IMG/VR virus record: IMGVR_UViG_3300031963_000162
Location: 1-59,295 of that record
Length of the DNA stretch: 59,295 bases
Source: a virus
Lineage: Duplodnaviria > Caudoviricetes
Direction: 5' to 3' (one strand)
In this document: positions 1-59,295 of the stretch, in pieces
Layout of the letters: each line of letters starts with the position of its first letter
Numbering within the stretch: the stretch's first letter is position 1
Notes under the pieces: model-generated
What the model was told of the DNA's origin: nothing
Databases searched by the model: none
Seen by the model: the letters and a program-made list of their open reading frames with translations, nothing else
Position numbers and translations under genes: made by a program

Positions 1-2
1 GT

Positions 3-119
3 ACCGGAAAAGAGCTTTACCGAGAGGATGGGGAGTTTCTTGTTAGGCTCGCCAGAGAAGCAGACGAACTCCGTAGCGCCCTCAAACAGTGCTACCGCCA
101 ATACGAAGCAGTAAGGTGA
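3..119 (+). CDS. 3' end of Rz-like (i-spanin) lysis protein, partial
   Basis: Own translation of frame 3: TGKELYREDGEFLVRLAREADELRSALKQCYRQYEAVR-stop(117-119). Resembles the C-terminus of Rz/DUF2514-like spanins (EFL..A.EADE...L..C..Y). Truncated by window edge. Confidence 0.6.
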   Translation, partial: TGKELYREDGEFLVRLAREADELRSALKQCYRQYEAVR

Positions 120-122
120 GAG

Positions 123-1985
123 ATGGCTTATTTCAGATTAGCGTTAAAGCCGGGTATCGATAAACAGAATACCGAATACGGCGCAGAGGGCGGATGGATC
201 GATGGTGATTACATCCGCTTTCGTTATGGATTGCCGGAAAAGATCGGCGGCTGGACGCCGTTTGCCGAGAACAATGCTTACCTTGTTGGCATGTCTAGTG
301 ACATCCATACGTGGAATGACCTCTCTGGCGCACCTCACGTCTTGGTGGGCACTAACAAGAAGTTGTACGGTTTTTACGGTGGCACGTGGACGGATATCAC
401 GCCTTTACGTGCAACAACTGCACCGGGTGGCGTCACTTTTGCCGCAACATCGGGAAGCAACATCGTCACCGTCACTGATCCTGCGCACGGCGCGATTCGA
501 GGTGACTTTGTCACTTACAGCGGTGCGAGTGGCTTAGGTGGCGCGGTCACAGCGGCTTATCTGAACGCTGAATTTGAAATTCAAGAGATTCTTGGCGTAA
601 ACACGTACACCATTCGAGTAGGCGTTACAGCCACAGGCGCTGATTCTGGGAACGGTGGAGCGTCAGTAATAGGGGCCTATCAAATCAACACAGGCTCTGA
701 TATCAGCTACTTTGACTATGGTTGGGGCACGGGTACGTGGAGTTTGTCCACATGGGGTACGCCACGTCCAGCTTCTGCGGGCTTGTCGTTGAGCTCGCGT
801 GTCTGGCAGTTTGATAGCTATGGCGAAGATGTTGTTTGCCAGATTGCTGATGGCGGTATCTATCTATTCGATACCAGCGCGCCGAATGATCGGGTGCTTC
901 CTATTTCTGGCGCGCCAACCAAGAGCAAATACGCTTTGGTATCTACTCCAGATAGGCATTTAGTCTGCTTTGGCACGGAAAGCGTTATCGGTTCCTCGCC
1001 CACGCAGGACCCGATGTTTGTGCGATTCTCTAATCAAGAGGACATAAACACTTTTGCTGAGAGTGTCACAAATACCGCCGGGGGCCAACGACTAACGGAC
1101 GGTAGTGAGATCATCACCGCTGTTCGTTCACGTGGTCAGATTCTAATCTTCACAGACACTTCTTTACACGGCATGCAGTATGTTGGGCCTCCGTACACCT
1201 TTGGCTTTCAACAGCTAGGAGCCAACTGTGGATGCCTCGCGCCTCACGCAGCAGCGGATGTCAACGGCGTGGCGTTTTGGATGGGCACTGAGGCGTTTTA
1301 CGTGTTTGATGGTACGGTCAAAAAGATGCCTTGCACGGTGCAGGATTATGTCTTTAAAGACATTAATCTGACGCAAAAAGAGAAGTTTCACGTTGGCGTG
1401 AACTCGCAGTTCAACGAGGTTACGTGGTGGTATTGCTCTGCAAATTCGAACTATATCGACCGCTTCGTGACGTTCAACTATCTCGAAAGCGTGTGGTCAG
1501 TGGGCACCTTGTCACGAACTGCGTGGACGGACATCGGTACGTTTGTGCGTCCGCTTGCAACAAACTTCCTGCAAAACAGCAATGCGGCGACGATCTCAAC
1601 GATCTATGGTCTCACGGCAGGACGTGCGCGTGTGTACAACCAAGAAGACGGGGTCAATGCCGACGGCTCACCGATCATGTCGTTTATCAAGTCGGGCTAC
1701 TTTGACATCGGCGATGGCGACAACATGCTGTACATGCGTCGCTTCATCCCTGACTTTAAGAATCAAGTAGGTGATCTAACGGTGCGGTTGCTGCTTCGTC
1801 CTTACCCTCAGGCTCCGGCCAGCCCGAGTTCGCTTGACCCCTATGTCATTGCACCGGGCACAGAGAAGGTGGACACACGTGCGCGTGGGCGGCAGATTAG
1901 TTTGCAGATCGAGAGCGACGAAGTAGACAATAACTGGCGGTTTGGTACGTTGCGTGTTGATGTGCAGCCGGACGGCTTGAGATGA
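123..1985 (+). CDS. Tail nozzle / head-stabilisation protein (P22 gp10 / T7 gp12-like)
   Basis: 620 aa, beta-propeller-like W/G/D-rich repeats (VRFSNQED, QYVGPPYTFGFQQLG, FWMG, EVTWWY), C-terminal RARGRQ..WRFG..R.D; lies just before ejection-type genes. Confidence 0.7.
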   Translation: MAYFRLALKPGIDKQNTEYGAEGGWIDGDYIRFRYGLPEKIGGWTPFAENNAYLVGMSSDIHTWNDLSGAPHVLVGTNKKLYGFYGGTWTDITPLRATTAPGGVTFAATSGSNIVTVTDPAHGAIRGDFVTYSGASGLGGAVTAAYLNAEFEIQEILGVNTYTIRVGVTATGADSGNGGASVIGAYQINTGSDISYFDYGWGTGTWSLSTWGTPRPASAGLSLSSRVWQFDSYGEDVVCQIADGGIYLFDTSAPNDRVLPISGAPTKSKYALVSTPDRHLVCFGTESVIGSSPTQDPMFVRFSNQEDINTFAESVTNTAGGQRLTDGSEIITAVRSRGQILIFTDTSLHGMQYVGPPYTFGFQQLGANCGCLAPHAAADVNGVAFWMGTEAFYVFDGTVKKMPCTVQDYVFKDINLTQKEKFHVGVNSQFNEVTWWYCSANSNYIDRFVTFNYLESVWSVGTLSRTAWTDIGTFVRPLATNFLQNSNAATISTIYGLTAGRARVYNQEDGVNADGSPIMSFIKSGYFDIGDGDNMLYMRRFIPDFKNQVGDLTVRLLLRPYPQAPASPSSLDPYVIAPGTEKVDTRARGRQISLQIESDEVDNNWRFGTLRVDVQPDGLR

Positions 1986-3394
1986 GTAAGATCACCAACG
2001 TCCGTCTGCCTAACGCGGCGACGCAGCAGTACAGTCCAGAGCAGTTTAACCAGCTGGTTCGTTCACTAGAACAGGTCATTCTGCAGTTAAATAACACGTA
2101 CTCGCCTATCGTCACGGAGGACAAAGATGCTGCCCTTACATGGTATGAATCTGGCGGCGGACTTATGGATGACACTGGTATGACTATTCCTGTATCGATT
2201 GGTGGCACGAATACCGACGCTTTTGGGCGACTGCGAGTAAGTGAACCCTACACGTTGTTTGACAGTCAGAATCGCTACGCTGCTGACAATCAATTCGACA
2301 CGAGCCTAAGTGGCACAGGATCAAGTACCTATAACGCTAATCAAGCCAGTATGAGTCTGGCGGTGACAGGCGGCGGCGTTGGTTCTGTAGTACGTCAAAC
2401 ATATCGTGTTTTCCCCTACCAGCCCGGTAAAGGGTTGTTGGTGTTAGCTACGTTTGTCATGGACAACGGAACATCTGCCAACCTTAATCAAAGTGTTGGG
2501 TATTTTAATACTCAAAACGGAGTGTTCTTTCGTCGAACGGGTGGTGTGAATGCATTTGTAATGCGCTCCAATACTTCTGGAACACCCAGCGATGCGCGGT
2601 TTGCCAATCAAGCGGATTGGAACGGTGACAAACTGGATGGTACGGGCGCGTCTGGGTATACGCTAGACCTTGAACACCCACAGATTTTGTGGATGGACTT
2701 TGAGTGGCTTGGTGTTGGCTCAGTTCGATGTGGCTTTATTATTGATGGGCAGTATGTTGTTTGCCATACGTTTGATACTGCTAACGTGTATGGCACTACG
2801 GTTTATATGACCACGGCTATCTTGCCTGTGCGCTATGAAATTACTACAACAACGGCTGCGGTAGCTGCAACCCTCACACAAATCTGCTGCTCGGTGGTGT
2901 CAGAAGGCGGCTTTGAGCAAACGTCGATTGACCATGTGGCGCGACGCACCACGATTTTAAATACGATAGGAACAACCTTTTTGCCTTTGGTTTCCATTCG
3001 TTTGGCTCCGGGCCGAACCGGTGCGGTGGTGTTGCCAAACCGAATTCAAGCTCTTCCGACAACCAGCCAAAACTACGAAGTGGTTTTGGTTAAAAACCCT
3101 ACGCTAACTGGAGCGACATGGGCCTCTACAGTGCCTTCGGACTCCAACGTGGAATTTGATGTAGCGGCAACGGCTATGACAGGCGGCACGATTGTGCAGT
3201 CAAATTATCTTGCGTCTAACACTGCCGGGGGTACGGGGGGTACTAGTTTTGATAACGCCTACAACTTTGATTTGCAGTTAGGCGCGACTATTGCCGGGGT
3301 GAGCGACGTTTACACGGTGGGCATTCGAACGGTCTCAGGAGCCACAACCGGTGATGCCTTGGGCTCGTTATCCTTTTATGATTTGACTCAATAA
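1982..3394 (+). CDS. Virion structural protein; short helical N-terminal domain fused to a DAFGRLRVS-type beta domain
   Basis: 470 aa, ATGA overlap with upstream gene; N-terminal RLPNA..Y..EQFNQLVRSLEQ helix, then DAFGRLRVSEP..LFDS, YQPGKG, DFEWLGVG.VR.G motifs seen in aquatic phage structural proteins. Confidence 0.55.
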   Translation: MSKITNVRLPNAATQQYSPEQFNQLVRSLEQVILQLNNTYSPIVTEDKDAALTWYESGGGLMDDTGMTIPVSIGGTNTDAFGRLRVSEPYTLFDSQNRYAADNQFDTSLSGTGSSTYNANQASMSLAVTGGGVGSVVRQTYRVFPYQPGKGLLVLATFVMDNGTSANLNQSVGYFNTQNGVFFRRTGGVNAFVMRSNTSGTPSDARFANQADWNGDKLDGTGASGYTLDLEHPQILWMDFEWLGVGSVRCGFIIDGQYVVCHTFDTANVYGTTVYMTTAILPVRYEITTTTAAVAATLTQICCSVVSEGGFEQTSIDHVARRTTILNTIGTTFLPLVSIRLAPGRTGAVVLPNRIQALPTTSQNYEVVLVKNPTLTGATWASTVPSDSNVEFDVAATAMTGGTIVQSNYLASNTAGGTGGTSFDNAYNFDLQLGATIAGVSDVYTVGIRTVSGATTGDALGSLSFYDLTQ

Positions 3395-3720
3395 TGGCTA
3401 ATAAGTACTTACGCAAATACCTGATCCCGGCTGCTGCCACGGAGACAACGATCTACACCGTGCCGGACGCGAACACGGGGATCATGCGTTCGTTGCGAGT
3501 GACTAATGCAGGTGCGTCGAGCGCGCTAATCACAGTGACGCAGTATGTATCGGGTACTCCGCACTTTTTGCAAAAGGTGAGGGCACTACCGGTCAACGAC
3601 ACCTTTGATGTCTTCAACGGGATTCCTTGCATTATGGAAGCCGGGGACATTCTCAAAGTGACATCGTCTATTGCGACTGTGCACTTCTATTTAAGTTATC
3701 TTGAAGTGGACAGAAACTGA
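3394..3720 (+). CDS. Small virion structural protein
   Basis: 108 aa beta-rich (TIYTVP..., EAGDILKV), TAATG overlap, tail gene cluster. Confidence 0.55.
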   Translation: MANKYLRKYLIPAAATETTIYTVPDANTGIMRSLRVTNAGASSALITVTQYVSGTPHFLQKVRALPVNDTFDVFNGIPCIMEAGDILKVTSSIATVHFYLSYLEVDRN

Positions 3721-3736
3721 TGAATTACCACATAAT
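3707..3736 (+). promoter_or_regulatory. Putative sigma70 promoter for ejection-protein operon
   Basis: TGGACA (3707-3712), 18 bp spacer, CATAAT (3731-3736), just upstream of the structured leader. Confidence 0.4.
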
Positions 3737-3740
3737 TACC

Positions 3741-3804
3741 GGCAATTCCGCGTCCTTTCCCGGCGCGCGACCCCGCACGAGGGTCTATTGCCACTTTGGA
3801 AAGG
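3741..3804 (+). ncRNA. Putative cis-regulatory structured 5' leader (three-way junction + pseudoknot onto SD)
   Basis: P1 GGCAAT 3741-46/ATTGCC 3787-92; P2 CGCGTC 3749-54/GGCGCG 3762-67; P3 GACCC 3769-73/GGGTC 3781-85; CCTTTCC 3754-60 is the exact complement of GGAAAGG 3798-3804 (SD of the gene at 3811). Confidence 0.5.
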
Positions 3805-3810
3805 ATTATC

Positions 3811-6060
3811 ATGGCTGAAGCGATGCAGGGCGTCATGTCTCTAGCCCCCGAAATGGGTGGTATGGGCGGCGCTCCCAAGAGTTATTTGACCCCTGAAGAC
3901 GAAGCGACGTTAACGCAGCTTCAAAACTCAGTCTCTCCTCAAGATTTCAACAAAGAGATGTTCAACGCTGCGGAGCAAGCTGACCCGCAAGCGGTGGCAC
4001 AGTTGCGTTCTATGCTGCAAGGCTTACGCTTGCCGCAGGAACTCATCGATTTGATGAAGGAGATGGTGGATGCGCTTCTGCAGGAACCTGCCAAGTACGC
4101 AGAAAACCGTGCGGAATTAGTTAAAGAAGGAGTGCCAGAGGACCTCTTGCCGCCAGAGTTTGATCCAACCTATTTGATGGCTTTGGACATGGCCTTGGAT
4201 CAGGTCTCACAACCTGTGGTTCAAGGCTTTGCCGCTGGTGGATTGGTCAGAAATCCGATTTCTGCAGGTATCGCCAGCCTTGGCCGTGGCGGCGACAGAA
4301 TATTGGCGCACATCACCCCGCGTGAGGCACGTATGCTCATGCGCGCGGGCGGCGCAGGAACGATTAACCCTATCACGGGTCTGCCTGAGTTCTTTCTCAA
4401 GAAGTTAGCAAAGGCCGTGGGCGGGGTCTTTGTAGGCGCAGGCAAAGCTATTAAAGGGGCCTTCCGAGGCATTGGTAAGGCTATTAAAAAGTTTGCCAGT
4501 AGTACGATAGGACGCATTGTCACGTCAGTGGCGCTGGGCTTCCTCTTAGGCCCAGCGGCGGCAAGTCTGTTAGGGGTGACATCAAGCGTGGGCGTAGCAG
4601 CCATTGGCGGCTTTATCGGTTCTGCTGGGTCAACCTTGTTGGCAGGCGGCAGCGTCGGTGACGCACTGAAGGCCGGTGCCATGGGTGGTATTACCGCAGG
4701 CGCATTCTCTGGCGTAACCGGTGGCATGGGGGCCTTTAAAGCAGGTTCTTACGCAGGTCCTACGACGGTGTCGGGTTCGTGGCAGCAGTTTACTGAGAGC
4801 CTTGGTGGTAAATCTGCAGTAGATGCAACTAAAGGTATTGGTGCGGTGGACGACGCCGCTGCCGCAGGTAAAGCGGCGGGTGTTGTGGATGAAGCAGCGG
4901 CGGCAAGTAAGGCAGCGGGTGCTGTAGATGAAGCAGCGGCTGCAGGTAAGGCCGCGACTGCGGATGAAATAGCTACTTCGTCAAGTTATACAGGACCTGC
5001 GAGAAGCCCCTCAACCATTCCTTCTGGACAGGGCACTAACCCCTACGATCTTTACGATTACGATCCAATAGCTACTGAAATACAAAAAGGTTATCTAGCG
5101 GGTGGTAAACCTGTAGGCACTGTTCCAAGCGTTGCCTCGCCTGTGACAAACCTCTCAAGCTACACAGGTCCCACAACACCGCAGCCTGCTCAACTCTTAG
5201 GCACAGGGCCCGCAGTTCCTGCGCCTACCGTTGCGCCTACTGGGGGTCCCAACTACCTGACAGATTCCTTGGATAATTTCGCAGGTGGAACAAATGCTCC
5301 TATCCCTGCTCCTCCGAAAAACTACTTACTAGAGTCCCCTTCGACGATGGGTGGTCCCAACATGACCCCTGTCGCTGCACCTGCTGGCGGTGCGGCCCCT
5401 TCACAAGGGGTCATGGATTTAGTCAAGGAAGGTAAATTCATAGAGGCAGGCAAGACGGCTGGATCAAAGGTTGGTGACCTGTATGACGAATACCTCTCGC
5501 CAAGCGGAATACAACAACGCGGCTCAGCCGAAGCTTTAAATAAAACAAAAGAAGCTTTTCCCGGCTTGTCTACAGAACAGATCATCAATGCCCCAGCAGG
5601 TTCGGTTATTGCCAAGACTTACGAAGCAAATTTACCGGGCATGCTGGCAACTTACGGCCCACTCGTCGGAACAATTGGCGGCGCGGCCTATCTGGGCGGC
5701 GCATTTGACGTAGAAGAGCCACCAAAACCAGACATCCCTGTCTCCGGGGCAGAGCTCTATCGTCGAGACCCTTACCTCATTACGCCGGATGTCCGCACCG
5801 TATCGGCCTCTACTGGCACCCCTTATCGTTATGCAACGGGCGGTGTCGCTAGTCTGGCGCGGGGAACTTCGAGTTACCCACGCAAGACAGGTCCGATTAA
5901 CGGCCCCGGCACAGGTACTTCGGATTCGATTCCTGCAATGCTCTCAGACGGCGAATTTGTGTTCACCGCAGCAGCAGTTCGTGCCATGGGCGGTGGCTCA
6001 CGGCGCAAGGGCGCAAAGCGTATGTACGCCTTAATGAAGGCCTTGGAGAAGAGGGCATAA
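3811..6060 (+). CDS. Internal virion / DNA ejection protein
   Basis: Start moved to ATG 3811 (SD AAGGA). G/A-rich hydrophobic segments, D.ILAHITP.EA..L...GG.GTINP.TGLPEF and GPGTGTSDSIPAMLSDGEFV motifs; first of several large genes after the nozzle gene. Confidence 0.6.
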   Translation: MAEAMQGVMSLAPEMGGMGGAPKSYLTPEDEATLTQLQNSVSPQDFNKEMFNAAEQADPQAVAQLRSMLQGLRLPQELIDLMKEMVDALLQEPAKYAENRAELVKEGVPEDLLPPEFDPTYLMALDMALDQVSQPVVQGFAAGGLVRNPISAGIASLGRGGDRILAHITPREARMLMRAGGAGTINPITGLPEFFLKKLAKAVGGVFVGAGKAIKGAFRGIGKAIKKFASSTIGRIVTSVALGFLLGPAAASLLGVTSSVGVAAIGGFIGSAGSTLLAGGSVGDALKAGAMGGITAGAFSGVTGGMGAFKAGSYAGPTTVSGSWQQFTESLGGKSAVDATKGIGAVDDAAAAGKAAGVVDEAAAASKAAGAVDEAAAAGKAATADEIATSSSYTGPARSPSTIPSGQGTNPYDLYDYDPIATEIQKGYLAGGKPVGTVPSVASPVTNLSSYTGPTTPQPAQLLGTGPAVPAPTVAPTGGPNYLTDSLDNFAGGTNAPIPAPPKNYLLESPSTMGGPNMTPVAAPAGGAAPSQGVMDLVKEGKFIEAGKTAGSKVGDLYDEYLSPSGIQQRGSAEALNKTKEAFPGLSTEQIINAPAGSVIAKTYEANLPGMLATYGPLVGTIGGAAYLGGAFDVEEPPKPDIPVSGAELYRRDPYLITPDVRTVSASTGTPYRYATGGVASLARGTSSYPRKTGPINGPGTGTSDSIPAMLSDGEFVFTAAAVRAMGGGSRRKGAKRMYALMKALEKRA
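4840..4956 (+). repeat. Three 39-bp in-frame tandem repeats (G[AV]VD[DE]AAAA[GS]KAA)
   Basis: Copies at 4840, 4879 and 4918 within the ejection-protein gene. Confidence 0.8.
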
Positions 6061-6063
6061 GCC

Positions 6064-7299
6064 ATGGCAACTGAATATCAAGTACAAACCATTCAGGAAG
6101 CGCCTGAGATTGAGAAGGCGCGACTTGCCCTACTTAAGACAGCAGAGCGAGAAGTATCTAAACCACTCGCCCTCCCCGGCTATGAGATTGCGGGGCTTGG
6201 CGAAGGACAACTTCAAGCTAAATCGCTGGCTCAACAAGGCGTGGGGTCCTATCAGCCTTTCTTAACAGAAGCCGAAAAGGGCATGGCTGCAGGACAGCAG
6301 CTGACACAACAAGCAGCGCAGGGCATCGCAGGATTGAATGTTTCACAGCCTCTGCAGGCAGCATACGGCGCACTTCAAGCAGGCGCAGGTGCAGCAGGTA
6401 ACTTGGGGACATTAGCGGCTACAGCAGGGCAAGGTCTGCCTACGGCAGCGTATGGGGCATCTATGCTGCCCGGTGCGGCAAGTGGCTACGATCCTTCGCA
6501 AGCTGCTGCGTACATGAACCCTTACCAACAGCAAGTCACTGCCAACGCGCTGCAAGAGATGCAGCGTCAGGCCGACATTGCAAGACAGGGACAGGCGGCG
6601 CAAGCGGTGCGCACTGGCGCGTTTGGTGGCACACGTGAAGGTGTGCAACGTGCAGAGACGGAACGTGGCTTGATGGATGTCATGGGCCAGCGTATCCTGC
6701 AGGATTACTCACAGAACTATCTCCAAGCACAACAGGCCGCGCAACAGGGCTTTGAGTCGCAACAACAGCGCCAGCTGGCAGCAGGACAGGCATTAGGTCA
6801 AATGAGTCTTTTGCCTTCGCAGATTGCGGGTCAGCAGGCAAACATCTTGGGTAACCAAGCCAATATCTACGGCCAACTCGGTCAGGGCATCGGCAGTCTA
6901 GGTCTGCAACAGGGTCAGTTTGGCCTGCAACAGGGCAGCACACTGGGTGGTTTGGGTGCACAACTTGCTACGCAGGCGGGTCAGCGCGCCAACTTGGGCG
7001 CGATGCAGCAGCAGTTGGGTCAGGCAGACGTTGCAATGATGGGTCAGATTGGCGCACAAGAACAAGCACTGCAACAGGCTCGCTTGGATGCAATGCGCGC
7101 AACGCAGATGCAGCAGACCTTCATGCCGTTCCAGCTGCTCTCCTTCCAGTCGGACATCTTGTCGAAGACACCGGGTAGCCAGACAGCCATTACTTCAACT
7201 ACTGCACCATCGCCTAGTCCTTTGACGCAGGCAGTTTCTACGGGTATTGCCGGACTGAGCACCTATGCAGGCGGCAAGGCAGCAGGCTTGTTTAAGTAG
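6064..7299 (+). CDS. Gln/Ala-rich DNA ejection (pilot) protein
   Basis: 411 aa; YMNPYQQQV and GAFGGTR motifs, long Q/A/G helical region and C-terminal hydrophobic glycine zipper typical of podovirus ejection proteins. Confidence 0.6.
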   Translation: MATEYQVQTIQEAPEIEKARLALLKTAEREVSKPLALPGYEIAGLGEGQLQAKSLAQQGVGSYQPFLTEAEKGMAAGQQLTQQAAQGIAGLNVSQPLQAAYGALQAGAGAAGNLGTLAATAGQGLPTAAYGASMLPGAASGYDPSQAAAYMNPYQQQVTANALQEMQRQADIARQGQAAQAVRTGAFGGTREGVQRAETERGLMDVMGQRILQDYSQNYLQAQQAAQQGFESQQQRQLAAGQALGQMSLLPSQIAGQQANILGNQANIYGQLGQGIGSLGLQQGQFGLQQGSTLGGLGAQLATQAGQRANLGAMQQQLGQADVAMMGQIGAQEQALQQARLDAMRATQMQQTFMPFQLLSFQSDILSKTPGSQTAITSTTAPSPSPLTQAVSTGIAGLSTYAGGKAAGLFK

Positions 7300-7311
7300 A
7301 TTTTAGGAGAA

Positions 7312-9351
7312 ATGATGAAATCGAAAGTAATTGACAGGCCTATGTTCAAGAAGAAAGGGCCTCCCGTTCCGCCTGAGGACGTGAACAACGTCGGCATCAT
7401 GCAAGGCTTCATGGACCAAGTGTCCATGATGGACGAGATGGAAGGCGAGGAAGAAGACGACGATGAGATGGAGATGGGCAAGATGATGGACCGTCGTCCA
7501 GATTCGCCTGAAATCCTCATGAATAATCTTCGCGGCGACATGCGCTCGGTGGATGCGCGTGTGGAAGAACTCGCAGACTTGGTCGGCTATCGTGCAGCAG
7601 CGGAAACGCCCACAGAAGTCTTGGCACTCTTGCAGCCAGTCTTGGCTCAGCAGGGCGCGATGATGCAACCTCCGCCACAAATGGCAGGTCCTACACCACC
7701 CGGCCCGATGGGAGCATCGGCTGGCGCGGCTGCTGACTTAGCGGCCATGGCTCAAGGCCCACAGACCATGCCTCCTCCCGCTCCGGCACCTGAGATGCCT
7801 GCAGGCGGTATTGCATCGTTGCCTGCGGCTGCTGAACAACAAGCCCCGATTGCCATGAAGAACGGGGGGATTGTGCAGCGTTTTCAAGCGGGGTCCGATG
7901 AAGGCGGCGTGACCCCTGTGGAAGATCAGCCTTCATACGTCAATTACCCTAAATCCATGATTGATCAGGCACGTCAGTACCTGATGAACACAAAAATTGG
8001 AGAAACACTGCCTGTTCGTTCACTGGGCGAAGAAGCTGCCGCACGTGCAAAGGAATATCAAGCGCTATTAGGCGGAGAAGACGCTCGTCAGATGACAAAA
8101 GCGCAGATGTTATTTGACATTGCCCAAGGCGCATTAAACGTGGCTTCAGGCGTGGATGCCGAAGGTAAGCCCATTCGCGGTCGCATTTCACCCGTAGGTC
8201 GTTTTGCTGCAGGGATGCGTAACGTGCCTGCCCTAATTGGCGCGCGCGCGGGCGAATTACAAAAGCAAGACCGTGCTGTTAAGTTGGCTGCAATTGACTC
8301 CGCTGAAAAGCGCATTGCTAGTGTTCTTGATTACAACGCGAAGGTTATCGAAAGTAACCGTAAGCGCTTTGAAGGTGTGTTAAAGAACTCTGGGATGAGT
8401 TCCTTGTTTGGTAAAGGCGATTGGGAGTGGCGCATCATTAACACCCCTAACCTGCTTTCAGACTGGGCTGCGGGTAAAACAGACCCTGAACAAAGTCAGC
8501 TGGTTGAATCTGCTATAACCAAAATAAAGCAGCCAAAAATCGAAACTAGGGTAGACCCTGTTAGTAAGCAGCCTTATACAGTCAATGTTCCTCCTGTAAT
8601 TCCTAAGTTTGTGCAGCAGGCAATTGATGCCTATGGCAAATTTTCTAAGGACAGGGCAGGCGTTACTACAACGCCGGTTGTAACAGGTGAGAGAGGCACG
8701 AGAACGCCAAGCGCTGTTGAAACGGGGGAAGCACCTTCTTCACAGCAGGGTGCAGGCGCTGCTTATGAAGGCGCTACTTTTTTTGCAAAGCAAGGGAAGA
8801 AAAAGGTCCCGTATTTCTATCGAACACCAACGCCGGGAGACCCCACTTACTACAATCTGGCTGGTAAAGGAACCGGAGTCGTCAATGTCGCGAGTGCGTT
8901 TGTCAAAAAAATCCCCGGCATTGGAGACGTGTTTGACTTCGATGAAGAGCTGTATGCAACAGACTTTATAACCAAGACATCGAACAGGATTGTAAACAGC
9001 CTTCAGTCGAACAAAAACTTTGCAGAAGGGGAAGCCCAGCGCATTGCAGCAGATTTAGATATTAAGCCAAACATTATCGACAACGAAGGGGCGTTTAAGA
9101 TTAGATTACGTGCGCTTGATGATACGCTGCTTAACTACGCTACTAAAGCGTATGAACTTGGATACACCAAGCCTAACCTAGACCCTGATGAAATTGGCAA
9201 AAACCGAGCAAAATTCATAGAACTTCAAAACATTAGAAAAGTTTTGGGTGTACCTCCTCGAGAGGCAAAGGTCTTGCAAAGTAAGGATCAGTGGGATAAG
9301 TCACCAAAAGGTTCTGTTTGGATTGTTGAAGGCGAACTACTAGTTAAGTAG
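7312..9351 (+). CDS. Internal virion / ejection protein
   Basis: 679 aa; SD TAGGAG; acidic/Pro-rich N-terminus (ELA.LVG..AA.ETP.EVL.LLQP) then helical domain; position in ejection cluster. Confidence 0.5.
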   Translation: MMKSKVIDRPMFKKKGPPVPPEDVNNVGIMQGFMDQVSMMDEMEGEEEDDDEMEMGKMMDRRPDSPEILMNNLRGDMRSVDARVEELADLVGYRAAAETPTEVLALLQPVLAQQGAMMQPPPQMAGPTPPGPMGASAGAAADLAAMAQGPQTMPPPAPAPEMPAGGIASLPAAAEQQAPIAMKNGGIVQRFQAGSDEGGVTPVEDQPSYVNYPKSMIDQARQYLMNTKIGETLPVRSLGEEAAARAKEYQALLGGEDARQMTKAQMLFDIAQGALNVASGVDAEGKPIRGRISPVGRFAAGMRNVPALIGARAGELQKQDRAVKLAAIDSAEKRIASVLDYNAKVIESNRKRFEGVLKNSGMSSLFGKGDWEWRIINTPNLLSDWAAGKTDPEQSQLVESAITKIKQPKIETRVDPVSKQPYTVNVPPVIPKFVQQAIDAYGKFSKDRAGVTTTPVVTGERGTRTPSAVETGEAPSSQQGAGAAYEGATFFAKQGKKKVPYFYRTPTPGDPTYYNLAGKGTGVVNVASAFVKKIPGIGDVFDFDEELYATDFITKTSNRIVNSLQSNKNFAEGEAQRIAADLDIKPNIIDNEGAFKIRLRALDDTLLNYATKAYELGYTKPNLDPDEIGKNRAKFIELQNIRKVLGVPPREAKVLQSKDQWDKSPKGSVWIVEGELLVK

Positions 9352-9361
9352 AGGAATAACG

Positions 9362-12300
9362 ATGGCCCTTAGTGCGCAAGATATTGCAGCAATCAAACAA
9401 GAGGCGCGTCCTGCTAGTTCAACAGTAGATACGCGTCCTGCTAGTCCAGCGGCAGATACGCGTAAAGCCGCGCCTGCGAAACCGGCAGAATCTGCGGAGC
9501 CTGTGGCACCTTCTGCTCCTTCTGGATTAACAACAGAAGAGCTCACCGATATCCGATTAAATGCTTCTTCTCGGTCTGGCGCTCCGGCCTCAACGGCTAG
9601 TGTTACTGAAACCGGCGCAGGCCCTACGCCTGCGGATATACAACGTGAGCTTAAAACTGGGTTTGTTCAGGGGTTGACGCGTGGCTCAATCCAATCAGCA
9701 AGCGCTTTTACTGGCCTTCGTGCAGGCGCAATGGGAGCACCTTTTGCCGGTCCTGTAGGCCCTTACCTGCCCGGAATCGGTTTCGTCGGGGGCTTAACCC
9801 TAGGCAACATGCTGGCGGACGATGTAGACAAAAAGTTCCCCGGCGTTCCCATGCAATCCCTAATCCCTTACCGCGAGGGTGCAAAGATAGCGGGGGAATC
9901 GATCATGTATGCCCCCGGTATTTTTATGCTGCCTCAGTTGCAGGGAGGACGCGTAGCTCAATTTGTGACTGATCTAGGCACTTCCGCCAGAAAAAACCCG
10001 GCTACCTTTTTGTTAGGAGAAGGTATTTCCGCTGTTGGGGCAGGCACTGGCGGGGGTTTGGCAGAGCAGTTCTTTCCGGGAAACAGTTTCGCTCGACTCA
10101 CGGGTGAGGTAGGCGGCAGTGTGTTCATGCCCGGAAAATTTTTCGTCACGGCTTTAAATGTGGCTGGTGACCTTGCCGTTAGGATGAAAAATGCAGTTCT
10201 GCCCGGTAAAGGAAAAGAAGCTGCCATTTTAAATGCTAGGGAACTAGAGGCGGCAAACAAACTACGCGAAATACTTGAAACGAACAAAGAGGACGTAGGA
10301 CAACTTATCAAGGCTCTCGAAGCACAGTTGCCCGGCGGGGTTTCACCAACTGCCGCTCAGAAGACAGGTTCAGCATCCTTGATGATGTTTGAGAACACCA
10401 TGGCGCGGGGTAATCCGGTTCTTGCGGCAACGGTCAAGGCTAAAGGAACAGACACGCTAAAAGCTTATGCACTTTTAGTTGAAAACCTACGTCAGATAGG
10501 TTCACGTGATGCCTTGAAAAAGGCTGCAGAAATAGAATCGAGCGTATTCACCGATATGTTGAACGAGCGCATCATGGCGGCGGAACTTGTCGCAGCAGAT
10601 CGTATCAACAAGATTAAGGTGGATCGCCCGGAAACTCGCAAGATGGTGGGCAGTATTGTCAAAGAAAGTGTTGTAAAAGCTTTAGACGATTCGCGGAATT
10701 ATGAGCAGTTGTTATGGAATGAGGCAATAAAGGATTCTGTAAAGATTCGTAAAGTTAAGGGGGAGACTATTGTTACTCCACGCGCCGCACCCGTAACGAA
10801 TCTAGGTGAGTCCTTTTTGGAAGTTGCCACTTCTATGACGCCAGAGCGTTTTAATGCAAAGGTGCCTGCGGAGATACGTGCAATCATGTCCCGACTGGGC
10901 ATCGATTCGGATGCCATAGCGAACTACGCCAAAGGAAAAAACACACCAGAGTATTTGAACACGGGGCGCGTACCTTCTGAGTATCTGACTAAACCCGCAG
11001 GCCCACGAACGGATCGTCGAGTATCCATCTTTGAGGGTACAACCGTGCAAGACCTCATAAACATTCGTGGGGACTTACTATCTTATGCACGGGACAGTGC
11101 TGTTTCAAACCCGTCCTTCGCTAACTTTTACGGGCGCTTGTCTGAGGCCGCACTAAGAGACTTAGACGCACTTCCGGGAACAGCGTACGACAGGGCACGT
11201 TCTTTCTCTCGTGCTTTGAATGACGTGTTTAGCCGTACGTTGGCATCGGATGTAACACAGGGGACAGCGATTGTCGGTGGCAAGGTTGTTCCGACTACGG
11301 TAGGGGAAAAACTTCCTGCTGAAATACTTGTTCAAAGAGCTTATGGAAGTGCTAATGACCTCACTTCGCTCCGCATGGACCAGATTGAGAATGCGGTAGG
11401 CTTCTTAAAAAAACAGTATGACGACGCTGTCAGGGACTTCGGTCCGAAAAGTTCACAAGCACGGGCCTTACAAACATATGCGGATGTTTCTGAAAAAGCT
11501 GCCGTATCGGTGAGGGATGCTCACGGTAAAGTTCTTCTTGCTGCAGCCAATAAGACTATCAAGCCTGTCCTTGACCCTTCCACTGGTATTACGCGGGATA
11601 GGGTAGACCCCCGCGCATTACAGCAGTTTGTTGCGGAAAATAAACCCATGCTGGACCGTATGGGGCTGACAAAAGATTTGTCTAGTGCTGTAACTGCAGA
11701 AAACGCGTTCCGTCTAGTTTTGGATAAGAACAGCGCGTTTAACAAGTCGATTCAGTCACAGAAGGCTTTCGCGGATGCGGTTGCAACAGGTGTTGAAAGC
11801 CCTACACGTTTGATAACTCAGGTTTTGAACGGTGATAAACCCATAGAAGGCTTTTCAAAGCTCGTTAATATCGCTGCCAAGAGCAAAAGCTTAGATGCCA
11901 TGGCAGGCTTAAAAGCGAGCGTGATGGATTATGCCTTCACTAAAGCTGGGGGAGTAGACGGCTTTAGTCCTCAGGCTTTTCAAAGTGCGCTTTTTGAACC
12001 TCTTGGGGGAATCAAAGGCCAACCTTCGCTGTACGGCCTGATGCGCAACAAAAACATCATTACCTTAAACGAAGGCAAGCAGCTAAAGCAGGTGCTTAAT
12101 CGCATGTCTTCGGTTGAAGAAGCAATCGGAAACGGAAGACTGCTTGAAGAACTCGTAGCGGCTGGAGGCCCGATTGAAGAGCTGGCGTTAAGGATCATGG
12201 GTTCTAAATTAGGGCAAGCCTTTGACAAGGGCTCCTTGATTGCGGCTTCTGCGGGTTCAAAATACTTGCGCGATATGTTTGACAAGACGCCCATGATGGC

Positions 12301-12718
12301 CGTCAAAAACATGCTGGAACGTGCTGTTGTCGATCCCCAGTTTGCAGCAGAACTTCTAAAGAAGACCGGTACTCTGCCACGGGAGAAGATGTATCTTGCC
12401 GCACGTATGTTTAACTCCTCATTGGTTAATGCAGGGGTGAACTACGCAACGTCGGATGAGAGGCCAACTATCGATCCCACTTTACCGCCGTATGCAGCGC
12501 CTTTACCCCCGTTGCGTCAACGACGATTACAACCTCAAACGGCTCCGACAAGAGGCGTACCGGGTTTAAGCGCGCCTGCGATGCCTAGCAACGTGCCTGC
12601 GATGCCTGATATCACATCCTCCCCTTTGCCTGCTCCAGCGAAAGCCCCGTCACAGGGTCAAGGCACTGGTCGAGAGATGTTGCGTCGTTTGTTCCCGTTT
12701 GATACCACCCTTCAGTAG
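9362..12718 (+). CDS. Large internal virion / ejection protein
   Basis: 1118 aa, mostly helical with glycine-zipper segments near N-terminus; last large gene of the cluster; SD GAGG. Confidence 0.5.
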   Translation: MALSAQDIAAIKQEARPASSTVDTRPASPAADTRKAAPAKPAESAEPVAPSAPSGLTTEELTDIRLNASSRSGAPASTASVTETGAGPTPADIQRELKTGFVQGLTRGSIQSASAFTGLRAGAMGAPFAGPVGPYLPGIGFVGGLTLGNMLADDVDKKFPGVPMQSLIPYREGAKIAGESIMYAPGIFMLPQLQGGRVAQFVTDLGTSARKNPATFLLGEGISAVGAGTGGGLAEQFFPGNSFARLTGEVGGSVFMPGKFFVTALNVAGDLAVRMKNAVLPGKGKEAAILNARELEAANKLREILETNKEDVGQLIKALEAQLPGGVSPTAAQKTGSASLMMFENTMARGNPVLAATVKAKGTDTLKAYALLVENLRQIGSRDALKKAAEIESSVFTDMLNERIMAAELVAADRINKIKVDRPETRKMVGSIVKESVVKALDDSRNYEQLLWNEAIKDSVKIRKVKGETIVTPRAAPVTNLGESFLEVATSMTPERFNAKVPAEIRAIMSRLGIDSDAIANYAKGKNTPEYLNTGRVPSEYLTKPAGPRTDRRVSIFEGTTVQDLINIRGDLLSYARDSAVSNPSFANFYGRLSEAALRDLDALPGTAYDRARSFSRALNDVFSRTLASDVTQGTAIVGGKVVPTTVGEKLPAEILVQRAYGSANDLTSLRMDQIENAVGFLKKQYDDAVRDFGPKSSQARALQTYADVSEKAAVSVRDAHGKVLLAAANKTIKPVLDPSTGITRDRVDPRALQQFVAENKPMLDRMGLTKDLSSAVTAENAFRLVLDKNSAFNKSIQSQKAFADAVATGVESPTRLITQVLNGDKPIEGFSKLVNIAAKSKSLDAMAGLKASVMDYAFTKAGGVDGFSPQAFQSALFEPLGGIKGQPSLYGLMRNKNIITLNEGKQLKQVLNRMSSVEEAIGNGRLLEELVAAGGPIEELALRIMGSKLGQAFDKGSLIAASAGSKYLRDMFDKTPMMAVKNMLERAVVDPQFAAELLKKTGTLPREKMYLAARMFNSSLVNAGVNYATSDERPTIDPTLPPYAAPLPPLRQRRLQPQTAPTRGVPGLSAPAMPSNVPAMPDITSSPLPAPAKAPSQGQGTGREMLRRLFPFDTTLQ

Positions 12719-12726
12719 GAGGCGGC

Positions 12727-13530
12727 ATGGCAACCAAACCAGTAAAAGCAAAGGCCAAGGTGTCAGTTAAAGCCCCTGCTAGAAAAATTCGCAAATTTAG
12801 AGAAGGTGGGTCTGTAATGGATTCCCCTTCTTACGATATGCGCGATCCTGCCTATCGAAAGCAACTAGAAAAGAAACAAGCCTTAGAAACATCAACTGAG
12901 GACCTTGAGCTTCTATTAGGGGTGGGAGCGGCAAAAAAGGGTGCGGGACTTTTACTTAAAGACCTCAAGAACTTTACACAACGAGCACCTAGTCGTTCTA
13001 TCACAAGGAACATAGAGATAGGCTCTAAAACACCTGAGGTTATATACAAAAGGGAATACGACAGACTGCGCCGAATGGCTGACGATGCCTTGGCACAGGG
13101 ACGTAAGGTGCCTGAAAAAGAACTCAAAGAGAAGGCAGAATATTGGACGCAGTATGAATTGAAAAAGATTAAAGACAATAAGCTGCCTTCAAGGAAAGAC
13201 TTAGTAAAACAAGAGGTAAAGGATAAAGCTTTAAAAACTGCGGAACGTGCGTTCTATGCTACTTCGTTGGAAACGGCTCCTAAAGCATTAAGATCGTTTC
13301 AAGATAAAGAAGAGAAGCCCGCTGGCATGAAAAAAGGAGGAGCGGTGAAAAAAACCACGAAGTCCAAGGTCAACCAGTCCGCCAACTACACGAAGCCGAC
13401 GATGCGCAAGCGCTTGTTTGAGCAGATCAAAGGCTCTGCCACGCAGGGGACCGCTGCAGGTCAATGGTCGGCCCGCAAGGCCCAGCTGCTGGCGAAGAAA
13501 TACAAAGCCAGCGGCGGGGGCTACAAGTGA
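12727..13530 (+). CDS. Lys-rich protein with C-terminal GQWSARKAQLL domain (DUF5872-like N-half)
   Basis: 267 aa; NYTKPTMRKRLFEQIK...GQWSARKAQLLAKKYK..GGGY; carries FREGGSV and MKKGGAV motifs. Confidence 0.55.
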   Translation: MATKPVKAKAKVSVKAPARKIRKFREGGSVMDSPSYDMRDPAYRKQLEKKQALETSTEDLELLLGVGAAKKGAGLLLKDLKNFTQRAPSRSITRNIEIGSKTPEVIYKREYDRLRRMADDALAQGRKVPEKELKEKAEYWTQYELKKIKDNKLPSRKDLVKQEVKDKALKTAERAFYATSLETAPKALRSFQDKEEKPAGMKKGGAVKKTTKSKVNQSANYTKPTMRKRLFEQIKGSATQGTAAGQWSARKAQLLAKKYKASGGGYK

Positions 13531-13766
13531 AGAAGCCACAGTTAAGCCTGAAAGCATGGGGCAAACAGAAATGGACCACGAAAAGTGGCAAGCCCTCGTC
13601 CGTCACCGGAGAGAGATACCTGCCCGAGAAGGCCATCAAGTCCCTGAGCCCGGAAGACTATCTCGCTACGACACGGGCAAAGCGGGCAGGGAAGAAAGCT
13701 GGCAAGCAGTTCGTCAAGCAGCCAAAACGCATTGCCGTGAAGACCGCTAGGTTTCGGAAGATTTAG
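13527..13766 (+). CDS. Small basic protein (DUF5872-like C-half)
   Basis: GTG start overlapping upstream TGA (GTGA); PQ.SLKAW.KQKW.TKSGKPS..TGERYLP..AI..LS...GKQFVKQP. Confidence 0.6.
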   Translation: MKKPQLSLKAWGKQKWTTKSGKPSSVTGERYLPEKAIKSLSPEDYLATTRAKRAGKKAGKQFVKQPKRIAVKTARFRKI

Positions 13767-14439
13767 CCAAGAACTTCTCCACCCGCTCCAGCCATTCCTT
13801 CTTCTGACGCTCGAAGTCCCGGCCCGTGGTCGTGAACTCTTGGGTCGTGCCGTCTTGTACAGCAATCAGTACAACACCGAAGTTGATCTCCGTGCCGTAG
13901 ACGATGTCGTGCGCCAAGGCGTAGGCCGAGAGCTGGTGGAAGTAGTCTGTGATCCATTCATAGCGCTTCGGCTTCAGGCTTTGTTTGAAGTCCACAATGG
14001 CCGGTCGCCCACGGAACACGCCTACCAAGTCAGTCGTCCCCGCGTACTTGCCGGGATAGTACAAAGGGACCTCTGAACCCCAGACTTCATCCAGCGAACT
14101 GAAGTGCTCGTTGATCAATCGGTGGCCCATTTCATAGCCCCGCATCTGCAGCCAATCCTCTGCTGGAGGTAATGCTGTTCCCTCCAAGAATCTTTCAATG
14201 ACGAAATGCATGGCCGTACCCACATGCGCGGCTTCGTTCTTAATTCTTTCTGCCTCAGCGGCACCAACCCGTGCAGCCCACGCTTCGAGCGAAGTTTTGT
14301 CTTTCGTCTTGTCAAGAATGTTGGTAACGCTGTAAACAGGCGTGTCGTCGCCCCGGCGGTAGGTGCGGCCCCTAGGCGTTTCAATGCGTTCCAGCCGTTC
14401 GTAGGTGTAGAGATTCTTGACGGGGATCAAATTAGCCAT
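13747..14439 (-). CDS. PD-(D/E)XK exonuclease (RecB/MGME1-like)
   Basis: YSVTNIL, GTAMH..IE, SEV.L...YAGTTDLV...IVDFK, YFHQLSAYA motifs. Confidence 0.8.
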   Translation of the reverse strand: MANLIPVKNLYTYERLERIETPRGRTYRRGDDTPVYSVTNILDKTKDKTSLEAWAARVGAAEAERIKNEAAHVGTAMHFVIERFLEGTALPPAEDWLQMRGYEMGHRLINEHFSSLDEVWGSEVPLYYPGKYAGTTDLVGVFRGRPAIVDFKQSLKPKRYEWITDYFHQLSAYALAHDIVYGTEINFGVVLIAVQDGTTQEFTTTGRDFERQKKEWLERVEKFLAKSSET

Positions 14440-15878
14440 GATTTCAGTTCCTCTCCCATCACCTGTGTGGCGATGTTAATTTTGTCACGTAGGGATTTGA
14501 CGATCTTCTCATCCACCGTGCCGGGGCTGATCAGGTCGATATAGGTCACATTCTTGGTCTGGCCGATCCGGTGCGCCCGATCTTCTGACTGCAGGCGCTT
14601 CTCCAGATCGAAGGAGTTGCTGTAGTACACCACCAGATTCGCCGCCGTCAGCGTCAAACCATACCCCCCGGTGGTAGGGTTGCCGATGAAAAACCGTAGG
14701 GGATTGTTCGGGTCTTGGAAGTCGTTGACGATCTCCTGCCGCTTATTCGTCTCCGTGTCCCCGTAGTACGCCGCCGCCGAGTTCATGCCGTAGACCGAGG
14801 ACAGGGCCAGCTTGATGGCCTCGATATCGTGCCGGTAGTTGGCCCAGATGATCATCTTGCCGTCCGACTCCTCGACAATGTTCATGAGCTCCTTGATCCG
14901 GTTATTCGGTAACTCCAACACCGTCCCGTTATCCAGCTTCACATGCCCACAGACGATCTGATGTAGCCGCATGATCTGGGTCAGGGCGTTCACCGTAGAG
15001 ACCTCGCCCTCCTTGAACAAGGCCAGCGCCATCAGCCGCATCTCCTTGTACGCCTTGGCCTGCTCCTCGGTTAGGTCCACCTCCCGCTTGGCATATAGCT
15101 TATCCGGCAAGTCCAGACACTCGTCCTTCGTCACACGGAAACTGAACCGATCCAGCTTCTCCCGCAACTCCTCCAAATGCCGAAAGCCCAGAATCTGCTT
15201 GAAGCTATGCGTCGCCAACTGCCGCTCTTGCAGCACTGCGTACCGAGCCTGAAACGTGTAGAAACTCTCATGCCCCAAGCATCGCGGATCAAGGAACATG
15301 CACTGCTGAAACAGGTCCAAGGGATTCTTCGTCACAGGCGAGCCCGTCATAATCCGCTTGTACTTGGCCTGCTTGCCAATCTTCACCGAATTCTTTGCCC
15401 GTGCCGCTGTATGCGTTTTGATGGTGGTCGATTCATCAATCGCCATAAACGCGTCATGCGCAAGTAAGTACCTACTAGCGAACTTAACGCCTTTATCTGT
15501 GGACAATGCCTCGATGTTCATGATGAGAATCTTTAAATCCTCACTGATCTCGAACAACTTATCTAACGCTTCTCTTTCTGCTTTCTTCGGGCTGGGACTC
15601 CAGAGCGCCATGCGATAAACAATATGTTCTGGCATATGCTTGGGTATTTCTGTATCCATCCAGTTACGATACACACCCTTGGGCGCGATGATCAGCGCAG
15701 CATTCACATGCCCTTGGTCATACAACATTGCCAAGTTATTGATCAACATGAAGCTCTTGCCCGTGCCCATCTCTGAAAAGAGAGCGGCCACTTGCTTCTC
15801 CCAAAACCTAGTCAAATAGGCCTCTTGATGCAGGAAAGGCTTGTTCTTATACGGGTAGCGTTGCAAAAATTCGTCCAT
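14427..15878 (-). CDS. SNF2-family (SF2) helicase
   Basis: EMGTGKS Walker A, IDES Walker B, MTGSPV, GGYGLTLT, QSEDRAHRIGQ; start set at ATG 15878 behind SD AGAAAGGAG. Confidence 0.9.
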   Translation of the reverse strand: MDEFLQRYPYKNKPFLHQEAYLTRFWEKQVAALFSEMGTGKSFMLINNLAMLYDQGHVNAALIIAPKGVYRNWMDTEIPKHMPEHIVYRMALWSPSPKKAEREALDKLFEISEDLKILIMNIEALSTDKGVKFASRYLLAHDAFMAIDESTTIKTHTAARAKNSVKIGKQAKYKRIMTGSPVTKNPLDLFQQCMFLDPRCLGHESFYTFQARYAVLQERQLATHSFKQILGFRHLEELREKLDRFSFRVTKDECLDLPDKLYAKREVDLTEEQAKAYKEMRLMALALFKEGEVSTVNALTQIMRLHQIVCGHVKLDNGTVLELPNNRIKELMNIVEESDGKMIIWANYRHDIEAIKLALSSVYGMNSAAAYYGDTETNKRQEIVNDFQDPNNPLRFFIGNPTTGGYGLTLTAANLVVYYSNSFDLEKRLQSEDRAHRIGQTKNVTYIDLISPGTVDEKIVKSLRDKINIATQVMGEELKSWLI

Positions 15879-15902
15879 AGCAATTCTCCTTTCTGGTAGG
15901 GG

Positions 15903-15932
15903 TTGCAAAATCCCTGAAAGCAAGTATATACT
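15903..15932 (+). promoter_or_regulatory. Putative sigma70 promoter of the replication operon (divergent control region)
   Basis: TTGCAA (15903-08), 18 bp, TATACT (15927-32); flanked by oppositely oriented AGAAAGGAGAA ribosome-binding motifs. Confidence 0.55.
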
Positions 15933-15962
15933 AATCGCTCGTACCTAGAAAGGAGAAATGAA

Positions 15963-16316
15963 GTGCCTACAGTCTATTGCGTTTCCGAAACAGGGCAGCA
16001 CAACATATCGTCTGCTTTGGACTTTGGAGACATCGTTACCATCTTGCCGCCAAATGCACAGGTTGCTTTTTCTGTTGCACCGACAGTGCGTCGAGCGTAT
16101 CGGGTACTTGAAAACTTCTCTGACGAGGATTATCTTTTATTCATTGGCGATCCCACCGCCATGAGTATCGTCGCCGTCGTTGCAGCACAACGTAACAACG
16201 GACGATTCAAGTGTTTGAAGTGGGACAAGCGGGAGCGACGATATATCCCGATCCAGATCGACTTTAACAATGCATTCAAGAAAGGAGAAAGTTATGAGTT
16301 TGACGAATATGTTTGA
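15963..16316 (+). CDS. Conserved phage hypothetical protein of replication operon
   Basis: GTG start 7 nt after AGGAG; DYLL.IGDP....LKWDK.ERRY.P pattern. Confidence 0.6.
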   Translation: MPTVYCVSETGQHNISSALDFGDIVTILPPNAQVAFSVAPTVRRAYRVLENFSDEDYLLFIGDPTAMSIVAVVAAQRNNGRFKCLKWDKRERRYIPIQIDFNNAFKKGESYEFDEYV

Positions 16317-16848
16317 ACAAGATGCCAATGCCCTGCAGATCGCAGATAACGATCTACAAGGCGTGGCACAGATGGCGCGTCGTGCAAAGTCTCTTGAGAA
16401 AGAGATCGAAGACTTCGAGACAGAGCTCAAGCAGCGGAAAGAGCAGTACCGCAAGCTGACAGAAGAAGTCATTCCCGAAGCACTGACTAGTCTCGGCATG
16501 AAGAGCTTCAAGATGGACGATGGTTCATCGATTGAGATCAAGGCGTTCTACAGCGCGTCGATCACAGAAGCGAAGCGTTCTGAGGCGTTCCAGTGGCTGC
16601 GTGAACACGGCTACGACGACATCATCAAGAACACAATCTCTGTTCGCTTTGGTCGCGGTGAAGAAGCACTCTGTGCTATGGCAGTTGCGACACTACGGGA
16701 CGCAGGTTATCCCGTTGAGCAAGCAGAAAAGGTTGAGCCTATGACCTTGAAGGCATGGGTGAAAGAGCAGGTGGAGAAGGGTCGCGAATTCCCATCTGAT
16801 TTGTTCGGCGCTTACATCGGCCAAAAAGCGACAATTAAATCCGTTTAA
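16294..16848 (+). CDS. Conserved phage protein (coiled coil + AFQWLRE.G..DIIK domain)
   Basis: Start at ATG 16294 behind AGAAAGGAGAAA; typical neighbour of phage SSB genes. Confidence 0.6.
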   Translation: MSLTNMFEQDANALQIADNDLQGVAQMARRAKSLEKEIEDFETELKQRKEQYRKLTEEVIPEALTSLGMKSFKMDDGSSIEIKAFYSASITEAKRSEAFQWLREHGYDDIIKNTISVRFGRGEEALCAMAVATLRDAGYPVEQAEKVEPMTLKAWVKEQVEKGREFPSDLFGAYIGQKATIKSV

Positions 16849-16868
16849 CGACACAAGGAGCATTAATC

Positions 16869-17645
16869 ATGGGTAAAGCAGACGTTGCAGAAGTCAAGAC
16901 AAACGCTAATGCGATTGCAGTATTAACGAACCGTTTTGAAGAGGATGCGCAGTCCGGTTTCGCTGGCATGAATCAGGATGACTTTGCTCTTCCGTTTCTC
17001 CGCTTGTTAACCAACACCTCGCCAGAAGTTGGTTCACTAGACGGTGCAATGCCGGGTATGATCTATAACAGCGTTACAGGGGAACTCTTCGATGGCAAGA
17101 AGGGTATTCTGGTTGTCCCCTGTGCCTATGTACGTCAGTACATTGAGTGGGCACCGCGTGGCAGCGGCTCTGGCGCACCTATAGCGTATTACCCCAGTAC
17201 TAGCGACATCCTCTCCAAAACGCATCGGGTTGCCGGAGAGAACAAAGACTATCTCGATAACGGCAATTACATCGAGAACACCGCGAACCATTACGTCATG
17301 GTGTTGGATGCCACAGGTATCCCTAGCCCTGCACTGATCGTCATGAAGTCCACGCAGCTTAAGAAGTCACGCAAGTGGAACAGCATGATGCAAAGCGCGA
17401 AGTTGATGGGCAAGAACGGTCTGTACACGCCTCCGATGTATTCTCAAACTTATCGCCTGAGCACTGTCAAGGAAAGCAATGACAAGGGTCAGTGGTTTGG
17501 TTGGGAAGTAGAGCACATTGGTAGCGTGGAAAGCGAAGATGTCTACGTTGCAGCGAAGTCATTTGCTGACTCGATCAACGCAGGTGATGTGAAAGTGAGC
17601 CATAGCGACGAGCAAGCTGCACCAGCAGGCGCAACTCCTTTCTGA
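16869..17645 (+). CDS. Single-stranded DNA-binding protein (putative)
   Basis: 258 aa; MKSTQLKKSRKWNS, NDKGQWFGW, C-terminal ...TPF tail; between nuclease/helicase and primase genes. Confidence 0.6.
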   Translation: MGKADVAEVKTNANAIAVLTNRFEEDAQSGFAGMNQDDFALPFLRLLTNTSPEVGSLDGAMPGMIYNSVTGELFDGKKGILVVPCAYVRQYIEWAPRGSGSGAPIAYYPSTSDILSKTHRVAGENKDYLDNGNYIENTANHYVMVLDATGIPSPALIVMKSTQLKKSRKWNSMMQSAKLMGKNGLYTPPMYSQTYRLSTVKESNDKGQWFGWEVEHIGSVESEDVYVAAKSFADSINAGDVKVSHSDEQAAPAGATPF

Positions 17646-17650
17646 TTCAC

Positions 17651-17684
17651 GGGCCCGAACCCATTAGGTAGTAGGGCCCTTTTC
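17651..17684 (+). terminator. Weak hairpin / possible terminator after ssb
   Basis: GGGCCC...GGGCCC followed by TTTTC. Confidence 0.3.
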
Positions 17685-17703
17685 TTCTCTACAGAAAGCA
17701 GAA

Positions 17704-19233
17704 ATGACTGATATCGCCAAATTCAAGGCTATCTTCGAGGGGTCGAACATTGCCTATGGAACCTATAAAATCGAACGCGAGACAGGTAGCGGCAAGCAAG
17801 CAGGCAAGGCGGTTGTCGTTCGGAAACCACCCACGGATGACCTTTGGGCTGCTCACCTTCAGGGCGTTGAGCCTTCTCTTGGCATCATTCCTATTCGTCC
17901 TGACAACAGCTGCATATGGGGCTGCATTGATATTGACCAGTATCCGCTTGACCATAAGGGACTGGTGGAAAAGATTCGTCGGCTAAAACTGCCGCTGGTT
18001 GTGTGCCGCAGTAAGTCAGGCGGCGCTCATGTATTCCTGTTTACTAAAGAACCTATCGCTGCTGCAGAGATGCAGCGTTACTTAAATACGTGTGCAAGCA
18101 TACTGGGAGAAAGTGGTCGTGAAATCTTTCCGAAGCAAACTGAAGTCCTTGTTGAGCGCGGTGACACGGGTAACTTCCTTAACCTTCCGTATTTCGGGGG
18201 CGATGAAACCCTGCGTTACGCGATCAATGATGATGGCACGGCTGCCACAATTGATCAGTTCTGCGGGATTTACGAACAATACGTTCAAGATGTGCCGCTC
18301 GTTCATCCGGAAGAGGAAAAGAAAGATGCGGACGCGCCCATCAAAGACGGTCCTCCGTGTCTACAATCGCTATGCAATCAGGGATTTCCGGAAGGCACTC
18401 GCAACAACGGCCTATTTAACATCGCGGTCTACCTCAAGAAAGCGACACCCAGCAATTGGGAAGATAAGCTGATGGAATACAACCTGAAGTACATGGGGCC
18501 ACCACTGCCCATGAACGAACTTCAGGTGATCACGAAACAGCTTCACAAAAAAGATTACAAGTACAAGTGCAAGGACGCACCACTTAACTCCTTCTGCAAC
18601 GCAGGCCTGTGCCGCACACGTAAACACGGCATCGGTGCAGAGGGTCCTGACGCACCCAAAATATCGAGTCTGACCAAGTACAACTCCGAGCCGCCTCTGT
18701 GGTTCTTGGATGTCAACAACCGTCGCATCGAACTCGACACCGATCAACTGTTCAACCAACCCGCTTTCCAAAAGGCTTGCGTCGAACGTCTGAACGTACT
18801 ACCGCCCACCTTACGTCGGCAAGACTGGGAAGGATTCTTAAACGGCCTCTTGCGTGAGATGGTGGAGCTCGAGCAGATACAAGATGCACCGGAAGACACC
18901 AGCTACAGCGGGCGCTTCCAAGACCTGTTGGAAGAGTTCACCACACATTTGCAGCAAGCGATGGACCGCGAAGAGATTCTCATGGGCCGTCCTTGGACAG
19001 ACGAAGACGAAGCACGTGTGTACTTCCGAATGAAAGACCTCGAAGCACATCTAAAGCGTAGTGGCTTTAACAGCATGAGCGCACCTCGCATGGCACAGAA
19101 GATTCGTGACATGGGCGGTGAGCCGATCAGTTTGTTCTTGAAAGGCCGGGCAATACGCGCGTGGCGAGTACCACGGTTCACGCGTCAAGAGACACCCTTC
19201 GAAACACCACAACAGAAAGGAGCGCCGTTCTAA
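17704..19233 (+). CDS. DNA primase (AEP-like primase-polymerase with PriCT domain)
   Basis: WGCIDID, RSKSGGAH, GNFLNLPY catalytic motifs; PPCL...EGTRNNGLF PriCT-like region; Cys cluster. Confidence 0.8.
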   Translation: MTDIAKFKAIFEGSNIAYGTYKIERETGSGKQAGKAVVVRKPPTDDLWAAHLQGVEPSLGIIPIRPDNSCIWGCIDIDQYPLDHKGLVEKIRRLKLPLVVCRSKSGGAHVFLFTKEPIAAAEMQRYLNTCASILGESGREIFPKQTEVLVERGDTGNFLNLPYFGGDETLRYAINDDGTAATIDQFCGIYEQYVQDVPLVHPEEEKKDADAPIKDGPPCLQSLCNQGFPEGTRNNGLFNIAVYLKKATPSNWEDKLMEYNLKYMGPPLPMNELQVITKQLHKKDYKYKCKDAPLNSFCNAGLCRTRKHGIGAEGPDAPKISSLTKYNSEPPLWFLDVNNRRIELDTDQLFNQPAFQKACVERLNVLPPTLRRQDWEGFLNGLLREMVELEQIQDAPEDTSYSGRFQDLLEEFTTHLQQAMDREEILMGRPWTDEDEARVYFRMKDLEAHLKRSGFNSMSAPRMAQKIRDMGGEPISLFLKGRAIRAWRVPRFTRQETPFETPQQKGAPF

Positions 19234-19478
19234 TGGAAATCCTCGAACTACAAAAATTCAAAGACGCCGAACTCGGTATCTGCACCACATGGCATGGCGA
19301 ACAGTTGGTCGAGCGTTTGGTATACGACGCCCTCGTAATGGTTCGCATCCTGATCGAAGAAGACAGTATGGGTGAGCACGAAGCCGCAGAGTTCATCGAG
19401 CGTGAGTTTGTCTTCAAGTATGCAGGCGATACTCAGCCGATCATCTTGTGGAGAAACTCCAACGATGAAGATTCATAA
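19233..19478 (+). CDS. Small conserved phage protein
   Basis: ATG overlapping primase stop, SD AGAAAGGAG; DA..G...LVYD...EA.EFIE...Y.G..QPII pattern. Confidence 0.55.
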   Translation: MEILELQKFKDAELGICTTWHGEQLVERLVYDALVMVRILIEEDSMGEHEAAEFIEREFVFKYAGDTQPIILWRNSNDEDS

Positions 19479-20967
19479 AGTCTTCGGCCCTCCGGGGTCG
19501 GGCAAGACGACTTACCTCCTGAACCTCGTAGAACAGGAGTTAGAAAACGCTGTGCCCTCTCGTTCCATTGGCTACTTTGCGTTCACGCGCAAAGCGGCTA
19601 ATGAAGCGAAGGATCGTGCGATTGCCAAGTTCAACGAACTCAACGCCGAAACAGACTTCCCGTGGTTTCGCACACTGCACAGCCTTGCCTACCGTTGTCT
19701 GCAAGTATCGAACAACGAAATCATGAAGCCCGAGCACTACAGAGAGTTTGCACGTAGCGCAGGTTTGGATATGACGGTTAGTGCAGGCGATGACGAGTTC
19801 GTCGTACACACAGACAACCCTATCCTAAATGAGATCAACCTCGCTCGCATTCGTGGCATTGACTTAAAGACGCATTACAACCACTCACAGATCAACATCG
19901 AATGGTTTCACTTCGAGTATGTCGAGCGCGCGTATCGTCACTACAAGTACGAAAACAATCTGATGGACTTCACAGACCTCTTGGAACAGATCGTTCAAGA
20001 GCCTGAGTATCTCCCCCGCCTTGAAGTACTCATCGTCGATGAAGCACAGGACCTTTCACGTTTACAGTGGGAGATGGTGATCCACTTGGCACAGCGCGCT
20101 AACCGCACGTTCATCGCAGGTGACGACGATCAAGCCGTGTACACATGGGCAGGTGCAGATGTCAAAACCTTCCTATCATTAGAAGGCGACATCAAGGTAC
20201 TCGAACAATCCTACCGCGTCCCTGCCAAGATTCACGATCTCGCCAACCGCGTAGTGCGCCGCATTCGCTCACGCCAACCTAAAGAGTGGCACCCTCGAGA
20301 AGAGGTGGGCCTCATCCAGTATTACGAAGCGTTCGATCATGTTGATGTGTCCACCGGTGAGTGGCTGATCTTAGCCTCCACCAACTACATGTTGAATGAC
20401 CTGCATGAGTGGTTAAGGTCACAAGGACTGATGTTCGAGCGTCACGGACAACGGAGCATCTCCGAGAACATCTTGACTGCTGTACTCGGCTGGGAGGCGC
20501 TGCGTAAGGGCAAAGCGATGCCCATGCCTGTCGTCAAAACAGTCTACAAGCACCTCGGCACTGAGTTTGTCCAGCGTGGGTTCAAGACACTGCGCGACAT
20601 CGATCCGAACAATGAGTACACATTAGAAGAGCTAAAAGCTTCCTACGGCTTGTTGACAGACGATATCTGGCACAAAGTGTTGACGAAGATTTCGGATACC
20701 CAGCGCCAGTACATCATCTCGATCCTACGTCGTGGGTCAAAGTTGATGGGCAAAGTGCCGATCAAGCTCTCCACGATCCACGGAGCAAAAGGTGGCGAAG
20801 CAGATAACGTAATGCTCCTAACGGACCTCTCGCCGAAGTTTGCCAAGGAATACGCCTACAACGCAGACGACGTGAATCGCTTGCTCTACGTTGGACTGAC
20901 AAGGGCTAAAGAATCACTGCACATCATCAAGCCAAAAAATATTGAGAGGGGATTTCGAATTGAATAG
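19465..20967 (+). CDS. UvrD/Rep-like SF1 helicase
   Basis: GPPGSGKTT, AFTRKAA, TLHSL, VDEAQD, GDDDQA, QSYR, STIHGAKGGEAD, YVGLTRAK; start set at ATG 19465. Confidence 0.9.
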   Translation: MKIHKVFGPPGSGKTTYLLNLVEQELENAVPSRSIGYFAFTRKAANEAKDRAIAKFNELNAETDFPWFRTLHSLAYRCLQVSNNEIMKPEHYREFARSAGLDMTVSAGDDEFVVHTDNPILNEINLARIRGIDLKTHYNHSQINIEWFHFEYVERAYRHYKYENNLMDFTDLLEQIVQEPEYLPRLEVLIVDEAQDLSRLQWEMVIHLAQRANRTFIAGDDDQAVYTWAGADVKTFLSLEGDIKVLEQSYRVPAKIHDLANRVVRRIRSRQPKEWHPREEVGLIQYYEAFDHVDVSTGEWLILASTNYMLNDLHEWLRSQGLMFERHGQRSISENILTAVLGWEALRKGKAMPMPVVKTVYKHLGTEFVQRGFKTLRDIDPNNEYTLEELKASYGLLTDDIWHKVLTKISDTQRQYIISILRRGSKLMGKVPIKLSTIHGAKGGEADNVMLLTDLSPKFAKEYAYNADDVNRLLYVGLTRAKESLHIIKPKNIERGFRIE

Positions 20968-20971
20968 GACG

Positions 20972-22828
20972 ATGCCGTTGTTTCCGGTGAAGACCGAATG
21001 GGTGCCCCCGGCCCACTTCCCTGATCTATCTGATGCAAAGGAGATTGCAATTGACTTGGAAACCTGTGATCCACACATGGAAGGTATGGGTCCCGGTTGG
21101 CCTCGTGCTGACGGGTATATCGTGGGCTATGCTGTCGCCGTGGACGGTTGGAGCGGCTACTTCCCTGTTGCTCATGGCGGTGGTGGCAACCTTGATCGCA
21201 GCATTGTTGAACGCTGGATTAGAAAGGTTCTTGCAACCCCCGCAGACAAAGTCATGCACAACGCCGCTTATGATGCCGGGTGGTTACTATCCTCTGGATT
21301 CACCATCAATGGTCGCATCATCGATACGATGCTCGCCGCGCCGCTTCTCGACGAAAATCGTTTCTCCTACAGCCTCAATGCGCTTGGCTTCGATTACCTT
21401 AAAGAGGTCAAGAGCGAAGCGGGTCTTAAAGAAGCAGCTGGGGACTTCGGCGTACATGCTAAGAAAGAACTCTGGAAGCTCCCCGCTATGTACGTGGGCG
21501 AGTACGCCGAGCAAGACGCTGCGCTTACTCTAAAGCTCTGGCAAGCCTTCAAGCCTTTGCTCGTGCGTGAAGAAGTCCAGCACATCTTCGACGTCGAGAC
21601 AGAGCTCCTGCCCATCTTGGTTAACCTGACGCTGCGCGGCATTCGGTTTGACCGAGACAAAGCAGAGCAGGTGATCAGTGAGTATCGAGATCGCGAAGCC
21701 AAACTGATCAAGAACATCCGCGAGACCTGTGGGAGCTCCGTGGATATCTGGGCAGCAGCCTCGATTGCCACGGGCTTTGACAAGCTGAAGGTGCCGTATC
21801 CAAAGACGGCCAATGGCCTGCCGAGCTTTACTCGATCCTTCCTCGAATCCTGTGACCACCCAGTGGCAAAACAGATCGTGGAGGCCAGAGAATTAAACAA
21901 GACCCACGGGACCTTCTTACAACCGTACCTTGAGTTCTCCAAGAAGGACGGGCGCATCCATCCGCACGTCAACCAGCTACGCAGTGACGAGGGCGGAACA
22001 GTAACCGGGCGTCTGTCGATGGCAAACCCGAACCTTCAGCAGGTCCCAGCACGGCATGAGGTCATCGGCCCGCTTGTGCGCTCCCTCTTTCTGCCCGAAG
22101 AAGGCGATTTATGGGCAAGTTGTGACTTCTCTTCCCAAGAACCCCGACTTCTTGTGCATTACGCATCGCTCTTGGACCTGCCGGGGGCCGAGAAGATGGT
22201 TGAGGCGTACCACAAAGACCCGAACACCGACTTCCACCAGATGGTTGCGGACATGGCCGGGATCAAACGTAAGCAGGCTAAGACCATTGGTCTGGGGCTG
22301 ATGTACGGCATGGGTAAGGGCAAGCTCGCCGCCTCCTTGGACATGGAGATGGACGATGCGTCTGAGCTCTTAGAGGTGTTCCACAAGAAGGTGCCGTACC
22401 TAAAGGGCACTGTGAACGCCGTCATGCAGCGCATTGACCATCCAGCGTCCGGTGGCGCGATCCGTACCCTTTTAGGCCGTAAATGCCGCTTCCCGCTCTG
22501 GGAGCCCAAGCAATGGGGCGTGAACAAGGCGTTGCCGTATGAGCAGGCCGTGGTGGAATACGGGCGGCAGGTGAAGCGAGCGTTCACTTACAAAGGATTA
22601 AATCGCTTGATCCAAGGGTCCGCTGCAGATCAGACCAAAGCGGCCATGATCGCGCTCCATAAGGCAGGCTTTAACCTCCTGCTACAGGTCCACGACGAGG
22701 TTGCCATGTCCGTCAAGTCAAAGGATGAGGCCCGCGAAGCCGCTGCCATCATGGAAAAGGCCGTCTCCATCGAGGTCCCCAGCCGGGTAGACGTAGAAAT
22801 TGGACGCTCATGGGGAGAAGCAGTATGA
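20972..22828 (+). CDS. polA: Family A DNA polymerase with 3'-5' exonuclease
   Basis: Exo motifs IDLET, HNAAYD, YAEQDA; TGRLS...PNLQQVP, DFSSQEPR (motif A), KTIGLGLMYGMG (motif B), QVHDE (motif C). Confidence 0.95.
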   Translation: MPLFPVKTEWVPPAHFPDLSDAKEIAIDLETCDPHMEGMGPGWPRADGYIVGYAVAVDGWSGYFPVAHGGGGNLDRSIVERWIRKVLATPADKVMHNAAYDAGWLLSSGFTINGRIIDTMLAAPLLDENRFSYSLNALGFDYLKEVKSEAGLKEAAGDFGVHAKKELWKLPAMYVGEYAEQDAALTLKLWQAFKPLLVREEVQHIFDVETELLPILVNLTLRGIRFDRDKAEQVISEYRDREAKLIKNIRETCGSSVDIWAAASIATGFDKLKVPYPKTANGLPSFTRSFLESCDHPVAKQIVEARELNKTHGTFLQPYLEFSKKDGRIHPHVNQLRSDEGGTVTGRLSMANPNLQQVPARHEVIGPLVRSLFLPEEGDLWASCDFSSQEPRLLVHYASLLDLPGAEKMVEAYHKDPNTDFHQMVADMAGIKRKQAKTIGLGLMYGMGKGKLAASLDMEMDDASELLEVFHKKVPYLKGTVNAVMQRIDHPASGGAIRTLLGRKCRFPLWEPKQWGVNKALPYEQAVVEYGRQVKRAFTYKGLNRLIQGSAADQTKAAMIALHKAGFNLLLQVHDEVAMSVKSKDEAREAAAIMEKAVSIEVPSRVDVEIGRSWGEAV

Positions 22829-22875
22829 TGAAGGCGAGGCAGTCTCCCCTGTCTCGCTTTCTCTTAGTTTGGTTT

Positions 22876-22904
22876 GGGGCCTACGTCATGTGGGCCCCTT
22901 TTTT
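22876..22904 (+). terminator. Rho-independent terminator after polA
   Basis: GGGGCCTAC-GTCAT-GTGGGCCCC stem-loop followed by TTTTTT. Confidence 0.7.
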
Positions 22905-22919
22905 ATGATAAATTCCGTC

Positions 22920-22948
22920 TTGCATGTTTCACCGCTGTCGTATACTAT
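22920..22948 (+). promoter_or_regulatory. Putative sigma70 promoter for accessory gene run
   Basis: TTGCAT (22920-25), 17 bp, TACTAT (22943-48), then CTAGAAAGGAGAAA and GTG start. Confidence 0.55.
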
Positions 22949-22969
22949 GCAGGCTAGAAAGGAGAAAGC

Positions 22970-23323
22970 GTGGAGGAATACAAACCAAAGCGGGTAGGAC
23001 GGCCCGTCAAACGCAAGGGCAGGCGCACAAAACGCCGCAAGAAGAAGTATCCCGGCCCCGGCTCTGCGTTACGGAAAACCCAGTACAAAGTCTTGAATCT
23101 GCGCCCACTGACCTACCAAATGGTCAAAGAACTGGCGATGTATTACAAGACTTCCATGCTGGATATCGTCCACCGAATGATTGAAGCCGCATTCAACAAA
23201 ACACTGATCGAAGTCGAACGCAAGGACAAAGAAGAACGCTGGGCTGAAGAACAGTACAGAGCAGCCGTCGCAGCACGTAGAAAGGAGAGAGAAAATGCAG
23301 CATCAAACCAACCTAAACCTTGA
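22970..23323 (+). CDS. Putative DNA-binding protein (basic arm + ribbon-helix-helix-like)
   Basis: KRVGRPVKRKGRR basic arm; YKVLNLRPLTYQMVKELA.YY.TSM.DIV pattern like RHH. Confidence 0.5.
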   Translation: MEEYKPKRVGRPVKRKGRRTKRRKKKYPGPGSALRKTQYKVLNLRPLTYQMVKELAMYYKTSMLDIVHRMIEAAFNKTLIEVERKDKEERWAEEQYRAAVAARRKERENAASNQPKP

Positions 23324-23558
23324 TGTTGAAATTGAATTCGACATCATCCCCCCGTTAGACGGCCCCGATATACCTTTGCAAGCTGACATCACTGGCGTGT
23401 ATATCCGTGTGCCCTCTTCCCAAAACAAATCGCGTCGCGTTAATATCCTAACGGCATTATCTGAGTCCGAAGTCTTAGCCATTGAAGACGAAATACTCAC
23501 ACCAGAGTTTGTTCAGGATTACTTCCGATATGAAGCATGGAGGACTAAGCGTGGATAA
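23295..23558 (+). CDS. Hypothetical protein
   Basis: 87 aa, SD AGAAAGGAG. Confidence 0.5.
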   Translation: MQHQTNLNLDVEIEFDIIPPLDGPDIPLQADITGVYIRVPSSQNKSRRVNILTALSESEVLAIEDEILTPEFVQDYFRYEAWRTKRG

Positions 23559-23775
23559 CAATGTTCATACCATTGAATACTGGCAACGTCTCTCTGAGCG
23601 CTATCGTCGTCAACGTGATATGGCCGTTCGGGAAATCCAACTGCTGCAAAAACAACTGTACATCGCCACCGGCTGCGCTAACGATGGTCAAGACTATCTA
23701 CGCCAGATTCGCGCAACACGGACCACGGCCACTGTCTCTCAACGTATTAAAAATCTTTTAAAGGTGCTGGCATGA
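23551..23775 (+). CDS. Hypothetical coiled-coil protein
   Basis: GTG start after GGAGG (start uncertain); overlaps neighbours. Confidence 0.45.
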   Translation: MDNNVHTIEYWQRLSERYRRQRDMAVREIQLLQKQLYIATGCANDGQDYLRQIRATRTTATVSQRIKNLLKVLA

Positions 23776-23984
23776 GGTTCGTTGAACTCCTACGTGATGT
23801 TGCTAAAAACTTAGATAACCATAACATCGATACTATCTCTAGCCTTTTCTTAACGGCAGCAGACCATATCGAAAGCCAAAACCTCTACAAAGTTAAGTGG
23901 GCTGAAATGGCAGACCGTTGCGCGGCATTGGAGAAAGAAAATGAAACCCTACTGGCTCAGATCAACACCCTCAGGAATCAATAA
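23772..23984 (+). CDS. Hypothetical protein
   Basis: 70 aa, ATGA coupling; AADHIE + coiled coil. Confidence 0.5.
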   Translation: MRFVELLRDVAKNLDNHNIDTISSLFLTAADHIESQNLYKVKWAEMADRCAALEKENETLLAQINTLRNQ

Positions 23985-23985
23985 A

Positions 23986-24192
23986 ATGAACTTCGAATCC
24001 TTCTTCGACACCAAGCAACTCGTACCATGGGCCAAGCGCATCTGGTCCCTCGCCTTCTGGCCGCTCATCGCACTCTTCATCGGCCTTTACATAGGTGCCA
24101 GTAATAGCGAATCACGGATCATCAGCGACTGCAAGTACGCCATGACCTTCCGCGTCGATCACCAAGCCTTCGCTTGCCAAAGAAAAATCTAG
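23986..24192 (+). CDS. Small membrane protein
   Basis: Hydrophobic IWSLAFWPLIALFIGLYIG; Cys pair in C-terminus; SD AGGA. Confidence 0.5.
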   Translation: MNFESFFDTKQLVPWAKRIWSLAFWPLIALFIGLYIGASNSESRIISDCKYAMTFRVDHQAFACQRKI

Positions 24193-24200
24193 GAGAACGC

Positions 24201-24437
24201 ATGCCCCGATCACACATCGACAAACACAAACTCATCGACGCCGTCAAAGAATTCTTTGAAGTCACCGCTGATCATGAACTCGCGACCATCTTGCGTCTCC
24301 AACCTTCGGCGATTAGCAAAATTCGTCGTGGCACAAACAAGATCAGCCCACTGATCATCCTGCGCATTCACCTGCTCACCGAAGTCCCCGTCAAGGAACT
24401 CTTGAGCTACTGCCGAAAAGACGAAATCGATATTTAA
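24201..24437 (+). CDS. XRE-like helix-turn-helix protein (copy 1)
   Basis: LIDAV......D.ELA.IL...PSAISKIRRG...I....ILRIH; SD AGGAG. Confidence 0.65.
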   Translation: MPRSHIDKHKLIDAVKEFFEVTADHELATILRLQPSAISKIRRGTNKISPLIILRIHLLTEVPVKELLSYCRKDEIDI

Positions 24438-24461
24438 TCGACCATTAGAAAGGAGAAAGTT

Positions 24462-24638
24462 ATGGAAAACAATGTCGGAACCTTCGCTGCTGATCTGTTC
24501 TTCATCGAACAGCAGATCGAAGTCATGAACAGCTACCTACAAAAACTCGCCGAGCGCGAACGCCGCATGAAAGCCCTGCAAGCAGAAATCACTCGCCTGC
24601 AAGAAGTCATCGACGACCTACGGAGACACGGATCATGA
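24462..24638 (+). CDS. Small coiled-coil protein (58 aa, not in ORF track)
   Basis: Own translation MENNVGTFAADLFFIEQQIE...LRRHGS; SD AGAAAGGAGAAA; ATGA overlap with next gene. Confidence 0.55.
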   Translation: MENNVGTFAADLFFIEQQIEVMNSYLQKLAERERRMKALQAEITRLQEVIDDLRRHGS

Positions 24639-24892
24639 CGCTTACTGAAGAACAAAAGAATGAACAACTTATGAACCTATTAAAGGATCTTAACGATCAT
24701 GAGGACGAACAGTTTGAAAAATACCCTGATCTTGATCCAGCGACGTTTGTCTTCGCTCTGTTAATGCAAGCCACCGTGCTTCATCGTTGCGAATTTGAAG
24801 ACGCTGATTTCAAGACGTTGGTAGACCGCTTATCCGCCTCATGGGCTCTGTTCGACGCCTTTGAAAAAGATCAAGAAGAGGAGAACGCATGA
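24635..24892 (+). CDS. Hypothetical acidic protein
   Basis: 85 aa, translationally coupled. Confidence 0.5.
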   Translation: MTLTEEQKNEQLMNLLKDLNDHEDEQFEKYPDLDPATFVFALLMQATVLHRCEFEDADFKTLVDRLSASWALFDAFEKDQEEENA

Positions 24893-25116
24893 ACGACAAC
24901 TTCCTTCGCATGGCGAAAGACTCAGGGATCACGGCCCATGAACCGATCACCCCGGAAGCCTTAGCCAGCTTCGCGGACCGCGTGTCAGGTCACGCCTTCA
25001 CACGCTGCTGTGACGTGCTGCTCGAGATGCACGAACGGGACAAGGAGCGACACAACTATTACCTACATGCCGTGGCCGTCTTGAAGATGGTCTGGAGAGA
25101 GAAGAATGAGCCCTGA
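24889..25116 (+). CDS. Hypothetical protein
   Basis: 75 aa; RMAKDSG...LASFA pattern similar to 25744 gene. Confidence 0.5.
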   Translation: MNDNFLRMAKDSGITAHEPITPEALASFADRVSGHAFTRCCDVLLEMHERDKERHNYYLHAVAVLKMVWREKNEP

Positions 25117-25381
25117 ACACTACTTCGAACTCGCTGAATCAGTGGGCGCGTTTCGCGAACCACGGCCCCTGATCGAAAGAGAGTACTGGGTCTTCCCGTG
25201 TGACGACGATCTACTCGCCTTCGTTCAACTCGTGATCGAAGATACAACGAAAGAACTCCCGCGCCCTTGGAAGCCGCTTAGTACTGCCGAGGTCAAAGTG
25301 CTATGGAACGTGACCAAGACGCCCACGGCCTTTGCTGAAGTGATCGGCAATAAGTTGAAGGAGAAGAATCAAGATGAATAG
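25106..25381 (+). CDS. Hypothetical protein
   Basis: 91 aa; C-terminal WKPLS..EV...FA..I..KLKEKN module. Confidence 0.5.
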   Translation: MSPEHYFELAESVGAFREPRPLIEREYWVFPCDDDLLAFVQLVIEDTTKELPRPWKPLSTAEVKVLWNVTKTPTAFAEVIGNKLKEKNQDE

Positions 25382-25559
25382 CGAGGACACAAAGTTTTGT
25401 ACCAGTTGTCAAGCGACACGGACCATAGAAGGCGGTGAGCGCAGGATCACGCGTGGCGTCCCGCGTTGGGTCTGCCGCGCCTGCATCGACCGCAAGTCAG
25501 AGAGCATATACAAGAGCCAGAAGGCTGATGCTGTTAGAACAAAGGAGGGAGCACCATGA
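25374..25559 (+). CDS. Small C4 zinc-finger protein
   Basis: FCTSCQ...RWVCRAC. Confidence 0.55.
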   Translation: MNSEDTKFCTSCQATRTIEGGERRITRGVPRWVCRACIDRKSESIYKSQKADAVRTKEGAP

Positions 25560-25747
25560 AAACACCGAAGGACATTGACGTACTGAAGAAGGCCGAATGG
25601 TTCGACGACACGCCAGACATCGTGGCCCGGTTAAAAGCTGACGGCGAGGATGAGGTGGCACGTCACCTACATCGTATGCACACCTACCACAAGTCGTTGA
25701 TTGCTGAGATCAGGAAGCTGCGTAAGCAGTTGAAGGGAAAAGAATGA
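25556..25747 (+). CDS. Hypothetical protein
   Basis: 63 aa; SD GGAGG; DIVARL...EIRKLR. Confidence 0.5.
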   Translation: MKTPKDIDVLKKAEWFDDTPDIVARLKADGEDEVARHLHRMHTYHKSLIAEIRKLRKQLKGKE

Positions 25748-26028
25748 ACAGAGATGACATTATCCGCATGGCGCAGGAGGCTGGGTTTGAACATATTGCT
25801 GAGGCAGATTACTGGCATCCCCTTTTTGAACGCTTTGCCAACCTAGTCGCAGCAGAGGAGCGCGAGGCTTGCGCGAAGGTAGCTGAAGAGATGGGCAACA
25901 TAAGCGGAAACATGAACAAAACATGGCGCAACGGATGTTTTGACGCTGCTTTTGCTATCCGCGAGAGAGGTGCGCCAGCACTAGAGAGGCTAAACAAAGC
26001 TGCTGAGGCTAACGGGGAGCCGCTATGA
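25744..26028 (+). CDS. Hypothetical phage protein (MNRDDIIRMA..AG / EREACAKV family)
   Basis: Characteristic MNRDDIIRMAQEAG...ERFANLVAAEEREACAKV...AIRERG sequence. Confidence 0.55.
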   Translation: MNRDDIIRMAQEAGFEHIAEADYWHPLFERFANLVAAEEREACAKVAEEMGNISGNMNKTWRNGCFDAAFAIRERGAPALERLNKAAEANGEPL

Positions 26029-26189
26029 CAACGTACACGATTGAAGTAACCCACGACAAAGAAGGCGTAACCGTAGTAGTTAAAGACCTTGATCCCGACA
26101 CGATGGAAGAAGATCGTGCAGCGATTGAATATGCGCTGGAAGAAGCATTGAGGATAGCTAAAGAACATAGCCCGATGAGGTTCCAATGA
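26025..26189 (+). CDS. Small hypothetical protein (54 aa, not in ORF track)
   Basis: Own translation MTTYTIEVTHDKEGVTVVVKDL...PMRFQ; ATGA overlaps at both ends; SD GGGGAG. Confidence 0.5.
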   Translation: MTTYTIEVTHDKEGVTVVVKDLDPDTMEEDRAAIEYALEEALRIAKEHSPMRFQ

Positions 26190-26443
26190 CTGCACTAACA
26201 TTTAAAGAAAACGAGCTGCATAACCGGCTGATCGTTGCAGAGTTTAACTTGGAGCAAGTAGAAGAAGAACTATGCCGACTGCGTGAAGAAAACGAAACAC
26301 TCCGCGCCCGACTGGCGCAGCCTGAACGCGAATGGGTAAACCTGACAGACGATGAAATCCGCATCGCTTGGGGGCCGTACTTCTCTCGAGGTGTTGAGGT
26401 TGCCCGCGTTATCGAAGCCCTGTTGAAAAAGAGAAACACGTGA
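26186..26443 (+). CDS. Hypothetical protein
   Basis: Coiled coil + REWVNLTDDEI...ARVIEALLKKRN module. Confidence 0.5.
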   Translation: MTALTFKENELHNRLIVAEFNLEQVEEELCRLREENETLRARLAQPEREWVNLTDDEIRIAWGPYFSRGVEVARVIEALLKKRNT

Positions 26444-26496
26444 AGGCAGAGTGGTTCTCCAACTTTTGATTGTCATAGAAAACTACAGGAGGGGTT

Positions 26497-26856
26497 ATGG
26501 TAAGTGACCGAATGAAAAACGCACTTGAGTTAGCAGATAAATGCTGGAAGAAAGCAAATGACACTTCGCCAGAATTCGTAGAAAACTATTTAGCCCAAGC
26601 AGAACGGCTGCTGCTATCGAAACCCTACGTGCGAGGGGATGAATTTAGATCGTTCTGCCACCAAAACGGCATAGCTAGGCCAATGAACTTACACCCGAAC
26701 GTATGGGTTTCTGGGGTCAGAGCTTTAAACATAATGGGTTGGGTACAACCAATGCAAAAAGTAGAACCAAAACAATCGCACAACCACATGCCTAGCGTCA
26801 CTCTTTGGCGTAGTAGCTTGTATGAGGGCGTAGTATCGGAGCAAAAGAACACATGA
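26497..26856 (+). CDS. Hypothetical protein
   Basis: 119 aa, SD AGGAGG; HPNVW, SHNH...LWRS motifs; more AT-rich than neighbours. Confidence 0.55.
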   Translation: MVSDRMKNALELADKCWKKANDTSPEFVENYLAQAERLLLSKPYVRGDEFRSFCHQNGIARPMNLHPNVWVSGVRALNIMGWVQPMQKVEPKQSHNHMPSVTLWRSSLYEGVVSEQKNT

Positions 26857-27092
26857 TCTACGACGACTACTTCTGGACCGAACTCACGTATGAACGACAC
26901 TCCTACGTCGCACCCTCGGGTGAAGTCTTGGTCCACATCAACTACGACACCGCTAACCACACCTACCGGCTCGAGGACAAAGAATTCATTAGCCTCATGG
27001 CCGCGAAAAGCTTTGCCATCGCCTACCTAAAACGCACCGGCAAAATCCCGGACGACGACGGACCCCCAGACCTGACCGAGGAGGACACATGA
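26853..27092 (+). CDS. Hypothetical protein
   Basis: 79 aa, ATGA coupling. Confidence 0.5.
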   Translation: MIYDDYFWTELTYERHSYVAPSGEVLVHINYDTANHTYRLEDKEFISLMAAKSFAIAYLKRTGKIPDDDGPPDLTEEDT

Positions 27093-27271
27093 CCGACCCC
27101 GAAGAACTGGAACGACAAGCCAAAGCCGCTGGGGAAAGGATGCAGGACCCCGATCCATGGACCAAGGAACAGCAAGACCAACACCGCTTCGATAATTTTA
27201 TGGAGGACACCATGTCTTTACTTCTCGCCGCCGCCGTCTCCGGCCTTCTAATCGCTATCCTGCTCACCTAA
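27089..27271 (+). CDS. Small protein with C-terminal membrane anchor
   Basis: SD GAGGAGG; ends LLLAAAVSGLLIAILLT. Confidence 0.5.
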   Translation: MTDPEELERQAKAAGERMQDPDPWTKEQQDQHRFDNFMEDTMSLLLAAAVSGLLIAILLT

Positions 27272-27273
27272 TC

Positions 27274-27405
27274 ATGGATACCTACAGCCTCCTATTGGTC
27301 ATCAGCGGCATCCTGATCGGCGCAGGTAGCATCACCGCGCTCTTCACCCTCGTCTTCCTTTTCTGGGCAGGATTCGGCGATGATGAGACGATTAACAAAA
27401 AGTAA
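27274..27405 (+). CDS. Small membrane peptide (43 aa, not in ORF track)
   Basis: Own translation MDTYSLLLVISGILIGAGSITALFTLVFLFWAGFGDDETINKK; fills the gap between neighbours. Confidence 0.45.
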   Translation: MDTYSLLLVISGILIGAGSITALFTLVFLFWAGFGDDETINKK

Positions 27406-27418
27406 AAAGGGCCAGACC

Positions 27419-27688
27419 ATGCAACGACAACCCCACGCCCTGTTGGATACCTTGATGATGATCTACGGTATCCAAACAGATAACTCGTTGGCCGATAAAC
27501 TCGCCATCTCCACCGGCAGCGTCTCCCGGATTCGAAACGGCACACAAACCATCTCCGCCGCCCTAATCCTCGCCATCTACGAACGCTCAGGCATGTCGAT
27601 TGACAACATCAAAGACCTGATCAAAGAAGACACTGAGCGCCGCCTACGCCGCGAAAAAGAACGCCAAGAGGCCTCCCATGCCCAGTAA
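27419..27688 (+). CDS. XRE-like helix-turn-helix protein (copy 2)
   Basis: PHALLDTL......D..LA.KL......VSRIRNG...ISA.LILAI.E.SG.SI; paralogous to 24201 gene. Confidence 0.65.
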   Translation: MQRQPHALLDTLMMIYGIQTDNSLADKLAISTGSVSRIRNGTQTISAALILAIYERSGMSIDNIKDLIKEDTERRLRREKERQEASHAQ

Positions 27689-27923
27689 AGCCACTACCCT
27701 CTTCTGCCTCATCTACGTGGCCTTCACGGGCTTTCTCGTGGGCTACATGATGGACAAAGGACCCAGCGACGACACCACCGAGCTCATCACACAAGCCTAT
27801 GCCAGAGGCCGACAAGCAGGCTATAGTCAAGCGCAAAAGAACGGCGCCTGCGTTCAATGGTGGGTAGGCACGTCAGCGGACGATATGCGGGCCGCTAAGC
27901 GGTTTTTTTGCAAAGGACGATGA
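27678..27923 (+). CDS. Small membrane protein
   Basis: N-terminal hydrophobic helix; C..WW...C pattern. Confidence 0.5.
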   Translation: MPSKATTLFCLIYVAFTGFLVGYMMDKGPSDDTTELITQAYARGRQAGYSQAQKNGACVQWWVGTSADDMRAAKRFFCKGR

Positions 27924-28180
27924 GAACCATGGATGAGGACAAAGAAAGCCCTACGGCGCTCTCTGACGCCTTACAGCAGCTCCTGTTCCGTGGATCAGGG
28001 GCCAAGGTCCAAGTGATGTACGTGACCCTGCAAGACGGACGACAACTCATTTTCCTCGGCTCACCACTGGCCGACGACGATTACGAACAGATCGTCGATT
28101 TCGTATTGGGCGAAACCATCGACCCCATCACCTTTTCACACCTCTCCGCGCTCTTGATGAGCAACCTCACCGCGCACTAA
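27920..28180 (+). CDS. Hypothetical protein
   Basis: ATGA coupling at 27920; last gene before the AT-rich region. Confidence 0.5.
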   Translation: MRTMDEDKESPTALSDALQQLLFRGSGAKVQVMYVTLQDGRQLIFLGSPLADDDYEQIVDFVLGETIDPITFSHLSALLMSNLTAH

Positions 28181-28645
28181 ATTTCCCTTACGGTTGTTAG
28201 TCAAAAGATAAGAAAGCCCGCGTTTCGGCGCAGGGTTTATGTGGGTATCTTTGGGGTGGGGGATTCGAGGAGAAAGGACCACGGATCACGGCCCATGGAC
28301 CGGGGTTTTGTTGTAAGAAAAGAAAGAAGAAAGGATGTTGTCAGGAAGGTAATGGGTACGTTTTTTCCATTACGTTTCTATTTTGATATGCACGATTATT
28401 ACGGCAAACCGTGCGTACTATATAGGTATGTTGACCGTGAAATTTTTATTTTTTTTTTTTTGTATGAACGTACCGTAATAAACGTAATGACGTAATAAGC
28501 GAGTGTTTATGCGGGTCTATTATTACTTTTGTGTAATTGATAAGTGTAAGACGTAATTACAGTAGTGAAATTTACGGGGTGCGCGCGCGGGAACTTTTTT
28601 TGAATTTTTTTTTTTTTTGTGGTCAACATACCTGTATAGGAAAAC
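28181..28645. other. Putative replication origin
   Basis: 19-bp inverted repeat (28418-36 / 28621-39, 18/19 match) enclosing two poly-T tracts and CGTAAT repeats; + strand flips from C-rich to G-rich here. Confidence 0.55.
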
Positions 28646-28666
28646 GCGCATTGAGCGGAAAACGGG

Positions 28667-28694
28667 TTGTATTTACTTGGGTATGTTTTATACT
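28667..28694 (+). promoter_or_regulatory. Putative sigma70 promoter upstream of terS operon
   Basis: TTGTAT (28667-72), 16 bp, TATACT (28689-94). Confidence 0.5.
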
Positions 28695-28722
28695 GGGCGA
28701 AAGTCGGGGAAAAGAGGAAGGC

Positions 28723-28983
28723 ATGTTGAAGGACGAAGAACGGCCCTTGTACAAGGACATCAAACCTCGGCAACACGCGGTTAGCTTTACGGCGTCCGGG
28801 CGCTATCGATACCCTTTTAAGCGGATGATTGTGAACGATTACTTTTTGGCAAGGAGCATGACGGAGGCAGAAATGGCTCGAAACGCGGTAAAGGGTTTTT
28901 GTAAACGCCACGCGGGAAAGCAATTTACTGTTCGTCAAATGCGCGATGTAGACGGTTTGTGGGTTATTAGGAGAGTGGCATGA
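28723..28983 (+). CDS. Small putative DNA-binding protein (YPF..M.V.DYF type)
   Basis: Start at ATG 28723 (SD GAGGA); RYPFKRMIVNDYF...FTVR......WVIRRVA. Confidence 0.55.
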   Translation: MLKDEERPLYKDIKPRQHAVSFTASGRYRYPFKRMIVNDYFLARSMTEAEMARNAVKGFCKRHAGKQFTVRQMRDVDGLWVIRRVA

Positions 28984-29810
28984 CCCGACGTAAGGATGAG
29001 ACACGCACGAAGGTGGCGATGCCCAGTTTGCCTCCGGAAGTCTTGGAGCGCGTAGCAAAGGCCCCGAAGCCCGGCAGGAACGGCAAGCAGGTGATTCTGA
29101 GCCCGAAGGAATGGGCCTTTGTTCAGGAGTATGTGACCCGAGACGGGACTATGACCCGGACGGAGGCGGCTATACGGGCCGGATACACCCCAAACGCGGC
29201 CAGAGAGGCCGTAACGCGGCTTTTGGACCCTGCACGTAGTCCGCATGTCGTAGCCGCTGTAAACGAGCTCAGAAACGAACTGGCGGAGAAGTTCGGGACG
29301 ACCTTCGAGCGGCACATGCGTGACCTGCAGATGATCCGTGATAAGGCTATAGAGGCCGGGGCGTGGTCTGCTGCTGTACAGGCGGAATATCGCCGTGGGC
29401 AGGCGCTGGGCACGATTTACGTAGATCGCAAGGAAGTGCGGATTGGCACTATTGACTCGATGTCAAAAGAGGAAGTGATCCGCAAGCTGCAGGAGATCAA
29501 GCAGATTTATGGCGGACCGCCCCCGACAACCGTTTTAGAGATGGAAATAAAAGAAATTGAGGAAGAGCCCGTACCAGTGGAGCCCGAAGTAAAATTTGAG
29601 CCGGGTGATTTTTTGGACGATTTGTCGTTAGGCGAGGAGGAGCCAGCACTTGTCACGAAAAAGCGAGCAGCGGCTTTTCGACAGATTAAAGCGGAATTGG
29701 ACGACAGTTCACATGACGCGGATCGAGACGCGGGTGAACTTGGGGATTCCCGACCTGATGGTGGCCCTGCCGAACTCGCATTTCGTTCTAATCGAATTGA
29801 AGGTAGTTAG
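28980..29810 (+). CDS. terS: Terminase small subunit
   Basis: LSPKEWAFVQEYV...TEAAIRAGY....A.RLL HTH of G1P-like TerS; helical oligomerisation region (AAVQAE..RG); acidic tail. Confidence 0.75.
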   Translation: MTRRKDETRTKVAMPSLPPEVLERVAKAPKPGRNGKQVILSPKEWAFVQEYVTRDGTMTRTEAAIRAGYTPNAAREAVTRLLDPARSPHVVAAVNELRNELAEKFGTTFERHMRDLQMIRDKAIEAGAWSAAVQAEYRRGQALGTIYVDRKEVRIGTIDSMSKEEVIRKLQEIKQIYGGPPPTTVLEMEIKEIEEEPVPVEPEVKFEPGDFLDDLSLGEEEPALVTKKRAAAFRQIKAELDDSSHDADRDAGELGDSRPDGGPAELAFRSNRIEGS

Positions 29811-30072
29811 CGCGGGCCTGAAGATTAACCTGAGTCCTCACCAGTACGCCTTTCATATGAAACATGCGGCGCTGGGATGCCCGACCTTTGTCGTGGTGGA
29901 AGTGAACACGAAGGTTCGCGCGCCGGAGTTACTTTTGTTCACGGGCGCGCAAGTGCTCGACATATCGAAGCGGGGAATTATGGCGGACTGTGTCGCGCGC
30001 TGGCCCCTCGCAAAAATAGACTGGGAAGAATTTCACAAAAAGGTCTTGCAATTGCCGAACGAGCGCGCATAA
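29650..30072 (+). CDS. VRR-NUC / Holliday-junction-resolvase-like nuclease
   Basis: TTG start 7 nt after AGGAGGAG; E...RIE....GIPDL......IELK......SPHQ..FH; overlaps terS by 161 nt. Confidence 0.75.
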   Translation: MSRKSEQRLFDRLKRNWTTVHMTRIETRVNLGIPDLMVALPNSHFVLIELKVVSAGLKINLSPHQYAFHMKHAALGCPTFVVVEVNTKVRAPELLLFTGAQVLDISKRGIMADCVARWPLAKIDWEEFHKKVLQLPNERA

Positions 30073-30114
30073 TTTCCGGACGGGCACATGCTCGGATTAC
30101 ATACAGGGAGAAAA
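30046..30114 (+). promoter_or_regulatory. Early cassette leader 1 (promoter + hairpin + TACAGGGAGAAAA)
   Basis: TTGCAA 30046-51, 16 bp, CATAAT 30068-73, TTCCGGACGGGCA hairpin, TACAGGGAGAAAA 30102-14. Confidence 0.7.
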
Positions 30115-30116
30115 AC

Positions 30117-30308
30117 ATGCCTATTACACGTACAGACGCCGCCATTGAATTAATTACTTTCGCGGATAAAAAGCTTGATCTTGACGACCGAGAATCGGCG
30201 GCGGCGCTTGTTTTGGCCGCTTGTTTTTTGGCGGGCAGCACTGAGAATATTTTATCGCTGATCAAATTAATGATGGACTCGCACGAAATCATGAGCGAAA
30301 AATGTTAG
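30117..30308 (+). CDS. Small early protein (63 aa)
   Basis: ATG directly after TACAGGGAGAAAAAC. Confidence 0.6.
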   Translation: MPITRTDAAIELITFADKKLDLDDRESAAALVLAACFLAGSTENILSLIKLMMDSHEIMSEKC

Positions 30309-30466
30309 AACTTGAGGGATTAAAAAGGTCTCGCCAGTATAAAAACTGGCACAAAAAGCGGTTTCGCCATGTTATTGAGCCCCCACCTTCGAAGCCCGTC
30401 TCGTGGTTTTCCCATGTTTCAAGGCTGTTCGGCATGTGGGTTGTGCACCTGATACTAGGTAACTAA
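30302..30466 (+). CDS. Small early protein (54 aa, not in ORF track)
   Basis: Own translation MLELEGLKRSRQYKNWHKKRF...LFGMWVVHLILGN; overlaps previous gene end and fills the gap to the next promoter. Confidence 0.35.
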   Translation: MLELEGLKRSRQYKNWHKKRFRHVIEPPPSKPVSWFSHVSRLFGMWVVHLILGN

Positions 30467-30473
30467 TAAATAC

Positions 30474-30541
30474 TTGACCGGCGGATAGAATCGAGCTATA
30501 AAGTTACTGCGCGCAAGCGGCGCGCTTATACAGGGAGAAAA
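30474..30541 (+). promoter_or_regulatory. Early cassette leader 2
   Basis: TTGACC 30474-79, 17 bp, TATAAA 30497-502, GCGCGC-AAGCG-GCGCGC hairpin, TACAGGGAGAAAA 30529-41. Confidence 0.7.
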
Positions 30542-30543
30542 TT

Positions 30544-31233
30544 TTGAAAACCGTTCACTTGACAATCAAGAGCTCAAACAAGAAAACCGGCCCGATACCG
30601 GTATCTACTACCAGCGCGAAATCGTGCCCTGATTCGTGCCCGCTTAAGAAAAACGGATGTTATGCGGACGGCGGGCCGCTCGCGTTGCACTGGCGCGCTG
30701 TTACTGAGGGCCAGCGTGGCATGCATTGGGCTGAGTTTTGCGAATCAATTGAAGCTTTACCGGCGGGCCAGCTCTGGCGGCATAATCAGGCAGGCGATTT
30801 GCCGGGCCTGAATGAATCAATTAATCCGGACGCGTTGCGCATGCTAGTCAAGGCGAACACGGGAAAACGCGGCTTCACGTATACGCACAAACCGGCCAGC
30901 GCTGAAAATCTAGCGTTAATCCGTGAAGCGAACGCGGGCGGCTTCACTATCAATTTATCGGCGAATAGTCTCGCACACGCGGATGAGCTGGCGGCATTGG
31001 ACGCTGGGCCCGTGGTGACGCTACTTCCGCCCGGCGCGCCCTCACTTACGAAAACCCCGGCGGGCCGTCCCGTGGTGACGTGCCCGGCCCAGCTCCGGGA
31101 CGATATCAGCTGCGCGGATTGTCAGTTGTGCTCACGTGCTGAGCGGCCCTCGATTGTCGGTTTTATCGCCCACGGGGCGGGCTCAAAACGGGCCGAGAAA
31201 ATAAGCTTGCATTTCCAAAGTAAGGCCCTATAA
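30544..31233 (+). CDS. Cys-rich phage protein (gp88/DUF7227-like, possible Fe-S)
   Basis: TTG start; SNKKTGPIPVS, SCPDSCP.....CYA, WRHNQAGDL, FTYTH, INLSAN, CPAQ.....CADCQLC, GFIAHG. Confidence 0.6.
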   Translation: MKTVHLTIKSSNKKTGPIPVSTTSAKSCPDSCPLKKNGCYADGGPLALHWRAVTEGQRGMHWAEFCESIEALPAGQLWRHNQAGDLPGLNESINPDALRMLVKANTGKRGFTYTHKPASAENLALIREANAGGFTINLSANSLAHADELAALDAGPVVTLLPPGAPSLTKTPAGRPVVTCPAQLRDDISCADCQLCSRAERPSIVGFIAHGAGSKRAEKISLHFQSKAL

Positions 31234-31275
31234 TTTCCGGGCGGGCACTTGGTCCCGCTTTATACAGGGAGAAAA
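31207..31275 (+). promoter_or_regulatory. Early cassette leader 3
   Basis: TTGCAT 31207-12, 16 bp, TATAAT 31229-34, TTCCGGGCGGGCA...CCCGC hairpin, TACAGGGAGAAAA 31263-75. Confidence 0.75.
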
Positions 31276-31277
31276 AA

Positions 31278-31544
31278 ATGCAAATGAAACAAATTGCACT
31301 GGCGGTTTTTAACGATCCCGCTACGCAGGAAAAGCAAAAGCAGGCTTTTTTATATTGGCTGAATGAGGGCCACGAGACGGGCGCCCTTCTTCAGCTCTTA
31401 TCGATTATTTTTGCGGAGCTGAAAAAACCAATTTATGAGGGTGTTTCATTCGACGATAGTCCATGGTCTGCAGCTGCAGAATTATTAGAATTCCACATTC
31501 AAAGCGAGCTCGAAAAGCGGGAAGGGGTGAAAAATGAAGCTTGA
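31278..31544 (+). CDS. Small early protein
   Basis: 88 aa after cassette leader 3. Confidence 0.55.
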   Translation: MQMKQIALAVFNDPATQEKQKQAFLYWLNEGHETGALLQLLSIIFAELKKPIYEGVSFDDSPWSAAAELLEFHIQSELEKREGVKNEA

Positions 31545-31827
31545 CATTATTTCGGACCCGGGCCATGCGTGGGCGAAAGTTTCGATTCGCTTACTTGACC
31601 GCTTGAATTTGCTCGATTCGATTAGCTATTACAGTTACATGCGGGACGGTTTCGCTTATCTTGAAGAAGATTGTGATCTGGGCGTGTTAATGCATGCGGC
31701 CCAGCTGGCCGGTATCCCGTTGACCTTCCGCGAACGCGTAGCACGTGAGCGATATTCTCGCGTCCGGAATTACAGTCGATATACCCCGGAGCGGGCCCGG
31801 AATAAATTGGTTTGTAATTCTGATTAA
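31534..31827 (+). CDS. Conserved small phage/plasmid protein (DPGH.W..V / YLEEDCD family)
   Basis: SDPGHAWAKV...ISYYSY....AYLEEDCD...RVRNY motifs. Confidence 0.6.
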   Translation: MKLDIISDPGHAWAKVSIRLLDRLNLLDSISYYSYMRDGFAYLEEDCDLGVLMHAAQLAGIPLTFRERVARERYSRVRNYSRYTPERARNKLVCNSD

Positions 31828-31884
31828 TTCGCTTATACTTTCCGGGCGGGCAAACCGCCCGCTTTTTTCAATACAGGGAGAAAA
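31812..31884 (+). promoter_or_regulatory. Early cassette leader 4
   Basis: TTGTAA 31812-17, 16 bp, TATACT 31834-39, CGGGCGG-GCAAA-CCGCCCG hairpin, TACAGGGAGAAAA 31872-84. Confidence 0.75.
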
Positions 31885-31886
31885 TC

Positions 31887-32972
31887 ATGTCAACACTTAT
31901 GCAAGCTTCGCGTCAATGGTCTACACGTCCCGCCGAAGAGCGGTTTATTTCGCTCACGGAAATGCATGCTCAGCAAGCGGCCCAGCGCGCTATTTCGCGC
32001 GCCGCCGTGGTGAGCTCGCGTCAGCTCCGCGCAGTGCCCACGGATGACAATTCCGGCATTTTGATTGAGGGCCCGAACGGGCACGGGTTTGCCCCTTCGC
32101 ATTGGGCGTTCGGCCAAGCGGCGGGCCTGATCGGCGCGCCCGCTGGGTATCTGCGTACACTCCCGGCCCCAGTGGCGGCGGACTGTATCAATTGGGGCAT
32201 GCAACACGAACGGGACGCGCAGGATGTGGGCGTACTGTTAACGCGCAACGGCGAATCAGTAATTCGCGCTATGACCGGCCCGCGCTACGGGCGTGTGTGG
32301 AATGATGATGTTATTGCGGCGCTGATTGACCGCTTTGGTGACGGCGTGACGGGCGATTTCCGCGTCCCGGGCGTATGGGGCCGGGCCGTTGAAGTGGACC
32401 GCGAAAACACCACGCTGTACGCGGGAGACCGCGACATGTTCGTTTTTCTCGCCGATGAGAAAAACCGCATCGAGCTACCGGGCCGCCGGGACGGCGAGAC
32501 CGGGACGCTGGCCCGGGGGTTTTTTGTCACTAATTCCGAAGTGGGCGGCGGGGCCTTGCGCGTGAAAACCTTTTTGTTCGATTTTGTTTGCGCGAATCGT
32601 ATTGTATGGGGCGCTCATGAGCTCGAAGAAATATCGCTTCGGCATACGGCCAGCGCGCCGGACCGCTTCATTGAAGAAGTAGCGCCCGCGTTGCTCGCTT
32701 ATTCGCAGGCCAGCGAATCGAACACGCTGAACGTGTTGCAAGCGGCCCAGCGCGAGCGGATCCCGGACGTGAGCAAGTTTCTCGCGAATCGTTTCGGGCC
32801 GCGTGTTGCCCAGCGCGTTGAACATGCGCACGTGATTGATGAGGGGCGCCCCATTGAAACGATCTGGGACGCTGTAACGGGCGCTACGGCGTACGCCCGC
32901 TCGATTCAATGGACCGCTGATCGCGTCGAATTCGAGACGCAAGCGGGCGAGCTACTGGACCTCGTAGCGTGA
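31887..32972 (+). CDS. DUF932/DUF945-like phage/plasmid protein
   Basis: 361 aa; RY.R.WN..V, GFFVTNSEVG.G.L.V......VCAN..V, RHT, T.WD.V...T..A motifs. Confidence 0.7.
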   Translation: MSTLMQASRQWSTRPAEERFISLTEMHAQQAAQRAISRAAVVSSRQLRAVPTDDNSGILIEGPNGHGFAPSHWAFGQAAGLIGAPAGYLRTLPAPVAADCINWGMQHERDAQDVGVLLTRNGESVIRAMTGPRYGRVWNDDVIAALIDRFGDGVTGDFRVPGVWGRAVEVDRENTTLYAGDRDMFVFLADEKNRIELPGRRDGETGTLARGFFVTNSEVGGGALRVKTFLFDFVCANRIVWGAHELEEISLRHTASAPDRFIEEVAPALLAYSQASESNTLNVLQAAQRERIPDVSKFLANRFGPRVAQRVEHAHVIDEGRPIETIWDAVTGATAYARSIQWTADRVEFETQAGELLDLVA

Positions 32973-32993
32973 TTCGTTTTCCCTGAGCTCGGC

Positions 32994-33435
32994 CCAGCTG
33001 GGCCGCGCGGACCGCCCTTCGGGGCGGTTTTTTTTCGCCCCTATAAACCGGGCCCGGCCAGCGCCGTACATTATCCCGCCGCTATGAAAAGCTTCGGCCA
33101 GCTGGCCCCGGACGCCCGGCGCGCCCCTGAGCGGATCCGGGCCCCGTGGGCCTTGGTCCCTGATCCCTGAACGTACGGCCCCAGCGCGCGCCCCGTGGGC
33201 CCAGCTGGCCGCTTCGTGGGCCGTGGGCCGTGCCCAGCTGGCCGGGATTGATTCGCCCAGCTGCAGCGCCCAGCTGGCCGCGTGTTTGTGTTTGTGTTTG
33301 TGATCCGGTTTGTGATGAGGGATCACAAACACCCAGCTGGCCGTGGGCCGTGGGCCGTGATGCGTGATGCATGCCCAGCTGGCCGCGCATGCCGGGCCGT
33401 GGGCCGCGCGCCCCGGACCGTGGGCCGTGGACCGG
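32994..33435. repeat. GC-rich non-coding repeat block (CCAGCTGG palindromes, CCGTGGG heptamers, TGTTTG run)
   Basis: CCAGCTGG at 32994, 33098, 33201, 33234, 33270, 33333, 33375 (variant at 33257); tandem CCGTGGG at about 33216-32, 33341-60, 33418-31; (TGTTTG)3 at 33283-300. Confidence 0.8.
33011..33035 (+). terminator. Rho-independent terminator closing the early island
   Basis: ACCGCCC-TTCG-GGGCGGT followed by a long T run. Confidence 0.85.
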
Positions 33436-33582
33436 GGGCCGAGTCCCGGCGTCCATTCGTGCGGTATCTGGCGTAAGTGAGCACCCACCCCGGATTTTGG
33501 CCCCCCTGTCTGGCTGGCGAACGCCTAGGCCCGATTTCACACAAACAGTTACGTATTGAACTGTTTCTGTTTTTGTGGAACA

Positions 33583-33933
33583 ATGTTGATCGTGAAACAA
33601 TGTTCTAAATGTGGAAACCCGCGTGACCGTGAGCCGCAGCGTTATTGCAAGGCTTGCCATGCTTCGTACATGCGGCAATACCGCCCTAAACACTCAGACC
33701 TGCCCCCAGACGCGCGGATGCGGGCAAATACTCGTGCCTATGCCAATACCTACCTCAGGCGTGGCATGATTGAGCGTCAACCTTGCTTTTCCTGTGGAAG
33801 TGAGCACTCACAGATGCATCACCCGGATTACTCAAAACCCTTGGAAGTTGTCTGGCTGTGCCGAGAGTGTCATCTCGACTTGCACCATGACAGGGAAAAG
33901 GCCCCCGTCGAGCCAGAAAACGCTTTGCCATAA
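33583..33933 (+). CDS. HNH endonuclease with N-terminal zinc ribbon
   Basis: CSKC..YCKAC, PCFSCG....MHHPDYSKPLEVVWLCRECH; directly upstream of terL. Confidence 0.8.
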   Translation: MLIVKQCSKCGNPRDREPQRYCKACHASYMRQYRPKHSDLPPDARMRANTRAYANTYLRRGMIERQPCFSCGSEHSQMHHPDYSKPLEVVWLCRECHLDLHHDREKAPVEPENALP

Positions 33934-33957
33934 AAATTTTTGCAAAATTCAAAACCT

Positions 33958-35424
33958 ATGGACTTAGCAAATCAACAAGATGTCGAATCGGAACGTATCA
34001 AGCTAGAACTTCGACTCTTGCAGCTTGAAGCGCAGGAACGTGCAACGTCCTCCTTCTTGGATTTCTGTCGCTACGTGTGGCCCGAGATGATTGTCGGTGA
34101 GCACCATCGCCGTATCGCTGCGGCCTTGGACCGTGTGGTCGCGGGCAAATGCAAGCGTCTGATGATCGCGATGCCTCCTCGGCACGGTAAGTCGCAGATG
34201 GGCAGTTATCTGTTCCCTGCGTACCTGATGGGCAAGAAGCCTGATTCGAAACTCATTGTCGGTTCGCACACGGCGGAGTTAGCGCAGCGTTTTGGCCGGA
34301 TGATTCGAAACCTTGTGGCGGACGAGAAGTACCGGGAGTTGTTCCCTGAGTTCATGCTCTCGGCTGACAGCAAGGCGGCGGGCCGGTGGGACACGAACGC
34401 TGGTGGGGAGGCGTTCTTCATTGGTAAAGGCGGCGCGATGACGGGCCGTGGCGGTAACGTGGTTATCTTGGACGACATCTTGGACGAACAGGATGCTTTG
34501 TCGGACACCGCGATGGAGGGCACGTGGGAGTGGTATACGTCGGGTCCTCGTCAGCGTTTGCAGCCGGATGGCGCGATTATCATCATCAACACCCGTTGGC
34601 GGACCGATGATCTGTCGGGGAGGTTATTGAAGCAGCAGGGCCAGTTGAAGTCGGACCAGTGGGAGATATTGGAGTTCCCGGCGATTCTGCCGAACAATGC
34701 GCCGTTGTGGCCGGAGTACTGGAAGCTTGAGGAGTTAGAGAAGGTCAAGATGTCGATTGGCCTTCGCAAGTGGCAGGCGCAGTGGCAGCAGCAGCCGACG
34801 GCGGAAGAGGGTGCGATATTAAAGCGCGAGTGGTGGCAGCGTTGGGAGCACAACTCGCCGCCCAAGTGTGAGTACTTAATTCAGAGTTATGACACGGCGT
34901 ACAGCAAGAAAGAGACGGCGGACTTCTCTGTGATTACGACGTGGGGCGTGTTTGTGCCGAACGCGGACTCGGGGCCGAACATTATTTTGTTGGACGTGGT
35001 GAAGGGCCGGTGGGACTTCCCGGAGTTAAAGCGTATTGCCAAGGAGCAGTACAGCTATTGGAATCCTGACAACGTCTTGATCGAGGCCAAGGCCACGGGC
35101 GTGACATTGCAGCAGGAACTGCGGCGCGTGGGCATACCGGTGACGATGTACAACCCCGGTGGACGGCGCGCGGGTCAGGACAAGATAAGCAGGGCGCATG
35201 CGGTGGCTCCGTTGTTCGAGAGCCGGATGGTCTGGGCACCTGAGACGGAGTGGGCGGAGGAGCTGATTGAGGAGTGTGCGGCATTCCCGAATGGCGATAA
35301 CGACGACATGGTCGATTCGACAACACAGGCCATGATGCGCTTTAGGCAGGGCAACTTTGTGACCTTGGAGACGGACGATGTCGAGGAGGAGGGAAGCGAT
35401 GCGCTTGTGTATGAGTATTATTAG
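33958..35424 (+). CDS. terL: Terminase large subunit
   Basis: MPPRHGKS Walker A, VILDD Walker B, TRW..DDL.G, QQQP, SYDTA, IEAKATG, FP.G.NDDMVD nuclease motifs. Confidence 0.95.
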   Translation: MDLANQQDVESERIKLELRLLQLEAQERATSSFLDFCRYVWPEMIVGEHHRRIAAALDRVVAGKCKRLMIAMPPRHGKSQMGSYLFPAYLMGKKPDSKLIVGSHTAELAQRFGRMIRNLVADEKYRELFPEFMLSADSKAAGRWDTNAGGEAFFIGKGGAMTGRGGNVVILDDILDEQDALSDTAMEGTWEWYTSGPRQRLQPDGAIIIINTRWRTDDLSGRLLKQQGQLKSDQWEILEFPAILPNNAPLWPEYWKLEELEKVKMSIGLRKWQAQWQQQPTAEEGAILKREWWQRWEHNSPPKCEYLIQSYDTAYSKKETADFSVITTWGVFVPNADSGPNIILLDVVKGRWDFPELKRIAKEQYSYWNPDNVLIEAKATGVTLQQELRRVGIPVTMYNPGGRRAGQDKISRAHAVAPLFESRMVWAPETEWAEELIEECAAFPNGDNDDMVDSTTQAMMRFRQGNFVTLETDDVEEEGSDALVYEYY

Positions 35425-35433
35425 CTCTAGAAT
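35405..35433 (+). promoter_or_regulatory. Putative sigma70 promoter upstream of the 1223-aa gene
   Basis: TTGTGT 35405-10, 17 bp, TAGAAT 35428-33; small ACCTT-GCTA-AAGGT hairpin over the SD. Confidence 0.4.
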
Positions 35434-35464
35434 CCCTCAAGTTTAACCTTGCTAAAGGTACGCC

Positions 35465-38400
35465 ATGGACTTTAACGCCTTAAATAGCTTTATCGATGAG
35501 GACAATGCCTCCGAGGGCTATGATGATCTTGTGGGATTTTCCGAAGGCGGTCCCGTGGGCGAGGACATGGAGGACGATGAGCAGCCGAGCCTTCAGTATT
35601 TTGCTCAGGGTGGTGAGGTAGAGGAAGCGCAGGCAATTTTGACGCGCATGCCTAAGCCGGGTAGAGCAGCGCAGATGCTGCAGAGTTTTGCTGAGGGCGG
35701 TGAAGTACAGAAGACGCCGTTCCCTGAGCTGTTGGACATTAGCAAGCAGGTGAATGCGGCGGGTGCGCCGGTCGAGAAGCTTGCGACACCGACCACGGCT
35801 CCTGCGTCAGCGTCCGTTCCATCGCAGATCAACATCCCGACATTCCAGCCTGTTGCTGCGCCGCCCACGGGCCCGAGCATAATGACGCCGACGCCTGCTC
35901 CGCTTACGGGGTTGGGTGCGCAGCCTACTTTGTCTCAGCCGTCGACGGCCCCGACATCGACGGCGCGGTCGTTGTTTGAGCAGATCAATCCAGCGGCATT
36001 GGCAGCGACACCGACGTACACAACGCCGACGTTTACACCGACTGTACAGACGTTTACCAAGCCGACACTGTTGACGAAAGAGGAGTTGCAGAAGGCGCAG
36101 CCTCCTCTTGTGCGGTACGAGCCGAGTGCAACGTATGGTGGACTGGAGACGTACAAGGGGCCCTTGCAGACGAGTCCTTACGTAGATATACCCGGCGCTC
36201 CGGGGTCCGATGGCGCTCCTGCCCCAGCACCTGCAGCACCTGCGAACATGACGCCGGGGGGTTACAAGTACACGACGTATACCTCGTTGACCCCGGATCA
36301 GTTGGTGGGCTTGGGCAATAAGGCGCAGTTAGGGCAAACCTTTACAGGGATCGTGAAGCGTCAGCAGGATGATGCAACGGCTATTCGCACTGAGTTTAAC
36401 AATGCGATAGCCAGTGGCGACATTGAAACAGCGACAGCGTTGAGGCCGCTTCTTGTACAGAAGGAGGCGGATTTACGCCAAGCCATTACGGACCAAGGGC
36501 TCGTAAATAAATATTTCACAGGCGTAGGTGGAGCGTTTGAGACACCGGAGCAGTATCGTCAACGAGTGCAGACGGCTCGGTTAACGGGAAGTAGATTGGG
36601 GCCTGAGCTTACTTCCGTGTCATTAGAGGGGCTGCAATACAAGCTTCCAGAAACGTCTGCCAAGGGTGCCGTTCCCACACCTTTTGCAGCCCAAATCAAT
36701 ACGCAAAAAGCTGAGTATGACGCGGCGGTGGCCGTGTATGAGAACTTGGCGAGTGCGTATGGCAGGGAGAATCCGTTCGTCAAAAACTATCTTGCAGAGG
36801 TAGTGACGCCGCAGAAGGCGGACTACGACATGCTGATAGCCAAGCCGGTAAGCACTGCAGCGACTGCAGCAGACCGGCTATTGTCCAGTCCGACTTTGGC
36901 GAAAGCGTATACCCCACCGAAGTTATCGCCGACGTTCAAGGTGTCGAATACGATGGCGGCGTTCAAAGGGATCGTAGGCGGTTTGGAGACCTCGGTGAGG
37001 CAGTTGACCAATACAAGAGATGCTGCGGCAGCGGCGGGGTTGACTGGCTATGTTTCGCAGTTGGACGAGGCACTTGAAGCGGAACAGGGCAAGTTGAGCA
37101 AGGCCTTGGAAGATCGTCAAGCGGCAGTGGACAATTCTTTGCCTGACCCTGTAAAACGAGCGATGGGCTCTCCGCCCGAGGGCGAGATGTTGGAGAGTCA
37201 GTCGAGGGCCTTACTAAAAAAGTTATCGGGGGGCAGTGAGGCCAACACTGTCCCCCTGCAGAAGTTCAACAAGGGTGGGGCGGTAAACAAGGCTCAAGGA
37301 TCACCGATCTACGGCGAGATTCCGGACAGCGGGCCTATCACAGCGGACACCAGAGCGGCGTTCAAGGCCAAGGGCCCGAGTGCGTCGAGTGTTGTATCGG
37401 ACGCGGCGAGGTTGTTGAGGAACATCACGGGCGAGGGCTTGTCGAATCTTGAATCGAGAATACGGGGCTCTGTAGCCACGATCCCCGGAACCTTTGGCGA
37501 TATCGAGTCGATCTTTAGAGAGAGCGACAAGACGCGCAAACTGGCGACGACGGAAGAGGTCTTGCGGGATTACATGCCGGGTCGTTTGACCAAGCCCACG
37601 AAGGAAGCCAAGGGCTTTGAAGAGTTGGGTACGTATCTTCCTTTGGCGATTCCTGCGGGAACCGTGAGTAAAGCAGCGACGATGACGGGCAAGGGTGTTG
37701 AAAAAGGTGCTGCGAAGATGTTAGAGCGCCTTGGTCCACGGACCGGGCGTAGTTGGGAGCCGTTGCTTGCACAGGCGGGTGCCGCTCCGATGTACGCGGT
37801 CAAGACCAAGGGTGGAGCGTTTTATCCTGAGGGTATGGGATCGGGCGTAGATACGTATTTAGACCGCGTCGTTAAAGGGTTGACTGGGGCGGAGAATCTG
37901 GCAGGCCGGGACGCTAAGGCGGTGGCGGACTTTATTCGTACCAAGGGACGTAAGTATCTGACTTCGGTGTATGGCACGGCAGAGGATCCATTACGTCTGG
38001 CAGTGATTGAAGGTCGGATGCCGTTGTACGGCTCGGATCAAGAGCGGTTCAGGGATTACCTGTTGGACGCAGCGCGCGCGGGCAATCCGAATGCGATTAA
38101 GGACCTTGAGCGCTTTTACGATGAAGCAACACATCTAAGCACACAGGGCTATGTCCCAGCAGGGGCGACGGACCCTTCCTATGTAATAGGTAACCGTATG
38201 CAGACAGCGCAACGTGAGCGACTGCTTGCTGAAGGGGTGCCAGAGGATTTAATTAATCCAGTTTATCCTGCAACGAATACTGCGCAGCAAATGGCAGAGA
38301 CTACCTATTCAGAGCCCCGCAAGAAGTTAGGCGAACTGTTGCAGGGGATGGAAGCGTTGCCCCCGGACATGCGAGAGTCGTATGTACGCGGAGTGGGCGA

Positions 38401-39136
38401 TACGGATAAGGGAATACAGTCCCTTTTGTATTCGGCGACCAAAGAGCAGCCGATCTACGACCTTGCAACTACCCCAAGCATGGACTTCCTGAAGCCTAAC
38501 AATCTGGCCGAGGGCATTGCATCGATACCCCTTAGAGACCTTGAGCGCATGACGTTCCCTGAAGCGGTGGTCAAGGGGGCGCAGAACATGCGTCTAAAGC
38601 GTGATCGCGGGTTAATGTTGGAGAAGGCGCGAGACGGTAAGGCGGTTCCTAAAGAGATTTATTTTGACGGAACCCAGCCTGTCTACGAGATTGACAAGAA
38701 TCAGAAGTGGGTGCGTATTATGTCGCCTGATGCAGTGGAGCTAGAAGGGGCAGCGATGCGGCATTCGATTGGTGGCTATAAGACCAAAGACGATTACAAC
38801 CTAGGTGGCAAAAAAGCCTTTAACTCGGGACTCGCGCGCATCTTCTCTTTGCGTAATGAGAAGGGCGTACCACAGGTGACGGTTGAGACGAAGTTCACGG
38901 ACGAAGACGGCTTGATGATTAAAGAAGTCAGATCGAAGTTCAACAGTGAGCCTACAGCAGCGGAGAAGCGCGCAGTGTTTCAGTTATTTGAGACACTAGG
39001 TCCAAGAGAAATCAGATCCACCAAGTACAGAAACAGTCGCACAGGAGAGACTTTGAAAGAAGAGGATCGCGTAGAGGTCAACTGGGGCGACGAGTTCAAA
39101 AACTACATGCAGTACAAAAACAAGGGTGAGGAATAA
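35465..39136 (+). CDS. Large modular protein with C-terminal PcfJ-like domain; possible -1 frameshift
   Basis: 1223 aa between terL and portal; three N-terminal FxxGG.V motifs, Pro/Thr linker, coiled coils; C-terminal ELEG.AMRHSIGGY...RIFSLR...G.PQVTVE resembles PcfJ-like domain. Confidence 0.55.
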   Translation: MDFNALNSFIDEDNASEGYDDLVGFSEGGPVGEDMEDDEQPSLQYFAQGGEVEEAQAILTRMPKPGRAAQMLQSFAEGGEVQKTPFPELLDISKQVNAAGAPVEKLATPTTAPASASVPSQINIPTFQPVAAPPTGPSIMTPTPAPLTGLGAQPTLSQPSTAPTSTARSLFEQINPAALAATPTYTTPTFTPTVQTFTKPTLLTKEELQKAQPPLVRYEPSATYGGLETYKGPLQTSPYVDIPGAPGSDGAPAPAPAAPANMTPGGYKYTTYTSLTPDQLVGLGNKAQLGQTFTGIVKRQQDDATAIRTEFNNAIASGDIETATALRPLLVQKEADLRQAITDQGLVNKYFTGVGGAFETPEQYRQRVQTARLTGSRLGPELTSVSLEGLQYKLPETSAKGAVPTPFAAQINTQKAEYDAAVAVYENLASAYGRENPFVKNYLAEVVTPQKADYDMLIAKPVSTAATAADRLLSSPTLAKAYTPPKLSPTFKVSNTMAAFKGIVGGLETSVRQLTNTRDAAAAAGLTGYVSQLDEALEAEQGKLSKALEDRQAAVDNSLPDPVKRAMGSPPEGEMLESQSRALLKKLSGGSEANTVPLQKFNKGGAVNKAQGSPIYGEIPDSGPITADTRAAFKAKGPSASSVVSDAARLLRNITGEGLSNLESRIRGSVATIPGTFGDIESIFRESDKTRKLATTEEVLRDYMPGRLTKPTKEAKGFEELGTYLPLAIPAGTVSKAATMTGKGVEKGAAKMLERLGPRTGRSWEPLLAQAGAAPMYAVKTKGGAFYPEGMGSGVDTYLDRVVKGLTGAENLAGRDAKAVADFIRTKGRKYLTSVYGTAEDPLRLAVIEGRMPLYGSDQERFRDYLLDAARAGNPNAIKDLERFYDEATHLSTQGYVPAGATDPSYVIGNRMQTAQRERLLAEGVPEDLINPVYPATNTAQQMAETTYSEPRKKLGELLQGMEALPPDMRESYVRGVGDTDKGIQSLLYSATKEQPIYDLATTPSMDFLKPNNLAEGIASIPLRDLERMTFPEAVVKGAQNMRLKRDRGLMLEKARDGKAVPKEIYFDGTQPVYEIDKNQKWVRIMSPDAVELEGAAMRHSIGGYKTKDDYNLGGKKAFNSGLARIFSLRNEKGVPQVTVETKFTDEDGLMIKEVRSKFNSEPTAAEKRAVFQLFETLGPREIRSTKYRNSRTGETLKEEDRVEVNWGDEFKNYMQYKNKGEE
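37216..37256 (+). promoter_or_regulatory. Putative programmed -1 ribosomal frameshift signal
   Basis: In-frame A AAA AAG (37216-22), 5-nt spacer, 11-bp stem GGGGGGCAGTG/CACTGTCCCCC with 7-nt loop; -1 frame stops at TGA 37237-39. Confidence 0.6.
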
Positions 39137-39138
39137 CC

Positions 39139-41505
39139 ATGCCAGTAGATAAGCTCGGGGAAAACGAAAAGCCCTTGTCCGTGGAGATTGAAGCGGCAGG
39201 CATGCCTGAAATCGAAATCGTCTTGGAAGAGGATGGTGGGGCGACAGTTGAGATGGGCGAGGACGAAGCTGCGGAAGTGGACTTCTATGACAACTTAGCC
39301 GAGGTGATTAGCGCGGACGATCTGTCGGAAATGTCGCAGACATTGTTGGCGTTGTACGAGGCGGACAAGTCATCGCGGTCGGACTGGGAGACGATGTACT
39401 CCAAGGGCCTTGATCTGTTGGGCTTGAAGCTTGAAGAGCGGACCAAGCCTTTCCGTGGTGCGGCGGGGGCAGTGCATCCGATGTTAACTGAGGCGATTGT
39501 GCAGTTCCAAGCACAGGCGATGAAGGAGTTGATGCCGTCCAGTGGTCCGGTTAGGACGCAGATTGTGGGTAAGGAGACCTTGGACAAGGCGCAGCAGGCC
39601 TCGCGTGTGCAAGATTTCATGAATTACCAGCTAACGACGGTGATGGAGGAGTACACACCGGAGTTTGATCAGGCGCTTTTCTACCTTGGTTATGGTGGAT
39701 CGGTGTTCAAGAAGGTGTATTACGACCGTTATTTGGGTCGGATGGTGTCCAAATTGGTCTTGGCGGACGATTTGTACATCCCGTATTACGGCTCAAGTGT
39801 CATGAGCCAATGCTCACGGGTCACGCATCGTGTGGCGATGTCCACGAACGAGTTTAAGAAGCGTGTTTTGGCGGGTGAGTACCTTGATTTGGACTTGCAA
39901 GCAGAGGCTTTTGACCCGACAGCGAGCGATATTTCGCAGGCGATAGACAAACAGACGGGTTTAACGCCATCTGACGAAGCCGAAGAGATGTTTTTGCTTG
40001 AGATGCACGTTGATTATGACGTGCCGGGCTTTGAAGATGTCGATGAGGATGGTGAGCCGACGGGAATTAAGCTGCCGTTCTTGATTACGATTGAAGAAGT
40101 CAGCGGTCGCGTGGTCGGTGTGCGTCGAAATTGGGAAGAGGACGACGATTTAAAGCTTCGCATCCCTGCGTTTGTGCATTACGTGCTGGTTGAGGGTCTG
40201 GGCGCGTATGGTTTGGGCTTTGTGCATCTGATTGGTGGCTTGTCGAAGACGGCTACGATGGCGATGCGGCAGTTGTTGGATGCGGGAACGCTCTCGAATC
40301 TGCCTGCGGGCTTCAAAGCGAAGGGTGCGCGTATCGCAGATAGCGATAATCCGATTCAGCCGGGCGAATGGCGTGACATTGATGCGGGTGGTGCGGAGTT
40401 GACGGCGTCGTTGTTGCCGTTGCCGTACAAAGAACCGAGCCAGACGCTGTTCTCGTTGCTTGGTTTTGTGGTGGATGCGGGCAAACGCTTGGCATCGATT
40501 GCTGACATGCAGGTGGGTGAAGGCAATCAGATGGCGGCGGTGGGTACGACCATTGCGTTGATGGAAAAAGGCTCGATGGTGATGTCGGCCATCCACAAGC
40601 GCCTGCATTATTCGCAGAAGATGGAGTTCCAACTGCTTGCCAAGGGCTTTGGTAAGTATCTGCCGGACGAATATCCGTATGAGGTGCCGGGTGCGTCGAG
40701 AAAAATCAAGAAGCATGACTTCAATCAGCTGGTGGCGGTACTTCCTGTGGCTGATCCGAACATCTTCTCGGTGGCCCAGCGCATCACTTTGGCGCAAACG
40801 CAGTTGCAATTGGCGCAGACAGCGCCGATGATGCACAACATGTACGAGGCGTACTACCGTGTGTATGCGGCGATGAACGTCAGAGACATTGATGGCATCT
40901 TGAGGCCGCAGAATACGCAGATGCCGAAGGACCCCGCGCAGGAAAACGCGGATGTATTGGATCAGATGGAGTTGAAGGCGTTCTCTGGTCAGCAGCATGA
41001 CGCGCATATCTTGTCGCATTTGATCATGGGCATGTCGCCGATGTTGCAGGCGAACCCGCAGGCGGCGATGACGCTGCAGAAGCACATTTTGGATCACGTG
41101 CGCAAGAAGGCGGAGGAGATTGTCGAGGCGCAGTTGTTCTCGGAGTATGGTGCGGACCCTGATCGTATGGTGTCGCCGATCCAGAAGGAGGGCATGATCG
41201 CGTTGGAAGTGGCTAAGGCCATGATGGAGCTGCGTGGCATTCAAGCGCAGCTGTCTGGTGAGGGTCCTGACCCTGTGGTGCAGCTGAAGCAGGCAGAAAT
41301 CCAGCAACGTGCACAGGCGGACAGCCAGCGTATCCAGATTGAGGGTGCGAAGTTAGAAGTAGAGAAGCAAAAGGCAGCGGAGGTGCAGCGCGCTAACATG
41401 GCACGTGTGCAGTCGCAGGAAAATATTGCGATGTTACGAGCGGATGTGGCGCGAGAGCGTCTTAACCAAGTCAGTCAACAGCAAGGAGCACAAAATGCCT
41501 CTTAA
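39139..41505 (+). CDS. Portal protein
   Basis: 788 aa after terL region; [58 protein letters not shown]; C-terminal coiled coil as in P22-like portals. Confidence 0.85.
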
Positions 41506-41755
41506 AAAGGGTTCTAGCCAGAAGACGATCTCGGGCAATATCAGCGAGATGATGGGTGCATTTAAGAAAAGTGGCTCGATAGGCACGAGTAAGCCCAAGA
41601 GCAAGAAGGCAGCGAACAAACAGGCGGTTGCGATTGCTTTGTCTACTGCTGGCAAGTCGAATAAAAAGGCTAAGGGCGGTGCGATGAAGGGTGTGCAGGG
41701 CCCTGCGATGATTGTGAAGAAAAGAGACGGGAATAACCCGGTTAAGATTTATTGA
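41495..41755 (+). CDS. Small basic protein ([24 protein letters not shown] type)
   Basis: Start ATG 41495 after AAGGAG; Lys-rich; contains KAKGGAM. Confidence 0.6.
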
Positions 41756-41764
41756 TTTTCAAGC

Positions 41765-41804
41765 TTTCCAGACGGTAGCTTAGAACCGTCTGCTCTCATG
41801 GAGA
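41765..41804 (+). promoter_or_regulatory. Intergenic hairpin upstream of head-assembly genes
   Basis: CAGACGGT 41769-76 / ACCGTCTG 41785-92; TTTCCA 41765-70 can alternatively pair with TGGAGA 41799-804 (SD). Confidence 0.4.
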
Positions 41805-41810
41805 TTTACC

Positions 41811-41999
41811 ATGCTGGAATTTGCGGAAGCAGTTCTAAAGGACCTGCGAACACTGAGGTCTGACACTGAAGCTATGGTGTTGAATGGCTCGGTGACTTCT
41901 ATGGAGCGGTATCGTTTCCTGATGGGCCGTCTGGAAGGCTTGAACTTGGTTGAGGACGTTATGAAAGAACGCCTCAAGAAGTTTAGTGAGATGGACTAA
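41811..41999 (+). CDS. Small conserved head-region protein
   Basis: 62 aa; G.V..MERY....G...GL helix pair, between portal and GroES. Confidence 0.6.
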   Translation: MLEFAEAVLKDLRTLRSDTEAMVLNGSVTSMERYRFLMGRLEGLNLVEDVMKERLKKFSEMD

Positions 42000-42016
42000 C
42001 CCCTAAGGAGGACTGC

Positions 42017-42496
42017 ATGGAAGCCGTAGAAGAGAAGCAAGACAACTTGACTGCTTTGGAGCGCAAGTGGTTGGAGCAGCAACAGAATAGGGCCCCAACC
42101 ATCGACGATGTCTTCAACGATGAAGGCCAGTTGGACGAGGTGAAGTTGAACGAGAGCGTTCGCGACCATCTCCCGCGTCCGACGGGCTGGCGTATTTCTC
42201 TTTTGCCTTATCGCGGGGCCCGAGTGACGAAGGGCGGCATTGCGATTGCAGAGGAGACGCAGAAAAAGACGCAACTGGCGACTACCTGTGCCTATGTGCT
42301 TGAGGTAGGTCCGTTGGCGTACTGCGACGAGAGCAAGTTTCCAGACGGCCCGTGGTGCAAGCCGGGGGATTGGATTGTTTTCGGTCGCTATGCGGGTTCG
42401 CGCATTCCGATTGAGGGCGGCGAGATACGCCTTATCAACGATGACGAGGTTTTGGCGACGATTGCCAATCCCGAAGACATTGTCCACATGCTCTAA
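42017..42496 (+). CDS. groES: Co-chaperonin GroES (Cpn10)-like
   Basis: P.PTGWRI...P, mobile loop TKGGIAI, V..VGP.AY, WCK.GD.IVF.RYAG, RLINDDEVLA. Confidence 0.85.
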   Translation: MEAVEEKQDNLTALERKWLEQQQNRAPTIDDVFNDEGQLDEVKLNESVRDHLPRPTGWRISLLPYRGARVTKGGIAIAEETQKKTQLATTCAYVLEVGPLAYCDESKFPDGPWCKPGDWIVFGRYAGSRIPIEGGEIRLINDDEVLATIANPEDIVHML

Positions 42497-42507
42497 AGGA
42501 GAAACAC

Positions 42508-43464
42508 ATGTCAAATGAACAACTAGAGTTCAGTATTGGCGACGACGAGAGTCCAGCCACGATTGAAATGAACGAAGATGGCTCTGATGCTGTCTTGGCG
42601 GACGCTCCGCAGGCCCCAGAGGTAGAACTTGAGCCGCCGCAGCAGTCGCAGGAGCAGAAGCAACACGCCAAGGACTTGGATGAGTACAGTTCCGGTGTTC
42701 GTAAGCGCATTGAGAAGCTGACAGCGCGTTTACGAGAGACGGAGCGTCGCGAACAGGCAGCGATTGAGTACGCCAAGAACGTCCAGCAACGGGCAACGCA
42801 GTTGGAGCAGCAATTCCGTCACACGGATGCGGAACGACTGAACGAAGCCAAGGGTCGGATGGATACTCAGATCGCTGCGTTAAAGCAGGTGATCCGTCAG
42901 GCCCGTGAAGAAGGCGATTTTGACACGGAGACTGAGGCGCAAGAGCGTTTGACAGCGATCATGATGGATCAGCGGCAGGTGCAACAGGCTGCAGCCCAGC
43001 GTGAACAGCAGGAACAGCTTGCGGCGTATCAGGCCCAGCAGCGACAGGCTTTGCAACAGCAGCAACCCGCCCAGCAACAGGCGTCTGAGCCTGATCCTCG
43101 TGCTGAGGAGTGGGCGGAGCAGAACCCGTGGTTCGGTGCTGATGTGCCGATGACACATGCCGTGTTTGGTATCCATGCTCAGTTGGTCAATAAGGAACGA
43201 TTTGACCCCCAGAGCGAGGAGTATTATGATGAACTGGACAGGCGTATCCGCGAAGCGTTCCCTCACAAGTTCCAAGAAGGAAACGCGTCGTCTGCGCCCC
43301 AAAAACAACAGAGAGTACGGTCCGCGCATTCCGTTGCTCCTGCAACCCGCTCGTCGGGAGTTAATACAGCGCGCCGCAGCGTGAAACTGACCCCAAGTCA
43401 GGTAGCGATTGCCAAAAAACTTGGTGTTCCGTTAGAGGAATACGCCAAATACGTTAAGGAGTAA
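42508..43464 (+). CDS. Capsid scaffolding protein (putative)
   Basis: 318 aa acidic coiled coil; W...NPWFG, YY.ELD.R, C-terminal LTPSQVAIAKKLGVPLEEYAK. Confidence 0.7.
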   Translation: MSNEQLEFSIGDDESPATIEMNEDGSDAVLADAPQAPEVELEPPQQSQEQKQHAKDLDEYSSGVRKRIEKLTARLRETERREQAAIEYAKNVQQRATQLEQQFRHTDAERLNEAKGRMDTQIAALKQVIRQAREEGDFDTETEAQERLTAIMMDQRQVQQAAAQREQQEQLAAYQAQQRQALQQQQPAQQQASEPDPRAEEWAEQNPWFGADVPMTHAVFGIHAQLVNKERFDPQSEEYYDELDRRIREAFPHKFQEGNASSAPQKQQRVRSAHSVAPATRSSGVNTARRSVKLTPSQVAIAKKLGVPLEEYAKYVKE

Positions 43465-43468
43465 GACC

Positions 43469-43951
43469 ATGGATAAGATTGACGTGCCTTCATTAAATCG
43501 TAAGTCGCGGGAAGCCGAAAGCCGTACCGCAACTGCGCGCCGCAAACCGTGGGCTCCTCCTTCGAAGCTGGATGCGCCTCCTGCTCCTCCGGGCTATAAG
43601 CATCGTTGGATCAGAGCGGAAGCAAACGGATACGATGACCGTATTAACGTGGCTTCTCGCCTGCGTGAGGGATATGAGTTGGTACGTGCCGACGAGTACC
43701 CTGACTTTCTTGGCACTCCGATGGATAGCAACCGACACGCCGGGGTTCTCGGTGTGGGAAGTTTGCTTTTAGCACGAATTCCTGAGGAGACGGTAGCAGA
43801 GCGCAATGCGTATTACAGCTCACGGTCCCGAGACCAAATGCAAGCTGTTGACAACGACTTGATGAAATCAAATGCGCATGACAGCATGCGTATCACCAAG
43901 CCGTCCCGTCAGTCCCGAACAGTCTTCGGAAGTCCGAAGGCTGACGAGTAA
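43469..43951 (+). CDS. Conserved head-region protein
   Basis: W.PPS.LDAP..P.GY.HRWIR, REGYELV, LLLARIPEE motifs; between scaffold and capsid genes. Confidence 0.6.
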   Translation: MDKIDVPSLNRKSREAESRTATARRKPWAPPSKLDAPPAPPGYKHRWIRAEANGYDDRINVASRLREGYELVRADEYPDFLGTPMDSNRHAGVLGVGSLLLARIPEETVAERNAYYSSRSRDQMQAVDNDLMKSNAHDSMRITKPSRQSRTVFGSPKADE

Positions 43952-43972
43952 ACTTTTTTAAGGAATAGACAA

Positions 43973-44554
43973 ATGGCAAACGTCGATAAAGCCTTTGGTC
44001 TTCGTCCTCTTGGCAATCTATCTGCTACTGGTGCCCAGAAGCAGTACAGCTATGTCATTGCGGACAACCAAGCAGGCGCTATCTATCAGGGTGACCTAGT
44101 CACTCTTGTTGGTGGCTATCTTGTTAAGTACGTTAGTGGCACTCACGCCACTGCAGTTGGCGTATTTAACGGTTGCAACTACATTGATCCAACCACCGGT
44201 AAGCCAACTTGGAAGCAGTACTATCCGGGTTCGGTGAACATCACTTCGGGCCAGATTCTGGCTGAAGTGCTTGACGATCCTAATCAACTGTTCCTAGTTC
44301 AGGCTGATGAAGACATCGTCCAAGCAGATATTGGTCAGAACGCTGCTGTTACTGCTACGGCAGGCAGCAACATCACTGGTCTGTCTGCGATGGAACTGGA
44401 TTCGTCCACTATCCTGACTACTAACACACTGGTCCTAAAGATTGTTGGTCTGTACAACGCACCCAACAACTCCTTAGGTGAAAACTTCACCCAAGTCGTC
44501 GTAAAGATCAATGCGCATCAGTACGGCAGCATTGGTGTTGCTGGCCTGACCTAA
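43973..44554 (+). CDS. Capsid decoration / minor head protein
   Basis: MAN.D.AFGLRP, I.QGD.V, GVF.GC.Y, DDP..LF.VQ; immediately upstream of MCP. Confidence 0.65.
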   Translation: MANVDKAFGLRPLGNLSATGAQKQYSYVIADNQAGAIYQGDLVTLVGGYLVKYVSGTHATAVGVFNGCNYIDPTTGKPTWKQYYPGSVNITSGQILAEVLDDPNQLFLVQADEDIVQADIGQNAAVTATAGSNITGLSAMELDSSTILTTNTLVLKIVGLYNAPNNSLGENFTQVVVKINAHQYGSIGVAGLT

Positions 44555-44567
44555 TAGGAGCTAAATC

Positions 44568-45476
44568 ATGGCTATTTCACGCGCACAACTAGTTAAAGAG
44601 TTGGAGCCCGGCCTGAACGCCCTGTTCGGCCTTGAGTACAAAAACTATGAGCAAGAGCATCTGCAGATTTACGACGTTGAGTCGTCAGATCGTGCATTTG
44701 AAGAGGAAGTCATGCTGTCTGGCTTCGGTGAGGCTCCGGTCAAAACCGAAGGTGCTGGCTTGGCATACGACACCGCTCAGGAAGTCTTTACCGCTCGCTA
44801 CACCCACGAGACGATTGCTCTGGCATTCTCTCTGACGGAAGAAGCGGTGGAAGATAACCTGTACGACCGTTTGGCTCGTCGTTACACCCTCGCTCTGGCC
44901 CGTTCGATGGCAACTACCAAGCAGATCAAGGCCGCTTCGGTCTTGAACGGCGCTTTCACCACCTCGATTGGTGGCGACGGCGTTGCTCTGTGCTCGACGG
45001 ATCACCCTATCATTGGTGGCCCAGACCAGAAAAACGAACTGGCAACCGCTGCTGACCTTTCCGAGACTTCTTTGGAACAGGCCATCATCGACATCCAGTC
45101 GTTGGTTGACGAGCGCAACCTGAAGATCGCAATCCAAGGCCTGAAGCTGATCATCCCGAAAGAGCTTCAGTTCACTGCGGATCGCATCATGAAGTCCACT
45201 CTGCGTGTTGGCACTGCCGACAACGACATCAACGCCCTGAAGAACATGGGCATGATTCCGCAGGGCTACACTGTCAACCACTACCTGACCGATCCGGACG
45301 CATGGTTCGTTAAGACCGACGCTCCGAACGGCATGAAGATGTTTGAACGTGTAAACATGAAGACCGCCTTTGAAGGTGATTTCGAAACTGGCAACATGCG
45401 CTACAAGGCGCGTGAGCGTTACAGCTTCGGCTTCTCCGATTGGCGCGGTATCTTCGGCTCGCCCGGCGCGGCCTAA
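44568..45476 (+). CDS. Major capsid protein (HK97 fold, Mu gpT-like)
   Basis: MAISRAQLVKELEPGLNALFG, SDRAFEEEV, ARYTHETIALAF..TEEA.EDNLY, YLTD.DAWF, YKARERYSFG.SDWR; biased codon use; followed by terminator. Confidence 0.9.
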   Translation: MAISRAQLVKELEPGLNALFGLEYKNYEQEHLQIYDVESSDRAFEEEVMLSGFGEAPVKTEGAGLAYDTAQEVFTARYTHETIALAFSLTEEAVEDNLYDRLARRYTLALARSMATTKQIKAASVLNGAFTTSIGGDGVALCSTDHPIIGGPDQKNELATAADLSETSLEQAIIDIQSLVDERNLKIAIQGLKLIIPKELQFTADRIMKSTLRVGTADNDINALKNMGMIPQGYTVNHYLTDPDAWFVKTDAPNGMKMFERVNMKTAFEGDFETGNMRYKARERYSFGFSDWRGIFGSPGAA

Positions 45477-45480
45477 GAGA

Positions 45481-45510
45481 AAAAGGGGAGCTTCGGCTCC
45501 CCTTTTTTTT
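45481..45510 (+). terminator. Rho-independent terminator after MCP
   Basis: AAAA-GGGGAGC-TTCG-GCTCCCC-TTTTTTTT. Confidence 0.9.
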
Positions 45511-45550
45511 AGTCGTAAAATGGCAAGAACTAGATGAAAAGGAGTTGTTT

Positions 45551-46141
45551 ATGCCATACAAGCATGATGTATGCGGCATTTACAAGATAGTTAACGCTGC
45601 GACAGGGCAGTGCTATGTCGGCCAGTCGCAACGGGTTAAAAAACGATTAAGGGAACACTTCAGGCTGTTACGAAATAACAAACACCCCAACTCTCACTTG
45701 CAAAACGCGTTTAACAAATACGGTCTCTCTAGTTTTTATGGGTCTATTGAAATAGAGTGTAAGGACTTGAGCGAGTTGGACCAGTTGGAAGAAGCCTTCT
45801 TAAAAAATGATGCGTGGTTTGAAGAAAAGACGGTCTACAATGTTGCAGACTTTGCCAAGGCTCCGATGCGTGGTAAAACGCATAGTGAAGAGGTAAGGGA
45901 AAAAATACGGCTGGGCAGGCGGGCTTCGACCTTTGATTACAAAAGCCCGGAATACCGAAAAACGCTGTCAGAAGCACAAATGGCAAGGCTTCAGCAAGAC
46001 CCGAAATTCGTTGCAAAGCTGGGTTTTATTCTAAATAATCCAGAAATGTCTTACGCAGAACGTGCAAGACAACTTGGCGCAGACATCAGTTCTGTTCGAA
46101 AGCTTGCTATTAAGTATCAACATTTAAGAGGAACCATATAA
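45551..46141 (+). CDS. GIY-YIG homing endonuclease with NUMOD3-like motif (free-standing)
   Basis: CGIYKIVN......YVGQS.....R..EH...L....H.N.HLQNAFNKYG; GKTHSEEVREKI; SD AAGGAG; AT-rich relative to neighbours. Confidence 0.85.
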   Translation: MPYKHDVCGIYKIVNAATGQCYVGQSQRVKKRLREHFRLLRNNKHPNSHLQNAFNKYGLSSFYGSIEIECKDLSELDQLEEAFLKNDAWFEEKTVYNVADFAKAPMRGKTHSEEVREKIRLGRRASTFDYKSPEYRKTLSEAQMARLQQDPKFVAKLGFILNNPEMSYAERARQLGADISSVRKLAIKYQHLRGTI

Positions 46142-46482
46142 TGGCTCAGACACGCTTCTCAGGCCCAGTCGCATCTGACAACGGCTTCATCGGGGGCATC
46201 GGTGGAACATTTACCGCCGTACTCAAAACCTCGGCAACCATCGATTTCACCTCCCTTTCGGCTAACACCACAGCGGATTCCGCAAACATTACCGTGACCG
46301 GTGCTGCTGTAGGCGACCCTGTGATTGTTGGTGTTCCCGCAACGATTGCAGCTGGTCTTGTAATCACTGGTTACGTTTCTGCCACCGATACCGTCAAGGT
46401 TCGTGCGGCTAACGTCACTGCATCGCCTATTGATCCGGCTTCCGGTACGTATACGGTCACAGTGATCAAAGCAACCGCCTAA
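46141..46482 (+). CDS. Small virion structural protein
   Basis: MAQTRFSGPV.S.NGF start; ITVTGA.VGD.V beta domain. Confidence 0.6.
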   Translation: MAQTRFSGPVASDNGFIGGIGGTFTAVLKTSATIDFTSLSANTTADSANITVTGAAVGDPVIVGVPATIAAGLVITGYVSATDTVKVRAANVTASPIDPASGTYTVTVIKATA

Positions 46483-46494
46483 TAGGGGGGTCTC

Positions 46495-46800
46495 ATGAGC
46501 TTTGCAAGTGATATCTCGGCGGTAACGAAGACAACTTCGGATGACGCCATTAGCGGCAGGACACGTGTTCAAGGGGTGTACTACACCTGCAGTAACACTG
46601 CGTCGTCGTTTTCGCTAAAGAACGGAAGCACAAGTGGCGGTACGGCGTTGATCACGATTAACACTCCTGCTGCGGCAGGTGCAGTTGATTTGATCTTCCC
46701 AGACGACGGTATTCTTTTTTCAAGCGGCGTCTTTATTGACCTCGCAGATGCCGAAGTAAAAAGCGTCACGTTGTTGTTTGTGGGCGGCGCAGCTGTCTAA
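46495..46800 (+). CDS. Small beta-rich virion protein
   Basis: RTRVQG..., P.DGILF..GV pattern. Confidence 0.55.
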   Translation: MSFASDISAVTKTTSDDAISGRTRVQGVYYTCSNTASSFSLKNGSTSGGTALITINTPAAAGAVDLIFPDDGILFSSGVFIDLADAEVKSVTLLFVGGAAV

Positions 46801-46802
46801 CG

Positions 46803-47096
46803 ATGGCGACGAAAAAGTCCAAAGGAATGGGCATTGCTACTTCGGTGAAGTCGGGGAATTTTCGATCCACCAAGTCTGGAGCGGGCATGACGAAGCAAGG
46901 TGTTGCTGCTTATCGTCGTGCTAATCCGGGCAGCAAGCTCCAAACCGCTGTGACTGAAAGTAATCCATCGGGGGCGCGCGCGAAGCGTCGTAAGTCGTTT
47001 TGCGCACGTTCTGAGGGGCAGATGAAGATGTACCCAGAGGCAGCAAAGGACCCAAACAGCCGTATCCGCCAAGCGCGGCGTCGGTGGAAATGTTGA
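46803..47096 (+). CDS. Small basic protein (DUF6321-like)
   Basis: GMT..GV.AYR..NPGSKL, RRKSFCARS.G, KDPNSR...ARRRWKC. Confidence 0.6.
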   Translation: MATKKSKGMGIATSVKSGNFRSTKSGAGMTKQGVAAYRRANPGSKLQTAVTESNPSGARAKRRKSFCARSEGQMKMYPEAAKDPNSRIRQARRRWKC

Positions 47097-47106
47097 GGAG
47101 TATGCG

Positions 47107-47343
47107 GTGCAGCTAGTAGAGATTTGGAGTGCAGCATTAACGCTTCTTGTGGGTGTACTGGGTTACATCATGCATGAGAAGTTTAGTGAGCTTGCGCGCA
47201 TCACAATTTTGCTTAATCGCACTCGCGAGGAGATTGCTCGCGATACTGTGACAAAGGCAGAAGTAGATAAGATTACTGAGCATATCGACCAGCGATTCAA
47301 TCGTCTGGAAGAGAAGATTGATCGTTTAATAGAACGTCGATAG
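47107..47343 (+). CDS. Small membrane protein with coiled coil
   Basis: GTG start after GAGGAG; N-terminal TM, LLNRTREE.A...RF.RLEEKID. Confidence 0.55.
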   Translation: MQLVEIWSAALTLLVGVLGYIMHEKFSELARITILLNRTREEIARDTVTKAEVDKITEHIDQRFNRLEEKIDRLIERR

Positions 47344-47352
47344 GAGGTCAAA

Positions 47353-47589
47353 ATGTTGTCGAAAAAGATTGCGCAAGCAGTATCTAACGCTGTAAAGGGT
47401 AGACAAGGGGCAGACGCTCGCCCACGTCGTGGCATGAGCCTGATTGCCGATTTAGTGGCATCAAAGATTGCTAAGGGCAATGCTATGAAAAAAGGCGGCG
47501 CAGTAAAGAAGTCTTCTGACGCTATGGGTCGTGCTGTTAAGCGTAAAACTGCGGACGTAAAAGGCCGCGCTATGAAGAAAGGAAAGTAA
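47353..47589 (+). CDS. Small Lys/Arg-rich protein
   Basis: SD AGGAGG; contains MKKGGAVKK. Confidence 0.55.
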   Translation: MLSKKIAQAVSNAVKGRQGADARPRRGMSLIADLVASKIAKGNAMKKGGAVKKSSDAMGRAVKRKTADVKGRAMKKGK

Positions 47590-47591
47590 TC

Positions 47592-48062
47592 ATGGCTGGA
47601 CGTGGAATGGGTGCCGCTACCAAAGGCGGCGGTGCAGTAGAAAAAGGTCCTCGCAACAAGATGCTGTCGAAGACTAGCCAGACCTCGGGTCCAATCATGA
47701 TGGCTGAAGGTGGCGCAGTAGGTCGCATGGCAAGAGGGATCGCAGGAGAATATGCAGGTGGCGTTAAAAAGGTCATGGAAGACGTAAACCGCATTGTAGG
47801 AACTGAAAGCGGTAAAAGAAAAGACCGAGAAGTAGAAGCAAAAGCACGAGAAGGAATTAATCTCGAAAAAGAATTTGATAAAAAGCGCCAAAGAGAAGAA
47901 GCTTCTCGCTATGCCAAAGGTGGTGCTGTGAATCAGCACAAGCGCATGGCAATGGGCGAAGCTCCTGTCAAGATGATGGGCGGCGGCATGATGAAGAAGG
48001 GCTATGCTGCTGGTGGCGCAGTCAAGAAGAAGATGATGGCGAGTGGCGGCAAAGGCCGTTAA
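47592..48062 (+). CDS. Basic Gly/Met/Lys-rich protein with repeated xAxGG motifs
   Basis: RGMGAATKGG, MAEGGAV, YAKGGAV, MMGGGMM, YAAGGAV, MASGG. Confidence 0.6.
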   Translation: MAGRGMGAATKGGGAVEKGPRNKMLSKTSQTSGPIMMAEGGAVGRMARGIAGEYAGGVKKVMEDVNRIVGTESGKRKDREVEAKAREGINLEKEFDKKRQREEASRYAKGGAVNQHKRMAMGEAPVKMMGGGMMKKGYAAGGAVKKKMMASGGKGR

Positions 48063-48730
48063 TGGCGTATCTGATCAGTAATATCCCGTACTTCAAGTGC
48101 TGGGTGAGACGTGAATTTACTCACATGCATCAGAAGTACCATGGTGAATACTTGCATGCGATGGCGATTGCGGTAAACACCATGCCTGACCGCTGTTTGA
48201 GCTTCCAACTAGTTTTTACAGGTTGTGAGAGCGATGCAGATGGATCAGAAAATGTGCATGGCGGTGCCATGTGGGCGAGGATGCCGATCACGGCGTTAGT
48301 TGGGGACATTCGGTTGGATGAGTGGCCCGAACGGATGCCAACGCATCTTGCGCAACCATGGGACTGCCCTTCGCATCATCACACAGTAGTCAAGTTTGCC
48401 CGCACAGGCCCGAGTCCGTGGTTGTGCAAGATAGCAGGTGAGTTTTACACGGGGCGCTACTTGTTTACGGTGGATTATGCGGAGAGCGAGATCGCTGATT
48501 GTCCGGCGCAACACAAACAAAGCCATGTGTTGGTGCTGACCGATGCGGGCAAGTGGACCGGGAACATTGTGGCTTTGCCAAATAACCGTGTTCGTGTGAC
48601 AAGTCCTGCTTATTGGGAGACTGGAAACGGCGCTCCTGATTTTAGACCGAGCCAGTGGATTCACTGTGCTGAGCAGGATGATAGTTACATGGACCCCGAT
48701 GTGACGTTTGATAACTTGTACAAAGAGTAA
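48062..48730 (+). CDS. Conserved phage hypothetical protein
   Basis: NIPYFKCWVR.EF, GAMWARMPITAL, QPWDC.S, YLFTVD, QHKQSH, ALPNNR; many conserved His/Cys. Confidence 0.6.
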   Translation: MAYLISNIPYFKCWVRREFTHMHQKYHGEYLHAMAIAVNTMPDRCLSFQLVFTGCESDADGSENVHGGAMWARMPITALVGDIRLDEWPERMPTHLAQPWDCPSHHHTVVKFARTGPSPWLCKIAGEFYTGRYLFTVDYAESEIADCPAQHKQSHVLVLTDAGKWTGNIVALPNNRVRVTSPAYWETGNGAPDFRPSQWIHCAEQDDSYMDPDVTFDNLYKE

Positions 48731-49395
48731 TGGCTACTTCCGGTACAACAGTTTTTGACCTACAAATCGACGACTTGGTCGAGGAGGCGTTTGAGCGTTT
48801 GGGCATGCAAATGACCAACGGCAAACAGCTTTCGACCGCTCGTCGATCCTTGAACTTGATGTTCTTGGAATGGGCTAACCGTGGGCTGAACCTGTGGACC
48901 ATTGAACTAGCGACATACAACCTTGTACAAGGGGATACAGAAATATCTTTGCCGACTGATACGGTTAACGTGTTGTCAGCAGTGATCCGTCTGACTGGAC
49001 AGACGCCTGCAACCGACATCATCATTGAGCGCATCAGCCGTGCGGAGTATTTGAACGTGCCGGATAAGACTACGCAGGCGCAACCTGCGCAGTATTACGT
49101 CCAGCGCACCAATGTACCGAAGGTGTTTTTGTATCCTACGCCGGACCAGAATTACCAGTTGCGGTATTACCGCATTCGTCGTATGCAGGATGCAGGGGAT
49201 TACACCAACACGGCAGACGTGAACTTCAGGTTCTTGCCATGCTTGGCAGCAGGTTTATCGTATTACTTATCGTTGAAGTACGCGCCTGAGCGCACGGTCA
49301 TGATGAAGCAGCTGTACGAAGAAGAGTTTGCACGTGCGGCGGCAGAGGATCGAGATACTGCTAGTGCGTATTTTGTTCCTGAGGTAGGGGCGTAG
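48730..49395 (+). CDS. Head-to-tail adaptor protein
   Basis: MATSGT..FDL....VEEAFER.G, ARRSLNL...EWANRG.NLW, P.QYY, YP.PD, RFLPCL.AGL.YY. Confidence 0.7.
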   Translation: MATSGTTVFDLQIDDLVEEAFERLGMQMTNGKQLSTARRSLNLMFLEWANRGLNLWTIELATYNLVQGDTEISLPTDTVNVLSAVIRLTGQTPATDIIIERISRAEYLNVPDKTTQAQPAQYYVQRTNVPKVFLYPTPDQNYQLRYYRIRRMQDAGDYTNTADVNFRFLPCLAAGLSYYLSLKYAPERTVMMKQLYEEEFARAAAEDRDTASAYFVPEVGA

Positions 49396-49396
49396 T

Positions 49397-49756
49397 GTGG
49401 CATTTGCTACAGGCAAATTTTCGTTCGGGTTGTGTGACTACTGTGGTCAGCGCTACCCGTACAATGTATTAAAGAAGAACTGGCGTGGGTTTAAGGTTTG
49501 TCCTGACGATTACGAGCCGAAGGAACCGCAGTTGGAGCCGCTTCGTTATAAAGGCGATGCGATTGCGATACAGGAGCCAAGGCCAGATCGTCTTGAACCT
49601 ACGACAGTGTTTGTCGGAATGCCTGCGGATTCGGCGTTTCAAAGTAGGGGCAGTATTTATGCTGCGCAGAACATTACGGACATGCGTCCTTATCCGCTTC
49701 AGGCTCCGCCAGTGGGGTATGGAGCGGTAGGGGCGGTAACAATAGCGATAACTTAG
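49397..49756 (+). CDS. Zn-ribbon virion-region protein
   Basis: GTG start; CDYCG.RY, W.G.KVCP.DYEPKEPQL, RPD. Confidence 0.55.
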   Translation: MAFATGKFSFGLCDYCGQRYPYNVLKKNWRGFKVCPDDYEPKEPQLEPLRYKGDAIAIQEPRPDRLEPTTVFVGMPADSAFQSRGSIYAAQNITDMRPYPLQAPPVGYGAVGAVTIAIT

Positions 49757-49758
49757 CC

Positions 49759-50418
49759 ATGACTTACGACGAACTGGTTACCAACATCAGGAACTACACC
49801 GAGGTCGGGAGCAATGTCTTCACGAACGCGGTGATCAATACGTTCATTACGATGGCGGAGAACCGGATTCTTCGTGACATCGATTTGGATGTCTTCAAGA
49901 AGGAAGTCAGTGGCACGATGACTTCGGGCAATAAGTTCTTGTCCACGCCTACAGACATCTTGACGCACCGTTATCTGATGTTGACGGATGCGAGCAACAA
50001 CCAGCTTTTCCTTGATTTCCGCGATACGTCCTTCATGAAGGAGTACTGGCCGGATGGTTCCGATACAGGGACACCGAAGTACTACTCGGTTTGGGATCAA
50101 AACACTTTTTATGTTGCTCCGACACCGGGCTCAGCCTTTGCGGTTGAGCTTGGCTATATCTATCGTCCAGCGCAGTTGTCTTCCACAAACCCGAATACGT
50201 GGGTGAGTGACAACGCACCAGAGGCTCTTTTGTATGCTTGCTTGGTGCAGGCTTACAGCTATACAAAAGGTCCTACGGATATGCTGGGTTACTTTGAGAA
50301 TAGCTACAAACAGGCGCTGCAGGGTCTGGGTATCGAGCAGCAGGGTCGCCGTCGTCGTGATGAATACAGAGACGGCATGATACGTTTGAAAGTTAAATCG
50401 GAGTCACCCGGACCATGA
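49759..50418 (+). CDS. Second adaptor / tail tubular protein A-like
   Basis: MTY.EL...I..Y.E, FI..AE.RI.R, GTPKYY, APTP, W...NAPEALLYACL..AY. Confidence 0.7.
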   Translation: MTYDELVTNIRNYTEVGSNVFTNAVINTFITMAENRILRDIDLDVFKKEVSGTMTSGNKFLSTPTDILTHRYLMLTDASNNQLFLDFRDTSFMKEYWPDGSDTGTPKYYSVWDQNTFYVAPTPGSAFAVELGYIYRPAQLSSTNPNTWVSDNAPEALLYACLVQAYSYTKGPTDMLGYFENSYKQALQGLGIEQQGRRRRDEYRDGMIRLKVKSESPGP

Positions 50419-50696
50419 TAGGCGGCGGCGTACTACTAGGCGACATCAAGGCGGTTATGGTTTCTGGACGTGGATTCACGCCAGAAGAAGTAGCCGAGAT
50501 GGCGTTGGAAAAGATTGTTTATATTGGGGAAGGTTCCCACCCTGTCATTCGTGAACAGGCGGAAGCTTTTAAAACCCAAATACGTGCGGTATTGGTGAGA
50601 TACATGCGGCAAGCCGTTGCATCTCACAACACCACGCTTGCAAACCGCCTTCGCGAAGCGGGGCACCCTGAGCTTATAAAACTTTTGGAGGATTGA
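50415..50696 (+). CDS. Conserved hypothetical protein
   Basis: RGFTPEE.A..A..KI, HP.IR.QA.AF. Confidence 0.55.
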   Translation: MIGGGVLLGDIKAVMVSGRGFTPEEVAEMALEKIVYIGEGSHPVIREQAEAFKTQIRAVLVRYMRQAVASHNTTLANRLREAGHPELIKLLED

Positions 50697-50697
50697 T

Positions 50698-51162
50698 ATG
50701 CCTATCTCTGTAACCACTGCCATGCCTACCTCGTTCAAGGTAGAGATTCTGCGGGCAGTTCACAACTTTACCGCTTCCACGGGCAATACCTTCAAGATTG
50801 CTTTGATGAAAGCAACTGCAGTAGGTTCGGGCACCTATGGTGCGGCAACGACCAGCTACACCGATTTGACTGGTAACTCGGATGAGTTGCCTAACGGTAG
50901 TGGCTATACCACGGGTGGTAACACGTTGGTTTCTGTCACGCCTGTAGCGGATGGCACCACAGCGGTCTGCGACTTTGACAACACCACGTGGTCCACTGCG
51001 ACGTTTACAACATGCGGCGCGATTATCTATAACGACACTGCAGCGGGTGATCCAGCTTGCGCGGTATTGAGCTTTGGTGGTGACCAGCAGGTGAGTTCGG
51101 GTGACTTCCAGATTCAGTTCCCAGCACCAGCTGCTGCTACTGCCATTATTCGCATTGCCTGA
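50698..51162 (+). CDS. Tail structural protein
   Basis: SFKVEIL...HNF, FKIAL, GYT.GG.TL, GA.IYN, VL.FG.D, F.IQFP...AIIRIA. Confidence 0.65.
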   Translation: MPISVTTAMPTSFKVEILRAVHNFTASTGNTFKIALMKATAVGSGTYGAATTSYTDLTGNSDELPNGSGYTTGGNTLVSVTPVADGTTAVCDFDNTTWSTATFTTCGAIIYNDTAAGDPACAVLSFGGDQQVSSGDFQIQFPAPAAATAIIRIA

Positions 51163-51175
51163 GTAAGGAAAAAAT

Positions 51176-52447
51176 GTGTCCGTACCTGCAGCGGCTTGGG
51201 GCGATGATGGCTGGGGCGACTCCTCGTGGAGCGGCTTGCCTATCTCTGCAAACGGCTGGGGTGCGGATGCGTGGGGCGACAACGGCTGGGGCGGATTCGT
51301 CTCTGGCACTGTTGTCAGCGTCACTGGCGTTGAGGGCACAGGGCAGGTAGGAACAGTTACCCCGGTTGTCCTCTATGCCGTAAGTGGCGTAGCGGCGACG
51401 GGGGCGGTAGGATCGGTAGGACTGGTTGTTGGTGACACGGTCATCCCGGTTGGGGTGGTGGGCACCGGAGCGATAGGCACAGTTGCTGTAGCGGTTGTAG
51501 AGACGGTAACTGGGGTATCGGGTAGTGGTAGTGCAGGAACGGTAGTACCAAGCGTCATTGAGCGCGTTACCGGGGTTGTCGGCACGGGGGCGGTAGGAAC
51601 GGTCGCTAAGGCGATTTCTTACACGGTCACGGGGGTCGCGGGCACGGGCGCGGTGGGGACGAGTGTTCCGGTAGTACGTCCAACGGTGGTAGGTGTTAGT
51701 GCCGCCGGGGCGGTTGGAACGGTCTCGATTTCGGTGACGGATGCGGTTATCCCCACGGGGGTATCTGGCACGGGCGCGGTGGGCAATGTTGTTCCGCTGG
51801 TTCGTTATGGGGTTACTGGGGTATCGGCTACGGGGGCGGTTGGCACTGTAGCGGTTACTTCGAAAGTGGTCCCAACAGGGGTTGTTGGCACTGGTAATGT
51901 AGGCACCGTAAGTATTATCATCGGTGTAGTTTTCAATGTTACGGGTGTTGAAGGAACGGGTGCAGTTTCTGCTCCTACGCCGAAGATAAGCTATGTACCA
52001 AGTGGGGTACAGGGGCTGGGTGACGCGGGGCAGGTAGCGTTCCAAATTAGCAGTAATGTGACGCCGGTTGGGGTTGAGGGCGTTGGTGAAGTTGGTCAGG
52101 TTACTCCGTCGTATGACATCGATGTACCGGTTGTCGGCGTTGAAGGAACGGGCCAAGTAAACGATGTAAACGCTTTTGTCGTTAAGAAGGTATTCCCGGT
52201 AGGCGTAGAGGGAACCGGCTTGATGGGAACGGCGACAGTCCGTGTGGATAACACGGAGGTAGTCACCGGGGTAGGGGCGACAGGTGCGGTTGGTACGATT
52301 GCGTTCTTGAAGTGGTCGTTGATTGATGATTCGCAGACAGCCGACTGGAACGCAGTGAACGATGGGCAGGTAACGACGTGGACGGTAGTCAGCGATTCCC
52401 AGTCGCCAAACTGGGTAACGGTGGATGACACGCAACAAGCGGCATAA
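51176..52447 (+). CDS. Val/Gly/Thr repeat tail (fibre shaft-like) protein
   Basis: N-terminal WG..GWG repeats then many VTGV.GTGAVGTV repeats; C-terminal W..V.D.Q repeats. Confidence 0.65.
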   Translation: MSVPAAAWGDDGWGDSSWSGLPISANGWGADAWGDNGWGGFVSGTVVSVTGVEGTGQVGTVTPVVLYAVSGVAATGAVGSVGLVVGDTVIPVGVVGTGAIGTVAVAVVETVTGVSGSGSAGTVVPSVIERVTGVVGTGAVGTVAKAISYTVTGVAGTGAVGTSVPVVRPTVVGVSAAGAVGTVSISVTDAVIPTGVSGTGAVGNVVPLVRYGVTGVSATGAVGTVAVTSKVVPTGVVGTGNVGTVSIIIGVVFNVTGVEGTGAVSAPTPKISYVPSGVQGLGDAGQVAFQISSNVTPVGVEGVGEVGQVTPSYDIDVPVVGVEGTGQVNDVNAFVVKKVFPVGVEGTGLMGTATVRVDNTEVVTGVGATGAVGTIAFLKWSLIDDSQTADWNAVNDGQVTTWTVVSDSQSPNWVTVDDTQQAA

Positions 52448-52456
52448 GGAAAGATC

Positions 52457-53809
52457 ATGGCAAGTACATTTAGTACCTTAAAGATTGAGCTTATTGGTGA
52501 TGGTGAACAGTCCGGCACATGGGGCAACACCACCAACAATAACTGGGGTAGCTCGAGTGCGGGATCGCGAGGCCTCGAACAGGCCGTTGTGGGCATGGCG
52601 ACGCTGGAGACAGCGGACTTCTCGGCCAATGCGTACACCATGCCGTATGCAGACTCCAACGCTGCTCAGGACTTCCGTGCGTTCGTGCTGAACATCACCG
52701 CGACGTTGTCGGGCGCGGGCACGGTCACAGTGCCTGCGATTGAGAAGCCTTATTTGGTCTTCAATAACTCGGTAGGTGGTTTTGATGTCACGGTAAAAGT
52801 GGCGGGCCAGACTGGCGTTACGGTGCCAAATGGTAGACGAGTTCTTGTCTATAACAACGGCACGGATGTCGGCGAGACGATCAACTTCTTGTCCTCGTTG
52901 CAGTTGGGTGGAAACCTGAAGATGCCAAGTGCGTCTTCGGTGATTGACGCGAACAACAACGAGTTGATTAAGTTTCCTTCGACGGTGGCGTCGGCAGTTA
53001 ACGAGGTAACGATCACCAACGCTGCGACGGGTTCGGGTCCTGCGATTCAGGCCACTGGTAACGACACCAACATCGATTTGAACTTTACGCCCAAGGGCAC
53101 GGGCAACATCATCTTTACCGCGAACAATGTGCGGGTTGCGAGTGCGGCGTCGATTCTGGACTCGAACAACAACGAGTTGATCAAGTTCCCTTCGGCGGTG
53201 GGCTCTGCGATCAACGAAGTCACGATCACGAATGCGGCGACAGGCGCGGGTCCGGCGATTCAAGCGTCGGGCGGTGACACAAACATTGACTTGAACTTCA
53301 CGCCAAAGGGCAGCGGCAGCGTGGTTGTGTCCACGGGCAGTCTTGCGCTGACGACGGGTAACTTGCGGTTGTCGTCGGGTGCGTCGGTGGTGGACGCTAA
53401 TAGCAACGAGTTGATCAAATTCCCTGCAACGGTTGCGTCAGCGGTGAACGAAGTCACTATCAGTAACGCAGCGACAGGGTCGAATCCTAGCATTGCGGCC
53501 ACAGGTGGCGACACGAACATCAGCTTGTCGTTTGCTGCCAAGGGCACGGGCGCGTACAACTTCGCGGGCACGGCGGATACGGCAGCAGAGATTCGGTGGT
53601 TTGAGGATTCAGACAACGGCAGTAACTACGTGTCGTTCAAAGCGCCTGCGACGATTGCCACTAACGTGGCATGGACACTGCCTGCTGCGGATGGTACAAC
53701 GGGTCAAGTGCTTTCGACTGACGGCTCGGGAACGCTGTCGTGGTCTACGAGTAGCGGTGGTATCTCAACTGGTAAGGCCATTGCGATGGCTATGATCTTC
53801 GGATTCTAA
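52457..53809 (+). CDS. Tail fibre protein with three internal repeats
   Basis: MASTFS.LKIEL...GEQSGTWG.TTN.N anchor; three D.N.NELIKFP...AVNEVTITNAATG..P.I.A.G.DTNI.L...KG.G repeats; LPAADGT.GQVLSTDGSG.LSW; ends GKAIAMAMIFG. Confidence 0.75.
   Translation: MASTFSTLKIELIGDGEQSGTWGNTTNNNWGSSSAGSRGLEQAVVGMATLETADFSANAYTMPYADSNAAQDFRAFVLNITATLSGAGTVTVPAIEKPYLVFNNSVGGFDVTVKVAGQTGVTVPNGRRVLVYNNGTDVGETINFLSSLQLGGNLKMPSASSVIDANNNELIKFPSTVASAVNEVTITNAATGSGPAIQATGNDTNIDLNFTPKGTGNIIFTANNVRVASAASILDSNNNELIKFPSAVGSAINEVTITNAATGAGPAIQASGGDTNIDLNFTPKGSGSVVVSTGSLALTTGNLRLSSGASVVDANSNELIKFPATVASAVNEVTISNAATGSNPSIAATGGDTNISLSFAAKGTGAYNFAGTADTAAEIRWFEDSDNGSNYVSFKAPATIATNVAWTLPAADGTTGQVLSTDGSGTLSWSTSSGGISTGKAIAMAMIFGF
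52931..53552 (+). repeat. Three diverged in-frame repeats in tail fibre gene
   Basis: CAACGAGTTGAT core present in copies starting near 52931, 53144 and 53381. Confidence 0.75.
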
Positions 53810-53821
53810 GGAGTTTCTAAA

Positions 53822-54229
53822 ATGGCAAACCCGAACATTGTCAACGTAGTAAGTATTTTTGGGAATACTGCTTACGTTATCCCTTCCTCGGCGGCGACTG
53901 CGACGACCTCGTGGACGTTCAATGGTACGACTTCACTAACGGGTCTGACGCCCGCAGCGAACACGGTCAACCGTGTCACGTCCATCACTGCGTCGAATAC
54001 AACATCATCTGCTGCAACCGCTACGATTGCAGTCGGTAACAACGCGACGTTTGGCTCGGCGACGGTGATTGCTTATCCGGCGTTCCAGATCAGCGTTCCC
54101 CCGAATGCGACCTTGGTGATTGTGGACAAGACGAACTCTCTGTATATCACTGAGAATCAGTCGGTAGCTGCATTCAGCGGTACAGCAAGCGCCCTGACGT
54201 TCACGGCTACCTTCGAAGCGATTACCTAA
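53822..54229 (+). CDS. Small tail-associated protein
   Basis: MANPNIVNV..I.G.T, ISVP.NATLVI.DK...LY..E. Confidence 0.6.
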   Translation: MANPNIVNVVSIFGNTAYVIPSSAATATTSWTFNGTTSLTGLTPAANTVNRVTSITASNTTSSAATATIAVGNNATFGSATVIAYPAFQISVPPNATLVIVDKTNSLYITENQSVAAFSGTASALTFTATFEAIT

Positions 54230-54239
54230 TAGGTGAGTT

Positions 54240-55130
54240 ATGGGGGGATTTCGTTATCCCGGCGGTTTCATCAGCGCCTCGTACAACCCGGCTGCGGCGA
54301 ACGTCATACAAGGTACGATTTTGGTGAATTACCTTGTGGTTGCTGGCGGCGGTGGCGGCGGTAGTTCAGGTGCTGGTGGCGGTGGTGGATTTAGAACTGG
54401 ATCAGACGCAGCCTTAACTACTGGTACTGAACTCGTAATTACTGTCGGCGCAGGGGGTAGCGGCCTCAATGGCGCTAGAACCAATGGCGTCAACTCCTCT
54501 ATCGTCGGCGGTGCTGTATCTCCGTTTGTATCGCCCGGACTTGTATCGGCGGGCGGTGGCGTTGGTGGCGCAGGGAATAACACCGCAGGCGGTGATGGTG
54601 GATCAGGCGGCGGTGGTAGTTATGGCGCAGGTGCCGGAAGGCTTGGTGGTCCCGGGGGCGCTGGTAACACTCCTAGTGTATCGCCTTCTCAGGGTAATGC
54701 AGGCGGTGCAGGTGCCGAGGCTACTTACGCTTACCGAGGCGGCGGGGGTGGTGGTGCAGGCGCTGTTGGTGGGGCGTCTTCCGCAGGCGGGAATGGCGGT
54801 GCGGGTGCAGCGTCTTCAATAAGCGGTGCTTCAGTAACTTATGCTGGCGGCGGCGGTGCGGGGGGAGGTTCTGTTGCAGGTACTGGCGGTGCTGGCGGCG
54901 GCGGTAATGGCGCAACAAGTGGAGCAGGTGCATCGGGAACGGCTAATACAGGTGGTGGCGCGGGCGGTGCAGATGCTGGTGGCAGTACAACCAGTGGTAA
55001 CGGGGGTTCTGGCATTGTCATCATTAGCGCGACTTCTACCGCTCAATATGTTAAGGGTTCCCCAACGATTACCACTTCTGGTGGCAGAATCATTTACACA
55101 TTCACCGCGTCTGGCGCGATTATGTTCTGA
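54240..55130 (+). CDS. Glycine-rich tail fibre / adhesin-like protein
   Basis: YLVVAGGGGG, ITVGAGG, SPSQGN.GG, TYAGGGG, ANTGGG.GG, GGSGIVII; polyglycine domain. Confidence 0.7.
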   Translation: MGGFRYPGGFISASYNPAAANVIQGTILVNYLVVAGGGGGGSSGAGGGGGFRTGSDAALTTGTELVITVGAGGSGLNGARTNGVNSSIVGGAVSPFVSPGLVSAGGGVGGAGNNTAGGDGGSGGGGSYGAGAGRLGGPGGAGNTPSVSPSQGNAGGAGAEATYAYRGGGGGGAGAVGGASSAGGNGGAGAASSISGASVTYAGGGGAGGGSVAGTGGAGGGGNGATSGAGASGTANTGGGAGGADAGGSTTSGNGGSGIVIISATSTAQYVKGSPTITTSGGRIIYTFTASGAIMF

Positions 55131-55138
55131 GGTTAACG

Positions 55139-55669
55139 ATGGCACACTTTGCTCAATTAGATGAAAACAATGTTGTAACGCAGGTGATCGTTGTGCATAA
55201 CAGCGAGCTTGTGGAGAGCAAGCAGACGACCGTTAATGAGGACGGCAGCGTATCTGTGGCTGTGGTTGAGTCAGAGCAGCGCGGAATTGATTTCTGTAAG
55301 TCCTTGTTTGGTGATGACACGCGCTGGGTGCAGACAAGCTACAACAACAGCTTCCGTGGCAAGTACGCAGGTGTGGGCGATACGTTTGAGGATGGGGTGT
55401 TTGTGGCTCCTCCGCCACCCGTTATTGAAGTGATCGAGGTTCCGCAGCAGACCGAGTCGGTCGCCGCTCTGGAATCCGCTTCAGTTCAGGCTTTGACCTC
55501 TGACGACATTCAAGCGTTGACTTCCACTGACGTGCAGGCATTAGCCAGTCTGGAGGTACAGGCGCTGACATCCATTGATGTGCAGGCTTTGACTAGTTCC
55601 GACGTACAGGCACTGACCTCTGCCGACATCTCCGCGCTCACAACCAGCGACATTTCTTCTTTGGGGTAA
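55139..55669 (+). CDS. Tail-fibre-associated protein with C-terminal octapeptide repeats
   Basis: MAHFAQLDENN.V.QVIVV, W.QTSYN..FR..YAG.G.T; then (VQALTSxD)n. Confidence 0.65.
   Translation: MAHFAQLDENNVVTQVIVVHNSELVESKQTTVNEDGSVSVAVVESEQRGIDFCKSLFGDDTRWVQTSYNNSFRGKYAGVGDTFEDGVFVAPPPPVIEVIEVPQQTESVAALESASVQALTSDDIQALTSTDVQALASLEVQALTSIDVQALTSSDVQALTSADISALTTSDISSLG
55459..55666 (+). repeat. About eight 24-bp in-frame repeats encoding [VI]QALTSxD
   Basis: VAALESAS VQALTSDD IQALTSTD VQALASLE VQALTSID VQALTSSD VQALTSAD ISALTTSD ISSLG. Confidence 0.8.
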
Positions 55670-55672
55670 GTC

Positions 55673-57823
55673 ATGACTGTACAGTACCAAGGCGTATGGT
55701 CGTTACAGAGTGCTGCACAGCTACAGTCCACGCAGCGGTGGGTGACTGACCCTCTATACAAGAACACGACGCTGCTGCTCCAAGCCGACGACGCGGCTAA
55801 CGGTGCGCAGAACAACACGTTCCTAGACTCCAGCAGCAACAGCTTTGCCATCACCCGTAACGGGAATACCACGCAGGGTAGCTTCACGCCGTTTAGCTTA
55901 CAGCCGGGGGCGTGGAGTAACTACTTTAATGGTAGCTCTGATTATTTAAGAATCGCTGACAATGCTGCTTTTGACTTTGGTACAGGTGCGTTCTGTATTG
56001 AGATGTGGTTCATGCTCACCGCAGATGCTGCGCAGAACGGAGAGACCAACAGAGAGGCTACGTTACTTGGGGCATTCCCAGACAGCGGCACTTTGGCAAA
56101 TACTTATGCTATAGGGATTGGCGGGAATAGCGCGACCACAGGAACAGCTATCGCATTTAGCATAAGACAAGGTGACACAATTGCCTATAACCAAGTATAC
56201 ACAGCGCCAATTACCAAAAACGAATGGCATCATGTAGTTGTGTGCCGTTCGGGCAATAACTTTGCGATGTTCTACGATGGCTTGAGAGTATCGTCAAATG
56301 CTTCTTACACCTACTCGGTAGATACGGCCCACAGCGTAAAAATCGGAGCATTGATATACCCAACATACAATCATTACTTTCCGGGGTATATCTCTAACGT
56401 CAGGATAGTCAAAGGTGCGTCTGTATACACGCCGACGAACACTAGTATTGTTGTTCCGAACATTCCGCTGGGTGCAACTAGTGGTGGTCAGACCCCACCG
56501 ACGGGCACCCAAACTTCGCTGCTTACTTGTCAGTCAAATCGTTTTGTAGATAACGGTGGACTGGTTACGCCTAACACCATCACCATCGGCGGCGGCACTC
56601 CCTCCGTCCAAGCCTTCTCGCCTTTCGCGCCACAGTTCCAGTGGACGCCGAGTGTCATTGGCGGGTCGGGATACTTTGATGGGAGTGGGGATTGGCTTTC
56701 ATTTTCCAGCAACGCTGCTTTTACCGTTGGCACAGGTAGCTTGACTATTGAAGCGTGGATATATGTAACGTCGCTTTCTCAAACATTTCAAGGAATTATT
56801 TCAGGCAGAGCAGATGCAAGCCCAAACTTCCCCGGACTCGGATTGGTTATCGACAACAGCCAACTGTTTTTTACAATATTAAACATTGGAACTGGCTTAA
56901 GAGACTCTGCCAACGTCCCTTTGAATCAGTGGGTTCATGTCGTGGGTGTTCGCTCTGGGACAAATGCAGCGTTGTTTGTTAACGGCGCACGAAAAGCATT
57001 TTCTGCCAGCAACTCCGATAACGGCACATCAAGTGACATGGTAATTGGTAGGTATTACCCAGCAACAAACAACTATTACTTTAGTGGATATATTGCGGGT
57101 GCAAGATTGCTAAAGGGAACCGCTGCATACGACCCAACACAGACAACCATTACTATACCGACTGCACCTGCAACGCCTGTTGCTAACACTTCATTTTTGA
57201 CCAACTTCACCAACGCCGGTATTTACGACGGCACGATGAAGAACAACTTGGAGACCGTGGGCAACGCACAGGTCAGCACGGCTGTTGTGAAGTACGGCAG
57301 TGGGTCGATGTACTTCGATGGTACGGGGGATTATCTATCCTTACCCGTGCAACGGACGATTGAGCTAGGGAGTGCGGATTGGACGTTTGAGACTTGGGTT
57401 TACATGAACACCGTTTCTTCTCAACAATCCATCATTTACTTAAATGGGAATACCTCTGGGTATGCAGCATTAAACCTACAGGTACAGAGTGGCGCATTGA
57501 ATTTGTGGCTGTCTGCTAACGGCAGTTCTTGGTCTTTGCAGCAAAACACGATTGGCACGATTGCCGCCAATGCTTGGAACCACATCGCGGTGGTAAAGGT
57601 TGGCACAAATATTAAAGTGTATATAAACGGCACAAACGTATCTGGGAATGGTTACACAGTAGCAGCGTCGCTTATGACAACGTATACGGTAAATCAGATA
57701 GGTGTTTACAACGCATCGTCATATAACCTGAACGGGTACTTGGATGACATGCGCTTGACGTTAGGCATCGCCCGTTACACACAGAACTTCATCCCGCCCA
57801 GCGTGGCATTGCCAAGACAGTAA
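55673..57823 (+). CDS. Tail fibre / receptor-binding protein with three LamG (concanavalin A-like) domains
   Basis: Three YF[DN]G..D.L ... TIE.W ... W.H....R/K.G ... GYI..VR..KG units. Confidence 0.8.
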   Translation: MTVQYQGVWSLQSAAQLQSTQRWVTDPLYKNTTLLLQADDAANGAQNNTFLDSSSNSFAITRNGNTTQGSFTPFSLQPGAWSNYFNGSSDYLRIADNAAFDFGTGAFCIEMWFMLTADAAQNGETNREATLLGAFPDSGTLANTYAIGIGGNSATTGTAIAFSIRQGDTIAYNQVYTAPITKNEWHHVVVCRSGNNFAMFYDGLRVSSNASYTYSVDTAHSVKIGALIYPTYNHYFPGYISNVRIVKGASVYTPTNTSIVVPNIPLGATSGGQTPPTGTQTSLLTCQSNRFVDNGGLVTPNTITIGGGTPSVQAFSPFAPQFQWTPSVIGGSGYFDGSGDWLSFSSNAAFTVGTGSLTIEAWIYVTSLSQTFQGIISGRADASPNFPGLGLVIDNSQLFFTILNIGTGLRDSANVPLNQWVHVVGVRSGTNAALFVNGARKAFSASNSDNGTSSDMVIGRYYPATNNYYFSGYIAGARLLKGTAAYDPTQTTITIPTAPATPVANTSFLTNFTNAGIYDGTMKNNLETVGNAQVSTAVVKYGSGSMYFDGTGDYLSLPVQRTIELGSADWTFETWVYMNTVSSQQSIIYLNGNTSGYAALNLQVQSGALNLWLSANGSSWSLQQNTIGTIAANAWNHIAVVKVGTNIKVYINGTNVSGNGYTVAASLMTTYTVNQIGVYNASSYNLNGYLDDMRLTLGIARYTQNFIPPSVALPRQ

Positions 57824-57832
57824 GGACAGGAC

Positions 57833-58486
57833 ATGAGTAGGGGCGACGACAATTGTTATTTATATTTGATAACAAACACCGTGAACGAAAAAGCATACAT
57901 AGGCATTTCGTCTAACCCGTCCCAGCGGTTTAGTTGTCATGGCGGCTTGCATCAAGCAAGAAAAATGGCAATAGCTCGTGCTATGCGTAAACACGGTAAG
58001 TCAAGTTTCCAACTACAGGTATTGGCAAACGGTAGCCGTTCCTATTGCGAGGCCTTGGAAAAAAGAGCCATAGTGTCTTTCAATACAGCCATTCCAAGTG
58101 GATACAACATTGCAAAAGGCGGTCAGGGATGCCCACTGGTTCCATCAAGCGTGATGGATTTAAGGAATAAAAAAATAAGCGATGCCTTAAAGGGCAGGTC
58201 TTTGAGTGATGCTCACAAAAGCAAGATCGCAGCGACTTTGCGTGGCAGGCCTTTAGCAGAGGCTACAAAGCAAAAACTCAGTGCGGTGTTGAAGGGCAGA
58301 GTTCATAGCAAGGATCATAAGGAAAAGATAGGCCTTGCGTTGGCTAATAAGCCAAAAGTCAAAACCGAGGGTAGGATAGCGGGTGAAATTAAGCATAGCG
58401 AAACGCTTCGCAAGAGATGGCAAGACCCAGAATTTAGGGAAATGATGATGGCTGCACGACGCAAAAAGGTACAAAATCATGAGTAA
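57833..58486 (+). CDS. GIY-YIG homing endonuclease with NUMOD3 repeats (free-standing)
   Basis: YLYLITN.VN.KAYIG.S....R...H, A..KHG, E...I, GYNI..GG; three KISDALKGR.LS..HK-type repeats. Confidence 0.85.
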   Translation: MSRGDDNCYLYLITNTVNEKAYIGISSNPSQRFSCHGGLHQARKMAIARAMRKHGKSSFQLQVLANGSRSYCEALEKRAIVSFNTAIPSGYNIAKGGQGCPLVPSSVMDLRNKKISDALKGRSLSDAHKSKIAATLRGRPLAEATKQKLSAVLKGRVHSKDHKEKIGLALANKPKVKTEGRIAGEIKHSETLRKRWQDPEFREMMMAARRKKVQNHE

Positions 58487-59295
58487 ATTTCCGGGGCGCG
58501 TGATCACTGACCTTGCACCGGCGGGGTACTCGGTCTTTTTTGATGGGACGGGGGATTGGCTACAAACGCCTAGCAATGCCGCATTTGGTTTTGGTACTGG
58601 GGATGCAACTGTTGAGGCATGGATTTATCCCACTACTGTGGCTGGAACGCAGGTATTTATAGATACTCGTGTTAGTGCTGCTGCTGGTATTGGTTTTTAT
58701 CTGTCAGGATCAACACTTACTGTTGCCAAAGATTTTGCAACAAACTTACTACAAGGCGGAACTGTTACGGTAAATGCTTGGAATCATGTAGCATGGACTC
58801 GATCTGGTAGTACAAATCGTTTATTTTTAAATGGTGTGCAAACTACCAGCACAACAGATTCAACTAATTACCCCACGGCAAAATGTGTTATAGGAGCCAA
58901 CGATACGGGGGGCCAAAACTTAACTGGTTACATATCGAACGTCCGTATTATCAAAGGCACCGCTCTTTACACCGCAGCGTTCACGCCGCCTACCCAGCTA
59001 TTTAACATCACCAACACTCAACTACTGACCTGTAACTCGCCAGCAATCATCGATCAGAGCAGCAACAACTTCGCCATCACGGTCAATGGCAACTCAGCAG
59101 TCTCCACCTTCACCCCGTTCACGGCATACGTTCCGTACAACCCAGCCTTGGGCGCATCAACACCGGGAGTATGGACAGTTGATGAGGCGATGCAAGCCGC
59201 TGCTACTCGGCAGTGGAACATGTACGACCCGTACTTCAACCTGACAACTCTACTACTGCATGGCAACGGCACGAACGGCGCACAGAACAATACCT
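58479..59295 (+). CDS. Second LamG-domain tail fibre protein, partial (not in ORF track)
   Basis: Own translation MSKFPGRVITDLAPAGYSVFFDGTGDWLQ...TVEAWIY...WNHVAWTRSG...GYISNVRIIKG...NGAQNNT, open to window end. Confidence 0.8.
   Translation, partial: MSKFPGRVITDLAPAGYSVFFDGTGDWLQTPSNAAFGFGTGDATVEAWIYPTTVAGTQVFIDTRVSAAAGIGFYLSGSTLTVAKDFATNLLQGGTVTVNAWNHVAWTRSGSTNRLFLNGVQTTSTTDSTNYPTAKCVIGANDTGGQNLTGYISNVRIIKGTALYTAAFTPPTQLFNITNTQLLTCNSPAIIDQSSNNFAITVNGNSAVSTFTPFTAYVPYNPALGASTPGVWTVDEAMQAAATRQWNMYDPYFNLTTLLLHGNGTNGAQNNT

What the first reader, a model, noticed from the sequence alone, without database searches (positions are those of the whole stretch)
3741..3810. Riboswitch-like RNA leader: three-way junction whose loop pairs with the Shine-Dalgarno
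Seen: nearly the whole gap between a -10 box (CATAAT 3731) and the ejection-operon start folds into P1 (GGCAAT/ATTGCC), P2 (CGCGTC/GGCGCG) and P3 (GACCC/GGGTC). CCTTTCC (3754-60, mostly the P2 loop) is perfectly complementary over 7 nt to GGAAAGG (3798-3804), which overlaps the SD. Established: pseudoknots that occlude the SD are how translational riboswitches such as preQ1 and SAM-II work. Inference: an unannotated ligand- or protein-controlled translational switch that limits low-copy, possibly membrane-active ejection proteins. I cannot assign it to a known Rfam family.
Basis: partly seen in the sequence, partly recalled or inferred. Interest (0 to 1): 0.8.

Follow-up and report, generated by a model that had tools for sequence, protein, structure and literature searches.

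The report
Promoter-linked folded RNA leader in phage
The flagged stretch is a real, conserved, uncatalogued folded RNA that sits directly behind a conserved host-type promoter in front of a large virion-protein gene of an uncultured lake phage, and in this phage one of its loops can cover the ribosome landing site, probably to hold translation down.

Summary

The window's sequence alone is not significant: z = -1.7, and 11-12 of 200 shuffles fold as well. Comparison with relatives is decisive:
- A covariance model finds exactly one copy in the window and in each of 98 of 99 related phage contigs.
- Every copy inspected lies just upstream of the gene-4 homolog.
- P1, P2 and P3 show compensatory changes in 6/6, 4/6 and 5/5 pairs.
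- G-U cells outnumber A-C cells 103 to 22, so this is + strand RNA.

New points:
- A sigma70-type promoter (-35 TGGACA, 17-18 nt spacer, -10 NATAAT) is kept in 95/95 distinct relatives.
- A conserved Y-A start step lies 5 nt before P2.
- Promoter-started RNA would therefore lack the P1 5' arm, so P1 can form only in read-through RNA.

The 8-bp loop-SD pairing is invariant in 33/56 distinct sequences. It is lost in the others and shows no covariation.

There is no Rfam match. The sequence look-up of this scan's earlier notes found it on no other DNA.

Verdict: a new cis-regulatory leader family. Nothing points to a ligand.

The parts
3394..3720 (+). Gene 3 (108 aa, phrog_1276, function unknown). 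Its last codons (V-D-R) overlap the -35 hexamer.
   Evidence: In other clades the stop lies further upstream and a separate -35 follows it.
3707..3712 (+). -35 hexamer TGGACA (5 of 6 to TTGACA).
   Evidence: Best sigma70-like site in 1-14000, 10 of 12 matches. A hexamer matching TTGACA in 5 of 6 positions (TGGACA, TAGACA, ATGACA or TTGATA) lies 18 nt (76) or 17 nt (19) before the -10 in 95 of 95 distinct relatives.
3731..3736 (+). -10 hexamer CATAAT.
   Evidence: Among 95 distinct relatives: CATAAT 46, GATAAT 46, CATTAT 2, TATAAT 1.
3744..3744 (+). Inferred transcription start (A, preceded by C). It lies 8 nt after the -10 and 5 nt before P2. Not mapped experimentally.
   Evidence: A at 5 nt before P2 in 84 of 94; a pyrimidine before it in 84 of 94; a Y-R step with R at offset 7 or 8 in 86 of 94.
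3741..3746 (+). P1 5' arm GGCAAT. It overlaps the promoter's discriminator and start region, so only RNA read through from gene 3 contains it whole.
   Evidence: 6 of 6 P1 pairs have changes on both sides. Cognate flanks pair better than permuted ones, -5.8 against -3.3 kcal/mol, 0 of 5000 permutations.
3749..3767 (+). P2 hairpin: CGCGUC (3749-3754), loop CUUUCCC (3755-3761), GGCGCG (3762-3767). The lower stem CGCG/CGCG is nearly invariant.
   Evidence: 99.3% of cells paired; GC to CG and U-G/U-A/C-G exchanges. Recovered by RNAalifold.
3753..3760 (+). Anti-SD UCCUUUCC: the last 2 nt of the P2 5' arm plus the loop.
   Evidence: 8-bp duplex with 3798-3805 at -12.1 kcal/mol, invariant in 33 of 56 distinct sequences. 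No covariation.
3768..3768 (+). Single unpaired C between P2 and P3.
   Evidence: Alignment A4, column 40.
3769..3785 (+). P3 hairpin: GACCC, loop CGCACGA, GGGUC.
   Evidence: 5 of 5 pairs have changes on both sides, e.g. G-C 61 against A-U 31 at one pair.
3787..3792 (+). P1 3' arm AUUGCC.
3798..3805 (+). Shine-Dalgarno region GGAAAGGA.
   Evidence: It lies 5 nt before the ATG.
3811..6060 (+). Gene 4 (749 aa), a virus-only protein of unknown family. Its C-terminal ~40 aa resemble tape-measure proteins. It is the first of five co-oriented large genes that run to 13530.
   Evidence: The homolog in DSL-LC04 is named 'tail tape measure protein' by its depositors.

Best explanation
The spacer holds two linked elements that serve gene 4.

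1. An internal host-type (sigma70) promoter: -35 TGGACA 3707-3712, 18-nt spacer, -10 CATAAT 3731-3736. The likely start is A3744.

2. A compact structured leader RNA on the + strand. Its conserved core is two adjacent G+C-rich hairpins separated by one C (P2 and P3). A closing helix, P1, can form only in RNA read through from gene 3, because its 5' arm lies at or before the promoter's start site.

Most likely mechanism (inferred): the leader sets how often ribosomes start on gene 4. In the window's clade the pyrimidine loop of P2 (UCCUUUCC) pairs with the SD (GGAAAGGA), either as a loop-SD pseudoknot or, at equilibrium, as a long-range helix that replaces P2. Translation of this virion protein would then be throttled constitutively, or until a conserved partner binds the invariant P2-C-P3 core. 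P1 would serve as an insulating clamp that keeps the core folded inside the long polycistronic RNA.

Shown here: the RNA fold, its strand, the promoter's conservation, and the fixed position before gene 4.

Inferred: the start site, the effect on translation, and any partner.
For: Family and position:
- One copy per genome, always at the same place. Model R1 found 63 matches in 90 sources, and none in the 25 sources that lack the motif. Model R2 found 98 matches in 99 sources.
- A context-free pattern scan gave 79 new loci. Of these, 53 carry the element, and every distinct hit printed lies before a gene-4-like N-terminus.
- In L227 the genes upstream are replaced, but promoter, RNA and gene 4 are kept.

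Structure:
- 91.6% of cells are paired, against 30-57% when partners are slid. 16 of 23 pairs have changes on both sides; 0 of 500 shuffles reach this.
- RNAalifold's own consensus is P1+P2+P3, with 12 of 14 pairs compensated.
- 12 of 18 diverse sequences fold to the junction on their own.

Strand: G-U 103 cells against A-C 22 cells.

Promoter: 95 of 95 distinct relatives keep it, with different 5-of-6 variants of TTGACA. The Y-A start step is conserved. The same phage uses sigma70-like promoters followed by hairpins elsewhere.

Anti-SD:
- -12 kcal/mol in 33 of 56 distinct sequences, far better than shuffled loops or control coding windows.
- The predicted probability that the SD is unpaired is about 0-0.05 in most of these, against mostly 0.23-0.77 in the clades without the loop match.
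- The consensus fold of the 54 CCUUUCC sequences is the anti-SD:SD helix.
Against: - The loop-SD pairing is lost in 23 of 56 distinct sequences, including L013/L027, close relatives of the window by their gene-3 protein. It has no compensatory change. Three sequences (L017, L011, L002) carry a U insertion in the loop with no change in the SD. SD masking therefore cannot be the family's common function.
- The near-invariant sequence of the P2 lower stem, the single C and the base of P3 is not explained by SD masking.
- Predicted SD accessibility does not differ between read-through and promoter-started isoforms: means 0.22, 0.20, 0.21, 0.22.
- Single-sequence folding energies are not significant (z from -0.15 to -2.5).
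- The alignments used for pair counts were fitted to the model, which favours the structure. This is only partly offset.
- No transcript start, expression or binding data exist. The only RNA run holding the stretch gave one 171-nt contig inside gene 3.
Confidence: 0.5

Rival explanations
1. mRNA stability or processing element. P2-P3, starting about 5 nt from the 5' end of the promoter-started RNA, would protect it from 5'-end-dependent decay, like the ompA-type 5' stabilisers (recalled). In the long RNA the closed junction would mark a nuclease processing site that uncouples gene 4 from upstream genes. The anti-SD match would be secondary.
For: - The distance from the conserved start A to P2 is fixed at 5 nt in 84 of 94.
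- P2 and P3 are kept in all clades, including those without the anti-SD and with weak P1.
- The same phage places hairpins right at predicted transcript starts in four other cassettes.
- A conserved AUAAU lies single-stranded just 5' of P1 in the long RNA.
Against: - A generic stabiliser needs no invariant stem sequence, yet C-G 94/94, G-C 88/94, C-G 93/94 and G-C 90/94 are kept in P2.
- P1 covaries although it cannot lie at a 5' end.
- No nuclease site can be tested here.
Confidence: 0.2
2. One reading: a ligand- or protein-triggered translational riboswitch, in which binding to the junction decides whether the loop masks the SD.
For: - Two mutually exclusive folds exist in the window's clade: the junction, and the anti-SD:SD helix.
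- The invariant P2-C-P3 core suggests a specific partner.
- No known family matches, so a new class is not excluded.
Against: - The junction is tiny: J2/3 is one C and J3/1 is 0-2 nt. That leaves little room for a small-molecule pocket.
- The gene downstream is a virion structural gene, not a metabolic or transport gene.
- The expression platform (loop-SD) is missing in 23 of 56 members while the putative aptamer is kept.
- The pseudoknot shows no covariation.
Confidence: 0.12
3. An RNA that acts on the transcribing polymerase (processive antitermination, as with HK022 put). Two adjacent stem-loops made just after a promoter would bind RNA polymerase and carry it through the last ~10 kb of the late operon.
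For: - There are two stem-loops separated by one base, right behind a conserved host promoter. put RNAs are ~70 nt, have two stem-loops, and putL lies just downstream of PL (PMC9378689, passages read).
- The invariant stems fit a universal host partner, given relatives whose element G+C ranges from 0.42 to 0.61.
- The closing helix P1 would let read-through polymerases fold the same element.
Against: - No convincing intrinsic terminator lies on the + strand between 3811 and 13530. There are only weak terminator-like hits, fewer than in shuffles.
- The element is shorter (about 37 nt for P2-P3) than put, and no sequence likeness to put was tested.
- It sits immediately before an SD, which suggests a translational role.
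Confidence: 0.08
4. A DNA-level site: inverted repeats bound by a dimeric regulator next to the promoter, not an RNA.
For: P2 and P3 are inverted repeats directly downstream of a promoter, with conserved sequence.
Against: - G-U or U-G cells number 103 against 22 A-C or C-A cells. The fifth P2 pair is U-G in 60, U-A in 24 and C-G in 4 of 94. That is always a pair as + strand RNA, but an asymmetric half-site as DNA.
- P1 joins two arms about 40 nt apart.
Confidence: 0.03

Closest known systems
Inhibitory leader structures with an embedded late promoter in phage T4 (genes e, soc, 49, I-TevI). Source: review PMC3014915, passages read.
   Same: A promoter lies in the DNA that encodes the 5' strand of an RNA structure. 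Long read-through transcripts can therefore form a helix that promoter-started transcripts lack. The structure sits at a translation initiation region of a phage gene, and the SD can be masked.
   Different: - In T4 the 5' strand itself pairs with the SD or AUG. Here the strand lost (P1 5' arm) pairs 6-12 nt upstream of the SD, and the anti-SD lies downstream of the start, so both isoforms contain it.
- Predicted SD access is the same in both isoforms.
- The promoter is of host sigma70 type, not a T4 late TATAAATA promoter.
- The fold is a three-way junction with an invariant two-hairpin core.
Their properties are recalled, not tested.
   Same: A pyrimidine-rich loop is complementary to the SD, with alternative folds.
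   Different: No Rfam match. No ligand-related gene context. The pairing is not conserved across the family and does not covary.
HK022 put RNAs (PMC9378689, passages read).
   Same: A cis-acting phage RNA of two stem-loops made just downstream of a host-type promoter.
   Different: It is shorter and closed by a third helix. It lies directly before an SD inside a late structural operon. No downstream terminators are evident. No homology was tested.
Other uncatalogued three-way-junction leaders with an anti-ribosome-site loop noted by this scan in other phages (notes e1-5796639, e1-5704361, e1-5389126; unchecked AI notes).
   Same: Same design: a small three-armed leader, one loop complementary to the gene's own ribosome site, in uncultured phages, absent from Rfam.
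   Different: Those sit before homing-endonuclease or accessory genes and often occur in several copies. This one is single-copy, tied to a virion gene and fused to a conserved promoter. The sequence look-up found no look-alike among earlier windows.

Membership tests
Any Rfam 15 family (including riboswitch classes) | Match to a curated covariance model | tested here: not met
   Window 3500-4100 at E up to 10: two chance-level matches, neither at the element on the + strand. Eleven diverse relatives (58,421 bases) at E up to 1: three matches, none at the element.
SD-masking pseudoknot riboswitch (preQ1-II / SAM-II kind) | Loop-SD pairing conserved and maintained by compensation across members | tested here: not met
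   Invariant in 33 of 56 distinct sequences and lost in 23 of 56. 1 of 6 pairs has a both-side change, in a single cell.
SD-masking pseudoknot riboswitch (preQ1-II / SAM-II kind) | Ligand binding that shifts the fold | not testable with these tools
   Needs in-line probing, SHAPE or ITC.
SD-masking pseudoknot riboswitch (preQ1-II / SAM-II kind) | Association with genes for making or transporting the ligand | tested here: not met
   In every copy inspected it lies before the gene-4 homolog, a virus-only virion-type protein.
Sigma70-type promoter | -35 and -10 hexamers near consensus, 16-18 nt apart | tested here: met
   TGGACA-18-CATAAT, 10 of 12 matches, the best site in 1-14000.
Sigma70-type promoter | Conservation of both hexamers and their spacing in relatives, independent of coding | tested here: met
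   95 of 95 distinct relatives keep it, including clades where the -35 is non-coding. The variants are TGGACA, TAGACA, ATGACA and TTGATA.
Sigma70-type promoter | Mapped transcription start | not testable with these tools
   Only assembled contigs of RNA runs were on hand, with one 171-nt contig in gene 3. The start at A3744 is inferred from the Y-A step.
T4-type promoter-in-structure translational control | [quoted passage not shown] | tested here: met
   The P1 5' arm lies at offsets 1-10 after the -10. A start at offset 7 leaves 1.9 of 5.4 bp.
T4-type promoter-in-structure translational control | The strand missing from the short transcript is the one that masks the SD or AUG | tested here: not met
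   The partner of the P1 5' arm is 3787-3792, upstream of the SD. The anti-SD 3753-3760 is present in both isoforms.
HK022 put-like antitermination RNA | Two stem-loops just downstream of a promoter | tested here: met
   P2 and P3, one base apart, start 5 nt after the inferred start.
HK022 put-like antitermination RNA | Terminators downstream that are read through; binding to RNA polymerase | tested here: inconclusive
   The consensus scan shows no convincing + strand terminator in 3811-13530. Binding is not testable here.
5'-terminal mRNA stabiliser | Stable hairpin within a few nt of the 5' end | tested here: inconclusive
   The overhang is 5 nt if the start is A3744, but the start is not mapped.

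The most novel reading that the evidence does not exclude
A promoter-embedded, two-isoform riboregulator. Long RNA read through from the tail genes closes P1 and folds the full junction. RNA started at the internal promoter begins 5 nt before P2 and cannot close P1. The invariant P2-C-P3 core would then be read by a conserved partner, either the transcribing polymerase as with put RNA or a phage or host protein. The two isoforms would differ in translation or elongation, giving timed and dosed synthesis of the genome-delivery proteins. This would be a T4 gene-e-like logic built on a new three-way-junction RNA that is widespread in uncultured lake and marine phages.
Probability: 0.2. Interest if true: 0.65.

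Novelty: new member of a known kind. Interest (0 to 1): 0.5.

Why it matters
It adds a well-supported RNA family that is absent from Rfam. It has about 100 members in hand, one per genome, in an abundant and uncultured group of ~60 kb aquatic phages (the proposed 'Dishuiviridae' around DSL-LC04).

It shows that these phages drive part of their late structural module from a conserved host-type internal promoter. It also gives a clean natural example of a covarying RNA helix that overlaps a promoter's start site, which raises the question of isoform-specific folding outside T4.

In practice, the promoter and leader mark the start of the gene-4 operon for annotation. They also mark a recombination joint between variable tail genes and the conserved downstream block (L227).

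The mechanism is open, so the value is that of a solid lead, not a solved system.

Tried and rejected
- RNA evidence for the start site. The run search gave 4 metatranscriptome runs, all kept as contigs. Laid on 3000-5000, they gave one 171-nt contig at 3429-3599 in one run and nothing in three. This says nothing about starts or expression.
- Hammerhead idea. CUGAUGA at 3717-3723 plus GAAA looked like a hammerhead core, but the motif is not kept in relatives and Rfam shows nothing. Rejected.
- In-frame read-through of gene 3 into gene 4. The two share a frame in the window with a 90-nt gap, but the gaps in relatives are 77-90 nt and not multiples of three, and an in-frame stop precedes 3796. 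Rejected.
- ATAAT pairing with AUUAU near the start codon. Not kept in relatives. Rejected.
- Upstream hairpin CCUGUC/GACAGG around the -35. Absent in the window's clade. Rejected.
- P3 loop AUG/GUG as an upstream start. Not kept. Rejected.
- MAFFT plus RNAalifold on 39 raw spacers recovered only P2 and P3, because P1 was mis-registered. Solved with covariance models.
- Isoform test. Predicted SD accessibility is the same for read-through and for starts at offsets 5, 7 and 9. This gives no support for a T4-like on/off switch, though pseudoknots are not modelled.
- Marine clades. The P2 loop matches codons 6-8 of gene 4 (CGGGA) at -6 to -9 kcal/mol, but this is no better than shuffled loops, with p = 0.19-0.40.
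- Bacterial genomes. Of the 80 loci read, model R2 found one weak match (E = 0.031), which on inspection lacks the promoter and is judged chance. No host was learned.
- Protein function. Pfam finds nothing for genes 1-6 or for the 1118-aa, 267-aa and 1223-aa proteins. The atlas search for gp4 returned only unnamed viral clusters. gp3 compared with the 214-aa L227 protein gave E = 0.052, not related.
- Literature. A search for 'DSL-LC04' found 1 paper. I read its passages, and they do not mention this RNA; its supplements were not seen. A search on phage / structured RNA / three-way junction / Shine-Dalgarno / virion / covariation found 1 unrelated paper. I found no description in print in these two searches.
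- The review PMC4496710 held nothing on put structure.
- Earlier scan notes: no look-alike by sequence.

Full report
WHAT IS IN THE WINDOW

The 90-nt spacer 3721-3810 lies between gene 3 (3394-3720, 108 aa) and gene 4 (ATG 3811 to 6060, 749 aa).
- CATAAT 3731-3736.
- P1 3741-3746 with 3787-3792.
- P2 3749-3754 with 3762-3767 (one U-G pair).
- P3 3769-3773 with 3781-3785.
- CCTTTCC 3754-3760 complementary to GGAAAGG 3798-3804, extendable to 8 bp (3753-3760 with 3798-3805).

The start codon is at 3811, not 3812.

IS THE WINDOW'S SEQUENCE ALONE MORE THAN CHANCE?

Only weakly.
- The 52-nt core folds into the junction at minimum free energy (-20.2 kcal/mol), but z = -1.66 and 11 of 200 shuffles fold as well.
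- With the SD included, the minimum-energy fold is a long-range anti-SD:SD helix plus P3. It scores -29.3 kcal/mol, z = -1.69, with 12 of 200 shuffles as good.
- The loop-SD duplex (-12.1 kcal/mol) beats 99 of 100 shuffled loops.

THE PHAGE

The window is a ~59 kb phage genome with DNA polymerase, primase, helicases, large terminase, portal and major head protein.

The only named relative is the uncultured lake phage DSL-LC04 (OR003939; 64.8% identity over 40% of a 2-kb query). Its depositors call the gene-4 homolog 'tail tape measure protein' and a downstream 1068-aa protein 'DNA transfer protein'. Their paper places it in a proposed new family (PMC10611076, passages read).

PHROGs and Pfam give gene 4 only a ~40-aa tape-measure-like C-terminal match. 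An atlas search gives only unnamed viral clusters. 'Ejection operon' is therefore plausible but unproven.

RELATIVES

Two protein-guided scans of IMG/VR gave 160 loci. In the 72 loci that hold both gene-3 and gene-4 homologs, the spacer is mostly 77-90 nt, although the flanking proteins fall to 38-60% identity. There are 39 distinct spacers.

A model built from four close sequences (R1) was run over 90 sources. It found 63 matches, never more than one per source, including just one in the window. It found none in the 25 relatives that lack the motif.

A context-free DNA pattern scan gave 79 further loci. Of these, 53 carry the element. Every distinct hit printed lies before a gene-4-like N-terminus.

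A second model (R2) found 98 matches in 99 sources, of which 94 are distinct.

Relatives without gene 3 (L114, L048) have no element. In L227, genes 2 and 3 are replaced by an unrelated 214-aa gene, while promoter, RNA and gene 4 remain. The element therefore belongs to gene 4.

THE FOLD IS REAL AND IS RNA

On alignment A4:
- 91.6% of cells form standard pairs, against 30-57% when partners are slid by 1-3 columns.
- 16 of 23 pairs have changes on both sides, against 9.3 in shuffles; 0 of 500 shuffles reach the observed value.
- By helix: P1 6 of 6, P2 4 of 6, P3 5 of 5. The smaller set agrees.

These alignments were fitted to the model, which favours the structure. Two checks do not rely on that fit:
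- The unaligned flanks of each sequence pair with each other better than with the flanks of other sequences: -5.8 against -3.3 kcal/mol, 0 of 5000 permutations, though relatedness inflates this.
- RNAalifold's own consensus on A4 is P1+P2+P3, with 12 of 14 pairs compensated.

Of 18 diverse members folded singly, 12 give the junction, 5 give P2+P3 only, and 1 gives another fold. Single z-scores are unimpressive, from -0.15 to -2.5.

G-U and U-G cells number 103 against 22 A-C and C-A cells. The fifth P2 pair is U-G in 60, U-A in 24 and C-G in 4 of 94. This fits + strand RNA and argues against a DNA palindrome or an antisense RNA.

Rfam 15 has no match in the window or in 11 diverse relatives.

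THE PROMOTER

TGGACA (3707-3712), 18 nt, then CATAAT is the best sigma70-like site in 1-14000.

In 95 of 95 distinct relatives, a hexamer matching TTGACA in 5 of 6 positions lies 18 nt (76) or 17 nt (19) before NATAAT. The -10 variants are CATAAT 46, GATAAT 46, CATTAT 2 and TATAAT 1.

The -35 variants differ from the consensus at different positions (TGGACA, TAGACA, ATGACA, TTGATA). In several clades the -35 is non-coding, because the gene-3 stop lies further upstream. That is the signature of selection for a -35 element, not for a codon.

An A lies exactly 5 nt before P2 in 84 of 94, preceded by a pyrimidine in 84 of 94. A Y-R step with R at offset 7 or 8 after the -10 occurs in 86 of 94. This is the canonical start position, and I infer a start at A3744.

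THE P1 PARADOX

The P1 5' arm occupies offsets 1-10 after the -10. A start at offset 7 leaves on average 1.9 of 5.4 bp. Yet P1 covaries.

The simplest reading has two parts:
- The functional core is P2-C-P3, kept in all clades with near-invariant stem sequence.
- P1 closes the fold only in long RNA read through from gene 3. No terminator lies between.

Promoter-started RNA would begin 5 nt before P2. This resembles the T4 arrangement, in which a promoter lies in the DNA for the 5' strand of a leader structure (PMC3014915). Here, however, the missing strand is not the one that masks the SD, and predicted SD access is the same for both isoforms.

THE LOOP-SD PAIRING

- It is invariant in 33 of 56 distinct sequences (-8.7 to -12.7 kcal/mol). 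This is far better than control coding windows in all 33, and better than at least 89 of 100 shuffled loops in each.
- In most of those sequences the SD is predicted to be almost always paired.
- The consensus fold of the 54 CCUUUCC sequences, taken from the inferred start, is the anti-SD:SD helix.
- It is absent or insignificant in 23 of 56. These include L013/L027, whose gene-3 protein is 87-88% identical to the window's, and the marine clades.
- It has no compensatory change.
- A U insertion in the loop of three sequences is not matched in the SD.

SD masking is therefore a credible function in the window's clade. It is not the family's defining function.

MECHANISM

Best-supported reading (confidence 0.5): a promoter-linked cis-regulatory leader of gene 4 that sets translation initiation, through anti-SD masking in this clade. 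Its P2-C-P3 core has a partner that is still unknown.

Rivals:
- mRNA stabiliser or processing site (0.2).
- Ligand- or protein-triggered riboswitch (0.12).
- put-like action on the polymerase (0.08; PMC9378689).
- DNA operator (0.03).

Shown here: the fold, the strand, the conservation, the position and the promoter motif. Inferred: the start site, the effect on translation, and any partner.

NOVELTY

- No Rfam family matches.
- Two literature searches found no description. The supplements of the DSL-LC04 paper were not seen.
- No look-alike exists in this scan's earlier windows by sequence.
- The design has been noted by the scan in other phage RNA families (unchecked notes).

It is a new member of a known kind: an SD-proximal structured leader.

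Noticed in passing
window 30046-31900: Four sigma70-like promoters are each followed within 3-7 nt by a G+C hairpin and the same 13-letter ribosome-site word. In the fourth (about 31812-31870) the hairpin plus T-run looks like an intrinsic terminator that begins 4 nt after the -10. This would be a terminator for upstream RNA overlapping a promoter.
   Followed up: partly
window 45440-46141 and 57833-58486: Two GIY-YIG homing-endonuclease-like ORFs (phrog_7168 / phrog_314) lie inside the structural gene module.
   Followed up: no
L227 2800-3546 (minus strand): Genes 2 and 3 are replaced by one unrelated 214-aa ORF, whose stop codon lies inside the -35 hexamer (ATGACA). Promoter, RNA and gene 4 are kept. 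This is a mosaic joint exactly at the promoter.
   Followed up: partly
window 3706-3713; L003 5742-5780: In the window's clade the -35 region GTGGACAG also encodes V-D-R at the end of gp3. In other clades the same C-terminal residues are encoded upstream and a separate non-coding -35 follows the stop. The sequence is under dual constraint.
   Followed up: partly
L114 2940-3010; L048 5350-5420: Relatives without gene 3 join gene 2 to a longer gene 4 (1114 aa), or to a different gene, with a 31-57 nt gap and no promoter or RNA element.
   Followed up: partly
L097, L102, L111 and similar marine loci, first 25 nt of gene 4: The short P2 loops (UUCCCG-type) are complementary to codons 6-8 of gene 4 (CGGGA) instead of the SD. 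The pairing is no better than with shuffled loops.
   Followed up: partly
window 3681-3718 minus strand: Rfam TMV_UPD-PK3 matched at E = 0.048 and 18.4 bits, below the gathering score of 34, inside the end of gene 3 on the opposite strand. Judged chance.
   Followed up: no

Follow-up and report, generated by a model that had tools for sequence, protein, structure and literature searches.

The question raised by this locus is whether a single gene, P0001, directs the synthesis of two proteins: a full-length product and a shorter one that ends after a helical N-terminal module (N-module). The gene lies between terL and the portal gene in the window, by which we mean the whole 59,295-nt stretch of DNA analysed, a single-contig assembly on which no tRNA genes were found. 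A preliminary description of this DNA had proposed that a programmed -1 frameshift resembling that of dnaX operates at positions 37204–37256. We consider it probable, at about three chances in four, that a dnaX-type signal of this kind cuts short a virion-type polyvalent protein at the end of its helical N-module. The anatomy of the signal, its non-random fold, and its strict conservation at the nucleotide level in divergent relatives are clear.

The whole signal occupies ~53 nt, and its parts are listed in Table 1. Codons of P0001 start at positions equal to 2 modulo 3 (CTA at 37214–37216, AAA at 37217–37219, and AAG at 37220–37222), and A_AAA_AAG is therefore in the zero frame at the place where the preliminary description had put it. 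Its other structural statements agree equally well with the sequence: (i) GAGGG is located 7 nt upstream of the heptamer; (ii) the 11-bp stem, 5 nt downstream, is formed by GGGGGGCAGTG (37228–37238) and CACTGTCCCCC (37246–37256), with 10 Watson-Crick pairs and one G-U pair closing the 7-nt loop AGGCCAA, and is reproduced by folding; and (iii) the -1 frame reads K-V-I-G-G-Q and then reaches a stop. After slippage, the codons would be GTT ATC GGG GGG CAG TGA, so that the predicted short product has 586 + 5 = 591 residues as against 1223 for the long one, the two lengths originally given. The genes of this phage have ribosome binding sites of the GGAG/GAGG type. The SD-like element of dnaX, AGGGAG, stands ~10 nt from its heptamer, and GAGGG in P0001 is closer, at 7 nt. 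AAG is prone to shift where one tRNA-Lys with a UUU anticodon decodes both AAA and AAG.

Table 1. Positions of P0001, its neighbours, and the elements of the candidate frameshift signal in the window
Feature	Positions	Strand	Remarks
terL	33940-35424		Upstream neighbour of the P0001 gene
P0001, mosaic (polyvalent-type) protein, 1223 aa	35465..39136	+	Zero-frame long form; from the ORF listing; ORFs of relatives are continuous across the site
Predicted short form, 591 aa	35465..37239	+	Zero frame to K586 (37222), then -1 V-I-G-G-Q and TGA; product inferred
SD-like GAGGG	37204..37208	+	Codons TCG AGG GCC, of which AGG is seldom used for Arg; separated from the heptamer by 7 nt (37209-15)
Slippery heptamer A_AAA_AAG	37216..37222	+	Zero frame; CTA AAA AAG = L584 K585 K586
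Spacer TTATC, 5 nt	37223..37227	+	TTCTT, TTCGC, TTGTC, or TTGCAA in relatives
Putative stimulatory hairpin	37228..37256	+	11-bp stem, 7-nt loop; -22.2 kcal/mol
-1-frame stop TGA	37237..37239	+	Within the 5' arm of the stem
Fourth FxxGG tag, FNKGGAV, residues 601-607	37265..37285	+	Start of the exchangeable C-terminal module
Portal	39139-41505		Downstream neighbour of the P0001 gene

The heptamer by itself is not unusual in this contig, and it is its conservation that counts: AAAAAAG occurs 16 times on the two strands of the window as compared with an expected 12.15 +/- 3.55, and 14 of 100 shuffled sequences reach this number. In-frame copies are fewer, with just two in the 31 long plus-strand ORFs listed. 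The other copy, at 12933, is not followed by a hairpin (-3.8 kcal/mol), and P0001 itself contains no second in-frame heptamer of the form XXXYYYZ (Y = A/T). The listed ORFs encode 43 Lys-Lys pairs, of which only 2 are written A_AAA_AAG. The codons of the signal make up a small part of the usage of the phage for their amino acids (CTA, 7.9% of Leu; AGG, 7.7% of Arg; GGG, 15% of Gly) apart from AAA, at 38% of Lys. Few local folds in the contig are as strong as the hairpin. None of 200 dinucleotide shuffles was as stable (z = -3.55 on 52 nt and -3.86 on 40 nt), and among 19,752 sliding 40-nt windows of the contig only 14 reach -22.2 kcal/mol, three of which are this site.

Relatives were collected by searches blind to codon choice, using degenerate peptide patterns (AAR AAR, YTN), and by a search with the C-terminal module (C-module). 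These gave 15 contigs besides the window, representing 10 distinct site variants, which share descent and are not fully independent. Protein identity in the regions flanking the signal falls to 17–40%. The codons CTA AAA AAG are kept in all 10 variants, as is a -1 stop 4–5 codons past the slip. GAGGG is found at a distance of exactly 7 nt in nine variants, each time through the rare codon AGG, and the tenth, L033, has AAGG in its place as the result of an Arg-to-Lys change. A strong hairpin begins 5–6 nt past the heptamer in 9 of the 10, the remaining one (L021/L022) having a weak stem of 5 bp. Conservation of the heptamer and the stem in homologues, on which the preliminary description had staked its proposal in advance, is thus borne out. 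It had also called for relatives in which the downstream module is in the -1 frame. None was found, and the shift would therefore always truncate; P0018, which begins only at query residue 607 and was considered as a split or -1-frame case, is merely cut by the end of its contig (L028).

Stability of the hairpin relative to shuffled sequences was calculated for seven variants, six of which have z scores of -3.86, -2.68, -3.22, -2.21, -3.18, and -2.78, and the seventh, L021, -0.15. The L033 hairpin folds at -29.4 kcal/mol. In the distant families, the base of the stem, formed by a G-run and a C-run, is retained, and the complementary interiors are quite different: CAGTG/CACTG in the window and TGA/TCA in L010, with stems of 14–15 bp in L013 and L033. 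Pairing is kept where the protein has changed from Gly-Ser to Asp-Ser and from Val to Ala. Among the five variants in the same register, 96.4% of cells pair as compared with 53–73% when the partner is slid, with only one double-sided change; the observed covariation score was equalled or exceeded by 305 of 500 shuffles and is not significant column by column. Because formal covariation is weak, the structural argument depends on the distant families, in which the stems are not alignable by column.

Within the ~53-nt signal, synonymous sites have hardly changed, and elsewhere they approach saturation, with variation returning immediately on either side. Gene-wide, identical residues are encoded by the same codon in 37–51% of cases, as against 15/16, 15/16, 16/17, 14/16, and 8/9 inside the signal. 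The peptide R-A-L-L-K-K-L-S-G-G is itself conserved and may be under some constraint at the protein level. Such a constraint is a less likely cause of the strict conservation because the signal encodes residues of a linker that is predicted to be disordered (pLDDT < 50 for residues 562–586). In IMG/VR, the nucleotide cassette was found in 11 contigs, each of which had already been found through the peptide, and nowhere else. The signal travels with the N-module, and genes in which the C-module follows other N-terminal parts are without it. The stretch 36700–37800 is present in sequencing runs of 16 studies, and no RNA runs were among the runs listed. A peptide pattern for the ARAMLKKFAGG family had 0 matches in viral contigs. 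The site alignment, used as a pattern in genome_contigs, had 58 matches, none of them a relative, and the scan of that collection gave no prophage or host lead. A single match to the nucleotide cassette there, in a Saprospiraceae MAG, is in an AT-rich, unrelated context with no comparable hairpin and was judged to be due to chance.

Conserved sequences at the boundaries of modules in mosaic phage genomes are a classical idea, and the island of conservation could be a protein linker motif, a junction for homologous recombination in which C-modules are swapped, or both, with the heptamer and hairpin as by-products and no frameshift. The position of the site is what such a junction would have: as the preliminary description had recognized, it is at a module boundary just before the fourth FxxGG tag, 6–21 codons before query residues 592–607, where the alignments of many relatives begin. 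The peptide RALLKKLSGG and the neighbouring GSPxxGE and FxKGGxV motifs recur at module borders, the close group of relatives is nearly identical over ~50 nt of the island, and contigs from other strains match the window across the island only (37165–37266 or 37192–37255). We nevertheless regard this explanation as unlikely. The longest run common to the families (the window compared with L010, L013, L033, and L021) is the 11-nt CTAAAAAAGTT, too short to suit homologous exchange, yet all of them retain the heptamer, an SD-like motif, a stem, and the -1 stop. The invariant set corresponds exactly to the elements of a frameshift signal, and the spacer, the loop, and the interior of the stem vary. 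Moreover, constraint on a peptide leaves synonymous sites free, yet the rare codons CTA, AGG, and GGG are fixed, in a region predicted to be disordered.

The island could also be an RNA element with another role, such as a programmed pause at the module border that allows the N-module to fold or dock, or a determinant of mRNA processing or stability. Its location in a disordered linker between folded modules would suit a pause, and hairpins and internal SD-like sequences both pause ribosomes (PMC7282821, PMC5389563). Pausing does not require a slippery heptamer, however, whereas all 10 variants have CTA AAA AAG, even with the commoner codons CTG AAG AAG available for the same peptide, and the early -1 stop is equally invariant; we therefore consider this role quite improbable. 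Least credible of all is an intrinsic terminator for antisense transcription: the reverse complement does read as an 11-bp G+C-rich stem, GATAA, and then CTTTTTT, but the T-run begins 6 nt past the stem rather than 0–2 nt, a scan of 35400–39200 yields five sites of which this is not one, the surrounding long ORFs are all on the plus strand, and the conserved GAGGG, frame register, and -1 stops would be left unexplained.

With programmed frameshifting as the preferred reading, the content of the two predicted products can be considered. FxxGG tags occur in P0001 at residues 25, 46, 75, and 601. The short form would comprise the N-terminal tags, a stretch rich in Pro, Thr, and Ala, and the N-module, for which an AF2 model of residues 268–586 is all-alpha (pLDDT 68). 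Foldseek comparison of this model with the PDB gave only generic helical matches (best E 0.41), and no solved structure was matched. The model of residues 990–1223 has a pLDDT of 83 and likewise matched no structure, the best E being 0.034 with weak GNAT-like rows at TM 0.2–0.3. Pfam found no domain above threshold in the whole of P0001; its sole row, the Stf0 sulphotransferase at E 0.02, is under its cut-off. The only yield of a sequence-profile search of the PDB was a BolA row at E 0.0034, and no function is assigned from the BolA, GNAT-like, or helical rows. PHROGs gave nothing usable for P0001, and the ESM Atlas gave no usable match. In the annotated phage collection, tblastn with whole P0001 found nothing at E 1e-5, and a DNA search with the gene found no match. 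The preliminary description had called the long form PcfJ-containing, and that label holds in part. PF14284 (PcfJ-like) matches the C-terminal 223 residues alone with 17.7 bits (E 0.0033), below the gathering threshold of 25 bits, and it does not match whole P0001 at E <= 0.1, but the positional homologue in phage DSL-LC04 passes the threshold with 36.5 bits.

DSL-LC04 (OR003939.1) is the closest isolate genome, with 74% identity to the window in portal and 68% in terL. Its "PcfJ-like protein" (WJZ48068.1, 825 residues) occupies the same place between terL and portal and shares with P0001 the FxxGG tags at the N terminus, the linker motif GSPxYGE, and the PcfJ core (query residues 1090–1142, E 3e-9). 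It has no match to the helical N-module, and its linker, which aligns with query residues 562–662, is without the Leu-Lys-Lys peptide. In HTVC027P, which was also inspected, there are two genes between terL and portal, neither of them like P0001. The polyvalent proteins described by Iyer et al. in 2017 (PMC5512222) resemble P0001 as large, multi-module proteins that are encoded beside packaging genes and whose modules are shuffled. Position and mosaicism are both present here; SLT lytic transglycosylase, ART-PolyVal, and DUF4214 modules are found in relatives instead of, or beside, the PcfJ-like module, and none of them is above the Pfam threshold in P0001. That work discusses proteolytic processing, not recoding, as the means of separating modules, and neither "frameshift" nor "PcfJ" occurs in its main text.

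As a signal, the cassette is of a known type, like that of dnaX, in a new gene context. Escherichia coli dnaX has the same three signals, each of which adds to efficiency: an SD-like element, A_AAA_AAG read by two tRNA-Lys, and a hairpin of 10–11 bp a few nucleotides downstream (PMC5389563, PMC7282821). Its -1 frame also stops almost at once, and truncation removes C-terminal domains; the corresponding tail in P0001 would be five residues. The efficiency of dnaX frameshifting is put at ~50–80% (PMC5389563), and dnaX encodes a DNA polymerase subunit, whereas P0001 is a mosaic phage protein whose gene adjoins terL and portal. The frameshifts of lambda G/GT type, in tail assembly chaperone genes, and those in the capsid genes of T7 (10A/10B) and phage A2 are similar in being located in the morphogenesis region and in fixing the ratio of proteins with a common N terminus. 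In those systems, however, the shift carries translation on through a long -1 ORF and thereby yields the longer form, whereas in P0001 the shifted form would be shorter because the -1 frame closes after five codons (4–5 across the 10 variants); a long downstream -1 ORF of the kind needed for G/GT-type extension is absent here and in all relatives. The gene family and the position between terL and portal also set P0001 apart from G/GT and the capsid frameshifts. Tail assembly chaperones account for 2397 of 2476 joined SEA-PHAGES genes (PMC10885494); the preliminary description had placed most known phage frameshifts in tail chaperone and capsid/tail genes. Annotated phage frameshifts are nearly all extending ones of the tail assembly chaperone class; the signal described here would be truncating and would belong to another class of gene, that of a large, mosaic, probably virion-packaged protein adjoining terminase and portal. 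No published account of this site, or of a frameshift in PcfJ or polyvalent genes, was found, although the PRFect paper mentions frameshifts that are predicted to lie between genes for MuF-like proteins and VIP2 ADP-ribosyltransferases, and its supplementary tables may list more cases of this sort.

We infer slippage, its efficiency, and the roles of the two forms by analogy with dnaX. On that model, the hairpin would block the mRNA entrance when the two Lys codons are in the P and A sites, and GAGGG would pair with 16S rRNA behind the ribosome. Both tRNA-Lys could then move back by one base, pairing with AAA-AAA instead of AAA-AAG. Slipped ribosomes would add V-I-G-G-Q and terminate, and the others would go on to translate the exchangeable C-terminal module, which has a PcfJ-like end. 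The cassette would thereby set the ratio of the N-module alone to the N-module with cargo from a single gene. Among 8000 candidates scored, no protein of 30–671 residues was related to residues 270–590 at E <= 0.001, in a search weakened by proteins that are cut at contig ends. No stand-alone N-module protein was thus identified, and any usefulness of a free N-module is indicated by the cassette alone.

A clade of uncultured freshwater phages shares the conserved signal, and if the signal functions as proposed, gene callers overlook a 591-residue protein in each of their genomes. Recoding of this kind would also provide a mechanism for carrier/cargo stoichiometry in polyvalent proteins, for which proteolysis alone has been discussed so far (PMC5512222). 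At only 53 nt the cassette is small, natural variants of it exist, and it is readily testable. More tentatively, it may be a portable "dosage valve" that ends one polyvalent carrier module and fixes the ratio of carrier alone to carrier plus cargo for packaging in the virion, whatever cargo comes to stand behind it through recombination (PcfJ-like, lytic transglycosylase, ADP-ribosyltransferase, or others), with the conserved island doubling as a landing site for cargo exchange. If that were true, recoding would not be a one-off but a general principle in the organisation of modular phage effector proteins.

The window is a single contig that makes up the whole 59,295-bp assembly (G+C 52.7%); it is phage-like, of complete length and contains no tRNA genes. 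The nearest isolate is the lake-water Phage DSL-LC04 (74% identity in the portal and 68% in the large terminase, terL), followed by Pelagibacter phages HTVC023P and HTVC027P and Roseobacter phages CRP-901/902. In HTVC027P (L024, MN698241.1, 1953–6084) the terL-portal slot holds two adjacent genes of 483 and 892 residues, one base apart, neither of which resembles P0001, the 1223-residue protein encoded in this slot of the window, and in HTVC023P the interval is only about 600 bp; in this phage group the interval between terL and portal seems to carry variable cargo. Opposite the portal gene, the minus strand has a 385-residue open frame (40150–41307), probably a side effect of codon composition. 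The segment 36700–37800 is present, with at least half of its words, in 15 public DNA runs with freshwater, lake-water or "fungus" metagenome labels; the 20 runs recorded as containing it come from 16 studies.

Within the P0001 gene, a GAGGG, a slippery heptamer and a hairpin are best read as a dnaX-type −1 frameshift signal with two predicted products. All of the elements in the preliminary description, namely the in-frame A AAA AAG, the 5-nt spacer, the stem, the GAGGG, the V-I-G-G-Q-stop reading and the predicted 591-residue product, were verified in the sequence or the fold. The hairpin has a minimum free energy of −22.2 kcal/mol, which was equalled by none of 200 shuffles. The spacing between the GAGGG and the heptamer, 7 nt, is shorter than that in dnaX, which is roughly 10 nt.

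Features of the P0001 locus and of the proposed frameshift signal
Feature	Position	Strand	Description
Large terminase gene	33940–35424		5' neighbour of P0001 gene; phrog_38, E 1.5e-111
P0001 gene	35465–39136	+	ORF, 1223 aa
SD-like GAGGG	37204–37208	+	7 nt upstream of heptamer
Slippery heptamer A_AAA_AAG	37216–37222	+	X_XXY_YYZ register; codons CTA AAA AAG at 37214–37222
Spacer	between heptamer and stem	+	5 nt
Stem 5' arm	37228–37238	+	GGGGGGCAGTG; pairs with 3' arm; 7-nt loop
TGA, −1 frame stop	from 37237	+	−1 frame V-I-G-G-Q then stop; predicted short product 591 aa
Stem 3' arm	37246–37256	+	CACTGTCCCCC; pairs with 5' arm; 7-nt loop
Portal gene	39139–41505		3' neighbour of P0001 gene; phrog_1216, E 2.8e-38

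The heptamer by itself is not unusual, with 16 copies on both strands of the window against 12.15 expected. It stands in frame only twice in the 31 long plus-strand ORFs listed, one copy being the signal. The other (12933–12939, GCA AAA AAG in ORF 12727–13530, peptide A-K-K) is not followed by any structure (−3.8 kcal/mol), meets a −1 stop after 6 codons and looks like an ordinary Lys-Lys; it was used as an internal negative control. The hairpin is unusual for the contig: 14 of 19,752 sliding 40-nt windows fold as well, and three of these 14 are the hairpin site. The contig's other strongest 40-nt folds (−22.3 to −25.3 kcal/mol) are three clustered at 32.1–33.0 kb (about 32110–32150, 32482–32520 and 32989–33030), about 0.9–1.8 kb upstream of the terminase gene, and those at 4519–4560, 13480–13520, 45472–45515 and 46972–47010; they may act as terminators or have some other regulatory role. 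Because heptamer and hairpin coincide at the right spacing, chance is already unlikely, and conservation settles that the putative signal is beyond chance.

The peptide R-x-x-[LM]-K-K-[LF]-x-G-[GD] occurs once in each of 25 of the 52 proteins compared (P0001 and 51 relatives), and the 27 without it also lack the preceding module. DNA relatives were sought by degenerate back-translated peptides with codon choice left open (AAR AAR, YTN), which gave 7 loci, 0 loci and 1 locus in separate searches, and by ten aligned junction peptides (A1), which yielded 3 confirmed relatives from 147 pattern matches in metagenome contigs, 9 from 51 in viral contigs and none from 58 in genome contigs; a search with the C-module, the exchangeable part after the site, added locus L033. 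The resulting 15 contigs besides the window represent 10 distinct site variants (L033 among them) that are related by descent, so counts over them are not independent trials. Conservation of the heptamer in homologues had been named beforehand as a check, and CTA AAA AAG is present in all 10 variants, together with GGG as the first Gly codon and a −1 stop after 4–5 codons (tails VIGGQ, VIGG, VIGGR, VLGG, VRGGR, VVGGR and VARG). GAGGG is found 7 nt before the heptamer, always via an AGG codon, in nine; L033 has AAGG by an Arg-to-Lys change. In the window phage CTA accounts for 7.9% of Leu codons, AGG for 7.7% of Arg, GGG for 15% of Gly and AAA for 38% of Lys, and only 2 of the 43 Lys-Lys pairs in the listed ORFs are written A_AAA_AAG. 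A nucleotide search with the cassette returned 11 IMG/VR contigs, each already known via the peptide, and none besides these in that collection; a single match in 596 Gb of prokaryote genomes was judged to be chance.

Residues identical between the window and each relative have the same codon in only 37–51% of cases gene-wide (66% for the close L008), which means that synonymous positions have mostly been randomised. Within the 21-codon signal, the same-codon counts are 15/16, 15/16, 16/17, 14/16 and 8/9; local protein alignment misplaced the signal in L010 and L021 (2/6 and 2/7) and did not reach it in L008 (0/0), and these three were read directly from DNA. In the neighbouring peptide GSPPEGE, which is just as conserved, synonymous codons vary freely (TCA/TCT, CCG/CCT/CCC, GAA/GAG, GGT/GGC/GGA), and variation starts again directly 3' of the stem's 3' arm. 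In contigs of other strains, taken from public freshwater runs, similarity to the window is confined to 37165–37266 or 37192–37255, with unlike flanks. The conserved island agrees in size and place with the proposed signal.

Conservation of the stem, the other part of that check, held for most variants. Six of the seven folded with shuffles form a significant stem (z −2.2 to −3.9) that starts 5–6 nt past the heptamer, and L033 has a 15-bp stem (−29.4 kcal/mol); in the L021/L022 family the stem is only 5 bp long (z −0.15). In the close group, pairing is preserved by G-U to A-U and C-G to U-G changes and by T and C being swapped across from two Gs, even when the amino acid changes. The covariation count over five sequences, in which 96.4% of cells pair versus 53–73% when slid, is not significant, with one double-sided change and the observed score reached by 305 of 500 shuffles. 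Distant families have in common a G-run/C-run base with unlike complementary interiors (CAGTG/CACTG, TGA/TCA, longer GC stems), which is the better argument for a stem. A pure peptide linker or recombination junction would account for the place of the island at a mosaic border but is unlikely, as it leaves unexplained the frozen rare codons, the −1 stops and the pairing kept with different sequences, and the longest run common to families is 11 nt. A translational pause element is less probable still, since such an element could work without the slippery codons. A minus-strand terminator is very improbable, because the site was not called by a terminator scan and the T-run is too distant from the stem.

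Searches with P0001 assigned no Pfam or PHROG family, and neither the protein nor its gene matched an annotated phage collection; the 51 relatives, almost all metagenomic, came from 5.8 billion proteins. These relatives are mosaics. In many, the alignment with P0001 begins only at query residue about 592–607 and runs to the end, and the N-terminal parts are quite different; others have residues 1–564 or 407–657 in common with P0001. Some relatives have SLT lytic transglycosylase, ART-PolyVal or DUF4214 domains, which would put the family among the "polyvalent proteins" of phages described in PMC5512222. The long form had been described as PcfJ-containing; the C-terminal 223 residues of P0001 match PcfJ (PF14284) only at a sub-threshold 17.7 bits (threshold 25). 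The gene at the same position in DSL-LC04 exceeds the threshold (36.5 bits) and has a core in common with P0001 (E 3e-9). Residues 268–586, modelled with AlphaFold from 9 aligned rows, come out all-helical (pLDDT 68) and matched no solved fold; the signal encodes the last 25 of them, which are predicted to be disordered (pLDDT below 50); the C-terminal 234 residues gave a confident model (pLDDT 83) with no clear match among solved structures. A stand-alone protein of the helical N-module was not found among 8000 scored candidates of 30–671 residues. A linker unit, F-x-x-G-G-x-V then [KR]-A-x-G-S-P-x-[YE]-G-E, is repeated in P0001 (35537–35707, 37265–37324), with three N-terminal copies (tags at residues 25, 46 and 75) and another at residue 601; in relatives P0002–P0052 nearly all module junctions, and in some cases the C terminus, are flanked by this unit, which could serve these mosaic proteins in processing or docking. 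C-module genes with other N-terminal parts (L030, L034, L037 and L042) have no site of the frameshift type, and by this comparison the candidate cassette belongs to the helical N-module.

In a dnaX-type frameshift, the slippery heptamer would occupy the P and A sites while the hairpin at the mRNA entrance would slow translocation, the GAGGG would pair with 16S rRNA behind the ribosome, and both tRNA-Lys would re-pair one base back. The phage's own genes have GGAG/GAGG-type ribosome binding sites, so the ribosomes of its host should recognise GAGGG. All three signals contribute in dnaX, where in one in vitro system frameshifting of 84% dropped to 50% when the SD was missing, to 20% when the hairpin was, and to 2% when the slippery sequence was (PMC5389563), and the dnaX stem is 10 bp long (PMC7282821). 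Literature searches for the site, or for frameshifts in PcfJ-like or polyvalent phage genes, found no description; the PRFect paper mentions frameshifts predicted to lie between genes for MuF-like proteins and VIP2 ADP-ribosyltransferases, and its supplements may list related cases. The frameshift mechanism is already known; the gene context in which the proposed signal would operate is new.
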